Below are positions 1 to 64,000 of a DNA stretch of 64,000 nucleotides, one piece after another (position 1 is the first letter of the stretch; the number at the start of each line of letters is the position of its first letter). The position numbers and the translations under genes were made by a program. The stretch is taken from IMG/VR virus record IMGVR_UViG_3300043395_000996, positions 32,001-96,000 of that record; one strand, given 5' to 3'. The stretch comes from a virus. The notes under the pieces are model-generated. The model had not been told where the DNA came from. It saw only the letters and a program-made list of their open reading frames with translations, and made no database searches.

Positions 1-322
1 TTTTCATTATTGGATTATTCAAATGTTCTTTTACATCTGAAAATATAATATCACAATTATTATGTAATAAATCACCCTTATGGATTGGATGTTCTTCTAT
101 TGGAATTCGATATGCGGATGTGTGTGATACTATAATTTTATCAAATTGAGTTAAATCAATTGATTTGAGTTGTAAATATATTTTATATTCACTTACTCCC
201 GCTTGAGCTATATTAATAACATCATATTCATTGGATAACATATTTACCCAACCAATTCCGTTATATTTTTTAGTCCAATCTGCCGCAAAACTATCACCAG
301 CTATTAGTATCTTCTTTTTCAT
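1..322 (-). CDS. SGNH/GDSL-like hydrolase-fold protein, 3' end runs off the window
   Basis: Hand-translated, not in the ORF track: MKKKILIAGDSFAADWTKKY...NIAQAGVS; GDS block I; start overlaps the end of 294..1076. Confidence 0.7.
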   Translation of the reverse strand, partial: MKKKILIAGDSFAADWTKKYNGIGWVNMLSNEYDVINIAQAGVSEYKIYLQLKSIDLTQFDKIIVSHTSAYRIPIEEHPIHKGDLLHNNCDIIFSDVKEHLNNPIMK

Positions 323-1076
323 TTATATAACTTATTATTTTATCAGCTATTAACTTCTGACCTTTCATTCCCATATGAATATCATTTTTAAAATATTCCG
401 AAAATGGGTGTTCATCTGATACTGTTAATTTATTTTCTTCCACCCATTTATGAACAATGAAGTTAAATTTATTCTCATTGGTTGGAAATTTTATCATATA
501 TTTTGTCATCCAATTATATTTAGGATGTGCAAAATTAATATGATTACCATCGTGCCAAAATAAAATTATTATTTTTTTATCTGATAAATTTGATATCTTT
601 TCTTTTAAAAGATTCAATACTTCATCTATGAATTCATTTGGATTATATTCTATAAGCCAATTTAAAATTCTTTGTTTTAATTCAGGTCTATCATTTTTAC
701 CATTCGTTAGAAATGATTCAATTTCGTGTGGCGTTTTTGGATAATCTTCATTATGAAAATATCTATCAAAATAATTATATATACCAGAAAATTCAAAAAA
801 TATATAATCTATATTACTTAAATCTGTATGTTCCAATTTATATAAAGATTCAGCAGGAGAACCACCTGCTTCAGAAACATTTATTTCATCACAATTTAAA
901 TAATTTGATATTAATTTAGTCCATCTATTTGACTTTATATATTCCCAATCGTCTGCACTTTGGTTATATGGCCATTGAAGAGTTTTGGCAGTTTTTTCAG
1001 ACATATAATAATCTCTGAATGTATGCAATCCAACTCCAAATGTATTTGATGAACCTAAAAATATAACCGATTTCAT
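294..1076 (-). CDS. SGNH/GDSL-like hydrolase-fold protein
   Basis: FLGSSNT block I, NVSEAGGS block II, NDIH block V. Confidence 0.7.
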   Translation of the reverse strand: MKSVIFLGSSNTFGVGLHTFRDYYMSEKTAKTLQWPYNQSADDWEYIKSNRWTKLISNYLNCDEINVSEAGGSPAESLYKLEHTDLSNIDYIFFEFSGIYNYFDRYFHNEDYPKTPHEIESFLTNGKNDRPELKQRILNWLIEYNPNEFIDEVLNLLKEKISNLSDKKIIILFWHDGNHINFAHPKYNWMTKYMIKFPTNENKFNFIVHKWVEENKLTVSDEHPFSEYFKNDIHMGMKGQKLIADKIISYINEKEDTNSW

Positions 1077-1082
1077 AAAATA

Positions 1083-1925
1083 TTATGCTAATAAATGATA
1101 ATATTCTTTAAAGTGTTTGATTCTATCTGGCAATCCAATCGTACCACCATTTACTCGTTTAGTAATAGATGTTACCACCGAATCAGTTGCTCCACCATCT
1201 GCTAATTTGTTCAATCCGTTTTTAGACCAAAACCATGCTGCAGATGCTAAAGCATATTTAGTACTTACTGAATCGGGATTATTTACGATATCTTCTCCAA
1301 TCGCTTTACCAAATTGAGTATAATTATCTCTACCTGTCAATTGGATATATCCTCTACCTCTGAATTTGTAGCCATCACCACTTGCTTCCGAACCATTAGC
1401 CATACGATTTGCATAAACTTTGTTTGCAATCTTTTGTGGTTGTCTTGCATATTGATTAGCAATTGCTTCAGATGGGAAATACTTTTTGAAGATACCCATC
1501 AAACCTTTCGCCGAATAGTTTAAGTTTTCTTGTGTTACTCTGAATCCACCACTCTCATGTCCACATTGTGCTAAAAAGTGTGCAACTCTTAATGGTGTGT
1601 TAATACCAAATTTAGAAGCAACTTCTGGAATAGAATCGATTACTACCTGTGGTACATGTCCTTTTAATTTATCTAATTTTAATCCTGCAACTTGTGGCGC
1701 CGGAGCTGATACAACTGGTTGTGGGGTTGGAGCTGCTATACTCTCTCCCATAATTTTTGCCCAAGTTGCTGGTCCTACGATACCATCTGCCGATAAACCA
1801 TTCTTTGATTGCCAAGCTTTTACTGCTTCTTCGGTTTTTGGTCCGAAGTTACCCATTGGTTCTAAACCTAACTTAGCTTGTAATTTTTTAACATCTTCGT
1901 TATTGTCACCTCTTTTTAACAACAT
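1083..1925 (-). CDS. Endolysin: peptidoglycan-binding domain plus glycoside hydrolase family 19
   Basis: N-terminal FGPKTEEAVKAWQ...ADGIVGPATW; Pro-rich linker; HFLAQCGHESGGF and FRGRGYIQLTGRDNY GH19 motifs. Confidence 0.9.
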   Translation of the reverse strand: MLLKRGDNNEDVKKLQAKLGLEPMGNFGPKTEEAVKAWQSKNGLSADGIVGPATWAKIMGESIAAPTPQPVVSAPAPQVAGLKLDKLKGHVPQVVIDSIPEVASKFGINTPLRVAHFLAQCGHESGGFRVTQENLNYSAKGLMGIFKKYFPSEAIANQYARQPQKIANKVYANRMANGSEASGDGYKFRGRGYIQLTGRDNYTQFGKAIGEDIVNNPDSVSTKYALASAAWFWSKNGLNKLADGGATDSVVTSITKRVNGGTIGLPDRIKHFKEYYHLLA

Positions 1926-1936
1926 AATCTAATTGG

Positions 1937-2707
1937 TTAATATTTTTGAACAACTTTATAATCAAGTATAGATATTGGTTTCATTATAATTTCGTTCCAA
2001 AGCGCAGTTTTATTTTGTTTGCACTCTTCCCAATTTCTACATAAATTGTTTTCGTTGTCTGGGTAAGAAAATCTGAATAGATTTGCTGCTCTGTTCCCTT
2101 TATCAGTTGCGAATGATTTTACATCCGATTGAAATGCCGCAACTAACTTACCTTTTAATTTAACCAATACGTTACTTTCTGGTCTGAAGAATTCTTTTTG
2201 TTGAACAGTGAATGTTGATATTGCGTATGTGTAACCCGATTGTAAACTATCTACTAAATTTTTCATTCCTTCTTTTGAAGTCCAATGAAACGTTTCAACT
2301 TCTACATCATCGCTACCATATGTATCCGATGTAAATTGTTTGTCTAATAAAATATATGGTTCTATTGCACCTCTACTGAAAAAGAATGCAATCTTATCAT
2401 TTTCAATATTAACTATATAATCTTTAAATTCGTCTGTCAATGCCCAAGCTCTATGATTAACAAAATCTTCTATAAAATCCAATACATTCTTTTTTGTTAA
2501 TTCATCATATAATTCAGTCTCAATATATAATTGATAGCCAAAATATTTATTTATTAACCCAACTAATTCTGCATTATCATCTATTTTTCCACCTCTAACA
2601 TCAAATCCCTTTTGCTCTAAAGAAATGAATTCTTTGGCAATAGCTTCCCATTCACTTATAGTGTGAAATGTTGATTCCGGTTTTTGATATCCTCTAACTG
2701 GGTACAT
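1937..2707 (-). CDS. Hypothetical protein
   Basis: 256-aa ORF tightly packed between neighbours. Confidence 0.7.
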   Translation of the reverse strand: MYPVRGYQKPESTFHTISEWEAIAKEFISLEQKGFDVRGGKIDDNAELVGLINKYFGYQLYIETELYDELTKKNVLDFIEDFVNHRAWALTDEFKDYIVNIENDKIAFFFSRGAIEPYILLDKQFTSDTYGSDDVEVETFHWTSKEGMKNLVDSLQSGYTYAISTFTVQQKEFFRPESNVLVKLKGKLVAAFQSDVKSFATDKGNRAANLFRFSYPDNENNLCRNWEECKQNKTALWNEIIMKPISILDYKVVQKY

Positions 2708-2710
2708 ATT

Positions 2711-3667
2711 TTATCCTTTTACTCCCGTATCAGCTGCTTTTGGTCTGATACCTATTTCTTCTGCGAATTTATTTGAACGTTGTACTAATGGAACAATTGG
2801 TTCATCGATTACTCTGATATTCATTGGTATTTGTTTATCAGGGTGCGATGCGTTATATGCTACAACAGCCGCCCATCTATGATGTCCATCCAACACATAT
2901 CCATCATTGGATACATAAATAGGTGCAGTAATTTTTGGATGTTGTGGGTTTTCTTCCAATGCTTTACTCATACCTGCAACTTTAACACCAACTAATTCAG
3001 ATTGAGTTGCTTTTAATCTGTCAGGCGATATTGCTATTGGTTCTGAAACTCCTATACCTTGCTTCTCTAACATTTTCTTAAAGAACTCTTCGGTATCAGC
3101 TTCGCCACTTGCATCCTTTGGAAGTTTATCTGCTACTGAACCAGGTTCAGGTGTTCCTTTGAATTGTGGCATATCCTCTCTCGGAATACCTTTATTACCA
3201 TCACAATATAAGTTAGTGCCTGGAATTGAAACCTGGCATAAGTTAAAGTTTGGTGCTTTTTCACCACTTGCTTTTGCCTGATTACCCAAATCTACTAACT
3301 TATCAATAATAGTAGAGATTTGTTGTCTTTCTATTGGGGTTACCTGTGATAAAGATTTGTTTGAGAAATCAGCGTTTGGCATTAAATCTTTCAATTTAGG
3401 AATGCCACTGCTTTTTGGAGTTTCAGCAGATGTTTTGAAATCACCACCACCCAATTTCTGTCCTTTTGGCTGTTGCTGTGGAGTTGATGAAGATGGTTGT
3501 TCGCCTGTTGGTAATTTTCCACCATTATCTGCTTTTGCTTTATTAATTTCAGCAGGAGTGGGTTTGTCGTGTTTAGAGGGGTCAAATTGTTTAACTACAT
3601 AAACATTGCCCGTCTTTTTGTTTTTTACAACATCCTCCTCTTTTAAAAGCGATTTTAATTTAATCAT
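2711..3667 (-). CDS. ParB/Sulfiredoxin-like domain protein with MIKLKSLLKE leader, possible head-internal protein
   Basis: C-terminal SNDGYVLDGHHRWAA motif; low-complexity P/Q/K/S linker. Confidence 0.65.
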   Translation of the reverse strand: MIKLKSLLKEEDVVKNKKTGNVYVVKQFDPSKHDKPTPAEINKAKADNGGKLPTGEQPSSSTPQQQPKGQKLGGGDFKTSAETPKSSGIPKLKDLMPNADFSNKSLSQVTPIERQQISTIIDKLVDLGNQAKASGEKAPNFNLCQVSIPGTNLYCDGNKGIPREDMPQFKGTPEPGSVADKLPKDASGEADTEEFFKKMLEKQGIGVSEPIAISPDRLKATQSELVGVKVAGMSKALEENPQHPKITAPIYVSNDGYVLDGHHRWAAVVAYNASHPDKQIPMNIRVIDEPIVPLVQRSNKFAEEIGIRPKAADTGVKG

Positions 3668-4770
3668 ATATCAAAAATCCAATTTTGAAGGTCTTTAGGT
3701 AATGTATTACAATTCCTAACAATCTCTTTATAAATATTATAATTATATTTAAATCTATCTTCATTTTTTATAAAAAATTCATTTAAATCAATTTTAGATA
3801 AATTAATAAGCTGATTTAAAATCATATCGGTTCTATTATCTATACGATTTTCAAAATCATATGAATGGTCTATTATATCATCAAACATATCAAATCCATA
3901 TTTTCTTAAATAAGTAACCAATCCTTCTTTTCCTAAAAATAATGGTAGTTGTTGATAAACGAATGGTTTAACGCTTTTTTCGGTTATTAAAATTCCATTG
4001 GTAAATGCTCCTGAATCGGATTCTGATACTAAATTTACATAACTATTTTTAAAAAAGCTTTTACCAGATGTCCATAGAAATTCATTATCATATCCACCCA
4101 AATCTATAATGGGAATACCATATGATACTTTAGATGTATCTAAATTAGAAATCAATCCAACTTCTTTTATTGGATTATTCAATATTTTTTTAAATAAAAT
4201 TTCTCTATGCTCTCTTAATTGACCATTTAAAAAACTAAATAAATAATCTCTATTTGGATTTATATCGAATTCGGGTATATCAACACTACCTATTAGATAG
4301 GGAAATTCCATTTCAAAATTTGGTCTATAAAATATATCATAGTCCTCATATGGAGATACATCCGTCAGTAACCAAAATATTTTACTTTTATAATTTTTTA
4401 ATGATAATAAATTTCTAAATTTATCAAAATATTTAAAGTATAATTTTGATTGAGCACCTTCTCCTTGTAAATCAAATACAATACATTTTACTGATTTTAC
4501 ATTTTGATTTATAAAATCAATAAATCCCGATTCAAATAAAAAAGGAAACGCATAACAATATATCCATATATAGTCCAAGTGCTCTACATCGTATATTTGA
4601 TTTGATGTAAAATCATTTATAAAATCCCATTTATGCGGATATCCATTTGTATTAGGATTATCATAATCGGCATTAACACTAATTCCTTTAAACAAATTTA
4701 AAGATATATCTAATTTGCTGTTTTCTTTTAGTGTTGGAATTTTATTTAAATCATATGCCAAAATATTCAC
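3664..4770 (-). CDS. Putative glycosyltransferase-like protein (ITEK-PF...GF-F-DIID-SYD family)
   Basis: ITEKSVKPF...LRKYGFDMFDDIIDHSYD; paralogue at 36978..38066. Confidence 0.5.
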   Translation of the reverse strand: MNILAYDLNKIPTLKENSKLDISLNLFKGISVNADYDNPNTNGYPHKWDFINDFTSNQIYDVEHLDYIWIYCYAFPFLFESGFIDFINQNVKSVKCIVFDLQGEGAQSKLYFKYFDKFRNLLSLKNYKSKIFWLLTDVSPYEDYDIFYRPNFEMEFPYLIGSVDIPEFDINPNRDYLFSFLNGQLREHREILFKKILNNPIKEVGLISNLDTSKVSYGIPIIDLGGYDNEFLWTSGKSFFKNSYVNLVSESDSGAFTNGILITEKSVKPFVYQQLPLFLGKEGLVTYLRKYGFDMFDDIIDHSYDFENRIDNRTDMILNQLINLSKIDLNEFFIKNEDRFKYNYNIYKEIVRNCNTLPKDLQNWIFDI

Positions 4771-4777
4771 AAAATAA

Positions 4778-4912
4778 CTAATTTAATTTCCCCTGCCCTC
4801 TATACTTTTTAGGTTTTTGTTCTTTTGGACCGTAAGATTTTTTTAATCTACCTGTTTTGCGTTTCCCAAAAGATACTTTTTGGGATGTATTTCCGCCTTT
4901 AGCTTTTGCCAT
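4778..4912 (-). CDS. Small basic protein, 44 aa
   Basis: Hand-translated: MAKAKGGNTSQKVSFGKRKTGRLKKSYGPKEQKPKKYRGQGKLN; fills the gap between genes. Confidence 0.65.
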   Translation of the reverse strand: MAKAKGGNTSQKVSFGKRKTGRLKKSYGPKEQKPKKYRGQGKLN

Positions 4913-4946
4913 GTAAAAATTTGGTTATTCTCCGATGATTGATTGA

Positions 4947-5204
4947 TTACTTCTTTGCTGCTTTCTTAGCTTTTACATTTTTGACTACTGTTTCTGCAAC
5001 GTTGATTGCTGCTTCGTTTTCAGTAACAACTGCTTCTGCTTTTTTAGTAGCGGCCTTAGCTTTAGCAATTCCTGCTTTAGCTTTAGTAGTTACTTTTTTA
5101 GTTTCAGGTGCAATTTCTTCTACCTTCTCTACAAAAGTTTCTACTGCTTCTTCAATTTGTTCAGCCTTTACAAAAAGACCCTTAATGAATGAAAATAGTC
5201 CCAT
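4947..5204 (-). CDS. Lys/Ala-rich histone-H1-like protein
   Basis: KKVTTKAKAGIAKAKAATKK...KAKKAAKK; amphipathic N-terminus MGLFSFIKGLF. Confidence 0.6.
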   Translation of the reverse strand: MGLFSFIKGLFVKAEQIEEAVETFVEKVEEIAPETKKVTTKAKAGIAKAKAATKKAEAVVTENEAAINVAETVVKNVKAKKAAKK

Positions 5205-5245
5205 AGTTGTTTGTTTTAATTAACGATTTATTTTAAATATAAATA

Positions 5246-5563
5246 TTAGTTTTTTTTGGAAAATGTATATCCGTAAAATTCGTAGTTTTTATGTACCGAT
5301 TCTTCATCTCCCATATCGATTGCTTCTTTCTCATCTCTGTAAATAGCATCTTCGGGACATTCTGGTATACATGCACCACAATTAATACACATTTCCGGGT
5401 CAATGAAAAGTTGTTTCCCCTTTTTTTCTTCATCACTCATTTTTTCAACTTCTCTACCTAATCCATCGATGTATATTGGTCCATTAATACAATCAACGGG
5501 GCAGACATTAACACATGCGGTATCGCATATATCAACGCATTTGTTCCCAATTATAAAACTCAT
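5246..5563 (-). CDS. Dicluster ferredoxin
   Basis: CVDICDTACVNVCPVDC and CINCGACIPECPEDAI cysteine motifs. Confidence 0.88.
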   Translation of the reverse strand: MSFIIGNKCVDICDTACVNVCPVDCINGPIYIDGLGREVEKMSDEEKKGKQLFIDPEMCINCGACIPECPEDAIYRDEKEAIDMGDEESVHKNYEFYGYTFSKKN

Positions 5564-5997
5564 TGTTTATTTTTTAAAAGCCAAGAAGATGATTGAATTT
5601 TATCTCCCAATCCGAAAACCATTTCGATTCCCAATTTTCTACATATATCACCCTCACCAATAGTTTCAGCGGTTTGGTCGCCTCCATTTGTAAATATAAA
5701 CTTATCAAATTTATCTACATACATATTGTAAATCATATGAATGGTTTTATTACACAATCTATCGGAATCTACTGCAATAAATGCTTTGTTTACTGGCTTT
5801 AGATTTTCAATAATAAACTTTCGTTCATATTGATTCATAAATTCTTTCGAACCCTTTTGTTCTCTTTGAGCATCATTATTAACGATAACAAAGAGCTCAT
5901 CACCGAGCTCTTTGCTTTGAGTTAAATATTCTATATGCCCCCTATGAACGGGATTAAAATAACCACTTGCTATAACTAATGTTTTAGTCTTCGCCAT
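5560..5997 (-). CDS. Cytidylyltransferase-like nucleotidyltransferase (RfaE domain II / TagD-like)
   Basis: SGYFNPVHRGH HxGH motif; KIQSSS C-terminus; start moved to MAKTKT (track start 6024). Confidence 0.85.
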   Translation of the reverse strand: MAKTKTLVIASGYFNPVHRGHIEYLTQSKELGDELFVIVNNDAQREQKGSKEFMNQYERKFIIENLKPVNKAFIAVDSDRLCNKTIHMIYNMYVDKFDKFIFTNGGDQTAETIGEGDICRKLGIEMVFGLGDKIQSSSWLLKNKQ

Positions 5998-6229
5998 ATA
6001 GTGAGAATTTTTTAACAGGTACATCTACCTCTTCTTCATAAATAATTTCTATTGTACCCTTACGAGCATCCATAAAAAATTGAGTATCTCCGTTTTGTTG
6101 ATACCAAGCTTCTAATGCTTCCGTAAGAGATGGATAGATGGTTTTACCACCATCGGCAAATACCCATCTATCTCCCGGCGGAACTCTTTTAAGGACGAGT
6201 TCTCGTTCCTCTTTGATTTCCTTTTCCAT
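5984..6229 (-). CDS. Hypothetical protein
   Basis: 81-aa ORF in operon packing. Confidence 0.65.
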   Translation of the reverse strand: MEKEIKEERELVLKRVPPGDRWVFADGGKTIYPSLTEALEAWYQQNGDTQFFMDARKGTIEIIYEEEVDVPVKKFSLYGED

Positions 6230-6230
6230 A

Positions 6231-6437
6231 TTAGAATACTTCTAAAATTTTAGTTTCAGATACCTTTACTACTTCGTATTCCAAATTTACACCTTCTGCT
6301 ACGAACTTCTTAACTAATTTAGCTTCTGCTTCTGTTACTGAAAGAGCATCTACTAAATAATTTTCTTTGTTCTTTTTGATTTTACCTTTTGCATCTTCTA
6401 CTTCTACTGCAACTAATACTGAATAAAACTTTGCCAT
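6231..6437 (-). CDS. DUF4494-like protein (Bacteroidota family)
   Basis: KKNKENYLVDALSVTEAE...VVKVSETKILEV pattern recognised from memory. Confidence 0.7.
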   Translation of the reverse strand: MAKFYSVLVAVEVEDAKGKIKKNKENYLVDALSVTEAEAKLVKKFVAEGVNLEYEVVKVSETKILEVF

Positions 6438-6467
6438 AATTGTTTGTTTTTATTGTTTGTTAAAATT

Positions 6468-8102
<1,635 letters not shown>

Positions 8103-8122
8103 TTATTTATTTTTTGTTTCCA

Positions 8123-8154
8123 CAAAGATAATACAAATAATTTAATTTTCCAAA
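8123..8154 (-). promoter_or_regulatory. Bacteroidota-type promoter upstream of groEL
   Basis: TTTG-N20-TATCTTTG on the minus strand. Confidence 0.75.
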
Positions 8155-8155
8155 T

Positions 8156-8180
8156 AAAAATGGGAGAAAAATTTCTCCCA
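8156..8180 (-). terminator. Rho-independent terminator
   Basis: TGGGAGAAA/TTTCTCCCA stem followed by a T tract on the minus strand. Confidence 0.75.
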
Positions 8181-8185
8181 TTATT

Positions 8186-8362
8186 TTATTGTTTTCCTTC
8201 TTCAACAGATGCTTGTCTATAATCTGTTACTAATTTCTTCAAATCTCCAATTGCGGTTCTCGCATTTTTTTGAGATACTTTTGTAGATTTGTTGTGCTCT
8301 TCTTCAAATTTTTCCCACAATCCTTTCATTGTTTCGAAAATTTCTTGCTTTTTACTAGCCAT
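8186..8362 (-). CDS. Hc1-like (Bacteroidota histone H1-like) small protein, 58 aa
   Basis: Hand-translated: MASKKQEIFETMKGLWEKFEEEHNKSTKVSQKNARTAIGDLKKLVTDYRQASVEEGKQ; resembles the family's ARKA..L.KL...YRK.SV pattern. Confidence 0.65.
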   Translation of the reverse strand: MASKKQEIFETMKGLWEKFEEEHNKSTKVSQKNARTAIGDLKKLVTDYRQASVEEGKQ

Positions 8363-8392
8363 ACTTTATTGTTTTTAATTAATAATAAGGGA

Positions 8393-8587
8393 CTATCTCC
8401 CCCTCTTCCTTTTTATTTCCATTTCTTTCAGATAATGTGGTTTCCACTTATATTCTACTGAAATAGGTCCGTTTGGTTGCTTTTTTAGGTCATACTTCCA
8501 AATAGATGTGGATTCATCATCTTCAAAAATGTATTCAAATTTTGTTGGTTTTTCCGTTTTACTATGTGTTTCTTTATTAATTTTCAT
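8393..8587 (-). CDS. Hypothetical protein
   Basis: 64-aa ORF overlapping the iscA stop (ATGA). Confidence 0.6.
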   Translation of the reverse strand: MKINKETHSKTEKPTKFEYIFEDDESTSIWKYDLKKQPNGPISVEYKWKPHYLKEMEIKRKRGR

Positions 8588-8907
8588 ATTGCAAAACTTT
8601 CACCACATCCGCAAGTTCGGCTAGCGTTTGGATTTATAAATTGAAAACCTTTACCATTTAAACCATCTGAAAAATCTAATTCAGTACCGAATAGGTATAG
8701 TAACGATTTATTATCTACTAATATTTTTACACCTTTATCTTCCGCAAGTGTATCGGTTGGATGTTGTTCGGTATCAAATGAAAGGTCATACGATAGACCA
8801 CTACAACCACCACCCTTTACAGCCACTCTAACAAATGGGGTTTGAAATCCACTTTCTTCTATTAGTGAACTTAATTTTTTTGCTGCTGAATCTGAAACTG
8901 TAATCAT
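8584..8907 (-). CDS. iscA: IscA/SufA/HesB Fe-S cluster assembly accessory protein
   Basis: GGGCSGLSY and NPNASRTCGCGESF; start moved to MITVSD, which lies downstream of the promoter. Confidence 0.93.
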   Translation of the reverse strand: MITVSDSAAKKLSSLIEESGFQTPFVRVAVKGGGCSGLSYDLSFDTEQHPTDTLAEDKGVKILVDNKSLLYLFGTELDFSDGLNGKGFQFINPNASRTCGCGESFAI

Positions 8908-8914
8908 AATAATA

Positions 8915-8945
8915 CAAATATACGAAAAATTATCCAATTTGCCAA
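8915..8945 (-). promoter_or_regulatory. Bacteroidota-type promoter upstream of iscA
   Basis: TTG-N20-TATATTTG. Confidence 0.65.
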
Positions 8946-9964
8946 GTCCTTAATCCAAATTTATTCCAAGTAAATGGTTGATTATATCCCATATTCAATT
9001 TATTCAATGATTTGATAACATTGTATTTTGTATTGTTTGGACAATAGAAGAACATAAATCCTCCGCCACCTGCTCCACTTATCTTACCACCGGTTGCTCC
9101 GGCTTTTATAGCAGTTTCATATAATAATTCAATTTCAGGTGTGCTGATTCCTTTTGCTAACATCTTTTTTTGTTGAAATCCATAATCTAATATTTCACCT
9201 AAATCATCTATATTACCTTTAATCAAACAATCTTTCATTAACTTTGCTTGCTCTACTAATGCATGAAGTGATAGAATTGATGTTTTATTTTGTTCTTTCA
9301 TTTTTGTAATTTGTTCGGCTAATACATCTGAACTATTACGGGTAAAATTAGTGAAATATAAAATTACATTATTTTCTAATTCATCTTGCACACTATCTTT
9401 AATACGAAGTGGGTTTACAATTACATCATCTCCTTTGAATTCCATATAATTAAATCCGCCAAATGCTGCGGCATATTGGTCTTGTTTTCCACCATTCTCT
9501 ACCAATTCGATTCTTTCAATTTGAATTGCCATTTCAGCAATATCATATTCACCCAATGGTAAATTGAATGCTTCCATATAAACACCAATAAGTGAAACTA
9601 TAAGTGTAGATGAAGTTCCTAAACCACTCCCCGTTGGAACATCTTGCCAACTTACGATATCACATCCAAATGGTTCTAACTTAAATCGTTTGCAAATGTG
9701 ATTATGAGTTGCTTTAAAGAGCTTTAATCCATAAGAACAATCTAACTCATTGCTGAAATCATGCTCTTCGTATTCCTCTTTATTTATCCAATTAAACGTA
9801 ATTTTCTTATCATCTCTTAATTGAAGTGATGTATGAGTGAACAAACGAATGGTCGTATTTATTACTGCTCCCGTATGATATTTACAATAATCGGGCATAT
9901 CAGTTCCGCCACCACCAAAACTTATTCTAAATGGAGTCTTGCTCCTGTATATCTTCTTCTTCAT
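8930..9964 (-). CDS. hddA: GHMP sugar kinase, HddA-like (D-glycero-D-manno-heptose 7-phosphate kinase)
   Basis: TPFRISFGGGGTD, PTGSGLGTSS, GKQDQYAAAFGG, GGKISGAGGGGF. Confidence 0.82.
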   Translation of the reverse strand: MKKKIYRSKTPFRISFGGGGTDMPDYCKYHTGAVINTTIRLFTHTSLQLRDDKKITFNWINKEEYEEHDFSNELDCSYGLKLFKATHNHICKRFKLEPFGCDIVSWQDVPTGSGLGTSSTLIVSLIGVYMEAFNLPLGEYDIAEMAIQIERIELVENGGKQDQYAAAFGGFNYMEFKGDDVIVNPLRIKDSVQDELENNVILYFTNFTRNSSDVLAEQITKMKEQNKTSILSLHALVEQAKLMKDCLIKGNIDDLGEILDYGFQQKKMLAKGISTPEIELLYETAIKAGATGGKISGAGGGGFMFFYCPNNTKYNVIKSLNKLNMGYNQPFTWNKFGLRTWQIG

Positions 9965-10517
9965 TTGGTCTGCCATGCTCTTTATACCAATTTTTTGCGT
10001 TTCTTTCTCCTACTAACAAAAAGAAACAATTATAACACAATGGTCTAATATTTTCTAATTTACGATTGTTTAGATTACCATCTATAAAGTCAATTAATAA
10101 TGGCATTTTACCATCGGTTATTCGGGCTTCGCTGAATCCACAACTACCACATACTTTTGGAACATATCCACTATCGAATAATTTATTCTTAAATTTATGT
10201 AAAGGATAGTGTAAATGTTTTCCGGCAATTAAATCATCAATGTGATATTTTTTATTTTTTATCACTTTGGCTCTTTCAATACCAATACCATACGGATTTT
10301 TTAAATCTTCCAAAATTCCATACAACTTAGCATATTTCTTATATGTGTTATATGATACTCCTAAAGTTCTTGCTGCTTCGAATGCCGAACGTGATACCGC
10401 TTGTGCTGCTTTGATTTGCGATTCCAATAAGGGTTTAGCTCCTAAACCTCTTTTTGATGTTTTTTTATTGGGTTCTATATTTGGAAAAAACCCATTTTCC
10501 ATTTCTTCATCTTCCAT
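9927..10517 (-). CDS. HTH plus degenerate HNH/Zn-finger protein
   Basis: AFEAARTLGVSYNTYKKY HTH; CGSC...LLIDFIDG...N...LCYNC, with the usual DH His replaced by Phe. Confidence 0.65.
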   Translation of the reverse strand: MEDEEMENGFFPNIEPNKKTSKRGLGAKPLLESQIKAAQAVSRSAFEAARTLGVSYNTYKKYAKLYGILEDLKNPYGIGIERAKVIKNKKYHIDDLIAGKHLHYPLHKFKNKLFDSGYVPKVCGSCGFSEARITDGKMPLLIDFIDGNLNNRKLENIRPLCYNCFFLLVGERNAKNWYKEHGRPNEEEDIQEQDSI

Positions 10518-10550
10518 ACTAATAACAATTTATTTATAGATATAAGTATA

Positions 10551-11354
10551 TCAAAATAATTTTATAGGTAAATTTTCCGATGTATTGATGAAATTAATTT
10601 TGTTTAAATAATCTAAAACAATATTTGCTATTTTTACATTACCATGTAATCCAGCATGTCCATCTATTTTCATATTTAATTCATCATTTATTGTTAATTT
10701 ATTAATACTGAACCATTGCTGCATTTGCATGTTATTAAAATTAACAAAATGAAAATTATATTTTAAATTATTTGCTTGTAAAAATTCTTCAAAAAATGTA
10801 TTATCAATCAATATAAATTCAATATTATTTTGTTTTAAAAAAGATAAAAGACCTAACACATTATTCATAGATTTTTTATATTCAAAATCAGTATTTACAA
10901 AATTATAAAAATATGATTGTAAATCATTATTGATTTTTTTAATATCTCCTCTGTCATAACCAGCCGCCACATCTGTTAAATCCTCATCTGGTACATTTAT
11001 TGTACCCCAAGTCACATTCATTAATCTATCTAATCTATTACAATACACCTCATCTCTCCACATAGGGGGTAATTCCAATATAAAAAGAGTATTTGATATA
11101 TGCTTTTGGTTATCGTATATATGTTGATATGTCTTTCTAATTAATCTATTTACAGAACCACCATGAAATGCTTCATTTACAATATCCATATTCAGTTTAT
11201 CTGCTATCATATTTGGATATGAATATTTTAAATAATCATCTTGTAAATCAATATTTAATACTTTTTTATATTGTTCTCTTACATATATAAAATTTAGTCC
11301 GCCAGCACAAGTAAAGCTACAACCATTGGCATATATTTTATTAAATGATTTCAT
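10551..11354 (-). CDS. SGNH/GDSL-like hydrolase-fold protein
   Basis: YANGCSF, NEAFHGGS, DGHAG. Confidence 0.7.
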   Translation of the reverse strand: MKSFNKIYANGCSFTCAGGLNFIYVREQYKKVLNIDLQDDYLKYSYPNMIADKLNMDIVNEAFHGGSVNRLIRKTYQHIYDNQKHISNTLFILELPPMWRDEVYCNRLDRLMNVTWGTINVPDEDLTDVAAGYDRGDIKKINNDLQSYFYNFVNTDFEYKKSMNNVLGLLSFLKQNNIEFILIDNTFFEEFLQANNLKYNFHFVNFNNMQMQQWFSINKLTINDELNMKIDGHAGLHGNVKIANIVLDYLNKINFINTSENLPIKLF

Positions 11355-11355
11355 A

Positions 11356-11748
11356 TTATGATAATAATTTTATTAACTTTGTAAAAGTATCATCCGGTAA
11401 ATTAGATGTATCCAAATCTATATAAAATTTAATTGGTACTTCATAATCCAATATAAATTGATTTTCATTACCTCTCATTTTTTTAGTATGACAATAAATT
11501 TCTACAACTTTACATTCCGATTTAAGTTGCTCTCGTATACTTTTATTAGGAAATACTGATGTTAATATAACATCGTTTCCGCAACTATCCAAATATTTTG
11601 CTACTTCAATTGGATAATCGGTTTGCCCTTCATCGATATGGAATACGGATTTTCGCCAATTTTTTTTATCGGTTTGTAACCAAAATTGTAACTTTTTTCC
11701 TAATGTAGTTTTCCCACTACCAGGTTGACCTGTAAATAGGTAAATCAT
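11356..11748 (-). CDS. Short adenylylsulfate-kinase-like P-loop kinase
   Basis: LFTGQPGSGKTT; FHIDE; VEIY..T; DYEVP; 130 aa. Confidence 0.65.
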   Translation of the reverse strand: MIYLFTGQPGSGKTTLGKKLQFWLQTDKKNWRKSVFHIDEGQTDYPIEVAKYLDSCGNDVILTSVFPNKSIREQLKSECKVVEIYCHTKKMRGNENQFILDYEVPIKFYIDLDTSNLPDDTFTKLIKLLS

Positions 11749-11751
11749 AAC

Positions 11752-12591
11752 TTATTTCTTTTTTAATGCGAATTGTGCTGCTTTATATGCTTTTGAATCT
11801 TTATCGTAATGTAATGCTGATTTTAATTTAATCATTTTACCCGTATCTGGGTTTTTTATTGTTTTTTCTAAATCTTTTGGTAATAAAGATTTTAAACTCA
11901 TATCATTTCCTTTAGATGATGTAGGTTTTGTAGCTTCTTTTCCTTTTGGTTGTTGCTTCATATCATCTTTTTGCTTTGGTGGTTGCGGAATTTCGTGCTG
12001 AACGTGTTTTACTTTTAAAGATATGTTTGGATATTTTTTAGAAAGTGCTTTTACTGCCGTTACATTCTTATGAGAATCATCTATGAAAAATACATCGGTT
12101 ACACCATCTTTAATTTTACCTTCAATCCAATTTGCTTTATCTTGTGGGTCATTTGATGCCAATGCTACTACATATAATTTATCCAATCCAATATCAGACA
12201 AATATTGTTTGATTGGTTTATAAGCCGCTCTTGCTGTTAGAATTACTATTTGAGAACCTCCTACTCTTACTATGTTTTTAAGTAATCTCGTAACACCTTT
12301 AATTTCTTGTGGTTGCTTTACCTTTTCAAAATCAGAAAAATCAAATTGGTCATCTTCTTTTGGTTCATATATTGCATATTCTCCTGGAGTTAATTTTGAT
12401 TTTTTACCATCTTTATGTGTAATGTATATATGGGAATTAGTTTTAACTAATGTATCATCGAAATCAAATACTCTTAATTTTTTAGCTTCAGCTTCATCAA
12501 TAGGTTTAAACGCACTGGCAAATGGATTGGAATATACTTTTCCAAATTCCACTTTCATACCATTCCAATTACCTATTTCTTTTAATCTCAT
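11752..12591 (-). CDS. HAD-superfamily phosphatase with charged C-terminal extension
   Basis: VFDFDDTL, ILTAR, FFIDDSHKN. Confidence 0.75.
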   Translation of the reverse strand: MRLKEIGNWNGMKVEFGKVYSNPFASAFKPIDEAEAKKLRVFDFDDTLVKTNSHIYITHKDGKKSKLTPGEYAIYEPKEDDQFDFSDFEKVKQPQEIKGVTRLLKNIVRVGGSQIVILTARAAYKPIKQYLSDIGLDKLYVVALASNDPQDKANWIEGKIKDGVTDVFFIDDSHKNVTAVKALSKKYPNISLKVKHVQHEIPQPPKQKDDMKQQPKGKEATKPTSSKGNDMSLKSLLPKDLEKTIKNPDTGKMIKLKSALHYDKDSKAYKAAQFALKKK

Positions 12592-13218
12592 TTATTTTCC
12601 ACTTAAATAGTGAGAAAGATATCCACTCAATCTACCATTGAATATTTGGAAATGCTCCCACTCATCTTTAGTTAGGGTTTTTTTCTTTTTAACATAATCC
12701 ATTCCTAATGTTCCAATGTATTTACCTTCTACACAAAATATAGGTAATATGTAAGTAGATTTATTACCACCCGCATCCATAGAACCACTTAATCCGGTTT
12801 CTTTTTCAATATCCGAACCTCTTTCATCAATGAAAATTGATTTATGTTTCAACATATATTCAAATGCTTTTGGATAAAGTGAGCATGGAATATTAGAATA
12901 TATATGTGCTATGTTAGATACGCCAGGTTTTGCAGTTTCGTAAAATACTGAAAACTTTTGTATTGATTTGCCCGTTGGATAGAAATTTCCACCATTATGG
13001 AATTGAGATACCCAAACTCTATCGGCATTGAATTCTTCTTGTATTTGTTCTAAAATTTTATTGATTTCTTGCGTTTCTCTCAAACCCTCTGCTATGGGGT
13101 CTAATTTACTTTGCTTTCTTTTAGAATAATATTTTTCTATTAATAAATAAAATACAGGTCCTACTACTCCTGTAATAAATGCTGCTATTAACTCCATATA
13201 TCTAACAGGTATTTCCAT
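12592..13218 (-). CDS. Putative T4 gpT-like holin (one TM helix plus GAF-like domain)
   Basis: Hydrophobic LIAAFITGVVGPVFYLLI, then ADRVWVSQFHNG and YIGTLGMDY GAF-type strands. Confidence 0.5.
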   Translation of the reverse strand: MEIPVRYMELIAAFITGVVGPVFYLLIEKYYSKRKQSKLDPIAEGLRETQEINKILEQIQEEFNADRVWVSQFHNGGNFYPTGKSIQKFSVFYETAKPGVSNIAHIYSNIPCSLYPKAFEYMLKHKSIFIDERGSDIEKETGLSGSMDAGGNKSTYILPIFCVEGKYIGTLGMDYVKKKKTLTKDEWEHFQIFNGRLSGYLSHYLSGK

Positions 13219-13601
13219 TATTTCTCACCATCCAATTTATGGAAACCGGTGTTTGCTTGGTTAATAAAATTTTGTGCTTGTGAAATGTGGTCCTGAATCC
13301 AACCGGGTAAATTCATTTCTTGCTCTCCTACTTTACCTTTAAGTTCGGTAGCATTTCTGATGATATCATCCAATTGACCATTTGCCATTCCAACTTCGTG
13401 GTCAGTCGTTTCTGGACCTTCATTCATTGTATTCTTATGCTTCAACAATTCTGTCATTTTGTTGAATACTTGCTCTCCACCATCTTCGCCTAAACGATAT
13501 GCTCCACCCAACTTCTCATATATTTTAATTTTATGAGACATTGGTAATGATTTTTCTGCAAGCTTTTTCCAAATTTTAGGATGAGTTACTTCAAACTTCA
13601 T
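13218..13601 (-). CDS. Hypothetical protein, possibly virion-associated
   Basis: 127-aa ORF with DHEVGMANGQL...LPGWIQDHISQA module. Confidence 0.65.
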   Translation of the reverse strand: MKFEVTHPKIWKKLAEKSLPMSHKIKIYEKLGGAYRLGEDGGEQVFNKMTELLKHKNTMNEGPETTDHEVGMANGQLDDIIRNATELKGKVGEQEMNLPGWIQDHISQAQNFINQANTGFHKLDGEK

Positions 13602-13609
13602 ATTATGCT

Positions 13610-14266
13610 TTATTTACCATTTAATATATGATATAAATATAAGAAAAAATATTCATGTCCCATTTTATTGAAATGTTTATCGGAATTATTTACCCAAAAT
13701 GATGGATTTTTTTCAATAAGTGATTCCATTATACTGAATTCATCATTATATTTAATAAAATTATTTTTAAATTTATTATATAAATGTTGTTCAAATTGAA
13801 ATATACTAAACTGATTCGTTTTGTCTTTATTGTAATTATCTATACACCATATGTAAAATTGTATATTTTTTGTTTTCAAATATTCACATATGAATTCTAT
13901 TTTTATAAAATCTTGTGCAATATATTCATCTAAATTCAATGCTTTATATTTAAAAAAATCCATTTCTATTTTTGAAAATCTAGTATCATATCCCAATGCA
14001 ACTGTGGTATTTTTGAAAACATCTAATACTCTATTAAAAAATCCGATTTCAAATATAACAATATCATTCGATTTTATACAATCATACTCTTTAAAGAATT
14101 TATTAATTATTTCACCATTACTAGCGCCAATCAAAGAATGATTTATTAAATTAAATTTTAATTTGTTTGATAATAATACAGGCCAACTATCATCTATTAA
14201 CACAGAATCATCCGTACTATAATTAGTTGACATTGAATCTCCAAAAATTATTAAATTATTTTCCAT
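13610..14266 (-). CDS. SGNH/GDSL-like hydrolase-fold protein
   Basis: IFGDSMS, NHSLIGASN, SDKHFN. Confidence 0.75.
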   Translation of the reverse strand: MENNLIIFGDSMSTNYSTDDSVLIDDSWPVLLSNKLKFNLINHSLIGASNGEIINKFFKEYDCIKSNDIVIFEIGFFNRVLDVFKNTTVALGYDTRFSKIEMDFFKYKALNLDEYIAQDFIKIEFICEYLKTKNIQFYIWCIDNYNKDKTNQFSIFQFEQHLYNKFKNNFIKYNDEFSIMESLIEKNPSFWVNNSDKHFNKMGHEYFFLYLYHILNGK

Positions 14267-15149
14267 TTATAAAATAATTAATTTCATTTTGCCAGTTTGA
14301 ATGGGCAATTTGCTTAAATTCTTCCTTTCTATCTTTAATTGATAAGAAACTTTTAATTGTTTCATTTGCTCTATTTTTATGATTCTCACCAACTATTAAA
14401 TTTTCTAAAATAAATTGTCTAACAACTTCACCTCTTTGTTTCATTATAGAACTACAAGCCATTACATAAGTATCTTCCAATCCATAATGTCCAAATGATT
14501 CCGGTACACCAACTCTATTTAGTAAATCTTTTGATATCAATGTAAACCAACCACCTGCGAATTTGAATTCATTTATTTCAGTAACATTGATTTGTTCTAA
14601 TTGTGGTAAACCTTCGTCATAGATATCACATTCTAAATGATAGTTTATTGGTTTATTTAAATAATTTTTATTAGTAACCACATCCCAAGTATTATCCCAC
14701 TGCTTTACAAATTGTGGAGTTACTACAAACATATCAATACCTTCTGATTTTAACATTTGATATGCCGATGTTGCATAATATAATGTGGTATCTTTAAATA
14801 CAATATCAGTATCTAACCAAATAAAGAAATCAGCATCTGGATTGTTTTGCAAACTATATCTTCTTTGAGAAACACATCCTAATATTTTAGATTCAGTTTC
14901 AATTCTTAATTCAAATTTACACCAATCTAAATATTTGTTACATAATTCACCACTTCTTTGCCATATATAATCTCTTGATAATGCTGATTTATTCCAATCG
15001 GTTAATTCATCCGATAAACACATAGTAATTTCTACTTTATATTCTATGGATTTATCTGTGAATGCCGAATTTCTTTTTAATTTTTCTAATGTTTGTGCCA
15101 AATCCTCAATCTCTTGTGGTAAAGCAAATATACTAATTATACCTTTCAT
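14256..15149 (-). CDS. Putative GT-A-fold glycosyltransferase
   Basis: FIWLDTD DxD motif; YGLEDT; lies in the GT cluster. Confidence 0.55.
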   Translation of the reverse strand: MKGIISIFALPQEIEDLAQTLEKLKRNSAFTDKSIEYKVEITMCLSDELTDWNKSALSRDYIWQRSGELCNKYLDWCKFELRIETESKILGCVSQRRYSLQNNPDADFFIWLDTDIVFKDTTLYYATSAYQMLKSEGIDMFVVTPQFVKQWDNTWDVVTNKNYLNKPINYHLECDIYDEGLPQLEQINVTEINEFKFAGGWFTLISKDLLNRVGVPESFGHYGLEDTYVMACSSIMKQRGEVVRQFILENLIVGENHKNRANETIKSFLSIKDRKEEFKQIAHSNWQNEINYFINGK

Positions 15150-15900
15150 TAATATCGTTATTTATATCTTTATCTCTATCATATTGATGTACTATTGTAT
15201 AATCTCTTAAATCGTACTTTTCTAACGGATACGATGTGATTAAATTTGGATTAGTTAGCGTTCCAACTTGCAATGTCCATTTTGTTTCTAAACCTTCTAT
15301 TTGAATTTTATCTTTAACTAAACTATTATGTATGATGAAGTTAAATGAACTTTGGTCAGTATAGTGTTGTGTGTTGCCAGCTTGAGAAACTAAATAGTTT
15401 AATAATAATAATTCTAACATAGAATCATATTTACCTGCCAATACACCAACATTACAACTTACTTCTTCCTTATATCTATCTAAAAATAATTCATTGTATC
15501 CTTCTAATATGTTTTTCACGCCCCATGGCTCATTTTTATATAAAACATTTTCTGATGATACTAAAATTTCTTTCTTTAAGTTTTTTTCCAAATATTCAGA
15601 TGGATTTTTCTGAAATACTACATCTCTTACATCGGTTGTAATTACATAACGATATTGCTTATCCAATCCTTTTAGAGTTGCGTAAATATCAATCAATCGA
15701 TTCATATGTGGGTGTCCGTTTAACTGACCTTCCAATATTATCCAATTGTGATTAATCAAATAATTAATTGTTTCGGTTGAAATGTTGTAACAAATCATTA
15801 TCTTATCACCATCGAATCCACATTTATCTATGGATTCTACATACAATTTGATTTTATCTTCTGTATAGTTTGCTATTGCTGATATAATTACATCTTTCAT
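15133..15900 (-). CDS. Putative nucleotide-diphospho-sugar transferase
   Basis: VITTDVRDVVFQ, NVGVLAG, DQSSFN, IVHQYDR; start moved to MKDVII. Confidence 0.65.
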   Translation of the reverse strand: MKDVIISAIANYTEDKIKLYVESIDKCGFDGDKIMICYNISTETINYLINHNWIILEGQLNGHPHMNRLIDIYATLKGLDKQYRYVITTDVRDVVFQKNPSEYLEKNLKKEILVSSENVLYKNEPWGVKNILEGYNELFLDRYKEEVSCNVGVLAGKYDSMLELLLLNYLVSQAGNTQHYTDQSSFNFIIHNSLVKDKIQIEGLETKWTLQVGTLTNPNLITSYPLEKYDLRDYTIVHQYDRDKDINNDINERYN

Positions 15901-16634
15901 TTTCCGTATTTTTTCCAATCGTTGTGTTTAAATAAACCTTCACCATGTGCTACTCCATAATTTTGTTGTGCCCACCATTTACTGATATTTCCTTCTAATC
16001 CAATACCTTCGCCTGCAAATGGTTTAACTATATCTAAATAAAATTGTTTTCTATATAAACAGGGATTGTTTGTCCAATTACCATATCTAGAACTTGCTAA
16101 AAAATATTCACCAAATTTTTCTATTTGCTCTGGGAAAGATTCTTTAGGATTACACCAATGAACAGAATCCAAAAGATGTGGCGATGTACATTCTATTTCA
16201 TCATCGTAATATTCTAATTCTCTACCTTGATACTTAAATGAAAAATGAGGATGACCTGGTTCTCTCCTATGTCTATATCTAACTACATCTACACTACCAT
16301 TCAATAATTCTATGCCCGATTGTAATCGTTCATAGGTGGTTTCTTTATCTTCAATTAGATTCCAATCATGCTCTAATACCAATACATAATCAGATTGTGC
16401 ATTTTCGGTTAATCGAATGAATCCTTGCCCAATGCCTATATTTTTAGATTCTCCAATAAAATCTAAATTAAAGTGCTTTGCTATCTCATAATCTTGGTGT
16501 GAGAATTCCTGAAATAGAATTGTAGTATCATTGACCATATCAAACAACCCATTGTTGTGATATGTTTCTAATGTATCTACCAATACCTGTCCACTATTCC
16601 ATGCAAGTATTCCAATACTAATTGGTAGTTTCAT
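15897..16634 (-). CDS. GT2-like glycosyltransferase
   Basis: ISIGILAWN, NIGIGQG, YVLVLEHDW. Confidence 0.65.
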   Translation of the reverse strand: MKLPISIGILAWNSGQVLVDTLETYHNNGLFDMVNDTTILFQEFSHQDYEIAKHFNLDFIGESKNIGIGQGFIRLTENAQSDYVLVLEHDWNLIEDKETTYERLQSGIELLNGSVDVVRYRHRREPGHPHFSFKYQGRELEYYDDEIECTSPHLLDSVHWCNPKESFPEQIEKFGEYFLASSRYGNWTNNPCLYRKQFYLDIVKPFAGEGIGLEGNISKWWAQQNYGVAHGEGLFKHNDWKKYGK

Positions 16635-16797
16635 CTTTTATAATTTGAATTAATTTGTTTATATCTTCGGATGCATAGTAAGTTGTATCATTTCTATGAA
16701 TCCCATCGAAAAATCTATTGTATTCGCTTCTATTAATTGCATACCATAGTTTTTCAAAATCATTGTACCAAAAAAGCCAATCGTAAAGTGCGTCCAT
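16618..16797 (-). CDS. Hypothetical protein, 59 aa
   Basis: Hand-translated: MDALYDWLFWYNDFEKLWYAINR...; fills the intergenic gap. Confidence 0.55.
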   Translation of the reverse strand: MDALYDWLFWYNDFEKLWYAINRSEYNRFFDGIHRNDTTYYASEDINKLIQIIKDETTN

Positions 16798-16801
16798 TTT
16801 G

Positions 16802-17671
16802 TTATTTTTTAAAGTTATTAAATACTTCTATCAATCCATCCACTCGTTGCTTTTGTGTATGATTTGCCACAACTTTTAACATACCATTATATGCAATTCT
16901 TTCTCTCTCGTTTTCGTTTTCATTGTAATAGTTCATTTTTTCTATACAATCAAACATATCATCATAATAAACTATATCTTCACCATCTATAAACAAATCT
17001 CTTAACCCCGTCTCCGGTGGTAGATTATCTGTTAAAACCATTTTACCACAAGCCATTCCTTCGAAAATTCTACGAGTGATTTCTTTCCATCTACTATTCT
17101 GAACTACCATCAATCCACTATTTAAAAATTCAGTATGCTCTTTTGCGTTCATACCATTTTGATTACCAACAGCTCCTTCTGCCCAATTTGTAAGATAATC
17201 TAAAAATTCAGAACCACCTCTGCCTCTACTCGTAACTGCTACATACTTTGCTTCTAAATTCATTGGAAACTGAACTGCTGTGTCTGCCCAATGCGGTATC
17301 CAATCACAATTGATTCCCATACTCTTATACTTTTCGGCAGATTGCTTATCGGGTGTTATTGTATAATGAAATCTATTTGCTTTTGGAGAATTCCTATGAA
17401 AGTTTTGTGGGTCATCTCCACTTTCTTGTATCCAAAATGAATTTGGTTTATGTGCTTTATCTAACAATGGTGAATCAAATCTACCCCAATCCATAAAAAT
17501 TATAATATCAGGCTCTTCGTTTGATTCTATAAATTTTTTCAATTCAGAATCGCCATTTGCTATTGATACAATATTAACATCCCACTCTCTCACAATAAAT
17601 TCATTAACCAAAGACATTGGCGTTGACCAACTTTCGTTTGGTTTATAATCATATATAAAGGTTACTTTCAT
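16802..17671 (-). CDS. GT-B glycosyltransferase (CgeB / Glyco_trans_1_2-like)
   Basis: ITRRIFEGMACGKMVLTD; FIDGEDIVYY. Confidence 0.8.
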   Translation of the reverse strand: MKVTFIYDYKPNESWSTPMSLVNEFIVREWDVNIVSIANGDSELKKFIESNEEPDIIIFMDWGRFDSPLLDKAHKPNSFWIQESGDDPQNFHRNSPKANRFHYTITPDKQSAEKYKSMGINCDWIPHWADTAVQFPMNLEAKYVAVTSRGRGGSEFLDYLTNWAEGAVGNQNGMNAKEHTEFLNSGLMVVQNSRWKEITRRIFEGMACGKMVLTDNLPPETGLRDLFIDGEDIVYYDDMFDCIEKMNYYNENENERERIAYNGMLKVVANHTQKQRVDGLIEVFNNFKK

Positions 17672-18330
17672 ATTATATAATCTTCTTTTTTAAATTCAAT
17701 TTCATATAAGTTTTTTTGAGAAACGTTATATGCGGAATATGGTTTCCAATTATCTCCCGATGAAATAAGCTTTTCAGCGTTAAATCTATTTTTCTTTTTG
17801 AAATTATTATACTTTATGGTTTTTATGTAATCAGCTTTTGACCACCAAAAATTGCCTGAATATATAATTCCAAATCCACTCACATTTTGATAAAATACAC
17901 CATATGTATTATAATCGGTTTTATCAAAAATATCAAAAACATTTTCAACTCGTTCTATGTTATAGAAATTCATAACATTTCTCCAAGTCTTTATGTTATT
18001 TATTTTGGAATCATCTTTTTTAGATGCTCCTTTAGTGTGAAGATACAAAATATAATCAGAATTTCCAAATTTATTGATATCTTTTTCAATTAAATCCAAT
18101 GTAACAAATTCGTTATCATTTGCTCTAATATCTCTAATACGATAATTTGGTTTATCAAATGTATAAAATCTATCAATTATATTTGATGTTGATGTATTAT
18201 CATTAGCAATAGAAATCCCCACATTTAAAATGTAGGGAAATTTGAAGTTATCTTCTATTAATTTTATTTGTTCATCTATGATATCTTCAACACCTTCTAT
18301 GGAATATATGTGATAATATATGTGAATCAT
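17668..18330 (-). CDS. Glycosyltransferase-like hypothetical protein
   Basis: ILYLHTKG and YSGNFWWSK motifs; lies in the GT cluster. Confidence 0.5.
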   Translation of the reverse strand: MIHIYYHIYSIEGVEDIIDEQIKLIEDNFKFPYILNVGISIANDNTSTSNIIDRFYTFDKPNYRIRDIRANDNEFVTLDLIEKDINKFGNSDYILYLHTKGASKKDDSKINNIKTWRNVMNFYNIERVENVFDIFDKTDYNTYGVFYQNVSGFGIIYSGNFWWSKADYIKTIKYNNFKKKNRFNAEKLISSGDNWKPYSAYNVSQKNLYEIEFKKEDYII

Positions 18331-18953
18331 TATAATGTATCGTAATAGTTATTTTGCTTTTCTTGTCTTTCAATTCCTTTTGGATGTTTGATACAATAAA
18401 TTTCATCCATTGGAAAATTTGTATATGATTGGAATCCACTAATTCTTTCGTGAACTTTACCACTCCAACCAATCTTATCTGAATTTTTGTAAATACGAGT
18501 CTGAACATCTGGGAAGTTTATCCAACCTCTTTCATTAACCTTCCATCCCCATTTTTGAATATGTGCTTCGGTTAATCCTTCAACTGTATTAATACGAGGA
18601 ACTAATATAAGGTCTTTATCAGTATTAGCTTCTAAAAGAGCTTCCATATTTACAATTAAATCCGGCATAAGATATTCATCGGCATCTAATTGAAAAATCC
18701 ATTCACCTTTACATTGTGAGTTTAACAGGTTTTTCCATTGTGCAAAATCATTATCGAATTCCGATTCAATCAATGTAATGTGGTCTGCATTAGCTTGAAG
18801 TTCTAAATACTCTATCAATTCGGTAGGAGCTTTTGGAGTATCCAATAAAACTACGATTTCTGAATTTTCTTCTTTGTAGTTTAATAATTGATTTACCAAT
18901 CGAATCGTTTCTTCGACTTCATTACAAGCCGTTATTGCGTAGCTTAATTTCAT
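18330..18953 (-). CDS. GT2 glycosyltransferase
   Basis: SYAITACNE, WIFQLDADE, WSGKVHE. Confidence 0.88.
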   Translation of the reverse strand: MKLSYAITACNEVEETIRLVNQLLNYKEENSEIVVLLDTPKAPTELIEYLELQANADHITLIESEFDNDFAQWKNLLNSQCKGEWIFQLDADEYLMPDLIVNMEALLEANTDKDLILVPRINTVEGLTEAHIQKWGWKVNERGWINFPDVQTRIYKNSDKIGWSGKVHERISGFQSYTNFPMDEIYCIKHPKGIERQEKQNNYYDTL

Positions 18954-19785
18954 CTATATAACTTTTTAATTTATCAGTTGGTTGCCATCCTAATCTTTCG
19001 ATGGCATCGTTATTAATTCTTAATGTTTCTCTATAATTGCCCTTCACATCATCTACATATTGTATAGGATGTGGTGCAAACATTCCCGCAACTTCATTTA
19101 GGGAATAATTTTTGCCAGTTCCTAATTCCCACGCATCTTCATGCTTTTCATCGCTTTCAGCTATTCTGATTAATCCATCTACAATATCATCTATGTGAGT
19201 AAAATCTCTTCTTTGTTTACCATCTCCGTGAATTTTGATAGGAGTACCATTTTTTACAGCTGCTCTCCACAATCCAATTACAGCGGCCATATGCGAATCA
19301 ACCAATTCTCCTTCACCATATACATTGTAAAATCTAACTATCTCCGCATTTAATCCATAAACATTTTTATACATTTTTATCCATTCTTCACCCATATGTT
19401 TACTCATAGCGTATGGTGATAACATTGGATTATGATGACGAGATGATGAACCGGCGTAAATCAATTTACAATTGTTTTTATAAGCGTATTCAACCACCTG
19501 TCTAGTACCATTTACATTAACTGAATATGTTAATTCAGGTCTTTTGAAAGATGGTTGTATTCTACTTAATGCTGCTAAATGGAATATGTAATCATAATCT
19601 TTATTTTTAATATTATCTATTCCTCTAACATCTCCACCCAAAAAATTAACAAATGGGTGAACTTTAGCTTCTTTACCAATGAATAGGTTATCTATAACAT
19701 CGATATCATAATTTTTTTTAAGTAATGCTTTAGATAGTGCATATCCTACGAATCCTGCTCCACCTGTAACTAATACTCTCTTCAT
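18922..19785 (-). CDS. NAD-dependent sugar epimerase/dehydratase (extended SDR)
   Basis: VTGGAGFVG, YAMSK (YxxxK), RFYNVYG, RDFTHIDD. Confidence 0.93.
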   Translation of the reverse strand: MKRVLVTGGAGFVGYALSKALLKKNYDIDVIDNLFIGKEAKVHPFVNFLGGDVRGIDNIKNKDYDYIFHLAALSRIQPSFKRPELTYSVNVNGTRQVVEYAYKNNCKLIYAGSSSRHHNPMLSPYAMSKHMGEEWIKMYKNVYGLNAEIVRFYNVYGEGELVDSHMAAVIGLWRAAVKNGTPIKIHGDGKQRRDFTHIDDIVDGLIRIAESDEKHEDAWELGTGKNYSLNEVAGMFAPHPIQYVDDVKGNYRETLRINNDAIERLGWQPTDKLKSYIDEIKLRNNGL

Positions 19786-20180
19786 TAATCTTCGTTATGA
19801 TGTTTTACAATTTCATCCTCACCGCCGGTTGTATATGGTGGTCTATATGTGCTATTTGTATAGTGCCAACTACCACTCATTACATTTGCATATGATGTTG
19901 TGCTTGAATCAAATAACAAAGACTTTCCGCTAGTTCCAACTGCTGAACCACTACCACAAGTTATTTTGTATGGATTATCCATTGGGTTAGGATAATGAGG
20001 CCATTGCCAATTTGGAGTTGTATTAGGGATTCCTATGCCTGGTCCAATTGGTGTACCAATTAAATCATTTACTTCTGCCAATTTATCTTTTAGTGCATCC
20101 CATTGTTTTGGTGTGGGTGCGTATTCGTGGCAGGCTTCTACAAAACCTTTAAGCCATATAACATATTCTTTTGAAGTCAT
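19785..20180 (-). CDS. Hypothetical protein
   Basis: 131-aa ORF; TAATG coupling to the epimerase. Confidence 0.6.
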   Translation of the reverse strand: MTSKEYVIWLKGFVEACHEYAPTPKQWDALKDKLAEVNDLIGTPIGPGIGIPNTTPNWQWPHYPNPMDNPYKITCGSGSAVGTSGKSLLFDSSTTSYANVMSGSWHYTNSTYRPPYTTGGEDEIVKHHNED

Positions 20181-20182
20181 AA

Positions 20183-20614
20183 TTATTTTTGTTTAGGAGT
20201 TATTTGAGTTTCATCCATCTCCAATGCTATTATTCTACCAAATCCACTTAATTTATAAGTTCTATAAGCATCGTTTTTTATAATAGGTACTGATGAAACT
20301 ACTTTTGAATAAAAATTCTTTGCTCCACCTTTTAATTCAATAGAGCCATCATCTTCATTTGTAAATTTTCCAAAAAATCTCTTAATCAATTGGGGATGTA
20401 TCGTTGAAACTTTTATAGCATGAACTATATCTTTTGCTCTCGATACAAACAATGTATAAATTATAGGAGAATTATTCATTGGATAATTTCCTTTAGTTCC
20501 ATCCACATATTCATATTCTCTTATCAAATAAAATCTACCCCTTTGCATTTTAGCCGGGGTAGATATTTTTGATTCATCTATAAATCTACGATATAGTGGA
20601 TTATAGTTACTCAT
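20183..20614 (-). CDS. Hypothetical protein, possibly a distant T4 gp2-like DNA end protector
   Basis: GRFY...PIIY...AYRTY layout is only loosely reminiscent of gp2. Confidence 0.35.
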   Translation of the reverse strand: MSNYNPLYRRFIDESKISTPAKMQRGRFYLIREYEYVDGTKGNYPMNNSPIIYTLFVSRAKDIVHAIKVSTIHPQLIKRFFGKFTNEDDGSIELKGGAKNFYSKVVSSVPIIKNDAYRTYKLSGFGRIIALEMDETQITPKQK

Positions 20615-21882
20615 TATTTATTTAACATTTTCAATTTAGGTAACTGAAGTTGTTGAAACTTTGGTTGTATCTTATCATAAATACCATAATGATTTAAAAT
20701 CACATCAAACGCTTTGGTCATTTTTTCTAAACTAAAGTTTTGTTTGTTTTGCTTTCCTAATTGAAATGCTTCTGCTTTGTATTTATCATAATTTTTATAA
20801 ACATCTTTAATAGTTTGCAATGCTTTTGTAATGTTTACATTGAACCATTGTGATTCTTTTAATAAGAATTGGTCTGCTGCCGATTCGTGTACATTTTTCA
20901 ATTCACCTTCCAACAATACTGCTCCACTCTTTAAGAAGTCCAAATGCCCACTCCAATTAGAAACAATTACAGGTTTACCTGTCAAACTGAATTCTAATAA
21001 AGGTCTACCAAAACCTTCACCTTTTGTAAAATTTAACATTGCTTTTACTTTCGGATGTTCGTATAATCCATTCATTTGTGATGGAGTTAAATCGCCATGT
21101 AATAAATAAACGGGCACCTTACCATAATCAGCTCCTAAACATTGTCTGATTCTCGATACCATTGCTTCTCTATCCAAAACACTAAATGCTGCTGATGATG
21201 TTTTTAAAATCAATGCTGGCTTTTTCTTTTCATCTTTGAAAGCCATTGCATATGTTTTAATCATACTTCCAATGTTCTTTCTATCTTCTCCCAAATTACC
21301 CTTTAACCAATGCCCTACAAATAAGAAAGCAAAATCTTCTTTAATTTCATCTAATTCTGAAATGTTAGCAACTACATCAGTTCCAAAATCATTTTCATCA
21401 AATCCTTCAAACAAAACCTCAACAGGTTTTTGAATACGATATTGGCGAACTATTTGTTTAGTATTATTATCTTGCTCATTATAAACAGTATCAACTAAAG
21501 TTTTTTTAGCGTGCTCCGATGGAACGATTAACAAATCCATTCTATTACATCCGTGAATCCAATCCAATGCACAATGTGTTGTTTCAATACCAGCCGTAAT
21601 ACCAATATTATAAAATCCTAAAGGTTGGAATTCGTTTGGAACTGTAATCTGAATGTAAATATCCGGCTTATCGGCTACATTTGGAATGATGCTATCAATA
21701 ATCCATTTATGAAATTCATTATCATAATTCAGTGCATCCATTGGAGTAGAACCCCAACGAGTACTGATTACTTTAATATCGAATTTATCTAATTTATATA
21801 AGGAATGCAACAAATCTCTAGCGTGGTCGCCATACCCACTTCTCGTTGCTACTGGCGCTTGAAATACTAATGTTGGTTTCAT
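20614..21882 (-). CDS. GT4-like glycosyltransferase
   Basis: RSGYGDHAR, EGFGRPLLE, IVSNWSGHLDF. Confidence 0.85.
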   Translation of the reverse strand: MKPTLVFQAPVATRSGYGDHARDLLHSLYKLDKFDIKVISTRWGSTPMDALNYDNEFHKWIIDSIIPNVADKPDIYIQITVPNEFQPLGFYNIGITAGIETTHCALDWIHGCNRMDLLIVPSEHAKKTLVDTVYNEQDNNTKQIVRQYRIQKPVEVLFEGFDENDFGTDVVANISELDEIKEDFAFLFVGHWLKGNLGEDRKNIGSMIKTYAMAFKDEKKKPALILKTSSAAFSVLDREAMVSRIRQCLGADYGKVPVYLLHGDLTPSQMNGLYEHPKVKAMLNFTKGEGFGRPLLEFSLTGKPVIVSNWSGHLDFLKSGAVLLEGELKNVHESAADQFLLKESQWFNVNITKALQTIKDVYKNYDKYKAEAFQLGKQNKQNFSLEKMTKAFDVILNHYGIYDKIQPKFQQLQLPKLKMLNK

Positions 21883-23261
21883 ATTGTAACTAATTGATAT
21901 TTTTTACGTGGTTTCCAATTTTCTAATGCCGTTTCCATACCATCAACCAAAGATTGACACATATACTCTCTACTTAAATTTCCTTCTCCTAACATCCATT
22001 CTCTACCCTTTAATCCGGCTTTTTTTCTATCTTCTTTTGGAGTTTGATACCAATCCATAATCAATGGTGCTAAATCAATGAAATCAATTCTATCATCAAA
22101 AATATATGGTGTAGGAACTGAACCCGTTGTTGAACGAACTGGCCAAATTGGTTTAACCCAATCTCCCCATACTACACCCGCTTTTCTATGTCTATCGTGT
22201 AATGAACCAATCTCTACATAATCTTCTGCGGTTGCTAATTTGCCCGTAGCTATATCTCTAAAACCACATTGGTCTTGTAATCCACCCGTTACGTTTACGA
22301 TAATCGGCGTTCCTGCCATTACTGATTCGGCAGTTGCTAATCCAAATCCTTCGTTGGATGCTACATTGATTGTAACATCAGCCATATTGTAAAGATAGTT
22401 TAATTGCTCTTCTGAATATTTGTTATCAGCGAAAATTACATTTGTATATTTTTCACAACAATCTTCTATCATTTTAGGTAAATCAGTACCATGCTCTTCA
22501 ACCGGATTAGTGTGCATTAATAAACATACTTTATCTCTTTTCTCCGGTGCCAAATTTTTAACAAACTCATTGAATGCTAAAATCACATCCATTGGTTGCT
22601 TTCTTCTGATATTACGATTTGACCAATATAGAACAAATTCATAATCCTTTTTACCAAAAATAGATTCTTTGAAATCGGTAGGAACATCTACGGGTTTGTA
22701 TAATTCACCATTAATACCATGCGGTACATAGCTTACTTGCCAATCTTTAGCAGAGTTCCAATGCTTTTCGGCTTGAGAGCCATACACTCTTTTAGTGATT
22801 CCGTAAGTTTGCTTTGAAATACATCCAATCCAATCACAGCTTTCGTAGTAGTTTCTATTATATTTTGGGTCTGGCAAATCATCCCAAATGTGATAAAAGA
22901 ATAAAGGAACTGATTGACGAATCTCATGCTCAATCTCATATAACCAAATCCAATATCTTGGGTCAGTAAAGTGTAAGATTGCATCTGGCTTTTCTAACAT
23001 CAATAATTGTCTAATGATATCAGCGTTACCATATCCATCGGTTGGATAAATTTTAACATTGGCATCTGCTACGCCTGTTTGTTCTCTAACACTTTGATTT
23101 AAATCAAAGATTTTGCCTCTATCCGGATGTTTGATTGCTGCTCCCAATTGTACCCAATCGTATTTATCCACTGTACCTAATACCAATTGTTTAGATACGT
23201 TGGCAATACCACTAGTCATACGAAGGTCATCCGAAAGTAATAGGATTTTCTTTTTTGCCAT
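21879..23261 (-). CDS. GT4 glycosyltransferase
   Basis: NRNIRRKQ, ASNEGFGLATAESVMAGTPII. Confidence 0.88.
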   Translation of the reverse strand: MAKKKILLLSDDLRMTSGIANVSKQLVLGTVDKYDWVQLGAAIKHPDRGKIFDLNQSVREQTGVADANVKIYPTDGYGNADIIRQLLMLEKPDAILHFTDPRYWIWLYEIEHEIRQSVPLFFYHIWDDLPDPKYNRNYYESCDWIGCISKQTYGITKRVYGSQAEKHWNSAKDWQVSYVPHGINGELYKPVDVPTDFKESIFGKKDYEFVLYWSNRNIRRKQPMDVILAFNEFVKNLAPEKRDKVCLLMHTNPVEEHGTDLPKMIEDCCEKYTNVIFADNKYSEEQLNYLYNMADVTINVASNEGFGLATAESVMAGTPIIVNVTGGLQDQCGFRDIATGKLATAEDYVEIGSLHDRHRKAGVVWGDWVKPIWPVRSTTGSVPTPYIFDDRIDFIDLAPLIMDWYQTPKEDRKKAGLKGREWMLGEGNLSREYMCQSLVDGMETALENWKPRKKYQLVTI

Positions 23262-23276
23262 AACTTTTTGTTGTTC

Positions 23277-23474
23277 TTAAAATTGTGAACCACTTACTTG
23301 TAACGTAGTGTATTCGTTTAATTGTTTTCTAAATTGTTCGTTTTTAGTGTAAAGGTCTAAAGTTCTATTAACAAGTCTTTGAAAGTTCAATCCACCCTGA
23401 ATTGTAGATATTTTGAAATCCTCATCATATAACTTTTTTATAACCTTAACCGTAGTTAATTTTAAATCTGCCAT
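23277..23474 (-). CDS. Small hypothetical protein, possibly ribbon-helix-helix DNA-binding
   Basis: LTTVKV strand followed by two helices; 65 aa. Confidence 0.5.
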   Translation of the reverse strand: MADLKLTTVKVIKKLYDEDFKISTIQGGLNFQRLVNRTLDLYTKNEQFRKQLNEYTTLQVSGSQF

Positions 23475-23512
23475 AGTTAATTATATTTGTATATACATAT
23501 ATATACAAAAAA

Positions 23513-24373
23513 TTATTTTCCATCACAATGTGTTCCAAAAAATTCACACCATTTGCATAAAGTGGATGGTTTCTTATAATACTCAATATCGGTTTTATAA
23601 TTTCCATTCTCATCAAATACTTCATTTACAAATGATAAAAACCCATTCCATGCTTTATTAACGGATGGTTTACCATTGGCAGGTATATGCTTACTAATGC
23701 GAGGAATTACAAAATCTGCGTTTTCGGAAACTTTTCTTTTTAAAATAATAAATTCTACCTCAATCATATCTTCCGATATGTTTAACATTTGTGCGTAGAA
23801 TTTTTTGTATAAAAGAATTTGTGCATTTTTAACCGGGTCGGATTTCTGATATTTACTCCAACCTTTAGTTGATGTTTTGAAATCTATAATACGATATCTA
23901 CCCGTTTTTTTATTTCTAACGATGAAGTCAATAAATCCTAAAAAGTTTACATTATCGGTAATCTTTGTATTGATTGGTTGTTCGATTGCAACCAACTCAT
24001 CATCTTTAAGAGAAAAGAAATTGTTAAAATTCTTTGGCTTTTGAAAGTAATCTAATATCGTATTACCATCTTCCAAAAATTCTACCATCTCTTCTTTTGT
24101 AGAAATATGTTTTTGATGTTGTTCGAATTCTTTTAGATAAATGTCCTTCATTTTGTTTTTCAACATATCTTTCAAATCCATTAGCTTATCAGCTTGTGAT
24201 TTTGAAATGCGAAGGCATTTATCTAAATATTCTTGTAAGGTTTCATGCATTGCAGTTCCGAAAACTGAATGTATGTTTGAAGATGATTCTCTTAAATCAT
24301 CTATATAAGATAGTTTATATTGTTGTGGGCAACTGCTCCACATACTATATTGTGAAAATGATACTCTAGCCAT
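23513..24373 (-). CDS. PD-(D/E)XK RecB/Cas4-like exonuclease
   Basis: CPQQY...FGTAMHE, GFIDFI, IIDFKTS, Q..LY, CKWCEF...C. Confidence 0.88.
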   Translation of the reverse strand: MARVSFSQYSMWSSCPQQYKLSYIDDLRESSSNIHSVFGTAMHETLQEYLDKCLRISKSQADKLMDLKDMLKNKMKDIYLKEFEQHQKHISTKEEMVEFLEDGNTILDYFQKPKNFNNFFSLKDDELVAIEQPINTKITDNVNFLGFIDFIVRNKKTGRYRIIDFKTSTKGWSKYQKSDPVKNAQILLYKKFYAQMLNISEDMIEVEFIILKRKVSENADFVIPRISKHIPANGKPSVNKAWNGFLSFVNEVFDENGNYKTDIEYYKKPSTLCKWCEFFGTHCDGK

Positions 24374-24377
24374 ATAA

Positions 24378-24409
24378 CAAATATACTCAATTTATTCGTA
24401 TTTTCCAAA
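24378..24409 (-). promoter_or_regulatory. Bacteroidota-type promoter, probably giving a leaderless mRNA
   Basis: TTTG-N20-TATATTTG, then 4 nt to the ATG. Confidence 0.75.
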
Positions 24410-25642
24410 TTATATCAATGGTTTTTTACGAGTATCTTCGTTAATAATATCATCTATAAATGATAGTTTTTCTGGTAAAATAGTATCGTTAAATATTAAT
24501 CCGTGAACAGTATGTGCTATTAAATATTTTCTAGCGTTTTCTTTATCCCAATTTGTAACTTTAGCATTTTTTAAGTAATTTATATACTTTTCCAATTGCT
24601 CTTTTAGTTTATCGGATTTAATTTTTTTAATATTTTTTTCATACAATGAAATTATATTATATCTGTGTTCATCAAAATTTACAGGATTATACCACCAAGG
24701 AAAATGTACAAAATGAAAATTAATTAATTCATGCGATTCTTTTAATTCTTTAATAAAATCAAAAAAATCATAAACATTTAATAATGAGCAAGTATATTGA
24801 AAATCGTATGTAATGTTTTTATATTGTGTAATAGCCCATTTTAATGCCATCATATTCTTTTTAAATATTTTGGTATCAAATCCGGTTCTAACATATTCAC
24901 CAAGCTCTCCCAACCCATCCAATGAAATAGAAAAATGTACTTTTCTGAAATCCTTCAGATATTCAAATATTGTTTTTCCTTTGTATTTTAAAATACTAAA
25001 GTTGGTATTATACATCAAAGTTACATTCTTTTTATTTTGAATGGATTCCAATAATTCAAAATGTTCTTCTAAAACAAATGGTTCACCTCCTGCAAAATAC
25101 AAAACTTCTATATTTTGCATAGCATCTTCATTTAATTTAAAATTAATTTTATTTAAAGATTCTATTTTTTCTTCTCCAAAAGCAAGAACTCCCATATTAT
25201 TTTTATAGAAATCTTCCTTCTCTTCTTGCCATTTTGTTGAATATGAATCATTACAACTTCTACATTTAAAATTACATATATTAGAAGGTCTTAAATCCAA
25301 TGAAACATAATCAGGCTTAACTTCTCCATCAAAATTTTGAAAATCTAAATTATCTTGTATTCTTTTAAGATGTTGCTTATGATGTTCGTTCCACTTTTGT
25401 CTTGATGATGTTACATTTTGGCTTTCTAAAGAATAACAGGCATTACAATATTCATTGTGAATACCTTTAATCATATCAACTCTTAATTTTTTGTATTCTT
25501 CCGAATTAAACGCTTCATCAATTGTAGTATTTTTTAGATTAATATCTGTAAATGGTTTTTGTGAATCGCAACATGCTTTGGCTGTTCCGTTCATATACCC
25601 ATTGAAGTGTATAAATGGTAATATACAAAATTTGTTATTCAT
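24410..25642 (-). CDS. Radical SAM protein with N-terminal twitch/SPASM domain
   Basis: CILPF...ACC...CNACY; CNFKCRSC (CxxxCxxC); FAGGEPF; YNTNFS. Confidence 0.88.
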   Translation of the reverse strand: MNNKFCILPFIHFNGYMNGTAKACCDSQKPFTDINLKNTTIDEAFNSEEYKKLRVDMIKGIHNEYCNACYSLESQNVTSSRQKWNEHHKQHLKRIQDNLDFQNFDGEVKPDYVSLDLRPSNICNFKCRSCNDSYSTKWQEEKEDFYKNNMGVLAFGEEKIESLNKINFKLNEDAMQNIEVLYFAGGEPFVLEEHFELLESIQNKKNVTLMYNTNFSILKYKGKTIFEYLKDFRKVHFSISLDGLGELGEYVRTGFDTKIFKKNMMALKWAITQYKNITYDFQYTCSLLNVYDFFDFIKELKESHELINFHFVHFPWWYNPVNFDEHRYNIISLYEKNIKKIKSDKLKEQLEKYINYLKNAKVTNWDKENARKYLIAHTVHGLIFNDTILPEKLSFIDDIINEDTRKKPLI

Positions 25643-26095
25643 TTATATTTTTAATTTTAACTTTGTAATTTGCTTTTTATCAGTACCATACTTTTCGCAG
25701 ATATATTTAATATTTTCTCTACCCTCTCTGGTAGCATAAAGTATTTCGATATATTCAATTGCTTGAGTTTCGGGTACTGAAAATTCTCTTTTGATTAATT
25801 CAACCAAAAATTCTTCATACTTCTCTTCGCCTTTCCCTTTAATGTATTTCAGATATTGCTTTCCCTTTGGGATTACGCTGATATACAACTTATACATTTC
25901 CTTTGGTTGTAGTGTTTGAGTCAAAGGAAGTAAAGTTGCAATCAGTTCTACCCATTCTGGCTTCATTGAAAGAAATCTATTAATCATAAAATTACTCCAC
26001 GATTTTAAATCCTCTTCCGAAAGTTTATCAAAATACTTTGGGTCTTGCTCCGAAGTTATTGCATTAAGATGGTCGAATAACTTTTTAGCTGCCAT
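25643..26095 (-). CDS. Clamp loader small subunit (T4 gp62-like)
   Basis: LFDHLNAI...WSNFMINRFLSM...IPKGKQYLKYIK; sits next to the gp44-like gene. Confidence 0.75.
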   Translation of the reverse strand: MAAKKLFDHLNAITSEQDPKYFDKLSEEDLKSWSNFMINRFLSMKPEWVELIATLLPLTQTLQPKEMYKLYISVIPKGKQYLKYIKGKGEEKYEEFLVELIKREFSVPETQAIEYIEILYATREGRENIKYICEKYGTDKKQITKLKLKI

Positions 26096-26325
26096 TATTT
26101 TACGATTTTAGATTCTTGTAATTCCGGTGGTAATAAGTCTTGCAATGGTTTACCACAATTTGTACAAAGGAAAATATCGATTGGTATTACAGTATCTTTA
26201 TCTCCACCCGTAACCAACCTCGATGCTTTTCTAACTCTCAATGCCGGCATAAAGATAACGTTGCCGCATTCACATGCTACATCTCTCGTATCTTTTAAAT
26301 CAATATAAGGTTGTTGATTCATCAT
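26095..26325 (-). CDS. Zn-ribbon hypothetical protein
   Basis: CECG...CTNCG. Confidence 0.65.
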   Translation of the reverse strand: MMNQQPYIDLKDTRDVACECGNVIFMPALRVRKASRLVTGGDKDTVIPIDIFLCTNCGKPLQDLLPPELQESKIVK

Positions 26326-27272
26326 TATTTAATAATGTTTAAAATTTGAATAATTGTACTCATAAATACGATTTCTTTATCTACTACCAATGCATCTTTT
26401 GATAATCCATCAGCGATAGTTAAAATTACATTAGCGGTATTACCACTAGCATAATCATCTACTTTATCGTATAACATCGAATACATTTCTGAATAATCAT
26501 TTAAGTGATTATCTGCAACCGACTGTCTGATAGTCATAAATAAATTACGTTTATCATCGGATGATTTTAATAAATCAATTAATTTAGTTTGGAAATTTGA
26601 TTCAACCATAACTTTATGGTCTACTTTCAATTCACCCTTAGCCGATTGTAATTGGCAAGTGTTTAAGATTCTACGAATATCAGGATAATATGAATTGATG
26701 ATATCAGCCATATTCTTTGGCTCGTATTTAATCTTTTCAGTATCCAAAATTTTAGCAACCTGTACAGCTACATCCTTTTTAGTTGGTGGCGTAATTGCGA
26801 ATGATTGACATCTACTCTGAATTGGGTCAATAATCTTCTCAATGTAGTTACAAGTCAAAATGAATCTACAATGTTTTGAAAAAGTTTCCATTAAGTTACG
26901 CAAGATTGCCTGTGCGTTTGGGGTCATATAATCAAACTCATCCAAAATAATTACTTTGAATCCTGCAAATCCTACTGATGATGCGAAGTTCTTTACTTTT
27001 GTTCTAACAGTATCCACATTGTTTTCATCCGATGCGTTAATAATCATACTATCGCATTTGATACTATTTACAATTAACTTTGCTAATGTGGTTTTACCTG
27101 TACCCGCTTTACCATAAAACAACAAATGTGGAATATCGTTTGTATCCAAATATTGTTGAATGGTTTCTTTTACTTGCTCATTACCTACATAATCGGCAAG
27201 TGTTTGTGGGCGGTATTTCTCCACCCACAAACTATGTTCTCTTTTATTAATATCGTTTGCGAAAAAACTCAT
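26325..27272 (-). CDS. Clamp loader AAA+ subunit (T4 gp44 / RFC-like)
   Basis: WVEKYRP, GKAGTGKT, NASDE, ILDEFD, SRC. Confidence 0.95.
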   Translation of the reverse strand: MSFFANDINKREHSLWVEKYRPQTLADYVGNEQVKETIQQYLDTNDIPHLLFYGKAGTGKTTLAKLIVNSIKCDSMIINASDENNVDTVRTKVKNFASSVGFAGFKVIILDEFDYMTPNAQAILRNLMETFSKHCRFILTCNYIEKIIDPIQSRCQSFAITPPTKKDVAVQVAKILDTEKIKYEPKNMADIINSYYPDIRRILNTCQLQSAKGELKVDHKVMVESNFQTKLIDLLKSSDDKRNLFMTIRQSVADNHLNDYSEMYSMLYDKVDDYASGNTANVILTIADGLSKDALVVDKEIVFMSTIIQILNIIK

Positions 27273-27280
27273 ATTTTATT

Positions 27281-27706
27281 TTATTTACCAGATGAACCAA
27301 ATCCGCCCTCACCTCTTTCCGAATCAGATAATTCATCAACTATCTTAACTTGTACTACCGGCGTTGGCACTATTACTATTTGACAAACTCTATCTCCTAC
27401 ATTATAAGCGATTGAATCCAATCCATTTAACTTATTAAAGGTTGCTTGAAGTTCTCCTCTATAACCTGAATCAATTACTCCTACTGAATTACTTAACATC
27501 AATTCAGTATTTCTAATGGATGAACGAGGAAATACCAATCCAACAAATCCTTCCGGTATCTCCATTGCAATACCTAATCCATATGTTATCTGAAATGTAG
27601 TATTTTCTTTAATATTTGTTGCTACTAAATCCATTCCAGCATCACCCTTTTTAGCATATTTGGGTTTAACCGAATCCGGATGTAATAATTTAATTTTTAG
27701 CTGCAT
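27281..27706 (-). CDS. dut: Trimeric dUTPase
   Basis: AGMDL, PRSS, GVIDSGYRGE, RGEGGFGSSG. Confidence 0.97.
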   Translation of the reverse strand: MQLKIKLLHPDSVKPKYAKKGDAGMDLVATNIKENTTFQITYGLGIAMEIPEGFVGLVFPRSSIRNTELMLSNSVGVIDSGYRGELQATFNKLNGLDSIAYNVGDRVCQIVIVPTPVVQVKIVDELSDSERGEGGFGSSGK

Positions 27707-28001
27707 TTTCTTTTTCTTTTGCTCTTTCTAATTTAGATTCTTCACTAATTGGTCTTGGGAAGATTTTAAAAGTCATTCCGTTTTGTTGGAAATTTAAACC
27801 TTCATTTTCTTTTGGTTGAATTTGTAAAACCAATGGAGCAGGTTCTGCACCTTCTTCTTGCCAAGCAAATGCAATTGGTTCGTTATTGAAAAACTGAAAA
27901 CACCATTCCGCATCTTCAATTGTTTTTGGTTCAGCTATTTCAACGCTACCTTGTGGTTGTAATGCTTCATTTTCTGCGGTTAATTCTAATTCTTGTGCCA
28001 T
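27690..28001 (-). CDS. Acidic hypothetical protein
   Basis: 103-aa ORF in the replication operon. Confidence 0.65.
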   Translation of the reverse strand: MAQELELTAENEALQPQGSVEIAEPKTIEDAEWCFQFFNNEPIAFAWQEEGAEPAPLVLQIQPKENEGLNFQQNGMTFKIFPRPISEESKLERAKEKENAAKN

Positions 28002-28005
28002 TTTA

Positions 28006-28719
28006 TTAATTTTGGATTTCTACTAAATAATATTTACAAACGAATTCATCAATTTGGAACTCAACGTGTGCCAATCCATCAGATGATACTTTAAGTTTAG
28101 CTGCGGTTGCTTCTTTATTAGCCGTTAAGATTTCTTTTAAATACTTAGCGGAGAATGAAATTGGTTTAACCTCACCAGCGTAACCTTTTTCACAAGTGAA
28201 TGTTACTCTATTTGTAGAAATTGATGAATAACCAATTGCCATTTTTAAATCACCACCTTCAGTAAACACAGTGAAAGTATCGATATCAGATAATGCACCT
28301 TTTGCTTTGATAAACTTATCAATCATATTAGATGCCATTTCGATTGAAATACCAAATTCCGGCATTTGCTTCAAATCGGGTACCGCAGGAATTACGCCTA
28401 AATCAGCCAATTGATAAGAAGTTTCAGTTTCATCTGAAGATAATTTTAATACAGTTGCTTTTTCTCCTACTGTATCTACATTAAGATTGATATCACTATC
28501 CAAAATACCAATAAGGTTTTTCAATAATGATGTGGTATAAATACCAATGTTGAATGGTTTTGATGTAAAACCATTAAAATCCACTTCACCAAGCATAGTT
28601 TTATCATCAGAAATAAAACGAACTGAAAGTTTGTTTCCTTCAGCGTTCCAAGCTACTGATTCAATAACACCACCCAATGAATACTTTTGAATGAATCGAG
28701 TTAAATTGTTCTTGTTCAT
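28006..28719 (-). CDS. DNA sliding clamp (T4 gp45-like)
   Basis: 237 aa, beta-rich, C-terminal KYYLVE; next to the clamp loaders and PolB. Confidence 0.75.
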   Translation of the reverse strand: MNKNNLTRFIQKYSLGGVIESVAWNAEGNKLSVRFISDDKTMLGEVDFNGFTSKPFNIGIYTTSLLKNLIGILDSDINLNVDTVGEKATVLKLSSDETETSYQLADLGVIPAVPDLKQMPEFGISIEMASNMIDKFIKAKGALSDIDTFTVFTEGGDLKMAIGYSSISTNRVTFTCEKGYAGEVKPISFSAKYLKEILTANKEATAAKLKVSSDGLAHVEFQIDEFVCKYYLVEIQN

Positions 28720-28751
28720 AATTTACTTTTTTTATTTTATTTTTATTGTTA

Positions 28752-28782
28752 CAAATATACGACTAATTTTTGAATATTCCAA
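28752..28782 (-). promoter_or_regulatory. Bacteroidota-type promoter upstream of the sliding clamp
   Basis: TTG-N20-TATATTTG. Confidence 0.7.
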
Positions 28783-29518
28783 GCTTTTTTATATGATTAT
28801 ATAATTTTTCTGCATAATTTTTATTTTCTTCCGATGTAGCATATTTCGTATCATCTTCAAAATATGGATAATCACCATCAAATCTATTATCATCTACATA
28901 ATCAGTTTGCAAAAATACTCCATTCCATGTAAAAGGTATTTCTTTTGATTTAAGATAATAAGTTATCAATAAATGATTTTTATACCAATTCATAAAATCA
29001 TCTTCTGAATTAGAAATATGTTTTATAGCATCAAACTCCCTTATACCATCTGGGTGTTCTTTGTAGTAACCCCACGGATTTGGTGCATATGGTTCAATAC
29101 CACCATCTGCTTTATAAAATTCTCTATGAGTTGGATATGTGTACATTATATTAACAAAGTTTGGATTAACTTTATCCACAAATGTTAATATCGTTCTTAC
29201 TATATAATCATTACTTCTACCACTATATCCAAAATTTAAATCAACTCCATTTGGTATCAGTTTTGAAAGATAGTATGGATATGTTTCATTATCATTTACT
29301 CCAATTCCTTCTGTATAAGAACTACCAACACTCATAATTTTGTATCCTTCTTTCAAAATAGAATTTCCTCTAAAGCCAATTTCATTATAAGTGTAATCAT
29401 TTTTATTTGTATGGTCGGAGCCAGAGCCTTGAAATCTTCTTCCAACTCTCTCTTTTAACTTCCATCTAAATGATGTAACATCAAATGAAATTGGTTTCCA
29501 AAATTTTAAACTATTCAT
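28763..29518 (-). CDS. SGNH-like protein, catalytic His apparently replaced
   Basis: SVGSSYTEG, NFGYSGRSN; block V reads DTKY rather than DxxH; start moved to MNSLKF. Confidence 0.6.
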   Translation of the reverse strand: MNSLKFWKPISFDVTSFRWKLKERVGRRFQGSGSDHTNKNDYTYNEIGFRGNSILKEGYKIMSVGSSYTEGIGVNDNETYPYYLSKLIPNGVDLNFGYSGRSNDYIVRTILTFVDKVNPNFVNIMYTYPTHREFYKADGGIEPYAPNPWGYYKEHPDGIREFDAIKHISNSEDDFMNWYKNHLLITYYLKSKEIPFTWNGVFLQTDYVDDNRFDGDYPYFEDDTKYATSEENKNYAEKLYNHIKKLGIFKN

Positions 29519-29963
29519 ATCTAATAAATCCGTTTTTTTCAAAAACATTATGAGCTGATGTGTGCCAGTCTTCGCAAATACATGTAATTTTTTTAAATGA
29601 TTTTGGTAATAATTTTATAGTATTATTTACAAACCATATTGGTGAGTATGATGGTCTTTCATAACAATTCGTAACATATAAATTATAAAGATAAAATTCA
29701 TCATTTTCTTTTGGCTCATAAAATACATATCCAATTGCTTTATGCCCATAATACAATATAAATAAATGATGTCCTTTACTTACTCTCATTTGTACATCAT
29801 CAAAATTAAACATACCATCCCAACTATATTCTTCGTTGAAGAAATAAATTAATTTTTTTACATCATCTGATAATAAATCCAATTTATGTCTATTTGAAAT
29901 GTGTATGACACTCAAATCTTCATTTTCATTATAATTCCATTTATTTAATTCAAATTTAATCAT
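29511..29963 (-). CDS. GNAT-fold acetyltransferase-like protein
   Basis: IGYVF...LYNLYV...HTSAHNVFEKNGF. Confidence 0.65.
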   Translation of the reverse strand: MIKFELNKWNYNENEDLSVIHISNRHKLDLLSDDVKKLIYFFNEEYSWDGMFNFDDVQMRVSKGHHLFILYYGHKAIGYVFYEPKENDEFYLYNLYVTNCYERPSYSPIWFVNNTIKLLPKSFKKITCICEDWHTSAHNVFEKNGFIRYE

Positions 29964-29964
29964 A

Positions 29965-32526
29965 TTAAAAACTAAAAAACTTTTTAGCGGTTTGAGCTTC
30001 AGCAGATGCTTTTTCCCATTTCAATGCGTTATAAAAATCATTAACTTTGTTTTCCAACTCTGCTTTATAAATCATATCTCTATCCACATATTGCTCTACG
30101 AAATCCATAATTTCTTGTGGGTCATTGTAATCTTTGAATGCGACGGTATCCAATCCTAACGGATTTGTTTTAAGATATACCCACTTCACTTTATCACCAT
30201 CTCTAATTGGTTCGTGCTTATATGGACAATTGAAAAACTTTAATAATCTATTATAAGATATACCAGCTTTAACGTGCGCCGGTGTTCCTTTTTCAAAATC
30301 AGCAATTGCTTGTCCTCCATCTTTTCTCCACGTTCCATTATCATATTTACTCAACTCCTTAATCGCTCCACCCTTTGCTATTTTATTTACTGGCAAAGTT
30401 ACCATTTCTTTTTTGAAGTTAAGTAAAGATTCATCCATAAATGCATTATCTTTACCCATTAGAATATCTTTCAACATTTTAGCCATAAAGTCCTGAAATG
30501 CTTTCGGAAACGATGAACGAACCACATCCAATCCTTTTACATCCAACTTATCACAAGGTACACCATTCTTTAAAATCATCCATTGTGCATATCGTTTCTT
30601 TGCTACCCAAAATCCCGCTTTACTGATGTACTCTTTCTTAATTTCAAATCTATGTTTTTCCTTTGGAATAAAAAAGAATCTTTCAGCCAACATATCATAG
30701 AATGAGTTTAAGAATGTTTGAGTTTCTTCGGCAATTGTGTTTACCTCTTCAGCCATTCTATTTTGGTCGAATGTTTTGTATTCGGGATAACGATGCTTCA
30801 CCAATGGTTCTGCCATCATATAAATGGAATCAGTATCGATGTACACATTATAATCTTCTTTAGTTCCGAGTTCTTTCCAATATTTGATGTTTGCCATTTC
30901 TGCTGTTTTCTTAATAACAGTTTGGCCCGTAATCGTAACTGCCTCTGCATTATCAATATCGTAAAACCGAAAGGCAGGAAGACCAAGCACACCATACATA
31001 GAGTTAAGAAGAATCTTCTGAACCAACTGCCTTTTCGCATAAAATTCATATTTTTCCGTATCACCCTCCGTACCATATTTCTTTTCTAATTTTCTAAATT
31101 CAACACGTTTTTGAAACCAATCATTTAAAATATCCGCAATAAGACCAGGTGAATCCTGTGAGTATAAAACTCCGTTAGCTGCTACTCCTAAATTACTATC
31201 TTTAATAACTTCTTTTAGTTCCTGTGTTGTATATTCATACTCATCACCATCCTTACCAATAACTTTATAGGTTGTATCCAATCCTTTAATATTAGCTTCC
31301 GCATCCCAATTTTGAATCTTACCAATTTTTGTTTCGGGACTGATGTTTAGAGTCATAATGATTGATGGATATAGAGATGTTAAGTCCAAATCATAAATCC
31401 AATCGTACTTACCAACAATAGGTTCTTTCACATAAGCTCCAATAAACTTCTCTTCGTTGTTATCACGGAGTGCCTGCATCCTTTCTTTTCTATCCTTTGG
31501 TTTATTAGTTGCTACTAATCCTTTCTTTTTCAGATATCCCAAACATGCCCCCTCTAACCATTTAGAGGAGAATATGTAATCTTCGTATGGAACAAATCCG
31601 GCATGGCAAACGGCTCTACATAATTCAATGAATTGTAATTTGTTATCCATTGCTACAACCAACTCCACGTCAACAATGTTATACTCAATAAACTTCTCTA
31701 AATCATTTACAAATAAATCATCTAAACTTCCTTCATACTCAACCTTACCTCTACCTAATTCTTTGGTAGCAATGTAATTCAATGTATAAGATGCTTCCAA
31801 TGTATATGTGTATGTTTTATATAGATTGATGTAATCTAACACACTCACTCCACCAAAACTGAACTTCTCTCTATATGGTGACCAGAATGCCTCACCAATG
31901 CGAGATAATCTTTTAGCATGTCCTTCCCCACATACGTTTTTAATACGATTGTAGAGATATGGAATATCAAAGAAATCGATGTTCCAACCTGTTAAGATTG
32001 TTGGGTCAATTTGCTGATAATAGTTTAAGAATGATAATAAAAGATTTCTTTCATTATCAAAAATGTGAACTTTTACCTCTCTACCATCTTTACTAAATTG
32101 CTTTGCATTATCTTTGACTTTACGTTCTTTATCTAATACAAACACTTCATATTCTTTTGTGATAGAATCGTGTGCAGCAATAGCTGTGATTTCGTTTTGT
32201 GCTTCCTTTGTATTTGGTAGACCAGATATCATTTCTACCTCAATATCAAATGTTAATACAGTATGACCTTTTGATGGTAAATCATTATCGTAAATGTCTA
32301 CCAATACTCTCGTTGTTTCTGGCACATCGGATTCAAATAAATCTTCAGCTTCATCTTTTTCCCACTTTGAAATACGGGTTAATTTATCACCATACATTGA
32401 ACGATGTTGTCCGTATGGGTCTTTTTTATAAGCGTATTTACGATATGGAAATGTTTGATAACCATTTGTATCATCCCATAAATGTATTAAATTCTTTGCT
32501 CTCTCGTAATAGATGTTTTGATACAT
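29965..32526 (-). CDS. polB: Family B DNA polymerase (T4 gp43-like)
   Basis: FDIE exonuclease I, DLTSLYPSI, KILLNSMYG, YIDTDS, KKRY. Confidence 0.97.
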   Translation of the reverse strand: MYQNIYYERAKNLIHLWDDTNGYQTFPYRKYAYKKDPYGQHRSMYGDKLTRISKWEKDEAEDLFESDVPETTRVLVDIYDNDLPSKGHTVLTFDIEVEMISGLPNTKEAQNEITAIAAHDSITKEYEVFVLDKERKVKDNAKQFSKDGREVKVHIFDNERNLLLSFLNYYQQIDPTILTGWNIDFFDIPYLYNRIKNVCGEGHAKRLSRIGEAFWSPYREKFSFGGVSVLDYINLYKTYTYTLEASYTLNYIATKELGRGKVEYEGSLDDLFVNDLEKFIEYNIVDVELVVAMDNKLQFIELCRAVCHAGFVPYEDYIFSSKWLEGACLGYLKKKGLVATNKPKDRKERMQALRDNNEEKFIGAYVKEPIVGKYDWIYDLDLTSLYPSIIMTLNISPETKIGKIQNWDAEANIKGLDTTYKVIGKDGDEYEYTTQELKEVIKDSNLGVAANGVLYSQDSPGLIADILNDWFQKRVEFRKLEKKYGTEGDTEKYEFYAKRQLVQKILLNSMYGVLGLPAFRFYDIDNAEAVTITGQTVIKKTAEMANIKYWKELGTKEDYNVYIDTDSIYMMAEPLVKHRYPEYKTFDQNRMAEEVNTIAEETQTFLNSFYDMLAERFFFIPKEKHRFEIKKEYISKAGFWVAKKRYAQWMILKNGVPCDKLDVKGLDVVRSSFPKAFQDFMAKMLKDILMGKDNAFMDESLLNFKKEMVTLPVNKIAKGGAIKELSKYDNGTWRKDGGQAIADFEKGTPAHVKAGISYNRLLKFFNCPYKHEPIRDGDKVKWVYLKTNPLGLDTVAFKDYNDPQEIMDFVEQYVDRDMIYKAELENKVNDFYNALKWEKASAEAQTAKKFFSF

Positions 32527-33638
32527 TAATATCTTAATTTTTCGTTTAAAACTTTAATCATTTTACTATCATTTAATGATAGTTCCTTTGCTCTTTCAAT
32601 TGCTTTGTTTGATATATCTAAACGATGGGTTTCGTTATCTAATATTCTATCAAGCATATCAAACAAATCCTTTTTATATTTAAAGAATAATCCATTTGGG
32701 TCTATCTCTTTATAACAATCTGATTCCTGAAATATCATCGGTGTTCCATTCATCATACAATCCGTTGCTGCCACACTCCATCCATAATTGGTTTGCCTCA
32801 TCTGAACTCCAACCATACATTCTTGTAATCTTTTGTAATAGTCGTGTTTGGCAACTTTTGTATTATCAATCCAACTAAATTCTGGCTTACCATCCAATTG
32901 TGGCACCCATACTTTAAAATCTTGCCTACGTTCCCTATACTCTTCCATCAATTTAATAAATGATGGATATCCTTTATAAGCGGCTGCTCTATGATTGAAT
33001 ACAATAACTTTTTCCTTTGATTGAGGCGATTCGATTATTTTGGAATTATCTACTCCTAAATTCCATACTACTAATATACTATTTAATTTTTGAATAAACA
33101 AATCATTAAACCACAATTTTGCTTCTTCCAAAACTCTATCTTTTTGTTCTTGTGTATTTAAAAAGCAAGTTTCCATTTGAGATACACCTAAAAGTTCTAT
33201 CGGCATCCATCTCCATTTGTTTTTTCTATCTTCGGCATTACAAGTTTTCATTTCCCACCAATGACAATATCCTATAATTTTGGTATTAAAATCATTTTTA
33301 TATCTACCAACTTGTGGCCAATCCGGCAAATGTGAATATATTACATCATAATCAATAGTTTCCAATAACCTATTCATATCAGGCGGATATGTTCTCATTT
33401 TAATCATATCACCTGAAAATGGTAGTATATGTTGTTTTACATTAATAAGATTCAATTTCTTAACCGCTTGTGGTAAAATGATATTCCAATAAAAATCACC
33501 ATGCGATTCCAATGCTTTTATATGGTTGTAAATAACATCAACAAATGAATCTTTTTCAATATTAGAAGAATTGGTAATATTTGGTATTACCAATACTTTG
33601 CGAGAATTACTATAATCTATACTATCCCAAAAATTCAT
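32526..33638 (-). CDS. GT-B glycosyltransferase, candidate DNA glycosyltransferase
   Basis: FNHRAAAYKGY; WSVAATDCMMNGTP; TAATG overlap with the polB start. Confidence 0.7.
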   Translation of the reverse strand: MNFWDSIDYSNSRKVLVIPNITNSSNIEKDSFVDVIYNHIKALESHGDFYWNIILPQAVKKLNLINVKQHILPFSGDMIKMRTYPPDMNRLLETIDYDVIYSHLPDWPQVGRYKNDFNTKIIGYCHWWEMKTCNAEDRKNKWRWMPIELLGVSQMETCFLNTQEQKDRVLEEAKLWFNDLFIQKLNSILVVWNLGVDNSKIIESPQSKEKVIVFNHRAAAYKGYPSFIKLMEEYRERRQDFKVWVPQLDGKPEFSWIDNTKVAKHDYYKRLQECMVGVQMRQTNYGWSVAATDCMMNGTPMIFQESDCYKEIDPNGLFFKYKKDLFDMLDRILDNETHRLDISNKAIERAKELSLNDSKMIKVLNEKLRY

Positions 33639-33639
33639 A

Positions 33640-34866
33640 TTATCTTCCTACTTCTTTTAAATAATGTTCTTTCATTTGTTCCCAAGTCATTCCAATTGCA
33701 TCTATATAAAATAGAACCTCTGGTTTGATTTTACCTTCATCAAACAATTTTTCATATCGTTTGATTGCTTTATTTTTCCACCATTTAATAGTGTATTCGT
33801 TTCCTTCTTTGAATTTATCTTTCAACACTAAATCCTTCTCTTCAATTTTTGAACAAAGGAATTCATTACCATTTTCATACATTTGTGCAAAATATACACC
33901 TCTTTGGAATCCGTGGTCATATTCATTTCCTTTAATTCCTAATTCTTTGAATATTGCCTGAATAATCTTTTGTTTGATTCCACTTACAGGTCCATTCTTT
34001 TCGTAACCCATATTAGCACCATTTCTTTCTCTCTCATCCATAATGTTTTTCTTATACCATTCTGAACGATTTTCTTTTAACCATTGATGCCACGGGTCAT
34101 AAACTTTATCATCGGGTTTTGTTGAAATCTTACCTTTGGATTCACCCAATGTTTTGAAATGTGGAATACCATTATATTGTGAATGGATACCATACAAAGA
34201 TGTTGTTCCCACTCCAACCAATGGATTGTTGTATTTCTTTTGCCAATAATCTCTAACTTCGGGTGAAGTTGCTAATGCTGCGATTAACTTACCACCTAAA
34301 AAATTATATCCAAATGGTTGTGTTGATACAATGGTAGTTGCAATTGTAGTGCAATTTAATTTACCCTTTTCAAACTTATCTTCTTTACTCCAACCAATAT
34401 ACTCATCTCTAACACCCAATGAAGTAATATCAGAACCCAAACAAATTTGCCCTAATATTTTTCCGCTTGTTCTATCCTTTACATAACATTTTACATTACG
34501 ACCTGGATTAGCCTGAAACTCCATTGTGTGAATCAATCTACGAATTTCAGTCCATCGAGTTGATTCTTTTGGGTCATCTTCTACAATTTCTACATAGGGA
34601 TTGATTGATTCGATTTCCTTAATAGTTAGCTCTTTATTTGTAATATCAGTCGGCTTCCATAACGAATCATAGTGTTGTTGAAGAACCGGCAATCGTTTCA
34701 TATTAGAAACCAAATCATCGTTCCACTCCATCCATTTTTTGTAGAGAGTTTGCTCTTCTACTGACATAGTTTTAAGATAGTCCATATTTTCAATGAACTT
34801 CTTTTTCATAACCTCATAATCAAATGTGGCCGTGTTTGTTTCTTCTCCGGTATCCCAAAATTTCAT
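33640..34866 (-). CDS. DUF4338 (DruA-like) protein
   Basis: PGRN...LGQICLGSD...RDEYIGW...QPFGYNFLGGKLIA...TTSLYG. Confidence 0.75.
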   Translation of the reverse strand: MKFWDTGEETNTATFDYEVMKKKFIENMDYLKTMSVEEQTLYKKWMEWNDDLVSNMKRLPVLQQHYDSLWKPTDITNKELTIKEIESINPYVEIVEDDPKESTRWTEIRRLIHTMEFQANPGRNVKCYVKDRTSGKILGQICLGSDITSLGVRDEYIGWSKEDKFEKGKLNCTTIATTIVSTQPFGYNFLGGKLIAALATSPEVRDYWQKKYNNPLVGVGTTSLYGIHSQYNGIPHFKTLGESKGKISTKPDDKVYDPWHQWLKENRSEWYKKNIMDERERNGANMGYEKNGPVSGIKQKIIQAIFKELGIKGNEYDHGFQRGVYFAQMYENGNEFLCSKIEEKDLVLKDKFKEGNEYTIKWWKNKAIKRYEKLFDEGKIKPEVLFYIDAIGMTWEQMKEHYLKEVGR

Positions 34867-34891
34867 ATTCAGATTTTATTATTGTGTTTTA

Positions 34892-34923
34892 CAAATATAC
34901 GAAAAATAATTGATATTACCAAA
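34892..34923 (-). promoter_or_regulatory. Bacteroidota-type promoter for DUF4338-GT-polB
   Basis: TTTG-N20-TATATTTG; the -33 box overlaps the last codons of the upstream Mom gene. Confidence 0.75.
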
Positions 34924-35719
34924 ATTTGGTATCTATTTCCGTTTCTGGTGCAATTGTTTCCCAATGCTGAATATCCTTATTATATGCACGAGCATCTTTA
35001 GGATAAGGTCTAATCTCATGTTTCAATGATTTAAGAATTGTTTTTCTTTCTTTCTTATCTTCAGCTATAATTTGTAAGTATCTATGCTTTGGTGGTTCTT
35101 CTCTTCTCCAAAATTCTTTGTAACCTTGCTTACCAATTTCTCTACGAAGATGCTCCAAATTACCACTACCCCATTTTGTAAACACAGTCCTACTATGAAT
35201 CCATTTGTATGGGTTATTTGATAATGAAATGCCATAGTTTGGCATTAGGGCGATATCGGTATTTAGCCCCTGATAAATCCAATTAGTTGCTTGGTAAATA
35301 CCACCCAAATGTTCTTGCCCATTATCGGCGTAAGAAATAAGTGCTTTAATTGCTTTATCATTTTCTCTGAACCATTTGAATGATTGTCCCATAGCAAAAG
35401 ATTCAATGTTAGAACCATAACCATCATCACAATAAAGACGTGTTAATTCCAATACATTATCTTTTGTAAGTAATTCCGAAATAGAAGTTGCTGCTCTAGC
35501 TCCAACGGGAAACCCGTAAACCAAACATCCAATCAATTTGGTATCTTCGCCCAACGCATTGGTTTCATCCATTTTATAGAATATTCCTAATGCGTATCTA
35601 CACGCAGTCCAAGCGTGAGTATAGTGTTTCTTTACGATAATATCTTTTGCTACATCTTTACCAATTGGTGCTATAAATACTTTTGATGTATCACAATATT
35701 GTTTGCCTTCTACTTTCAT
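34916..35719 (-). CDS. mom: Mom-family adenine-modification enzyme, paralogue 1
   Basis: KKHY, VLELTRL, ISYAD...HLGGIYQATNWIYQG, KHRY. Confidence 0.85.
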   Translation of the reverse strand: MKVEGKQYCDTSKVFIAPIGKDVAKDIIVKKHYTHAWTACRYALGIFYKMDETNALGEDTKLIGCLVYGFPVGARAATSISELLTKDNVLELTRLYCDDGYGSNIESFAMGQSFKWFRENDKAIKALISYADNGQEHLGGIYQATNWIYQGLNTDIALMPNYGISLSNNPYKWIHSRTVFTKWGSGNLEHLRREIGKQGYKEFWRREEPPKHRYLQIIAEDKKERKTILKSLKHEIRPYPKDARAYNKDIQHWETIAPETEIDTKFW

Positions 35720-35723
35720 AACC

Positions 35724-36479
35724 TTAATTTATTGGTTCTAATTTATGTATTTCTTCAATGAATTCCTCATTTGCTTTTGGATATGGCAAAGATGGATATT
35801 TTAGATTTTTTAATAATTGTTTTCTTTCTTTTCCATTAACCAAAATGTAAACGTAACGATGTTTTCTCGGTTCTTTTTTAATCCAAAATGGCGATGTAAC
35901 CATTGTCTGAATTATCTTCGGGTCATTCGTTCCGTATTTCACATATGAAGTTCTGCTATGATGCCACTCATCAATCTCACTCCACTTAAAACTCCAACTA
36001 TCATTTGGTCGGATTCGGTTACCCTGATAAATCCAATTGGTTGCTTGATATATAGTTCCTAAATGACCAGCCTTTGGGTCTGAATATGATACCAATGCTT
36101 TTATATGTGGTGCGTTTTCTCTTAACCATTGAAATGTTTTTCCAACAAACCAACTTTCAATATTACTACCATATCCATCAAACACAAATAAACGGGTTAG
36201 TTCTAACACTTCCGTTCTATCCAATGTTTCACATATAGATGCGCCGGAATGCCTACCAACCGGGTCACCATAACACGCTACACCAATAAGTTTTTCATTT
36301 ACTCCTCCAAAGAATTTGTGTTCATCGTTTGAAACATAAAATAAACCAATAGCATAGGATACTTTTGTCCATATACCACTATAATGGTTATTTACAATAA
36401 TATCCTTTGCTACGTTTTTATTTACCGACCTTACAACTAATTTTGATGTATCACAATATAACTTATTGAGTTCTTTCAT
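35724..36479 (-). CDS. mom: Mom-family adenine-modification enzyme, paralogue 2
   Basis: NNHY, VLELTRL, VSYSD...HLGTIYQATNWIYQG, KHRY. Confidence 0.85.
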   Translation of the reverse strand: MKELNKLYCDTSKLVVRSVNKNVAKDIIVNNHYSGIWTKVSYAIGLFYVSNDEHKFFGGVNEKLIGVACYGDPVGRHSGASICETLDRTEVLELTRLFVFDGYGSNIESWFVGKTFQWLRENAPHIKALVSYSDPKAGHLGTIYQATNWIYQGNRIRPNDSWSFKWSEIDEWHHSRTSYVKYGTNDPKIIQTMVTSPFWIKKEPRKHRYVYILVNGKERKQLLKNLKYPSLPYPKANEEFIEEIHKLEPIN

Positions 36480-36663
36480 AAGGCCACTTTATCATGTGTG
36501 TCCACGTTTGGTTTGTAACTATTTTTTTAATGTTAGCAGGAGATACCTTATAGTTTCTAGCAATAACATTGATATTTCTATGCCCTATACGATATAGTTC
36601 TCTAATTTCGGAAACCTGTTTTTCCGTTAATTTGTGCATTGGATGCGCTTCTCCTTTTAACAT
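36463..36663 (-). CDS. Stand-alone HTH protein resembling the C-terminal domain of HNH homing endonucleases
   Basis: GEAHPMHKLTEKQVSEIR...IARNYKVSPANIKKIV..TW; start moved to MLKGE, downstream of the promoter. Confidence 0.7.
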   Translation of the reverse strand: MLKGEAHPMHKLTEKQVSEIRELYRIGHRNINVIARNYKVSPANIKKIVTNQTWTHMIKWPYERTQ

Positions 36664-36667
36664 ACGT

Positions 36668-36699
36668 CTAATATAACACTTTTTTTTGAGAATCACAAA
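36668..36699 (-). promoter_or_regulatory. Variant Bacteroidota-type promoter for HTH-mom-mom
   Basis: TTTG-N20-TATATTAG (one mismatch to consensus), then 4 nt to the ATG. Confidence 0.55.
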
Positions 36700-36703
36700 T
36701 TTT

Positions 36704-36967
36704 TTACTTTAAATTTTCATTTATTGCGTTTACATATGCCAATTTAGATTGTAAACCGGTGAATCTTTCCACTTCTATACCATCTTTTTCCATAACTACT
36801 GTTGGAACTGAACGTATTCCGTATTTAGTGGCTTCTTCATAAGCTTCATCTACATCGTATTCTTCAAATCTTACATTTGAAAATTGGCCTTTAATTTCGT
36901 TCATCATTGGTGCCAATGCTCTACACGGTCCACACCATGCTGCGCTAAATTTTTTAACTGTTATCAT
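36704..36967 (-). CDS. trxA: Thioredoxin
   Basis: WCGPC; IRSVPT. Confidence 0.95.
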   Translation of the reverse strand: MITVKKFSAAWCGPCRALAPMMNEIKGQFSNVRFEEYDVDEAYEEATKYGIRSVPTVVMEKDGIEVERFTGLQSKLAYVNAINENLK

Positions 36968-36977
36968 AATTTTATTT

Positions 36978-38066
36978 TTAGTTGTTTTCTATTTTTGGGT
37001 ATTCTTGTGGATGATACAATGATTCCCATAATGGTATATTTGATATTCTTTGAATTGATTGAAAATAAATATCAAACATTATATCAAATTCTTTTGGAAA
37101 AATATCTTTAAAATTTGATTCATAATGTTTTGCTAAATTTAACAAAAGTTGTCTATTATGTCTATAAATATCTCTACACTTATCCCAAAGTTCATATAAT
37201 TCATCATTTGATTTAGCATTTAATTTTAATATCTCCTGATAAATCATTTTTTCTCTAACATTATCATCCGCATCATCATATGATTCATCTATTATATCGT
37301 TAAATGTTTTAAATCCCAAATTGTGTAAATTTCTTAAAACATGCTTTTGTCCTATAATAATAAATGGTCTAGATGATGCAAGAACTCTAAATGTTTTTTC
37401 AGAAATAAAAACAGAATCAATTGATAATACGTTTGATTCATATTGAGTTTCCGTTACAATATTACAAAACGCATCTCTATAAAATGGAACTAAATGTGAA
37501 TGATGGTGACAAAATGATGAATTTAAATCATCTTCTAAAAATGTATTTGAATTGTTATTATATCTAAATGAATAATATGAATTTTCTTTTATATTATTTT
37601 CTTCAAATAATTTTTCCAAATTACATCTATGCTCTTTTTTTGTTTTATTAAAGCTTATAAATTTTTTATTAAAATTTTTAGGTAATTCAAATTCTTCTAC
37701 AAAAAATTCATCAGGCGTAGCCCAATAAAAATTAAATGGATAATAATAAAATGTAAATTGTAAATATCCTAATAAATTTTCATACTCTTTAGTTTTATTT
37801 TCATAAAAAATGATAATCTTTTTAGTATTAATCTTTTTTTCTAAAAAAAATTCATGCAATTGAAATAATTGTAAAATGTGACCTGGAGTAATATATTCTC
37901 CTTTTTCCGAATATATTATTTTATAATCTCTATAATTTTCATAATAAAAATTAAGAAATTCATTTAAAACATACATTTCAGTTTGCATGAATAATGGTCT
38001 TTCAAAAAATATCGTTTTTGATTCAGGAGATATTATAATATATTTTTTAAAATCAATCCTTTCCAT
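36978..38066 (-). CDS. Putative glycosyltransferase-like protein, paralogue of 3664..4770
   Basis: ISEKTFR...RPFIIIG...LGFKTFNDIIDESYD; start moved to MERID. Confidence 0.5.
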   Translation of the reverse strand: MERIDFKKYIIISPESKTIFFERPLFMQTEMYVLNEFLNFYYENYRDYKIIYSEKGEYITPGHILQLFQLHEFFLEKKINTKKIIIFYENKTKEYENLLGYLQFTFYYYPFNFYWATPDEFFVEEFELPKNFNKKFISFNKTKKEHRCNLEKLFEENNIKENSYYSFRYNNNSNTFLEDDLNSSFCHHHSHLVPFYRDAFCNIVTETQYESNVLSIDSVFISEKTFRVLASSRPFIIIGQKHVLRNLHNLGFKTFNDIIDESYDDADDNVREKMIYQEILKLNAKSNDELYELWDKCRDIYRHNRQLLLNLAKHYESNFKDIFPKEFDIMFDIYFQSIQRISNIPLWESLYHPQEYPKIENN

Positions 38067-38778
38067 TAGTCTTTTCTTTGAAATCGGTGTATGCATCTAA
38101 TAAGGCATCTACGACCGGATGTCTATGATTGGTTAATAAAGTTTGTGAATCCATATCTTTAATCTTCTTTGCAGCTGATAATAAGAATTTAAATCCACTA
38201 TCTCCTTTATATTTTAAATCTACTTGCTGTGTATCACCACAAACTACCATCTTACTTCTTAATCCCAAACGAGATGTAATCATTTCCATTTGGTCATTAG
38301 TGCAGTTTTGTGCCTCATCTACAATAATAAATGAATCCAAAAATGTTCTACCTCTCATAAATGCCAAAGGTACAATTTCAACTTGTCCACTTTCTAAAAT
38401 CTTATCAATCTTTTCTTTGTTGTACAATTGATAAAAGTTAGAATAGATGGGTTGCATCCACGGTTCCATTTTCTCTCTCAAATCGCCTGGTAAAAATCCG
38501 ATTTCCTCTTTACTTACAGTAGGACGAGTAATGATGATTTTAGTAACCGATTTCTTAAATAACATATCTAATGCAACCTGGCAAGCTAAAAGTGTTTTAC
38601 CACTTCCGGCTTTACCACTTAATATTGTAATCGCATTATTTAAAATTTTCTCTTTTGCTTCTTTTTGCTCTTCATTCAGTTGTAACTGAAATTTAATAGG
38701 TCCTTTTGGTTTATCAATTTTTTCCTCTCTAATTTTCTCCGTTAATTCTTTGTTCTTTAACGATTGATTCTCTCCCAT
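38053..38778 (-). CDS. phoH: PhoH-family ATPase
   Basis: GKAGSGKT, GFLPG, FMRGRTF, DEAQN, GDTQQVD. Confidence 0.95.
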   Translation of the reverse strand: MGENQSLKNKELTEKIREEKIDKPKGPIKFQLQLNEEQKEAKEKILNNAITILSGKAGSGKTLLACQVALDMLFKKSVTKIIITRPTVSKEEIGFLPGDLREKMEPWMQPIYSNFYQLYNKEKIDKILESGQVEIVPLAFMRGRTFLDSFIIVDEAQNCTNDQMEMITSRLGLRSKMVVCGDTQQVDLKYKGDSGFKFLLSAAKKIKDMDSQTLLTNHRHPVVDALLDAYTDFKEKTNGKD

Positions 38779-38800
38779 AAAATTAATTTAAAATAAAAAA

Positions 38801-38929
38801 CTATTTTCCTTTTCTGCCAGATTTTTTAGTCTGCATTTGTTTTGGTACATTTTTAATTGGAGTTTGTTTAACTCCTTTAGCAACCAAAGTCTTTTTTTCG
38901 TTTTTGTTTCCAAAGAATTTACTACTCAT
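38801..38929 (-). CDS. Small basic protein, 42 aa
   Basis: Hand-translated: MSSKFFGNKNEKKTLVAKGVKQTPIKNVPKQMQTKKSGRKGK. Confidence 0.5.
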   Translation of the reverse strand: MSSKFFGNKNEKKTLVAKGVKQTPIKNVPKQMQTKKSGRKGK

Positions 38930-39101
38930 AATAATTTTTCATTTTAGGTGTACCTCTTAATTTTTGAACTAATTTGTGCTCCCTCACTTGTTTTATTTTT
39001 AAATCCAACCAACTTTCATTCTCCTCTACTCTATTTAACTTCTTTTGTAGTTTATGTAGCTTTTTTGCTACTCTACCTTTGTCAATCTTCTTCTCACTCA
39101 T
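38922..39101 (-). CDS. Basic hypothetical protein
   Basis: MSEKKIDKGRVAKKL...; start moved to clear the nrdA stop. Confidence 0.55.
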   Translation of the reverse strand: MSEKKIDKGRVAKKLHKLQKKLNRVEENESWLDLKIKQVREHKLVQKLRGTPKMKNYYE

Positions 39102-39120
39102 AGTATTGATTTTTAAAAGT

Positions 39121-40902
39121 TTAACCATCACAACTTAAACACTCCGGGTCCATTGCTTTTGCTGCAATATCTCCTCGTAAAACTGATTCGGTTCTCATAT
39201 AATATAACGTTTTAACACCTTGCTTCCAAGCTTCCAAATGAACTTGATTAATCCACTTTGGTTCTGCCGTAGCGGGAAATGCTAAATTCAATGAAACTGC
39301 TTGGTCAATATATTGTTGTCTTACTCCAGCTTGTCTTACTAAATCCAATTGGTTAATTTCTTTGAATGTTTTGAATACATCTTTAACTGAATTACATCTA
39401 TGAGCTCTTTCATCTATTGATACTTCCTTACATTCAATTAATTTACCTTCAGAAAAACACCAATCATCCAAAAAGTCCAAACCTTGTACCGAGCCACCAT
39501 CTGCTAAAATTTGGTCCCATACTTCTTTTGTATTTTTACCAACTTTACGAAGTACTCTTTCTAATTCAGGATTCTTTCTGATAAATGTACCTTTAGATGT
39601 TTGTTCGGTAAATACGTTAGCTGCCCAAGGTTCAATACCACTACTTACATTTCCACTCAATTTGGAGTTGGATACAGTAGGTGCTACTGCTCTTAAATGA
39701 GTATTTCTCATACCACTCTCTTTACACCACAGTGGTTCACCATATTCTGATGCTAACCATCTACTTGCTCTTTCGGATTCAATTTTAATTTGAGAGAAAA
39801 TCTTACGAGTTTCAAATTGTGCTTGCAATCCTTCAAATGGTAATCCTTTTTGTTGCAAATGCGTATGCCATCCCAATACACCTAATCCCAATGCTCTACC
39901 TCTTTCTGCTGAACGAACCGAATTCTCAAATCCTTTCATATTTTTAGCTCTCTGAATAAACTCTTCTAATACACCATCTAAAAAGATTGTTGATGTATAA
40001 ACTAAATCAGTATCTTTCCATTCATCGTATTTAGCTAAATTCAAAGATGATAAGCAACAAACAAATGAATGCTGCTCATCGGTATGTAGAACGATTTCTG
40101 AACATATGTTAGTCATATGAACTTTCAATCCATTCTTTTTGTACATTTCAGGGTTTGCTTTGTTTACATTCCCTTTGTACATAATATATGGTTCACCTGT
40201 TGCTTTACGTTTCTGAAGTAACTTACCCCATTTACGTCTGGCTTCTGAATCGCCTTCTTCTAATTTCTTCATAAACTTATCACTAACAACTACACATTGA
40301 TGTAGGTTTAATGATTGTCTATTCACATCGCCTTTTGGTTCTCTAATTTCCAAAAAGTCATCAAAATCTTTATGTTCAATTTTAATGTTCACCGATGCTG
40401 CTCCTCTTCTAACTGCTCCTTGATTTGTAGCAAGAATAGTTGAATCATAGATTTTAGCAAATGGTACAATACCATCCGATGTTCCATTGCCAGTAATTTT
40501 AGAACCAGCCGGTCTAATCATATTAATACCAATACCAACACCACCTCCGTGCTTTGCTAATAGCATCAATTCTAAATTCTTTGAACCAATTTCAAAGATA
40601 CTATCGCCCACATCTATACCAAAGCATGAAATGGGTAATCCTCTATCGGTACCTGTGTTTGCTAATACGGGCGTTGCTAAACACAACCACCCTTTCCAAA
40701 TGTAATCAAAGAATTTTGTTGCCAATTGTGGTTTCTCCAATCGTTTGGCAACAGCCGTAGCAACTCTCCAATATGCATCTTTTGGCTTTTCTCCGGCCTG
40801 TAAATATGTTTTAGATATAGTCTTTACATATATCTCATTGTTTCCCCAAGAAGGAAAATCAACATCTACTTCCCATCCGTATTCTTCTCCGTAATTTTTC
40901 AT
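39121..40902 (-). CDS. nrdA: Ribonucleotide reductase class Ia alpha subunit, short form with no ATP cone
   Basis: PISCF, TNICSEI, APTVSNS, KTLYY, C-terminal CLSC. Confidence 0.96.
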   Translation of the reverse strand: MKNYGEEYGWEVDVDFPSWGNNEIYVKTISKTYLQAGEKPKDAYWRVATAVAKRLEKPQLATKFFDYIWKGWLCLATPVLANTGTDRGLPISCFGIDVGDSIFEIGSKNLELMLLAKHGGGVGIGINMIRPAGSKITGNGTSDGIVPFAKIYDSTILATNQGAVRRGAASVNIKIEHKDFDDFLEIREPKGDVNRQSLNLHQCVVVSDKFMKKLEEGDSEARRKWGKLLQKRKATGEPYIMYKGNVNKANPEMYKKNGLKVHMTNICSEIVLHTDEQHSFVCCLSSLNLAKYDEWKDTDLVYTSTIFLDGVLEEFIQRAKNMKGFENSVRSAERGRALGLGVLGWHTHLQQKGLPFEGLQAQFETRKIFSQIKIESERASRWLASEYGEPLWCKESGMRNTHLRAVAPTVSNSKLSGNVSSGIEPWAANVFTEQTSKGTFIRKNPELERVLRKVGKNTKEVWDQILADGGSVQGLDFLDDWCFSEGKLIECKEVSIDERAHRCNSVKDVFKTFKEINQLDLVRQAGVRQQYIDQAVSLNLAFPATAEPKWINQVHLEAWKQGVKTLYYMRTESVLRGDIAAKAMDPECLSCDG

Positions 40903-40912
40903 AACTTATAAT

Positions 40913-41926
40913 TTAAAATATATCATCCCAATTTTCACCTTCTCCCGCCTTCGAATAATCCGTAGGTCTTAATGCAAAGAAGTCGGTATGTGTTACACCC
41001 CCTGTAAGATGATAGAACCAATCCAATTCGGATGCTTTCTTTTCATCAAATTCAAAAAAGTCATCTCCACCAGCCATTGGATTGTATCCCAATTCAGCTA
41101 ATTTTTCATTAACTCTCTTTGTAATAAATTCTTTCAAATCAGCTGCTTTAAGATTTTCTAAATCTCCCATTTCAAATATCTTATCAATGAATTTATGTTC
41201 TAAATCGATAATGATTTTAGCTGCTTTGTAGATATCTTCTTTAGCTTCCTCCAATAATTCGGGAAACTCTTCACACATATGTCTGAATAATTGGCAACCC
41301 ATTTTAGAATGTAGTGATTCATCTCTTACACTCCACTTCATTTGTTGTCCAATACCTTTTAATAGATTTCTCATTTGGAATGAGTAAAGAACTGCAAATG
41401 AAGAATAAAGTGCTACACCTTCTGCAAATGCCGAAAAGATAGCGAGTGAACGAGCAACCTCAATTCTAGCTTTTGGATTTGTATCCAAATCTTTTGGAGT
41501 CCAATCAGCCGTTGTGTTTGTTAATAATTCAAATCTCTCCTTCATTGCTTCATCGTGTAAGAATCCTTCAAAGTCATCTAAACCCAATGTTTCATTTAAG
41601 TAAGAGTATGCTATGGAATGAATTGTTTCCTGCGAACCAAACGCCATAGCCATTTGTCTAATCTCATGCTTTGGAAACCATTTAGTAACCATACCGGTCC
41701 AATAATCTGAAACGGCGCATTCGGTTTGAGCAAATCCTAATAAGATGTTACCTACTAAATGTTTTTCGGATTCAGAAAGGTTTTCATTCCAATCTTTCAC
41801 ATCCATCTGCATTGGAATTTCAGTATGTAACCAAAATGCTTGCATTTGCTTTAACCATCCTTCCGTATAGTATTCTGGGTATTCAAACGGCTTAAATGGT
41901 ATCCTTTCCGTAAATAATTTGCTCAT
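40913..41926 (-). CDS. nrdB: Ribonucleotide reductase class Ia beta subunit
   Basis: ETIH..AY, EG..LYSSF, DESLH di-iron ligands. Confidence 0.96.
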   Translation of the reverse strand: MSKLFTERIPFKPFEYPEYYTEGWLKQMQAFWLHTEIPMQMDVKDWNENLSESEKHLVGNILLGFAQTECAVSDYWTGMVTKWFPKHEIRQMAMAFGSQETIHSIAYSYLNETLGLDDFEGFLHDEAMKERFELLTNTTADWTPKDLDTNPKARIEVARSLAIFSAFAEGVALYSSFAVLYSFQMRNLLKGIGQQMKWSVRDESLHSKMGCQLFRHMCEEFPELLEEAKEDIYKAAKIIIDLEHKFIDKIFEMGDLENLKAADLKEFITKRVNEKLAELGYNPMAGGDDFFEFDEKKASELDWFYHLTGGVTHTDFFALRPTDYSKAGEGENWDDIF

Positions 41927-42024
41927 CTTATGTTTTTGTTTTGTTAGAGTTGTAGGTATAACTATATTCTCAAAATTAAAATTTTCCCTTTTCTTTAGAA
42001 AATTTTATATGAAAATTTGTCAGT

Positions 42025-43383
42025 TTATCCCATGTTCTCAACATACTTTTTATGTAATAATTTTTTCTCTAAACTTTCTCCATTTTTAGATTCTTTTTGT
42101 GCAATTATACCATCTGCCGATGTTGCTGCGAACACATCCATTATGCCGTGGAAAGTATCAATCTTTGCCGGAAAAGTCATTCCATCAGGTCCAAATCGAT
42201 TCTTAACGATGTGAATACGACCTGTGTTTGATAACTTATCTTTTGTTTTTCTACTAACACTCATAATGAAGTCAGCGGTTTGCACTTTCTTATATGAATC
42301 TCCTACCGAATCCGCTTGGATAACTTCGTGGTCGATTGCTGAACGATTGGTTTGAGTTGCTGTCCAAATTGGAATACCCGTTTCACCACTCAATCCTCTC
42401 AATTCCTCATAGATACCACCTAATTCGGCGTATAATCCATCTCTATTACTATTACCACTTTTTAACAAATCGGCATAATCTATGATAATTAAATCGGGAC
42501 TATATCCCATTGTTTTTAATTTCTCAATATGAGCCGAAAGTGTTTTCGCAGATGCGAATTGTGGTGGATAGTACTTAATACGAACTCTACCTGGAGTGTT
42601 TTTGATTTTACGAATAATCTCTTCCTTCTTCTCTTTATGTTCTGAAGTTTGGATTCCCGTAAGAATTGTGGTATATCTCTGTCCTACATAACTTTCAGAT
42701 AATTCCAAAGTATAATGTAAAACATTCATACCTTTTTGAACTGCCGAACAAGCAATCTTTGATAAGAACCAACTCTTACCAATACCCGATGGCGCCATTA
42801 CAACACCCAATTCACCTGGTCCCAATCCACCATCCATTAATTCATCGATAACCTCCCATCCCGTTGAAACTGAATTACGTTTTACCTCCTCCATAATGGA
42901 TTCAAATTCGGTAATATAATCCAATCCCAAATCATTTTCAACACCAACTTTAGATGCAGCGGTCATTGTATCTATGATTTTATCATATTGACCTGCTTTC
43001 AGTAATTCTACTGATTTTAAAAGTGCATCTTTTACTTTTTGGTTTTTGGCAAATGTGAGATATTCTTTCTTAACGTATTGTAAATCTTCTGAACCAACTT
43101 GTAAATATACATTCTTTAATTGCTCAACAGCGGTTTGTTTGAGAATTTTATCCTCAATATCTCCAACTTTAATTTTAAACACTTCCATTGTAGGAACTGT
43201 TCTATATTCGTTGAAGTAGGACAATACTTCTCCAACAATCCATTTGTTAGCTTCGGATTCAAAGAATGTTGGTTTTGTAATTTCGTTTACCTGTTCTAAA
43301 AACTTAACATCTGTGATAAGGGAAGCAACTACTTTGGATTGATACGATTGACCATATTTGGTTAGTGTATCTACTGCTTCCAT
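42025..43383 (-). CDS. dnaB: Replicative helicase (DnaB / T4 gp41-like)
   Basis: APSGIGKS, TLEL, IIDYADL, ATQTNR, KNRFG. Confidence 0.94.
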   Translation of the reverse strand: MEAVDTLTKYGQSYQSKVVASLITDVKFLEQVNEITKPTFFESEANKWIVGEVLSYFNEYRTVPTMEVFKIKVGDIEDKILKQTAVEQLKNVYLQVGSEDLQYVKKEYLTFAKNQKVKDALLKSVELLKAGQYDKIIDTMTAASKVGVENDLGLDYITEFESIMEEVKRNSVSTGWEVIDELMDGGLGPGELGVVMAPSGIGKSWFLSKIACSAVQKGMNVLHYTLELSESYVGQRYTTILTGIQTSEHKEKKEEIIRKIKNTPGRVRIKYYPPQFASAKTLSAHIEKLKTMGYSPDLIIIDYADLLKSGNSNRDGLYAELGGIYEELRGLSGETGIPIWTATQTNRSAIDHEVIQADSVGDSYKKVQTADFIMSVSRKTKDKLSNTGRIHIVKNRFGPDGMTFPAKIDTFHGIMDVFAATSADGIIAQKESKNGESLEKKLLHKKYVENMG

Positions 43384-43619
43384 TATGCTTTAGCTTTTTT
43401 CTTTTTTGATTTTTTTTCTATTTGGTCGGTAGCTTGGTCGGCTACTTGGTCGGTAACTTGTACGGTCTTTGGTTTGCGAGTTGCAAGTTTCCATTCTGAT
43501 TTTGGAATAAATTTCCAATAACCACCTTTTACTCTTTCTTCTGCATCGATATCCGATACTCTACGGATTTCATCTAATTCGTAACCCTTTGCTACTTTAA
43601 TACATTTAATACACTTCAT
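43383..43619 (-). CDS. Hypothetical protein with basic C-terminus
   Basis: 78 aa; short QVTDQVADQATDQ repeat; ends KKSKKKKAKA. Confidence 0.65.
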   Translation of the reverse strand: MKCIKCIKVAKGYELDEIRRVSDIDAEERVKGGYWKFIPKSEWKLATRKPKTVQVTDQVADQATDQIEKKSKKKKAKA

Positions 43620-43646
43620 ACTTTTTGTCCATGTTTAATTTAAAAA

Positions 43647-43955
43647 TTATTTTACTATCATTAAGATTTCTGATTCTCTTAATAGGATATATTTGTTACC
43701 ACCAATTTTGATTTCTATACCCTGATGGTATGGTGGTAAAATTACTTCATCTCCAACTTCTACATTCATTGGAATTAAAGTTCCACTTTGTGTGTAGATA
43801 CCAGGTCCTACCGATTCTACTTTTGCTCGTTTTACATCTTCAGATTTTGCTGAATCGGGAATGATGATTCCACCAGCGGTTGTTGATTCTTTTTCTGAAT
43901 CTAATTCTGTTAGAAGAACTCTATCTCCTAATGGTTTTGCTAATCTTTCTGCCAT
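43647..43955 (-). CDS. groES: Co-chaperonin GroES
   Basis: KPLGDRV, TTAGGIIIPDSAK, VGPG, LRESEIL. Confidence 0.95.
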   Translation of the reverse strand: MAERLAKPLGDRVLLTELDSEKESTTAGGIIIPDSAKSEDVKRAKVESVGPGIYTQSGTLIPMNVEVGDEVILPPYHQGIEIKIGGNKYILLRESEILMIVK

Positions 43956-43979
43956 AACTTATTTATTATTTTAATTTTA

Positions 43980-44011
43980 CAAATATACTATTTTTTTTAT
44001 TATTTAACAAA
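43980..44011 (-). promoter_or_regulatory. Bacteroidota-type promoter upstream of groES
   Basis: TTTG-N20-TATATTTG. Confidence 0.75.
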
Positions 44012-44833
44012 TTAATTAAAATATTTTGAATTATTTTTTACAATATATTCATATATTTTTTTATCTGCATTTTTACTCCAATGAAAATCTCCTTCAATCC
44101 CGTCCTCTCCATTCGATTTAAGAAACAATGCGTGCAATGTCTCCAATTCGCCCATATTTTTTTCTAATTCACTTCTACCTATTATATTACTATCATTTCC
44201 CAATGTATCAAAATCATAAGACCAACTTAAAAATAGTGTCTTAAATTTAAATGCTTTTGAAAAAGAATAAAATTGCTTATTGTAATTATCCAAAATGGGT
44301 TTAGAAGTATTTATAATTGTAGATAATTGATTATAGCTAAATTTAGATGAATTATTTAAAAAATAGTTAAGTTCAAATTCATTATAATACGTTTCTCTAT
44401 CAAATTCATTTTCATATAAATCTTCTATTAGGGTATCAGGTATAACGTTCAATGGATGTATTAAATCTTTTTTAATATTTGAATGATAATTTGAATTTGC
44501 ATGATATGCTATAAAAGAATCTTCAACGGATTCATTTAATTTATCCATTTTGAGATTTTCTCCGAAATCTAAACAAATTTTAGGATTTGTAATTGGATAT
44601 CTTACTCTAGCTGTTGTTGGTAGCATCAATATAACCAAATCATCATCAGCAATTATATGTAAGCATTTTAAATAAATTTCAATTATTGTTTGAATATCTC
44701 TACCACCTCTAGTACTAATGATTAAATCTTTACCAACAAATCGTTCTTTTAATAGATATTGCCAAGAAAGCTTACCATTTCTCATAGCAGCAAAACTATC
44801 GCCAATTATCCATAATTTTTGATTTGTTTTCAT
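44012..44833 (-). CDS. SGNH/GDSL-like hydrolase-fold protein
   Basis: IIGDSFA, GDFHWS. Confidence 0.7.
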   Translation of the reverse strand: MKTNQKLWIIGDSFAAMRNGKLSWQYLLKERFVGKDLIISTRGGRDIQTIIEIYLKCLHIIADDDLVILMLPTTARVRYPITNPKICLDFGENLKMDKLNESVEDSFIAYHANSNYHSNIKKDLIHPLNVIPDTLIEDLYENEFDRETYYNEFELNYFLNNSSKFSYNQLSTIINTSKPILDNYNKQFYSFSKAFKFKTLFLSWSYDFDTLGNDSNIIGRSELEKNMGELETLHALFLKSNGEDGIEGDFHWSKNADKKIYEYIVKNNSKYFN

Positions 44834-45886
44834 TTAAAATTTTGATAAATGTGAAAATGTTGATTGTAACCAATCTAATACATTGGGAAAAGAATCCAAA
44901 ACACGATGCTTTAATCCTAATTTAAGAAATTCTTGCTTTTCAAATTTAGTGATTGGTTCATCGTATCTATCCATAATTTTCATTTTAAGATTCCCGCTGA
45001 ATTGTGGTTCTGATAATTGCATTAATTTACGATTTCTTTCACATATTTCCAAATTATTTAAAAACAATTCATGTGCTTTTACTTTTTTATCCAAAGTATT
45101 TATATAATCAACCATAGTTTCGGTTGTTTGTATAGTTTCTTCAGTAAGAAGTGGAAATGCTTTTATAATTGTCTTAGCTCCTAATCCGATAATACCTTCG
45201 ATGTTATCCGATTTATCACCATCAATCATTCTGAAATTAATAAAATTGTGTGGATGAAATCCATACTCTTCTTTAACTTCATCAATGTTATAAACTTTCT
45301 TTTTTGTTGGCGAATAAACTGATACATCTTTGTTTACCAATTGTAAGAAATCTTTATCGGAACTCATAATAATAACTTTCTCATCTTCTTTTCGAAGTTG
45401 AGTTGCTACATATCCAATAACATCATCAGCCTCAATACCATCGTAAACCATTAGGGTTACAGGTAGGGCTGTTAATAGTTCGGCTAATCCAACCATCTGC
45501 CTTCTCATAGAGATTTGCTCATCTTCGGGATTCATATCCACAGTGATGGCACGATTTAGGCGGATTTTGTTTTTAGCTCTATCGGCTTTATAACCTCCGT
45601 AAATTTTCTTTCTGCTATCTGAACCACCCTTACCATCGAATACAATGATACAACGGGTTGGATTTAAGGTACGGATGGCGTAGCCGATACTCTTTAGAGT
45701 ACCGACTATTCCTCCAATATGGTCACCATTATCGTTTAAATTTGGTGCAGTTGACCAAGAACGTATGAAGGTATTAAGACCATCAATAATTAAGGTTTTC
45801 GAATTTTTTTGTAAATCACCGAATCCTTTATGTTCTTCATCTATTTGTTTTAGTATATCTAAATACTTCTTATTAATCTGACTCAT
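44834..45886 (-). CDS. 5'-3' exonuclease / flap endonuclease (T4 RNase H-like)
   Basis: IIDGLN, VFDG, YKADR, EADDVI, SSDKDFLQL, GDKSDNI.G..GLG.KT. Confidence 0.93.
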   Translation of the reverse strand: MSQINKKYLDILKQIDEEHKGFGDLQKNSKTLIIDGLNTFIRSWSTAPNLNDNGDHIGGIVGTLKSIGYAIRTLNPTRCIIVFDGKGGSDSRKKIYGGYKADRAKNKIRLNRAITVDMNPEDEQISMRRQMVGLAELLTALPVTLMVYDGIEADDVIGYVATQLRKEDEKVIIMSSDKDFLQLVNKDVSVYSPTKKKVYNIDEVKEEYGFHPHNFINFRMIDGDKSDNIEGIIGLGAKTIIKAFPLLTEETIQTTETMVDYINTLDKKVKAHELFLNNLEICERNRKLMQLSEPQFSGNLKMKIMDRYDEPITKFEKQEFLKLGLKHRVLDSFPNVLDWLQSTFSHLSKF

Positions 45887-46982
45887 TGGCTACATCCGTT
45901 GTTTCATCAACTTCCTCTGCTGCGGAACTTTTATATTGTAAAATACAAACCTCACATATCTTACGATAAATTTGGTCTTTTAACTCTTCGTTTTTATCAA
46001 GGATATCTGGGAAATCCTTTGATTGGAATTTGATAATTTCACCGGTATCGGTATCGGTATATTCATACCAAGCACCACCTTGCTTTACCAATTTGTTATC
46101 TTTCATTACTCCCAACCAACTTCCGTAATTATCGATACCTCTATCAAAGAAGATATTGAAATCCGCGTGTCTTAATGGTGGTCCTAAACGATTTTTGATA
46201 ACCTGTGCTCTTACTTTGATACCAACAATCTTATCACCTACTTTAAGTTGTCCCATAGATTTTAAACGGAATCTAACAGAAGCATGGAATGCCAATGCTT
46301 TACCGCCTGATGTTGTCCAAGGGTCACTAAATGCCATTGCGTTCATTTTCTGACGAAGTTGGTTAGTAAACACTAAACAAATGTTTTGTCTACCAATCAT
46401 ATTCGTAATCTTTCTCATTGCTTTGGAGATGATGATTGCTTTATCAGTTGCGTAACCATCTTTATCGTAATCAGCTTCTAATTCCTTCTTTGTAGATGCA
46501 GCTGCTACTGAATCCACTACGATGGTTACCAATCGATTTTTATCACCTGTTCGAACTTTCTCAATGATTGTTTCACACGCTTCAAAAATACCTTCAACCG
46601 TATCTACTGATACATAAAGTAATTTCGAAATATCAACACCAATTGCTTCCAAAAACTCCCTATTAACGGCGGTTTCGGTATCAATTAGAACTGCTACTCC
46701 ATTTTTCTTTTGTGTTTCAGCTAACAGATGGGCAGAGAGCAGAGATTTTCCACTCTGCTCTAAACCCGTAATCTCTGCTATACGGCCAACTGGCAAACCA
46801 CCATAAGGTCTATTAGAAACTGCTACATCCAAAAGAGCGTTACCCGTAGATACCCAATCTTTTACGTTAGTGGGAGCATCGCCTCCACCATCCGTAAGGA
46901 AGTATGCAATCCTACCATCCTTATTTTGTTTGTTTAACGATTCGGCGAGAACACTCGCTAAATCTTCTTGTACTTTGGCCAT
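45873..46982 (-). CDS. uvsX: RecA/UvsX recombinase
   Basis: GLEQSGKS, IDTE, VVDSVA, FTNQLR, TTSGGKALAFHAS. Confidence 0.95.
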   Translation of the reverse strand: MAKVQEDLASVLAESLNKQNKDGRIAYFLTDGGGDAPTNVKDWVSTGNALLDVAVSNRPYGGLPVGRIAEITGLEQSGKSLLSAHLLAETQKKNGVAVLIDTETAVNREFLEAIGVDISKLLYVSVDTVEGIFEACETIIEKVRTGDKNRLVTIVVDSVAAASTKKELEADYDKDGYATDKAIIISKAMRKITNMIGRQNICLVFTNQLRQKMNAMAFSDPWTTSGGKALAFHASVRFRLKSMGQLKVGDKIVGIKVRAQVIKNRLGPPLRHADFNIFFDRGIDNYGSWLGVMKDNKLVKQGGAWYEYTDTDTGEIIKFQSKDFPDILDKNEELKDQIYRKICEVCILQYKSSAAEEVDETTDVANESD

Positions 46983-46994
46983 AATTGTAACCTA

Positions 46995-47849
46995 TTAATT
47001 GTTAAATAAATCATCAAATGCTGATGCTACATCATCCTTTTGTGCGGGTGCTTTTGGTGCCGCAGGTTCTGCTGGCGTTTCCCAAGGTAAATCACCGATT
47101 TCCGATGTTCCACCTAAATCAGCTGAAACGGATGATTGTTTAGCTGCTGGTTTCGGTGCTTCTAATTCTTCAACAACTTCATCAGCGCCCGTAGTTGATG
47201 AACCTGGATTCAACCAATTTTCTAATACACCCTTTAATTCTGAATAAGATAATTCTGAATATAATTCGGTAATGTTCTTTTGGTTTTCCAATAAAGTTTC
47301 AATTTGAGTAGCATCTTCAGCCAATTTAGATTGAGATGGCTTTACTCTAATAGTAGTTGTTGGATAAGCTGCGTTTGAATCTTCAGCTGAAGTGATTTCT
47401 ACAACGATATCTCTACCACTCATTGGGTCGGTAATATCTCCGTAATCCGGGTCAGCAATGTATCCCAAAATGTCTTGGTAAACAGTCTTACCAAATCCCC
47501 AAAATTTAACACCTTCATTCTCTTTACCTCTTACGATAACTGGTACGAAAGTTCTCAACTTTGGCTCCATCTTCTTACCTGCTTTCCAATCATCAGTATC
47601 GCCTGTACGTTTTAATTTTTCAGCGAATTCAACAATTGGGTCAGGTCTGCCAAATGAAGCAGGACTCAAATAAGTTTTGTTGTTAATGTTGTAGTGAAAG
47701 AATAATTCAATGAAAGGAATATCTTTATTGAATTTGTAGGGAACTAATCTGATTTGATGTTTTCCCGGTGTTGGCTTCCAAAGTGAATCTGATTTTTTGG
47801 AAGTGTTTTGTAACGAGTTGAATCTCGATAGGGCAAGTTTAATGTCCAT
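46995..47849 (-). CDS. Single-stranded DNA-binding protein (T4 gp32-like)
   Basis: LWKP..GK..IR, GVKFWGFGK, DPMSGRDI; acidic tail AFDDLF. Confidence 0.85.
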   Translation of the reverse strand: MDIKLALSRFNSLQNTSKKSDSLWKPTPGKHQIRLVPYKFNKDIPFIELFFHYNINNKTYLSPASFGRPDPIVEFAEKLKRTGDTDDWKAGKKMEPKLRTFVPVIVRGKENEGVKFWGFGKTVYQDILGYIADPDYGDITDPMSGRDIVVEITSAEDSNAAYPTTTIRVKPSQSKLAEDATQIETLLENQKNITELYSELSYSELKGVLENWLNPGSSTTGADEVVEELEAPKPAAKQSSVSADLGGTSEIGDLPWETPAEPAAPKAPAQKDDVASAFDDLFNN

Positions 47850-47946
47850 TTTTTTACGTTTTAAAGTTAATAATTAAGTTTAATGTTTAAGGTTTTATCG
47901 CGATATCCTATATATCTAAATATAACCTTTTTGCATTTTTGTTTCA

Positions 47947-47978
47947 CAAATATAACACTTTTTTTCTGATTTTCCAAA
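47947..47978 (-). promoter_or_regulatory. Bacteroidota-type promoter upstream of the SSB
   Basis: TTTG-N20-TATATTTG. Confidence 0.75.
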
Positions 47979-48422
47979 TTATTTTTCAAAGTATTTTACT
48001 TCAATTCCAGCCTCTTCAAACATCTTAATAGAACGTTCTGCTGAGTCTTTCCAAATTTGATTCCAGGGTTTGTTACTTTTAGAAAATACTACCTTTTTGA
48101 TACCGGCATTTATGATACCTCTAGCACAATCTGCACAACTGATATCACACGTCATATACATTGTAGTTCCTAATGTTGATACTCCGATTCGTGCGGCATT
48201 ATAGATAGCATTTCTTTCAGCGTGTTCAAACCAATAATATTTTTCGGGTCTTTCTTGTCTTTGTTGGATATCATCGTTGATACCTCTCGGAAATGAATTA
48301 TAGCCTGTGGATACTATCTCATTGTTTTCGCCAACTATCACAACACCAATTTGAGTTTTTTGGTCTTTTGATTTTAGTTTAACTTGCTGAGCTATGTTAA
48401 TAAAATATTCTTCCCAATTCAT
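47979..48422 (-). CDS. dCMP deaminase
   Basis: TGYN, HAERNAI, SCADCARGII. Confidence 0.92.
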   Translation of the reverse strand: MNWEEYFINIAQQVKLKSKDQKTQIGVVIVGENNEIVSTGYNSFPRGINDDIQQRQERPEKYYWFEHAERNAIYNAARIGVSTLGTTMYMTCDISCADCARGIINAGIKKVVFSKSNKPWNQIWKDSAERSIKMFEEAGIEVKYFEK

Positions 48423-48775
48423 TACTTAGCCCATTTACCTCTTTGAACGATTTGTGCAATTACACCATATACTGATAAATCTTCGTAAGTATCTTGTATA
48501 GATTCGCCAACCTCATCAGGTTGTCCTAATACAACCAATTGTTTTAATCGTTGTACTTTATCATTGATTCTAAACCAAAGTCCTGTCAATGATAATTTAA
48601 CATCATCTTTTGTTTCTAACGAAGTTCCTACGGAAATGTTACCAGGTCCATAGTTCCTTTGCTTTTTACAAAAGGTAACATACATTTCATCTAAAATGTT
48701 TTTGAATTCTTGAGTCGTTTCTGGATAAACTCTTTCGCAATACGCAATCGCACTTTCTTCTTTAATTTCTGTCAT
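48422..48775 (-). CDS. DUF1599 / nucleotide-modification-associated domain 1 protein
   Basis: KKQRNYG...RINDKVQRL...ESIQDTYEDLSVY. Confidence 0.8.
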   Translation of the reverse strand: MTEIKEESAIAYCERVYPETTQEFKNILDEMYVTFCKKQRNYGPGNISVGTSLETKDDVKLSLTGLWFRINDKVQRLKQLVVLGQPDEVGESIQDTYEDLSVYGVIAQIVQRGKWAK

Positions 48776-48802
48776 AATTTATTTTTGATATAATTGTTTA
48801 CA

Positions 48803-48834
48803 CAAATATAAGAAAAATAAATTAAAAATCCAAA
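48803..48834 (-). promoter_or_regulatory. Bacteroidota-type promoter upstream of DUF1599
   Basis: TTTG-N20-TATATTTG. Confidence 0.75.
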
Positions 48835-49251
48835 TTAAAACGTATCAATATTTAATTCGGATAAATTAAAACTTTTAAAAACTTTTGTAGGGATTTTTTT
48901 GTATCCGTAATTGGATGTAGTCAATATACAATTTCTGAATTCTTCCCAATCAATCATAAAAGAATTATCTAGCATTCCGCCAGTCTTTGATTTAACAACT
49001 TCATTTAAAGCGTTAATTGTGTATATCGTATTTGATTGCTTCTTTCTATGAACCAATATAGTTTTCCATTGAGAATCTATTGGGGCAGAACCCTTTTCGA
49101 CATTAAAAGTTATAAACAAATCGGTTTCGTTTGCTTTACTTTCTAACACAAATATGTTAGGATTTATCAATGTGTATTTTTTTACAATAAAATCTAAAGA
49201 TATCTCTAATTCGTTTTTATATGTAAATAAACATAAAAGTTGTGTGTTCAT
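48835..49251 (-). CDS. Hypothetical protein
   Basis: 138 aa; ILVHRKKQSNTIYTINALN. Confidence 0.7.
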   Translation of the reverse strand: MNTQLLCLFTYKNELEISLDFIVKKYTLINPNIFVLESKANETDLFITFNVEKGSAPIDSQWKTILVHRKKQSNTIYTINALNEVVKSKTGGMLDNSFMIDWEEFRNCILTTSNYGYKKIPTKVFKSFNLSELNIDTF

Positions 49252-49254
49252 TTC

Positions 49255-51492
49255 TTATACTCTCTTTTTTTCATTATGGAATCTTCCGGCTCCTGGGTTT
49301 CTACTTCTTCCTTCTAAATCAAATCCAATATTAAATTCTGGTTTAGGATATGCTAATATATCAATACCATCAGAACTATCTATAAGAATTCTATGTTCTT
49401 TTACTAATTTAGAACCACCTCTATCTTCTTTTTGCGATAATACAGAATCGTTTGAAAAATCTTGCACATCAACATTTGTATTATATGCTTCGTGTGCTAA
49501 TTCTGTGTACATATATCTGGATTCCAATCTCAATCGTAATGTTGCTATTGTATCATTACTAACATCCAATCCCGCTTTTTCTCTTTCTAATACAACTTTT
49601 GCAAGAGCGCTTGTAACTTTACTAGCACCATTTCCACCCTTTTTTAATTCATTTTCAATACGAGCAATAAATTGAGGGCTTACATTTAATTTTGCAGCCT
49701 TTTGTTTTAACTCTTCTTGATATTGTTTATTCAATTGTTTATGTTGTGCTAATGGAGCATCTAATTTTAATTCAAATGGTTTACCATGTGCTTCAGCTAA
49801 TTCAGTAACACCTTTTTTAATTAATCCTTTTGGGTCGTTTTTATAAGTTGATTTTTTACATTTAGAAGCCAATCCACTTGCTCCTCCGATTCCTTTTTTA
49901 ACACTTCTACCATCCAATGTTACAATTCTATTCTCACCCTTTCCATTGGAAACAGTAATAACATCAACTGTTTCTAATGTTGTAGATTGCGGTAATAATG
50001 CACATTTACCATTTTGAGTTCCTCTACCATTATCGTGCATCTCTCTAATTGCTACAAATATTTCAGCGTAATTTGCCCATCCTTCTTTTAAAGATGGCTC
50101 TCCTTCGTGATTTGCTATATTAGATAGTATTGTTTCAAATTCTTTTGACCATGCGGCTGGGTCTTTATTTGGGTCTTTTTTTGAAAAATTACCAAGAGTA
50201 TCTATTAAACCTAATGTTTCTTTATCCGTTATTAGAGCTTTATCAGCCAATCCTTTGAATCTTAATGCCATACCTGAAATAGATTCTTTGATTACCTTTA
50301 CTCTATTTTCTGGAGAATCAGGTATAGTCCCACTATCCATATCAATAAAATCCAAATCGCCTGCTTTTATTTTTTCAGCGTATTCATCTAATGTTCTATT
50401 ATTTTTTTCTATTGCCTTTCTCTCTTTATCAGTTTTAGCCGTTTTTGGGTCTATTCTAACAATATTCATTGCTCCAATTTGAACATTGGTTACAACACCA
50501 TTACTTTCTTTAACTTTTGATGCGTTTTTTAATAATCGTGTTTTACCATTATTATCAACATATGTCTGATTTGCTGTTGAAAGTTTACCACCAAAAGTAG
50601 ATGGAGATAATTCAGCCATACCATATTTTCTAACATATTGACCAAATGCTCCGTGAACGGGATTAGATGAATCTTTTGCACCAACATATACTCTTACTCT
50701 GGCAGTAGGTCCTTGGTTTTTCCAATTACCCGGTTGTTTTGCAATATAAAACTTTGTAGCGTTTGGATTATTTTCCGTTGGTTCTGCAACTCTAATATAT
50801 TGTGCGGCTAATTTTTGTTCGGCAGGAGATATTTTTTCTCCATTGAATATTTTTTTAGCAATTTCTGCAACTTGTTTGTGTTCAGCTGCATATGGATTTC
50901 CTTTTGATTTTGAAAACTTATCTAAAGTATCTAATATAGATGTTTGTGCCTGAATTGTATTTTGTAAGTTTTTCTCCTTATTTCTAACATTTCCCAATCC
51001 ATCTACTACATCTGAAAATTTATTAGAAGTAGTTGTAGTGGTTTGTGGTTCAAATACATTTGCTCCACCACCTTTCACTCCAAAAGCGTTTACAGGTTGT
51101 TCTTCATCTCCTGGTGCAGTATCAACCATACTAATATCACTCATCTTATGGCCGGCTTGTGTAAACATAGCTTTTGCCATTTTATATGCTTGTGATGTTT
51201 TATCATATCCCAATGCAGATGATACTTTAACCATCTTTTTTGTTTCAGGATTTTCAAAAGTAGTATCCAATGTTTTTTGTAAATCTTGCTTTGGAGATTT
51301 AACTAGATTTTTTACTTTTGGAGTTTTTTTAACTTTTTCTCTTAAACGGGAAATAGCATTAAAATTAGATATACCATTTTCTCTCAAAATAGATTCTAAT
51401 TCTACAATATGTTCTTCGTTTGTTAAATCAACAATTCCGCTAGGAACTCTGTAACTTAATTCCAATAATATTTCTTCAAAATTTGGAGTCAT
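49255..51492 (-). CDS. Large hypothetical protein, possibly virion-internal, with a PD-(D/E)XK-like motif
   Basis: 745 aa; TVDVI...DGRSVKK; shares a 26-aa module with 11752..12591. Confidence 0.6.
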   Translation of the reverse strand: MTPNFEEILLELSYRVPSGIVDLTNEEHIVELESILRENGISNFNAISRLREKVKKTPKVKNLVKSPKQDLQKTLDTTFENPETKKMVKVSSALGYDKTSQAYKMAKAMFTQAGHKMSDISMVDTAPGDEEQPVNAFGVKGGGANVFEPQTTTTTSNKFSDVVDGLGNVRNKEKNLQNTIQAQTSILDTLDKFSKSKGNPYAAEHKQVAEIAKKIFNGEKISPAEQKLAAQYIRVAEPTENNPNATKFYIAKQPGNWKNQGPTARVRVYVGAKDSSNPVHGAFGQYVRKYGMAELSPSTFGGKLSTANQTYVDNNGKTRLLKNASKVKESNGVVTNVQIGAMNIVRIDPKTAKTDKERKAIEKNNRTLDEYAEKIKAGDLDFIDMDSGTIPDSPENRVKVIKESISGMALRFKGLADKALITDKETLGLIDTLGNFSKKDPNKDPAAWSKEFETILSNIANHEGEPSLKEGWANYAEIFVAIREMHDNGRGTQNGKCALLPQSTTLETVDVITVSNGKGENRIVTLDGRSVKKGIGGASGLASKCKKSTYKNDPKGLIKKGVTELAEAHGKPFELKLDAPLAQHKQLNKQYQEELKQKAAKLNVSPQFIARIENELKKGGNGASKVTSALAKVVLEREKAGLDVSNDTIATLRLRLESRYMYTELAHEAYNTNVDVQDFSNDSVLSQKEDRGGSKLVKEHRILIDSSDGIDILAYPKPEFNIGFDLEGRSRNPGAGRFHNEKKRV

Positions 51493-51497
51493 TTATT

Positions 51498-51974
51498 TTA
51501 TCGTTTTGATGCGTAAATTTTTGTAGAGTTTGTTTTCTTTGCATCGTGTGGTCTAAAAACTTCCCAACGTGAACCATCTTTAAAAACTATGTTTCCACCA
51601 TGTGGGCTGGTTCGAGTATATACACCACTATCTCCGTTTTCTAATCTTTTTTTAAGTTCAACGGCATCTTTATCGACATATGTAGTACCTCTATCTGAAG
51701 TATGTAAATTTGGTACAATAGATTTAGCTACCATTGATAAATCTACTTGCTTATCTACCTTTATATCGGTTATGGATTTATCTTTTACTCCACCAAATAC
51801 CGATGTTCCTTTTACGGGATTAGAATTTTTAGCAGCTTGACCTGCGGTTGTGGCTTTACCTGCAATTGTAACTTTTGTATCAGGTCTTAATTGATGTTGT
51901 TTTTGATATGCATCAAATGCGTCTTGATTTCTAAAATCAATTTCCTTTAAGGGAATCAGGTTTACTAATTTCAT
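51498..51974 (-). CDS. Hypothetical protein with MKLVNLIPLKE leader
   Basis: 158-aa ORF downstream of a late-type motif. Confidence 0.65.
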   Translation of the reverse strand: MKLVNLIPLKEIDFRNQDAFDAYQKQHQLRPDTKVTIAGKATTAGQAAKNSNPVKGTSVFGGVKDKSITDIKVDKQVDLSMVAKSIVPNLHTSDRGTTYVDKDAVELKKRLENGDSGVYTRTSPHGGNIVFKDGSRWEVFRPHDAKKTNSTKIYASKR

Positions 51975-52030
51975 TTTTATATTATTTACAAATGTATTCC
52001 TATATAATTATATGATATAAATATAAATTT

Positions 52031-53299
52031 TTAATCTAATTCAACTAAATTATTGTAATTAGTTCCTTCTTCTACTTTGACAGGAAATCCACCTCTCTCC
52101 ATTGCGGATTTTACCGAGCTGATAATCTCATCTCTTTCAATGGGATGTACATCTATAATGAACGCATCGTATGTGTACAAAATTGGTTTACTCATCTTTC
52201 CTTCAAAACAATTGAATATGGATTCCATCTTCATATAATTCACTTCAGTTTCCAACGCTTGGAGTAGATAGTTAAATACCTTTTGTTCATTTGCTCCTTC
52301 TATTCTACTAAAATGAATTTCCCTCTTATAGAGAGGAGTCGTTAAACGGCCAGAAATTACGAACTTTTGGTAAACCCCTTTAATGTATCCATCTACCATT
52401 TGAAAGAATGGAATCTTACGGGCATCATCATCTAACCCACCATAAAGATAACGGAATGTAATTCCCTTCGCCGTTTCATAATCCGTTCCATATATGTTTG
52501 CAAAGTATTGGTGAGCCGAAATATCGGTTGGTAGTTTGTATCCAATTAAGCCCGCAATCAATCGTAAGTGATAGGATTCATAATCGAATTGAAGAAGAGT
52601 TCCGTTTGGATTTCTACTAATGAAACACTCCCTACTACCATCGGATTTGTTAAGAGCCGAATAGTTCACACTTAAATGCCTATTGGATGGTCTACCCGTA
52701 ATGGTATATGGATTGTATTGTGTGTACACCAACCCCCTTTTGAGGAAAGACGCATCAAAGTTAAAACTATCAATAAATTTTTCTTCTTCGACTTTCACCC
52801 CAGCCCCTTCCAGCCTTCCCAACTTTCTGATTGCTGATGAATAATTGTAATCCCAATCATTTACATTCTGGCAATTTGGTAACAATTGTAATTGTTCGTA
52901 CCACTTCATTAAGGGTATGCAATCATTCAATTCTTTAAAATCTCTTTTATACCCCCTATAAACCGATTCTACTTGCTCTTCGAAGATAAATGGTTTACCA
53001 TACTGCTCAAAGTAAACCCACTCATAATCGAGTCCTTTATTGCTTATATAACGACTTCCTAAAACTTTAGTATGTTCTGATATGAGAATGTTTAAATCAA
53101 ACTTTTCGATTTTCTTTGCATCTATATGATTGATGTTGATAATTCCACTATTACCATTATCCTCTCTATAATATATAAATGAAATTCTACTCGTTAAAGG
53201 ATGTGCTCTATGAGAACTCCAAACGGGAATTAGTAAATCAATCGTTGGATTTGATTTGACAAAAAAATGTAGGGCAGATTTAGTTTCTATTAAATTCAT
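52031..53299 (-). CDS. Divergent, compact family A DNA polymerase-like protein
   Basis: TITGR, QFDYESYHLRL (motif A), AKGITFRYLYG (motif B), NYLLQ, YTYDA (motif C). Confidence 0.8.
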   Translation of the reverse strand: MNLIETKSALHFFVKSNPTIDLLIPVWSSHRAHPLTSRISFIYYREDNGNSGIININHIDAKKIEKFDLNILISEHTKVLGSRYISNKGLDYEWVYFEQYGKPFIFEEQVESVYRGYKRDFKELNDCIPLMKWYEQLQLLPNCQNVNDWDYNYSSAIRKLGRLEGAGVKVEEEKFIDSFNFDASFLKRGLVYTQYNPYTITGRPSNRHLSVNYSALNKSDGSRECFISRNPNGTLLQFDYESYHLRLIAGLIGYKLPTDISAHQYFANIYGTDYETAKGITFRYLYGGLDDDARKIPFFQMVDGYIKGVYQKFVISGRLTTPLYKREIHFSRIEGANEQKVFNYLLQALETEVNYMKMESIFNCFEGKMSKPILYTYDAFIIDVHPIERDEIISSVKSAMERGGFPVKVEEGTNYNNLVELD

Positions 53300-53305
53300 A
53301 CCCTA

Positions 53306-53337
53306 CAAATATATAAAAAATAATTTAAAATTCCAAA
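53306..53337 (-). promoter_or_regulatory. Bacteroidota-type promoter upstream of the PolA-like gene
   Basis: TTTG-N20-TATATTTG. Confidence 0.75.
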
Positions 53338-54120
53338 TTATTCTCCCCAATGTTTTTGACGAAGTTCGTACATATCAATTGGTTCTCTTTTCATATGACC
53401 ACCTTGATTAAAGTATGCACCTTTTTTCAAATATCCACCTAAAAAGTTTCTTCTAAATCTATTTGAATTATTTGCTTCAGAACCATGTACACAATGTGAA
53501 TGCAATAACACTACTTGTCCTTTTTGTAAATAACCTTCTACTTTACGAAAATCATGTCCTTCTGGCATCACACAAGGTTTACCTCTTTCATTTCTCCAAA
53601 ATTTAGGATTTGTTTTTGTTCTTTCCTCATCAACTTCAATTGGTAAAACCGGCAATCTATGTGAACCTTCATAGTTCCATACTGCTCCGTTTTCTTTATC
53701 GTGATTATCCAATGCTAATGCGGTGTTGATAATTTCATTGTGACCACATCCCGTATAAAATGCGTTTTGATGCATATCTCTACCTAATTGCCCAGGTGGT
53801 TTGAAATATGACCAAGTTTGTAAACCAACCACTTCACCTTCCATAAGGAATTCACATGCCTCTAATACTTTAGGATGCGCAAATAATTTTTCCAATTTTG
53901 GTGAAATCTTATGTGGATATGCAAACGGGTCCCATTCGCCCCATTCTTCACCAGTTTCTTTTGTAGTTTTAGAACGTTCTACTCTCAACTTTTCCAATTC
54001 TTCGTTGATTTCATCACATTCTTCTTCAGTAAGTAATTGTAATACTGTCCAACCTCTGTAACGCCAATCAAACGTCATTTGTTGAATCTCTTCTCGAGTA
54101 AGATGTTTAAATTCTGCCAT
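53338..54120 (-). CDS. PhyH-family 2OG-Fe(II) oxygenase with HQN in place of HxD
   Basis: FKPPG...HQN, ALD...ENG, HGS..N.S..FRR. Confidence 0.85.
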   Translation of the reverse strand: MAEFKHLTREEIQQMTFDWRYRGWTVLQLLTEEECDEINEELEKLRVERSKTTKETGEEWGEWDPFAYPHKISPKLEKLFAHPKVLEACEFLMEGEVVGLQTWSYFKPPGQLGRDMHQNAFYTGCGHNEIINTALALDNHDKENGAVWNYEGSHRLPVLPIEVDEERTKTNPKFWRNERGKPCVMPEGHDFRKVEGYLQKGQVVLLHSHCVHGSEANNSNRFRRNFLGGYLKKGAYFNQGGHMKREPIDMYELRQKHWGE

Positions 54121-54194
54121 AACTTAATTTTAGTTTATATATCTATATATATGAATTTTTTCACTAAAAAGTAAAAAAATCTAAATGATTTTTA

Positions 54195-54569
54195 TCATTT
54201 GTGGAACTGAATCAAATTAGGTAAATACAATCCTATATTTTTTATTTTTACAGATGTTATTGCAATAGATGCACTATTTGATGCCTTAACTCCCATATCA
54301 GTCAGCTTTCCATTTGGTCCATACACTACATCTATTGGGCCTGAAATTCTCCATCGCATTGTTGCTACCGTCCAATATGGATTTTCTAACAAATCATTGT
54401 ATTCATTTTCATCTACTTCATAAACAAATCCATTTGAATCATTTGCTCTTTGAGTAAAGTATCTATCAATACTACCATAATCATAATCGTTTTCCGATGG
54501 TGATGGAACGATTGTGTTTGGAGTTTGTAATGAATATAATTCTTTATTTTTAATTAAATCGTTATACAT
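54195..54569 (-). CDS. Hypothetical protein, probably baseplate-associated
   Basis: P.ENDY..G.I.RYF; last gene of the tail block. Confidence 0.55.
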   Translation of the reverse strand: MYNDLIKNKELYSLQTPNTIVPSPSENDYDYGSIDRYFTQRANDSNGFVYEVDENEYNDLLENPYWTVATMRWRISGPIDVVYGPNGKLTDMGVKASNSASIAITSVKIKNIGLYLPNLIQFHK

Positions 54570-54575
54570 ATTTTA

Positions 54576-56825
54576 TTATTTTTTTGGATATGCTTTTTCA
54601 ACATCTATTCGATAACCGGCTTCTATTGTAGTTTTCCAACCATTTTCATCAATACCCTGTTTAACGTTTGTTATTTGAAAATATCCATTTTTATTATAAA
54701 TTTCAGGTATCCCATCTATTTGAAAATATTCACCACAACTAAATCCAGATGTTCCATCTATTGCCAATGTAACATCCAAATAAGTCAATGCAGACCCACT
54801 TTGTTCTTTTTTAATATGTTCTTGTATAATACCTTTATCTAAAAAAATATAAGTTTTGATATTTGTTTTATTGTTAATTACCGATTTAAATTTAACAGAT
54901 TTAGCTCTTATAAGTTCTGCTAATTCTGTTGGTTTTTTATCAGTATCTTCAGTCTTTGGTGGATTAGGAGTCATACCCGTTTCTGTTTTCTTTTTAGCTG
55001 TATCTTCAGCTGCTGCTAATACGATACGTTTTTCAACTTCATTTACAGAAAACCAACCATCTGAATTTTTTGCATACGATAAATCAAACAATTTATAATT
55101 GTCGGTAGTTTGTGCATTGTTTGTGGTATCAAATCCGTTATTTTCAATTATACTATTTAAATTCAATTGAGATTGATACATAGCTTGTGATTGTGCTAAT
55201 GTACTCAATTCCATACTAAAATTAAATTCTTTTAAAATTGAATTAGGTCCTATTTTAAATCTATATGAATCTGTTGATTGTTGTGATTTTGGCCAATCTT
55301 TAATCATCAACTTATAATCCATAATAGATAATGTTTTCAATGAATGAGTTATATCATCGGTTTGAGACATTAATTCTAAACTACATAATCCAAATGTATT
55401 TTGATTAACGATGGCTAATACATTATTTATAAAATCCGCTTGTGTGTATGATGAATTATATGCATTCAATACGGCATCATAACTTAAAAATACATTTAAT
55501 AAATTACCATATTTAGCTTTCGTATCTAATTCATATTTTTTACCATTGCTATCATAAATTTCTTTTGAATCAATATTAAATGTTTTTTCATTTACTTTAC
55601 ATTCTTGCAATGAACCGCTTACATATAATACTAATTCATTTTCTTTACCCTTTTCAGGATTTCTTATAAACGCAGGTATTGCATTTGGAATTATCAAATC
55701 TTCCGATGTAGAACACATAAATTTATGCGAATTCATTGGAATTATTGGTTTGGTTTTAGCCACATCTTCATAATAAAAAAGTAATTTTTCTTTTTTATAA
55801 CTAAATACTTGCGATAAACGCATTAATTCTAAAACAAATTTAAATGAAATATATTGTTTAAATGATACTGTTTTATCTTTATCTTGCGAATTTAACATTC
55901 CCCAATTAAAAAATTCTTTTTTCCAAGTATCTTCTAAAGATTTTTGTTTTGCTTTATCGGCTGATTTTAATTCTGTTAATATATTTGGCATATTAAAATC
56001 CGCATATATTTTATTTATCCAAGTTTGAAATGGAGTAGCTCCTTTTAATTGATTGCCAGTTGCTGTTGTTGAGTTATCTTGCTTCATTGGCATCCACAAT
56101 TGTAATTCGTTTCCAGCGGATATTTCTAAATCAATATCATAAGTACCATCTTCAGCAGGAGAATATGTAAAATCGGTAATTTTACCAACCATATAATCAA
56201 AATTATATTTGGTATTTTTTAATGTTAATAAGTAATCAACTTTTGATTGTTTGAAATCTGAAAAATGTGCAGCAACTTCATCAACATATTCTCCATATGA
56301 TTTTTTGGATAATAAATGCGTATCTATGTTGGTTTTGGAAATCAAATCAGTATTCCAACCATATTCCAATACAACTGGCATTGATGGTCTTAAAAAGAAA
56401 AGGTCAAAAAATTCCAATTGTTTTAAACTAAAAACTTTTACTTTTACTCTTGCCGATTTTAATGTATTATTACCACCATCTGTATCTATTTCTACCGATT
56501 GAACAATTGGTGTTGATATTTTTCTACCTTCTTCTCCATCAATAGTAATCATTTTTCCATCTAAATCATATCCCAATATAGTCTTTGATGTTTGATACAT
56601 CATATTCAAAGCAGAGTGATTTGTTATGATGCATCCTTTATATGCATTTGTATATTCACCACGTTGAATAGCATTTAAAATTCCATCGGATTGATTTGTA
56701 GCAACTGCACCAGATGATAAAATTACAAAAGGAGAAAGTTTGTGATTATCAAATCCACCTAATTCCTTTTTTTCTAATTTTTCTTTAAGTTCTTTCTTAA
56801 TTGGAGCTACGAATGGAAACGGCAT
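54576..56825 (-). CDS. Putative baseplate hub / tail protein
   Basis: 749 aa; C-terminal IDGTSGF..G.YF.I...P...G.FQITNVKQ.I...GWKTTI hub-like OB end; position in the tail block. Confidence 0.6.
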   Translation of the reverse strand: MPFPFVAPIKKELKEKLEKKELGGFDNHKLSPFVILSSGAVATNQSDGILNAIQRGEYTNAYKGCIITNHSALNMMYQTSKTILGYDLDGKMITIDGEEGRKISTPIVQSVEIDTDGGNNTLKSARVKVKVFSLKQLEFFDLFFLRPSMPVVLEYGWNTDLISKTNIDTHLLSKKSYGEYVDEVAAHFSDFKQSKVDYLLTLKNTKYNFDYMVGKITDFTYSPAEDGTYDIDLEISAGNELQLWMPMKQDNSTTATGNQLKGATPFQTWINKIYADFNMPNILTELKSADKAKQKSLEDTWKKEFFNWGMLNSQDKDKTVSFKQYISFKFVLELMRLSQVFSYKKEKLLFYYEDVAKTKPIIPMNSHKFMCSTSEDLIIPNAIPAFIRNPEKGKENELVLYVSGSLQECKVNEKTFNIDSKEIYDSNGKKYELDTKAKYGNLLNVFLSYDAVLNAYNSSYTQADFINNVLAIVNQNTFGLCSLELMSQTDDITHSLKTLSIMDYKLMIKDWPKSQQSTDSYRFKIGPNSILKEFNFSMELSTLAQSQAMYQSQLNLNSIIENNGFDTTNNAQTTDNYKLFDLSYAKNSDGWFSVNEVEKRIVLAAAEDTAKKKTETGMTPNPPKTEDTDKKPTELAELIRAKSVKFKSVINNKTNIKTYIFLDKGIIQEHIKKEQSGSALTYLDVTLAIDGTSGFSCGEYFQIDGIPEIYNKNGYFQITNVKQGIDENGWKTTIEAGYRIDVEKAYPKK

Positions 56826-56828
56826 CTT

Positions 56829-57131
56829 TTATTTATTTATCTTTTCTAAATCATTTAAAATTAGAGATAAATTTGATGGGATTCTTAATTGTACGCCTTC
56901 ACCAATATATAATGATGCATCATTTAAATTGTTTGCAACTGCAATAACCCACCACAAACTTTTATCTCCATAATATTTGTTAGCTAACAAATCTAATCTA
57001 TCTGTTACTTCTGATATTATATAAAAATCATTATCTGTTGGTTTAATTTTTGGATATATTAAACTTCCCAAATATTTCTTTTTGGTTTCTTTTTGAGTTT
57101 GTATTTTTGAATATGTATATCTATTTGCCAT
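56829..57131 (-). CDS. LysM-like baseplate wedge protein (gp53 / tail X-like)
   Basis: DRLDLLANKYYGDKSLWWVIAVANNL...G.QLRIP. Confidence 0.8.
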   Translation of the reverse strand: MANRYTYSKIQTQKETKKKYLGSLIYPKIKPTDNDFYIISEVTDRLDLLANKYYGDKSLWWVIAVANNLNDASLYIGEGVQLRIPSNLSLILNDLEKINK

Positions 57132-58444
57132 TATTTCTTAATAGTATATTTTTTTCCATCATCATTTAAACCATCAAAATCATATTTAAAGGTTTTTGTA
57201 GTTGAACCTTCTATTTTATGATTTTCAATTATTTTAAGACCCAATGATACATCTATTACGGATGGATACATAAAATTATCATCTTTATTATCAGATTCAT
57301 AATTACTTAAAAATGCTTTGTTTCCCTTTCTACTCATATCTCCTAATAAATAATTTGAATCTTTTCCCATTTTTGGCCAAGTTGTAGAATCATCTATTGT
57401 GAATGATAAACTTTCTAAATATCCAGGTACATTTTTATATAAAGAACCTATACCAAATTTTATAATATTAGGTGCAATTGCATATTGAGATGTTTCTCCA
57501 AATTTAGAAGTTACAATATTTGTATCAGGAAATGCCAATGATTTTAAATAATTAATTTTTTTAATCATTACCTCCTTTTCACTATTTGTTAAGTAATATA
57601 ATTTAAGATTAAATTTAATACTACGTTCTACTCCACCATATCTATATATGTTAAATGGAGAGCCCAAATATTTAGATGGATTCCAAGTAGGAGTTACATC
57701 TTCCGATAATCCAGTAATAGAACCTATAAATGGTACATTAAATTCAACATTTCCAATATCATCTATTATTTTACCAAATGTAACAACAACGTGTCCATTT
57801 TTTTCAGCATCTTTTAATTCAGTATCCGTTATTGTTGTTTTTAATCGTAACTTATGCCATTCGTTATTCCAACTACCACCTTCTGTTGGTGTTCTTTTTG
57901 TAAGTACACCTGTTTTATCTTTATAGTATTCTGAAAATTTTTTATTTTCTTTTATAAGCTTCTTACCATCTTTTCCAAGCTTAACACCATAATTTTCATC
58001 CTTATCAGCTTTTTTTAATTGCTTTTTTAAATCCTTTAATCCACCCTTTGCAAGTAAATTATTTGCAGTATTGAATAATGTACCACCGATACTTGATGCA
58101 CTTTGTGGAGCAAATAATGCCGATGGTGATGGATTTGTTTTTATGAAATATGGGGTATCCGCTTCAACTGCATCTCTTAATTGTTGTTGTGTTTTAAATA
58201 AAGATATTGGTTTTGAAAAAACAGTGTCGTTTTTAAATATAGTATCGGTTGGTCTATTTGCAGAACCTCCCAATAAACCACCAATTTGATTACCCACTAA
58301 ATCTGCAATTGCGTTTGGGGATGATGTAAGTAAAGCAGCACCTCTTGGCGGATTGATAAATCCTCTACTTTCGATTATAGCCATTCCGCTTAATCCGTAA
58401 AGTTCTTTCTTTTGTGATTTAAAAAGGTCTAAAAGTGTTGCCAT
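57131..58444 (-). CDS. Putative tail-tube initiator / baseplate protein
   Basis: LSEDVTPTW...YRYGGVERSIKFNLK...PNIIKFGIGSLY...GYLESLSF; between tape measure and LysM genes. Confidence 0.55.
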   Translation of the reverse strand: MATLLDLFKSQKKELYGLSGMAIIESRGFINPPRGAALLTSSPNAIADLVGNQIGGLLGGSANRPTDTIFKNDTVFSKPISLFKTQQQLRDAVEADTPYFIKTNPSPSALFAPQSASSIGGTLFNTANNLLAKGGLKDLKKQLKKADKDENYGVKLGKDGKKLIKENKKFSEYYKDKTGVLTKRTPTEGGSWNNEWHKLRLKTTITDTELKDAEKNGHVVVTFGKIIDDIGNVEFNVPFIGSITGLSEDVTPTWNPSKYLGSPFNIYRYGGVERSIKFNLKLYYLTNSEKEVMIKKINYLKSLAFPDTNIVTSKFGETSQYAIAPNIIKFGIGSLYKNVPGYLESLSFTIDDSTTWPKMGKDSNYLLGDMSRKGNKAFLSNYESDNKDDNFMYPSVIDVSLGLKIIENHKIEGSTTKTFKYDFDGLNDDGKKYTIKK

Positions 58445-58483
58445 TTATAGTTTAGTATTTACTATAAATATCTTTATTATAAA

Positions 58484-61303
58484 TTATTGGAATCTGGAAA
58501 CTCCGTAATTTCTACGAGCTTGATTCAGTAAAGAAGTTTGTAGGACTTTACCATTTATATTGATATCGGATTCGGTTGCCGTATTTGTACTAATTTGTTG
58601 TAAAAATTGAGCATTTACTCCTAACATAGCAACAATCTCTTGTTGTAATTTAGTATTATATTGAGCTTCTGTTAATGCTATTTTTGCTTTTTCAACTGCC
58701 GCTTGCTGTGCAGCTGCCTGTTTTTGTCCATTTGCATTAATAGCATCTACTGTTGGTTTAGTTCCTTTTTCAACAGGTTTAGCTGCTGCTGCCGCTGATG
58801 CAGGAGTTGCTCCTCCAAATGCACCCATATCTCTAGCAGCAATTCCAGCATCGATTGCCATTGATGATGCAGTTCCAACCCCCGGTGCAACTAAATCCAA
58901 TAAACCTGCTCCAGCTGATAAAGTTTCTAATCCGGCTCCAGCCCAATCACCACTCATCGCTCTATCTATTGCAAATCCCATACCAAGAACAGAACCCAAT
59001 ATAGGAATTCTTTTTGCTAAACTCTTACCAAATGTTTTAGTAGCTACTTTAGCTACACTTTTTTCTGCAATCTTTGCAGTTGTTTTTTCAACAGCTTTGG
59101 CAGTTGTTTTTTCTGCAACTTTAGTAGTTGTTTTTGTAGCAGTTTTTGCTGCGGCTTTTTCAGTTGTTTTTGCTACGGCTTTTTCAGTTGTCTTTGTTGC
59201 TACTTTTTCAGTTACTTTTGGAGCTACTTTTTCTCCACTTTTAAATACATTTTTTAATAAACTACCACCTTTATTCATTAAGAATGTGGTAACAACTGCG
59301 GCAATGGTTGATATTAATGCGGTTGTCAACATTGTTTCTGCATTTTTTAAGAAACTTTGTTGGTCTCTTTCATTCATTTTATCAGCCAATTTACCTACAT
59401 TGTTGATAATGGCATCTTGTCTTTGCATTTCTGCTGCCGCATTTAATCCTATACGTTTTAATTCAGTAGCTGCTTGAATTTGTGCATTTGCTGCTGCTAA
59501 TCCTGCTTCAGCCGATTGTTTAGCTGCTAAGTATGTCTTATTACCACTTTCAACACTTTTTCCAGTCAATTCACCTCCAGTAGTTCCATTTCTTTGAGTT
59601 ATTTTTTGAATATCATTTAAATCCATTCCACCCAACGCAGATGATAATTGTTGCTGTTGGAACATATTCATTTTAGCAGGGTCTAAACCTTGTGCTTGTA
59701 ATGCTTTCATTGCTCCTTCGCTATCACCACTCATAAATTTGGTTCTAACTTCGGAAAGATTTACACTTTTACCAAGCATCGCTGATAAACTCATTTCGGC
59801 TTTGATACTATCTTTATAGTTCAAAACCATATTTTGCCCAGCTTTAGCTACTGCATTAAAACTTACACCCAATGATTTAGCGTAAATTACTTGCTTTGCT
59901 AATTGGCTAGTACTTTTTATTTGATAACTTATTGCATCTTTAGATGCTTCGGCAATTTCAGTCATTGCTCCTGCTAAATTTACACCTGCTTTAGAAGCCA
60001 TACTTCTAACACCTTCTTGTAAATTTAATGCAGTTGATTCGGATACCTTATCTAATCTTTGAAAAACATCATTTATAGATGCAATACTTTCAGTAGATTG
60101 CCCTGTTCTATCAGCAATTATTGCCATATCAGCCGCAACCTTACCACTTGGCATTTTACCAGTTGCATCAGCGGCATCTTGCATCGCTTGTGCTATCTTA
60201 TCTGCGCTAATTCCTGCCAATTGCAATTGAGCCGCACCATATCCAACACTACCTAATTTATTACCAAATAATGCCGTTTTAGATGCCGCCTCAAACGAAG
60301 CTCCCATTTGTTGTACAGAAGCACTGAAATCAAGCATTGCTTCTTCCATAACAAAATTACGACCTCCAAACATACCCATATCAACTTGTTTGTTGATAGT
60401 ATCTATTTCACCCGTTAATTTTGCTATTTTTTTATCATATCCAGCAATAGTTCCTAACTTATTTCCTATCAATCCATAGTTGTAAGCCATTCCAGCTAAT
60501 ACACCGGCTAGTGCACCCAATGCTAATGACAATCCCTTACCACCATTAGTTGCGGTTTTCATTACATCTCCCAATTCTCTCATACCCTCAACACCGCTAC
60601 CAGCTATCCCATCAATTGAACGTTGAAGTCCTCCAAATGCTTCAGCTGAAGCTTTTCCAAAAGATTTAACTTCGGCATCCATATTTTTCAATTGTTGCCC
60701 AAATGCTTCTTCTGCTTCGGTTGATAATTCTATTTCTGAACGTATTTCGGCGTAAGTATCTCTTGCTTTTTTAATTTCAGCATGATACTCTTCAGTTGTA
60801 ATGTTTCCTCTTACTCTTAATCGATTTGCTTCAATAATTGAAGCTTGATTTTGTTTATAAGCTTTTTGTATTCTTTGAATAGATTTGTAATCCGAATCAT
60901 TTATTTTTCCATTTTTCGTAATTACTTTCGAAATACTATCTAATACAATTTTTGTTTTTTCTAATCTTTCAGATTGAAGTTTATAAGCTTTTGTATTTTT
61001 ACCAATTGTATTGCCAATACTAATTAAATTAGTATCCATTTCTTGGTAATCGCTTAATTCGGCTTTATTCGATTTTTCTCTTTCTTTTTGAACTTTTAAA
61101 AGAGTATCATAATTTTTTTTACTCTTTGCTAACGCTTTGTTTTCAGCTTCCAATGCCTCAATTCTATCAAATTGAGCTTGAGTTATTTTTTCTTCTAATT
61201 TATAAAGTTTTTCGGCTTCTTTTTGATTACGCACATATGCTTGAGCTTCAGATTCTAAAGCAATTATTCTAGCGTTTATATTATCTGCACTTGATTTAGC
61301 CAT
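58484..61303 (-). CDS. Tape-measure-like tail protein
   Basis: 939 aa, Ala/Gly-rich coiled coil, directly downstream of the tail chaperone. Confidence 0.7.
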   Translation of the reverse strand: MAKSSADNINARIIALESEAQAYVRNQKEAEKLYKLEEKITQAQFDRIEALEAENKALAKSKKNYDTLLKVQKEREKSNKAELSDYQEMDTNLISIGNTIGKNTKAYKLQSERLEKTKIVLDSISKVITKNGKINDSDYKSIQRIQKAYKQNQASIIEANRLRVRGNITTEEYHAEIKKARDTYAEIRSEIELSTEAEEAFGQQLKNMDAEVKSFGKASAEAFGGLQRSIDGIAGSGVEGMRELGDVMKTATNGGKGLSLALGALAGVLAGMAYNYGLIGNKLGTIAGYDKKIAKLTGEIDTINKQVDMGMFGGRNFVMEEAMLDFSASVQQMGASFEAASKTALFGNKLGSVGYGAAQLQLAGISADKIAQAMQDAADATGKMPSGKVAADMAIIADRTGQSTESIASINDVFQRLDKVSESTALNLQEGVRSMASKAGVNLAGAMTEIAEASKDAISYQIKSTSQLAKQVIYAKSLGVSFNAVAKAGQNMVLNYKDSIKAEMSLSAMLGKSVNLSEVRTKFMSGDSEGAMKALQAQGLDPAKMNMFQQQQLSSALGGMDLNDIQKITQRNGTTGGELTGKSVESGNKTYLAAKQSAEAGLAAANAQIQAATELKRIGLNAAAEMQRQDAIINNVGKLADKMNERDQQSFLKNAETMLTTALISTIAAVVTTFLMNKGGSLLKNVFKSGEKVAPKVTEKVATKTTEKAVAKTTEKAAAKTATKTTTKVAEKTTAKAVEKTTAKIAEKSVAKVATKTFGKSLAKRIPILGSVLGMGFAIDRAMSGDWAGAGLETLSAGAGLLDLVAPGVGTASSMAIDAGIAARDMGAFGGATPASAAAAAKPVEKGTKPTVDAINANGQKQAAAQQAAVEKAKIALTEAQYNTKLQQEIVAMLGVNAQFLQQISTNTATESDININGKVLQTSLLNQARRNYGVSRFQ
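59018..59233 (-). repeat. Nine degenerate 8-aa (24-nt) tandem units inside the tape measure gene
   Basis: EKVAPKVT EKVATKTT EKAVAKTT EKAAAKTA TKTTTKVA EKTTAKAV EKTTAKIA EKSVAKVA TKTFGKSL. Confidence 0.85.
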
Positions 61304-61317
61304 TCAGACTGAAAGAA

Positions 61318-61575
61318 TTAATAATTATGATATTTCTTCAATAACGAATCTATTTCCGATGTACTCATATTAGATTTTTTTAATAAATCCCTAGTACTTA
61401 ATAATAGTTTTTCACTATCTGATTGCCAAGCTTTATATGCTTTATCAAATGCAGGATTATTAGTTGCATCTAATGCACTTTCTAAATCAGCATCTTGTCC
61501 CTTTGCTTTTTTATCATAAAACAAAGATAACAATTTTGCTAAAACATTTACTTCAACTAATAATTTTTTTGCCAT
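61318..61575 (-). CDS. Hypothetical protein
   Basis: 85-aa ORF downstream of a TATTTATA motif. Confidence 0.65.
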   Translation of the reverse strand: MAKKLLVEVNVLAKLLSLFYDKKAKGQDADLESALDATNNPAFDKAYKAWQSDSEKLLLSTRDLLKKSNMSTSEIDSLLKKYHNY

Positions 61576-61610
61576 TATTTATAGATTGTTGTTATATTTT
61601 ATTATAAATA

Positions 61611-61829
61611 TTACTTTCTTTTAGTTTTGGATGAATTGTTAGATTTTGATGTTACTTTTTCCATTTCAGATTTTTCTTCTTCTTTAGCTTTAAGTAATTC
61701 TCTCCAATAGAATTCTCTTAATTTTATAGGCATAAAGTATAAATCATGCCAATTAAATCCACCATTGGCATAATATATCATTTGAAAAATCTTTTGATGT
61801 AAAACTACAGAGTGATTACTCGCCAGGGT
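61611..61829 (-). CDS. Frameshift-accessed C-terminal extension of the tail assembly chaperone (gpGT-like)
   Basis: 72 open codons (TLASNHSVVLHQKIFQMIYYANGGFNWHDLYFMPIKLREFYW...) in the +1/-2 frame, starting at a T7 tract. Confidence 0.6.
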   Translation of the reverse strand, partial: TLASNHSVVLHQKIFQMIYYANGGFNWHDLYFMPIKLREFYWRELLKAKEEEKSEMEKVTSKSNNSSKTKRK

Positions 61830-62634
61830 AAAAAAAGTCTACCCCAAATGGGATACGAAGAGCCTCCTTCTCTCCGGTGAATGGCGATTCGTAATCAAAT
61901 TTTAAATCCAAATCAGGTGTAACTTCGGCTATTGCTTTTCTTAATCCTTTAGAATCCCCTGCTAATAATCTATTAGATACAAAATTACTGATAAATCCTA
62001 AATCTCTATTTCCATCAACTTCAACAATAATTCTTCTATATCTTGTTGTTATTTCATTTGATTGTTTTAGAGTTTTTTCATAAGCTTCTATATCTTTATT
62101 AATAGCTAATTCATCTCCGTGTGTAAGTAATTTAAATTTGATTGGAGTTTTAGAAATCGGTAATATGAATTCATATTCATTTTTTCTATTTAATTTAGAA
62201 TAATCGATTTCTTTTATTTTTATTTGAGCTAAATCAATCGTAACAGGCACAGGTTCATTTTCAACCGGGTCATTTACAGTTACCTCATATTCAGGTCCAA
62301 ATGCTAGAACTCTTGATGATACCAAAACAGCGTTTTTATCTCCAATCAATAAATCTTCTGGTTTTACTCCCTTTTCAATAATGATTGATTCCAATAATTT
62401 ATCAATATGAATTCCTTTACGAATTAAGTTTGTAGAAGTAAGAATATCTTCTTCTTTTGCTGTCATCAATTTAATTGTAATTTCTCCTTTTGCTAAAGGA
62501 TGTCCTTCTGGATAACATAATCCTTTCGATGGTAATGATATAACCTCTGTTGGAAATGGATATGATGTTTCTTGTTGAAATTGTGGTTGTGTACCCAATC
62601 CTCTTGTAACGTTTTGCTCTAAATTTTGTTCCAT
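61816..62634 (-). CDS. Tail assembly chaperone / baseplate hub assembly protein (T4 gp26-like)
   Basis: LPSKGLCY, IKLMTAKEEDIL, GDKNAVLVSSR; ends FGVDFFYP; upstream of the tape measure. Confidence 0.72.
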   Translation of the reverse strand: MEQNLEQNVTRGLGTQPQFQQETSYPFPTEVISLPSKGLCYPEGHPLAKGEITIKLMTAKEEDILTSTNLIRKGIHIDKLLESIIIEKGVKPEDLLIGDKNAVLVSSRVLAFGPEYEVTVNDPVENEPVPVTIDLAQIKIKEIDYSKLNRKNEYEFILPISKTPIKFKLLTHGDELAINKDIEAYEKTLKQSNEITTRYRRIIVEVDGNRDLGFISNFVSNRLLAGDSKGLRKAIAEVTPDLDLKFDYESPFTGEKEALRIPFGVDFFYPGE

Positions 62635-62671
62635 AATTATAACTTAATGTTTATATATAAGTATATATAAA

Positions 62672-62704
62672 ATAAAAAAGTGGTAAGGATTTCCCTCACC
62701 ACTT
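62672..62704 (-). terminator. Rho-independent terminator between the early genes and the tail block
   Basis: GTGGTGAGG-GAAAT-CCTTACCAC followed by TTTTT on the minus strand. Confidence 0.8.
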
Positions 62705-62732
62705 TATATATCAATTAACAAAATGAAAAATT

Positions 62733-63059
62733 TTAATACCAATCTTTTGATTCGTAATAGTCTACATTCGCATATACTTTAATGATTTTATCACCATTTT
62801 TATGTGCACTATTTAAATATTCAAAATATTCCTCCTCACTATGTGCAGGGAAATCAATATGCCACCCCTCATTAGTAACCACTTCAATACGGACATTTTT
62901 ATATGCCTCAATATAGCCACTCACTTTCGCTGAACGATATTCATCCGTTTTTTTAAATGTAAACTCAAACGAAGATAATTCATTCATTTCTCCAATAACT
63001 TCTGCTTCCATTTCCAAACGGTCAGCAAGAACTTCAACATCATAAGAATCGTATAACAT
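62733..63059 (-). CDS. Acidic hypothetical protein, early-type
   Basis: 108-aa ORF with A-rich leader. Confidence 0.65.
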   Translation of the reverse strand: MLYDSYDVEVLADRLEMEAEVIGEMNELSSFEFTFKKTDEYRSAKVSGYIEAYKNVRIEVVTNEGWHIDFPAHSEEEYFEYLNSAHKNGDKIIKVYANVDYYESKDWY

Positions 63060-63077
63060 AATTTTAGATTTTAAGGA

Positions 63078-63344
63078 TTAATATTCAATTAACGAAACCG
63101 GTACGTTGTAAGAAGCGAACCCGCCAACCACACGCAGATTAGCTTTGGTTCGATTAATTTTAGTAACCTCCAACTCTCTACCTCGTAGTTTAGGATGATT
63201 GACCTTTACTTTCATACCTATACTTAAACCTACTTTCTTTTGAAGTGATTCAATGGTACGTTTTTGTTTAATTAAATCAACTACCAATGAGTTGATATTG
63301 CGTAATTCTTCAACCGATAACTTTGATAATTCTGAATAGTTCAT
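63078..63344 (-). CDS. Hypothetical protein with SH3/KOW-like C-terminus
   Basis: LSIGMKVKV...VTKINRTKA. Confidence 0.6.
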   Translation of the reverse strand: MNYSELSKLSVEELRNINSLVVDLIKQKRTIESLQKKVGLSIGMKVKVNHPKLRGRELEVTKINRTKANLRVVGGFASYNVPVSLIEY

Positions 63345-63370
63345 GTCTTTTATATTTTAAGTTTTAAATT

Positions 63371-63568
63371 TTAATAATCATACTCCATATCTAACTGGCG
63401 TTGAAACAACTCAGCCTTTGCCAGGTCGTATTTCACCATACTAATCAAATCCTTCTCCCACATCTGAATATTCAACTCCCACGCACTAATTCCCAAATGG
63501 AGAGCTCTACTCTCTATGAAGTTACAATACTCATTAACACTCATACCACGCACATCAATTAGTTCCAT
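63371..63568 (-). CDS. Hypothetical protein, early-type
   Basis: Start moved to MELIDV after the A-rich leader. Confidence 0.6.
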   Translation of the reverse strand: MELIDVRGMSVNEYCNFIESRALHLGISAWELNIQMWEKDLISMVKYDLAKAELFQRQLDMEYDY

Positions 63569-63605
63569 ATTTTTATTTGTTTTAACTCTCACTCTCAATT
63601 ACCTT

Positions 63606-63636
63606 ACAATATACAAAAAATATCAATTCAAGTCAA
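63606..63636 (-). promoter_or_regulatory. Early-type promoter
   Basis: TTGACT-N17-TATATT, equivalent to TTG-N20-TATATTGT. Confidence 0.75.
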
Positions 63637-63655
63637 GCTTTTTTTGAATTATTTT

Positions 63656-63925
63656 TTAATTTTCTTTGGCGGCTTCAGCCCATTCCTCATTAACCATTCC
63701 CCAATAGTTTTTGTTTAAGTAGATAATATCGTATCCACTATCGTTTCTTTCTACGGTCACAATTCCTTTCTTAACCAAAGAACCCAATGCACCTCTGATA
63801 GATTTTGTTGGGATGCCAGTACATTCACTCAAATCATTTACATCCACATCAGAAAAGCCCGGTTCAGCGTATAAACAACTAATGAAAGTACTCAATGTTT
63901 TTTCTTCTAACCATGTGATATTCAT
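63656..63925 (-). CDS. Winged-helix DNA-binding protein
   Basis: VNDLSECTGIPTKSIRGALGSLVKKGIV. Confidence 0.75.
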   Translation of the reverse strand: MNITWLEEKTLSTFISCLYAEPGFSDVDVNDLSECTGIPTKSIRGALGSLVKKGIVTVERNDSGYDIIYLNKNYWGMVNEEWAEAAKEN

Positions 63926-63962
63926 AACTCTATTTGTTTTATGTTTAACTCTTATTACATAG

Positions 63963-63993
63963 TAAAGGTAAGTAATTTTGCTATAAAAGTCAA
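63963..63993 (-). promoter_or_regulatory. Early-type promoter
   Basis: TTGACT-N17-TACCTT, equivalent to TTG-N20-TACCTTTA. Confidence 0.65.
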
Positions 63994-64000
63994 GTCTTTT

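What the first reader, a model, noticed from the sequence alone, without database searches (positions are those of the whole stretch)
29511..36699. Candidate replication-coupled DNA hypermodification system: Mom, Mom, DUF4338 and a glycosyltransferase joined to PolB
Seen: two full-length Mom-family genes, a DUF4338 gene and a GT-B glycosyltransferase lie directly upstream of polB. The GT stop overlaps the polB start (TAATG), DUF4338 and GT are 1 nt apart, and one promoter (34892..34923) with no visible terminator would drive DUF4338-GT-polB-GNAT. Known: phage Mu Mom is a GNAT-fold enzyme that makes N6-methylcarbamoyladenine and blocks restriction; T-even GT-B enzymes glucosylate DNA bases; DUF4338 is known as DruA of the Druantia defence system. 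Inference: these enzymes build a multi-step base modification, such as an acylated or glycosylated purine, on newly made phage DNA, and DUF4338 acts here as a modifier rather than in defence. I know of no characterisation of this combination.
Basis: partly seen in the sequence, partly recalled or inferred. Interest (0 to 1): 0.88.

Follow-up and report, generated by a model that had tools for sequence, protein, structure and literature searches.

The report
Phage replisome DNA-marking gene island
An uncultured freshwater T4-like phage keeps two Mom-type adenine-modifying enzymes, a DruA-family acyltransferase-fold protein and a sugar transferase right in front of its DNA polymerase gene; they most likely decorate the phage's own DNA against host nucleases, but as separable modules rather than the single multi-step pathway first proposed.

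Summary
The genes are real and lie as described. On the minus strand they run HTH, Mom1, Mom2, DUF4338/DruA, a GT-B glycosyltransferase and PolB. The TAATG overlap and the 1-nt gap are confirmed.

Three points need correction:
- The promoter is an ordinary 9/12 match.
- The downstream "GNAT" lies in a 1181-bp strain-variable insertion.
- Mom is now known to act alone, using Gly-tRNA(Gly) on duplex DNA.

Both Moms keep seven of nine key Mu residues. The DUF4338 model is a GNAT fold whose best PDB match is Mu Mom, but it has no sequence-profile link to Mom. The glycosyltransferase is GT4-like, and its fold does not reveal its acceptor.

In 151 related IMG/VR loci the genes are separable:
- DUF4338 stays with clamp, clamp-loader or PolB genes, also in cyanophages and Pelagibacter phages that lack Mom.
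- The glycosyltransferase sits before PolB in 67% of unique copies and beside DUF4338 in 41%.
- The glycosyltransferase is sometimes replaced by a variant about 30% identical.

Mom2, DUF4338 and the glycosyltransferase carry conserved terminal F-W peptides resembling the PolB tail, which suggests clamp docking.

Verdict: a replisome-embedded DNA-marking island of at least two modules; a single joined pathway is not shown. Earlier follow-ups in this scan reached similar conclusions on other genomes.

The parts
36463..36696 (-). Small HTH protein (77 aa) that overlaps the Mom1 start by 17 nt. It may be a regulator or DNA-binding helper, or the remnant of a homing-endonuclease DNA-binding domain.
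   Evidence: Pfam HTH_7 at 8e-4, below cut-off. PHROG HTH and endonuclease C-terminal regions. PADLOC homing endonuclease at 7.5e-4. It is kept upstream of the Moms in most relatives, and also in L063, which has no Mom.
35724..36479 (-). Mom1, a Mom-family enzyme predicted to be a tRNA-dependent transferase acting on adenine N6 in DNA.
   Evidence: PF25680 at 3e-44 over model positions 2-202/202. phrog_1384 at 1.3e-53. It keeps Mu residues H58, Y59, R111, S124, D149, Y159 and W181; R151 is replaced by K.
34916..35719 (-). Mom2, a paralogue 45% identical to Mom1, with a conserved C-terminal [K/N]-F-W peptide.
   Evidence: PF25680 at 3.9e-42. 45% identity to Mom1. It keeps the same catalytic residues; R151 is replaced by G. 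The C-terminal FW is kept in essentially all Mom2 orthologues while the flanking residues vary.
34867..34915 (-). 49-nt spacer holding the proposed promoter (TTGGTA-17-TATATT, 34922-34894).
   Evidence: 9/12 consensus match. The scan found no more such matches than in shuffled sequence. TATATT is conserved in 21 unique relatives. The -35 hexamer coincides with Mom2's Phe-Trp-stop codons.
33640..34866 (-). DruA/DUF4338-family protein with a GNAT-fold core (about residues 83-340), extra N- and C-terminal helices, and a disordered N-terminal M-K-F-W-D peptide.
   Evidence: PF14236 at 1.1e-21. PADLOC DruA at 1.2e-21. AlphaFold2 model with pLDDT 92.6. The best PDB match is Mu Mom 8bv8_B (Z 9.7, rmsd 3.9, 167 aa aligned), followed by generic GNATs at Z about 8. 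The N-terminal FW is conserved in nearly all of the ~80 unique orthologues recovered.
32526..33638 (-). GT-B glycosyltransferase resembling the retaining GT4 family, with an N-terminal M-x-F-W-[D/E] peptide. Its stop codon overlaps the PolB start.
   Evidence: Model pLDDT 85.8. VIA Z 26.9-25 to sucrose-phosphate synthase, MshA, PglA and BshA. Foldseek also lists the phage HY126 DNA glycosyltransferase 9iqz at rank 19. TAATG overlap confirmed.
29965..32526 (-). Family-B replicative DNA polymerase (gp43 type) with a conserved C-terminal [K/Q]-F-F-x-F tail.
   Evidence: Pfam DNA_pol_B and exo1. phrog_262 at 1.9e-183. C-terminal motif present in 66 unique orthologues.
28783..29963 (-). Strain-variable 1181-bp insertion carrying the weak GNAT ORF (29511-29963) and most of the 261-aa ORF (28763-29548).
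   Evidence: Contigs of two runs join 28782 directly to 29964. No tblastn hit for the GNAT in 153 loci. Pfam Acetyltransf_1 only at E 0.0056.
28006..28719 (-). Probable sliding clamp (gp45 type), the inferred docking platform.
   Evidence: Weak PCNA_C hit at 0.0045. Collinear 22% identity to the annotated clamp of Pelagibacter phage Mosig. It follows PolB in nearly all relatives.
25643..27706 (-). dUTPase (27281-27706), clamp-loader large subunit (26325-27272, N-terminal M-S-F-F), a 76-aa ORF, and clamp-loader small subunit (25643-26095).
   Evidence: Pfam dUTPase at 1e-20 and Phage_clamp_A at 9e-10. phrog_168 at 7e-85.

Best explanation
This is a DNA-marking (anti-restriction) island inside the replisome gene cluster of a freshwater T4-like phage. 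It is built from at least two separable modules.

**Module 1: HTH, Mom1 and Mom2**
- By analogy with Mu Mom, each Mom by itself takes an amino acid from a charged host tRNA and puts it on N6 of adenine in duplex phage DNA after replication. In Mu the amino acid is glycine.
- The adduct then rearranges on the base.
- The two paralogues probably cover different sequence contexts or donors.

**Module 2: the DruA-family GNAT and the GT4-like glycosyltransferase**
- The GNAT is an old companion of PolB, clamp and clamp-loader genes across aquatic T4-like phages.
- The glycosyltransferase is its frequent but exchangeable neighbour.
- They most likely write a second, still unknown mark. This could be an acyl or aminoacyl group, in some lineages extended by a sugar.
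- The target would be newly made DNA or a DNA-bound replisome component.

**Clamp docking**
- Mom2, the GNAT and the glycosyltransferase carry terminal Phe-Trp peptides like the polymerase's C-terminal Phe-Phe-x-Phe tail.
- They are probably recruited to the sliding clamp.

**Shown and inferred**
- Shown: gene content, folds, residue conservation, synteny patterns and motif conservation.
- Inferred: every chemical activity, DNA as the target of module 2, and clamp docking.
For: - Full-length Mom matches, with conservation of H58, Y59, R111, S124, D149, Y159 and W181 in Mom1, Mom2 and 98 unique orthologues. These residues are required in Mu Mom (PMC13219725, PMC7261163).
- Mu Mom alone modifies dsDNA post-replicatively using Gly-tRNA(Gly) (PMC13219725).
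- The DUF4338 model has pLDDT 92.6, and its top PDB match is Mu Mom at Z 9.7.
- DUF4338 homologues are fused to ParB_N in 6 of 20 long forms examined, and to UDG in 1. A published DndF fusion calls the domain a GNAT (PMC10853773).
- DUF4338 lies between gp44 and gp62 in three cyanophages. It overlaps the PolB stop by 4 nt in Pelagibacter phage HTVC008M. It follows the clamp gene in 38 of 88 unique copies of this clade.
- The glycosyltransferase is adjacent to DUF4338 in 31 of 76 unique copies, in two different genomic slots. Glycosyltransferases only 56% or about 30% identical to it also lie beside DUF4338 in some relatives.
- In one relative the same slot holds an N6/N4 DNA methyltransferase.
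- Terminal F-[F/W] peptides are conserved in Mom2, DUF4338, the glycosyltransferase, PolB and gp44. Five of the 11 such termini among 209 ORFs of the genome fall in this roughly 10-kb cluster.
- No other DNA methylase family tested is present in the genome.
Against: - No chemistry was measured; the phage is uncultured.
- DUF4338 has no sequence-profile similarity to Mom (hhalign probability 0.6%). Its Z for Mom is only about 1 above generic GNATs, so DNA as its substrate is not established.
- The glycosyltransferase groups structurally with GT4 enzymes that act on small molecules, lipids and teichoic acids. The genome encodes many other glycosyltransferases.
- No hydroxymethyl- or hydroxy-pyrimidine route was found. 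The one ThyA homologue looks canonical.
- Mu's essential R151 is K in Mom1 and G in Mom2, and the dimer residue W48 is not kept. The donor or product may therefore differ from Mu, or activity may be altered.
- The terminal F-W motif is absent from cyanophage and Pelagibacter-phage DUF4338 proteins. Its role in clamp binding is untested.
Confidence: 0.5

Rival explanations
1. One reading: Mom1, Mom2, DUF4338 and the glycosyltransferase act in sequence on the same base to build one compound hypermodification, for example an aminoacylated adenine that is then acylated and/or glycosylated. Expression would be coupled to PolB.
For: - All four genes are contiguous and co-oriented here and in about 12-14 unique related sequences.
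- The junctions are tight.
- All carry or neighbour terminal F-W peptides.
- One genome that lacks Mom in this slot also lacks the glycosyltransferase (L063/G004; one record, 53% complete).
Against: - Mom is sufficient alone (PMC13219725).
- DUF4338 is conserved without Mom or the glycosyltransferase in cyanophages and Pelagibacter phages.
- Moms lie about 10 kb from the DUF4338-glycosyltransferase pair in complete relatives.
- Relatives exist with Mom-Mom-DUF4338-PolB and no glycosyltransferase, and others with a single Mom.
- N6-carbamoylmethyl-adenine offers no hydroxyl for an O-glycosyltransferase.
Confidence: 0.15
2. Only the Moms mark DNA. The DruA-type GNAT and/or the glycosyltransferase modify something else: a replisome or host protein (acetylation, glycosylation), a nucleotide pool component, or a small molecule. 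They lie here simply because the slot is an accessory-gene hotspot expressed early.
For: - Most GNATs and GT4 enzymes act on proteins, small molecules or glycolipids. The closest glycosyltransferase structures are of that kind.
- The slot is highly variable and in relatives holds unrelated ORFs.
- The phage encodes a large separate cluster of glycosyltransferase and sugar genes.
Against: - DUF4338's top structural match is the DNA-modifying Mom.
- Recurrent ParB_N and UDG fusions point to nucleic acid.
- Linkage to polymerase and clamp-loader genes holds across distant phage groups.
- A GT4-like glycosyltransferase that glycosylates DNA is known, from phage HY126 (PDB 9iqz; PMC13326640).
Confidence: 0.25
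3. The DruA homologue works in defence or superinfection exclusion, as in Druantia, rather than as a modifier of the phage's own DNA.
For: Family membership: PF14236 and PADLOC DruA. An AIPR-like lead for a neighbouring ORF in relatives (score 0.88, a lead only).
Against: - No DruE-type MZB domain anywhere in the 180-kb genome.
- The gene is core-like and tied to the replisome in lytic T4-like phages.
- DruA's own role in Druantia is unknown.
Confidence: 0.05

Closest known systems
Bacteriophage Mu Mom (Pfam PF25680; PDB 8bv8; Silva et al. 2026, PMC13219725; Karambelkar et al. 2020, PMC7261163)
   Same: - Mom1 and Mom2 are full-length family members.
- They share the GNAT core, the inserted helical element, and residues H58, Y59, R111, S124, D149, Y159 and W181.
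- They are expected to act post-replicatively on adenine N6 in duplex DNA using a charged tRNA.
   Different: - Two, and in some relatives one or three, tandem paralogues sit in a lytic T4-like phage.
- They lie in the replication module rather than in a late Com-controlled operon.
- R151 is K or G, and W48 is not kept.
- Mom2 has a conserved C-terminal F-W tail.
- A small HTH gene stands where Mu has com.
- Donor, sequence motif and product are unknown.
DruA (DUF4338, PF14236) of type I Druantia
   Same: Clear sequence-family membership over nearly the whole PADLOC model. The domain was already called a GNAT by Aravind and co-workers (PMC10853773). DruA-like proteins in Synechococcus phages were noted by the Phold authors (bioRxiv 10.1101/2025.08.05.668817).
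   Different: There are no DruB-E partners. The gene is phage-encoded and linked to the replisome. In this clade it has an N-terminal F-W peptide and is often paired with a glycosyltransferase. No function is known for DruA in any context.
Phage DNA glycosyltransferases: T4 alpha-/beta-glucosyltransferases, and the GT-B arabinosyltransferase of phage HY126 and RB69-type phages (PDB 9iqz; PMC13326640)
   Same: GT-B fold. An early or replication-module gene in a T4-like phage. Lineage-to-lineage replacement by distant variants, reminiscent of the sugar diversity of T-even phages.
   Different: No specific similarity beyond the general GT-B/GT4 fold (12% identity; rank 19 in Foldseek). No hydroxymethyl- or hydroxy-cytosine pathway was detected in the genome. 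The acceptor is unknown.
GT4 retaining glycosyltransferases (MshA, BshA, PglA, PimA, sucrose-phosphate synthase)
   Same: Best structural matches: Z 25-27 over about 330 residues.
   Different: Pfam GT1/GT4 scores are below the cut-offs. The family is found only in phages (637 homologues). It sits in the replisome context and carries a terminal F-W peptide.

Membership tests
Mom family (PF25680) | Full-length match to the family model above the curated cut-off | tested here: met
   Mom1 scores 151.6 bits and Mom2 144.6 bits against a cut-off of 27.1. Model positions 2-202 and 3-202 of 202 are matched.
Mom family (PF25680) | Active-site residues H58, Y59, R111, S124, D149, Y159 and W181 of Mu Mom | tested here: met
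   Invariant in the Mu/Mom1/Mom2 alignment. Kept in 41 Mom1-like and 59 Mom2-like sequences, apart from a few gapped or substituted positions (H58/Y59 gaps, D149N, W181Y/F).
Mom family (PF25680) | R151 (essential in Mu) and W48 (dimer contact) | tested here: not met
   Position 151 is K or N in Mom1-like and G in Mom2-like proteins. Position 48 is N, D or S. The alignment has no gaps between D149 and Y159.
Mom family (PF25680) | Gly-tRNA(Gly)-dependent formation of N6-carbamoylmethyl-deoxyadenosine in dsDNA | not testable with these tools
   Needs expression and nucleoside LC-MS. The phage genome encodes 14 tRNAs but no tRNA-Gly, so host tRNA would be used.
DruA / DUF4338 (PF14236) | Sequence match to the family models | tested here: met
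   Pfam 77.7 bits against a cut-off of 27. PADLOC DruA at 1.2e-21, residues 86-366 on model positions 88-366 of 407.
DruA / DUF4338 (PF14236) | GNAT-type fold | tested here: met
   Model pLDDT 92.6. Mu Mom at Z 9.7, and more than 40 GNATs at Z 7.3-8.7 over residues 83-354. Foldseek hits are all acetyltransferases.
Type I Druantia defence system | DruA encoded together with DruB-E, including the large DruE helicase with its MZB/DUF1998 domain | tested here: not met
   No MZB (PF09369) match in the 179,990-bp genome. The neighbours are replication genes.
GT-B glycosyltransferases, GT4-like | Two-Rossmann-domain GT-B fold close to GT4 enzymes | tested here: met
   VIA Z 26.9 to 6kih, 26.6 to MshA and 25.9 to PglA, with about 330 residues aligned.
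GT-B glycosyltransferases, GT4-like | Pfam GT1/GT4 family score above the gathering cut-off | tested here: not met
   Best scores are 21.2, 20.5 and 20.6 bits against cut-offs of 25-28.5.
Phage DNA glycosyltransferases (T4 AGT/BGT; HY126-type) | Specific structural or sequence relationship to a proven DNA glycosyltransferase | tested here: inconclusive
   HY126 glycosyltransferase 9iqz is at Foldseek rank 19 (E 4.6e-10, 12% identity), no closer than other GT4 enzymes. A model named 'DNA alpha-glucosyltransferase' is at rank 45 in BFVD.
Phage DNA glycosyltransferases (T4 AGT/BGT; HY126-type) | A pathway that supplies a hydroxylated pyrimidine acceptor (a gp42-type hydroxymethylase or a 5-hydroxycytosine synthase) | tested here: inconclusive
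   The genome has one ThyA homologue (311 bits to PF00303). It has the uracil-specifying Asn in the P-F-N-I-A-S motif and a ThyA-like C-terminus. It is therefore not a dCMP enzyme by that residue, but a dUMP hydroxymethylase cannot be excluded.

The most novel reading that the evidence does not exclude
DruA-family GNATs are DNA writers like Mom. In the very abundant aquatic T4-like phages (this freshwater clade, pelagimyophages, cyanomyophages) they ride with the replisome and place an undescribed acyl or aminoacyl mark on nascent DNA. Exchangeable glycosyltransferases extend that mark with different sugars in some lineages. In this clade all writers, Mom2 included, are tethered to the sliding clamp by terminal Phe-Trp peptides. 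It would follow that type I Druantia also works through a DruA-made DNA mark.
Probability: 0.2. Interest if true: 0.85.

Novelty: new variant of a known kind. Interest (0 to 1): 0.6.

Why it matters
- Mom-type adenine hypermodification has been worked out only for temperate phage Mu. Here it appears duplicated and wired into the replication module of abundant, uncultured freshwater T4-like phages.
- It sits next to a DruA-family enzyme whose function is unknown in any setting, the Druantia defence system included.
- If the DruA-type GNAT and its exchangeable glycosyltransferase write on DNA, this would be a new family of DNA modifications that does not start from hydroxymethyl-pyrimidines.
- It would also offer a direct handle on what DruA does.
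- The shared terminal Phe-Trp peptides offer a simple, testable route by which base-modifying enzymes could be coupled to the replication fork.
- Such modifications also affect how well these phages are sequenced, cloned and restricted.

Tried and rejected
- **DUF4338 against Mom, profile-profile:** comparing the DUF4338 alignment A2 with the Mom alignment A4 gave no relationship (probability 0.6%). BLASTP also found nothing. The link is at fold level only.
- **phmmer against PDB sequences:** nothing meaningful for DUF4338, and nothing at all for the glycosyltransferase.
- **Promoter scans:**
  - The sigma-70 scan was not enriched over shuffled sequence.
  - The T4 late motif TATAAATA was not enriched, and none lies on the coding strand between 29.5 and 37 kb.
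  - Expression timing remains inferred from position only.
- **Metatranscriptome and metagenome contigs:**
  - RNA-library contigs of related strains cover PolB, the glycosyltransferase, DUF4338 and the Moms.
  - No contig bridges a junction by 31 nt or more on both sides.
  - Contigs cannot show starts, strand or level, so the operon structure was not tested.
- **Long reads:** no raw or long-read runs were available, so base-modification signals could not be examined.
- **BGT-like partners of DruA, reported by earlier notes of this scan:**
  - PF09198 found no match in five isolate phage genomes that carry DUF4338.
  - The control genomes gave no match either, so this answer is uninformative.
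- **Contexts of the ParB_N- and UDG-fused DUF4338 forms:** the only contigs were 3-4 kb long.
- **Protein Atlas on two accessory ORFs of relatives:**
  - The 425-aa ORF matched only viral hypothetical proteins.
  - The 584-aa ORF gave an AIPR/DUF262 lead at 0.88, below the trust level.
- **F-W peptides as recombination microhomology:** I considered whether they reflect nucleotide microhomology for cassette shuffling rather than a peptide motif. Only TTTTGG is fixed while the flanks vary, so a peptide-level constraint seems more likely. This was not resolved.

Full report
**What the window is.** The window is part of a 179,990-bp virus record estimated 95% complete.
- It has about 30% G+C, and almost all genes are on the minus strand.
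- The neighbourhood is a T4-type replication module. It holds ribonucleotide reductase, a DnaB-type helicase, UvsX, PhoH, thioredoxin, PolB, dUTPase and both clamp-loader subunits.
- The nearest cultured relatives, by the DUF4338 protein, are Pelagibacter phages Mosig and HTVC008M and the cyanomyophages, classified as Kyanoviridae where family-level taxonomy was returned.
- Near-identical DNA is held by freshwater, reservoir and estuary metagenomes from 10 studies.

**Check of the observation.** The ORFs are as stated.
- Both Mom ORFs match PF25680 over the whole model. The 408-aa ORF matches DruA/DUF4338. PolB is unambiguous.
- The glycosyltransferase falls below the Pfam cut-offs, but its model is a confident GT-B fold (pLDDT 85.8; Z 25-27 to GT4 enzymes).
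- The glycosyltransferase stop and PolB start share TAATG. One nucleotide separates DUF4338 from the glycosyltransferase.
- No terminator-like site lies on the coding strand between DUF4338 and the end of the 150-aa ORF.

Two details are weaker.
- The promoter:
  - It is a 9/12 consensus match, in a region where such matches are as common as in shuffled DNA (68 against 68.3).
  - Its two hexamers are conserved in 21 unique relatives.
  - The -35 hexamer is simply the Phe-Trp-stop codons of Mom2.
  - In most relatives TATATT lies only about 7 nt from the start codon.
- The terminal 'GNAT':
  - Its Pfam hit is weak (E 0.0056).
  - It has no homologue in 153 related loci.
  - It lies inside an 1181-bp stretch (28783-29963) that contigs of related strains skip precisely.
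  - It is therefore a strain-specific insert, not part of a conserved operon.

**The Moms.** Mu Mom alone transfers glycine from Gly-tRNA(Gly) to N6 of adenine in duplex DNA after replication. The adduct then rearranges to N6-carbamoylmethyl-dA (PMC13219725).
- Residues H58, Y59, R111, S124, D149, R151, Y159, W181 and W48 matter in Mu (earlier numbering in PMC7261163).
- Mom1 and Mom2 are 45% identical. Together with 98 unique orthologues they keep H58, Y59, R111, S124, D149, Y159 and W181.
- R151 is K or N in Mom1-like and G in Mom2-like proteins, and W48 is not kept.
- They therefore look active, but they may differ from Mu in donor, rearrangement or quaternary structure.
- Some relatives have a single Mom (the Mom2 type) and some have three. 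The pair is therefore not an obligate heterodimer.
- The genome has 14 tRNAs but no tRNA-Gly.

**The DUF4338 protein.** It is a sequence member of the DruA family.
- A model built on 49 diverse homologues is very confident (pLDDT 92.6, pTM 0.90).
- Aligned against 48,161 PDB representatives, its best match is the Mu Mom crystal structure 8bv8_B (Z 9.7, rmsd 3.9 Å, 167 residues). Dozens of GNATs follow at Z 7.3-8.7. Foldseek's weak hits are all acetyltransferases.
- A conserved Q-P-x-G...G-G-K segment sits at the strand-4/helix-3 junction of the model, where GNATs bind the cofactor phosphate (my reading).
- There is no profile-level similarity to Mom, so this is a separate GNAT family.
- This is not new in itself:
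  - DUF4338 was called a GNAT in PMC10853773.
  - DruA-like proteins in Synechococcus phages were noted in the Phold preprint.
  - The S-SCSM2R paper annotated its homologue as 'mom' on structural grounds.
- Among 20 longer homologues examined, six carry an N-terminal ParB_N domain and one a UDG domain. This points towards nucleic acid.
- No DruE-type domain is present in the genome.

**The glycosyltransferase.** Its 637 homologues come from phage-like contigs.
- Structurally it sits with retaining GT4 enzymes: sucrose-phosphate synthase, MshA, PglA and BshA.
- The DNA arabinosyltransferase of phage HY126 (9iqz), which decorates 5-hydroxycytosine in DNA (PMC13326640), appears at Foldseek rank 19, no closer than other GT4 enzymes.
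- The fold therefore cannot tell the acceptor.
- The genome's single ThyA homologue has the uracil-specifying Asn and a ThyA-type C-terminus. I see no source of hydroxylated cytosine.

**Comparative genomics.** I fetched 151 related IMG/VR loci and mapped 15 window proteins onto them. The arrangements vary, as this table shows.

| Type | Gene order |
|---|---|
| Window type | Mom-Mom-DUF4338-GT-PolB |
| Variant | Mom-Mom-(425-aa ORF)-GT-PolB-clamp-DUF4338-clamp loader |
| Variant | PolB-clamp-DUF4338-GT-clamp loader; two long records have the Mom pair about 10 kb away |
| Variant | Mom-Mom-(about 590-aa ORF)-alternative GT (about 30% identical)-DUF4338-PolB |
| Variant | Mom-Mom-DUF4338-PolB, with no GT |
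| Variant | HTH-DUF4338-PolB, with neither Mom nor GT (L063) |

(GT = glycosyltransferase.)

- Among 88 unique DUF4338 copies, 38 follow the clamp gene, 28 follow a Mom, and 33 touch a glycosyltransferase.
- Among 76 unique glycosyltransferase copies, 51 directly precede PolB and 31 touch DUF4338.
- In one relative an N6/N4 DNA methyltransferase sits between Mom2 and DUF4338.
- Outside the clade:
  - DUF4338 lies between gp44 and gp62 in cyanophages S-SSM7, S-PRM1 and S-SCSM2R.
  - It overlaps the PolB stop by 4 nt in HTVC008M, which has a second copy elsewhere.
  - None of these has a Mom or a glycosyltransferase beside it.
- The most stable association is therefore DUF4338 with replisome genes.
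- Next come the glycosyltransferase with PolB, and the glycosyltransferase with DUF4338. The latter pairing occurs in two slots, and in some relatives the adjacent glycosyltransferase is only 56% or about 30% identical, which argues for a functional pairing.
- The Moms form a separate cassette that shares the neighbourhood.

**Terminal peptides.** I followed a lead from another first-stage note (e1-5833886).
- Mom2 orthologues end in [K/N]-F-W, with variable residues before it.
- Nearly all recovered DUF4338 orthologues (~80 unique) begin M-x-F-W-[D/E], and so do nearly all 72 unique glycosyltransferase orthologues.
- All 66 unique PolB orthologues end [K/Q]-F-F-x-F. Most clamp-loader large subunits begin M-[S/A]-F-F.
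- In the whole genome only 11 of 209 ORFs have F-[F/W] at a terminus, about what dipeptide frequency predicts. Five of them are these neighbouring proteins.
- The DUF4338 N-terminus is disordered in the model.
- From my own knowledge, T4 and RB69 polymerases bind the gp45 clamp through an aromatic C-terminal tail. The simplest reading is a shared clamp-docking peptide, which would place the three enzymes on DNA at the fork.
- The motif is absent from cyanophage and Pelagibacter-phage DUF4338. Binding was not tested.

**Conclusion.** The finding is a real, conserved and uncharacterised gene neighbourhood. It is best read as a replisome-embedded DNA-marking island of at least two modules: the Mom cassette, and the DruA-type GNAT with an exchangeable glycosyltransferase.
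- A single multi-step pathway is possible but not favoured; I put it at about 0.15.
- The chemistry, the target of the GNAT and glycosyltransferase, and clamp docking are all inferences.
- Several earlier follow-ups in this scan reached similar verdicts on other genomes. My synteny, fold and residue tests were run independently on this window and its relatives.
- Their report of DruA paired with BGT-like transferases could not be reproduced in five isolate genomes (uninformative control).

Noticed in passing
window 28783-29963: An 1181-bp strain-variable insertion between PolB and the clamp gene. It carries a weak GNAT ORF with a typical '...N-V-F-E-K-N-G-F' C-terminal motif, and most of a 261-aa ORF of unknown function. 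Related strains join 28782 directly to 29964.
   Followed up: partly
window 34894-34922 and relatives: TATATT is conserved in the otherwise variable Mom2-DUF4338 spacer of 21 unique relatives. It usually lies only about 7 nt from the ATG. This could be a promoter giving a near-leaderless mRNA, or another signal.
   Followed up: partly
window 20614-23261: Two further GT-B glycosyltransferases. One of them matches Pfam 'GT4-conflict' (PF20706, 4e-8), a family described from conflict systems.
   Followed up: no
window 23513-25642: A radical-SAM/SPASM protein (410 aa) and a PD-(D/E)XK nuclease (286 aa) lie directly downstream of the clamp-loader genes.
   Followed up: no
window 6468-8093: A phage-encoded GroEL-type chaperonin (phrog_5725, 1.5e-180).
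   Followed up: no
own genome G000:C1:512-6173 (outside the window): ARAGORN finds 14 tRNA genes (none for glycine) and a tmRNA-like gene with tag peptide AVELSTMTFEDAMAFVGADYAVAA.
   Followed up: no
own genome G000:C1:29618-30742 (outside the window): A thymidylate synthase homologue of 374 aa with insertions. The catalytic Cys motif, the uracil-specifying Asn and a ThyA-like C-terminus are all present.
   Followed up: partly
L033:3484-4395: In a relative, an N6/N4 DNA methyltransferase (PF01555, 3.9e-23) occupies the slot between Mom2 and DUF4338.
   Followed up: partly
L006:5123-6877; L122:6724-8001: Relatives carry ORFs of about 590 aa and 425 aa with no Pfam match beside the glycosyltransferase. 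The language-model search gives only an AIPR/DUF262 lead (0.88) for the first, and viral hypothetical proteins for the second.
   Followed up: partly
L180:4536-5660 (Pelagibacter phage HTVC008M, KC465899.1 99535-100659): A second DUF4338 paralogue in this cultured phage overlaps the stop of the DNA polymerase gene by 4 nt. It is annotated only as 'putative cytoplasmic protein'.
   Followed up: yes
L151:3270-5506: One relative has three tandem Mom genes. The middle one is only 40% identical to Mom1.
   Followed up: no
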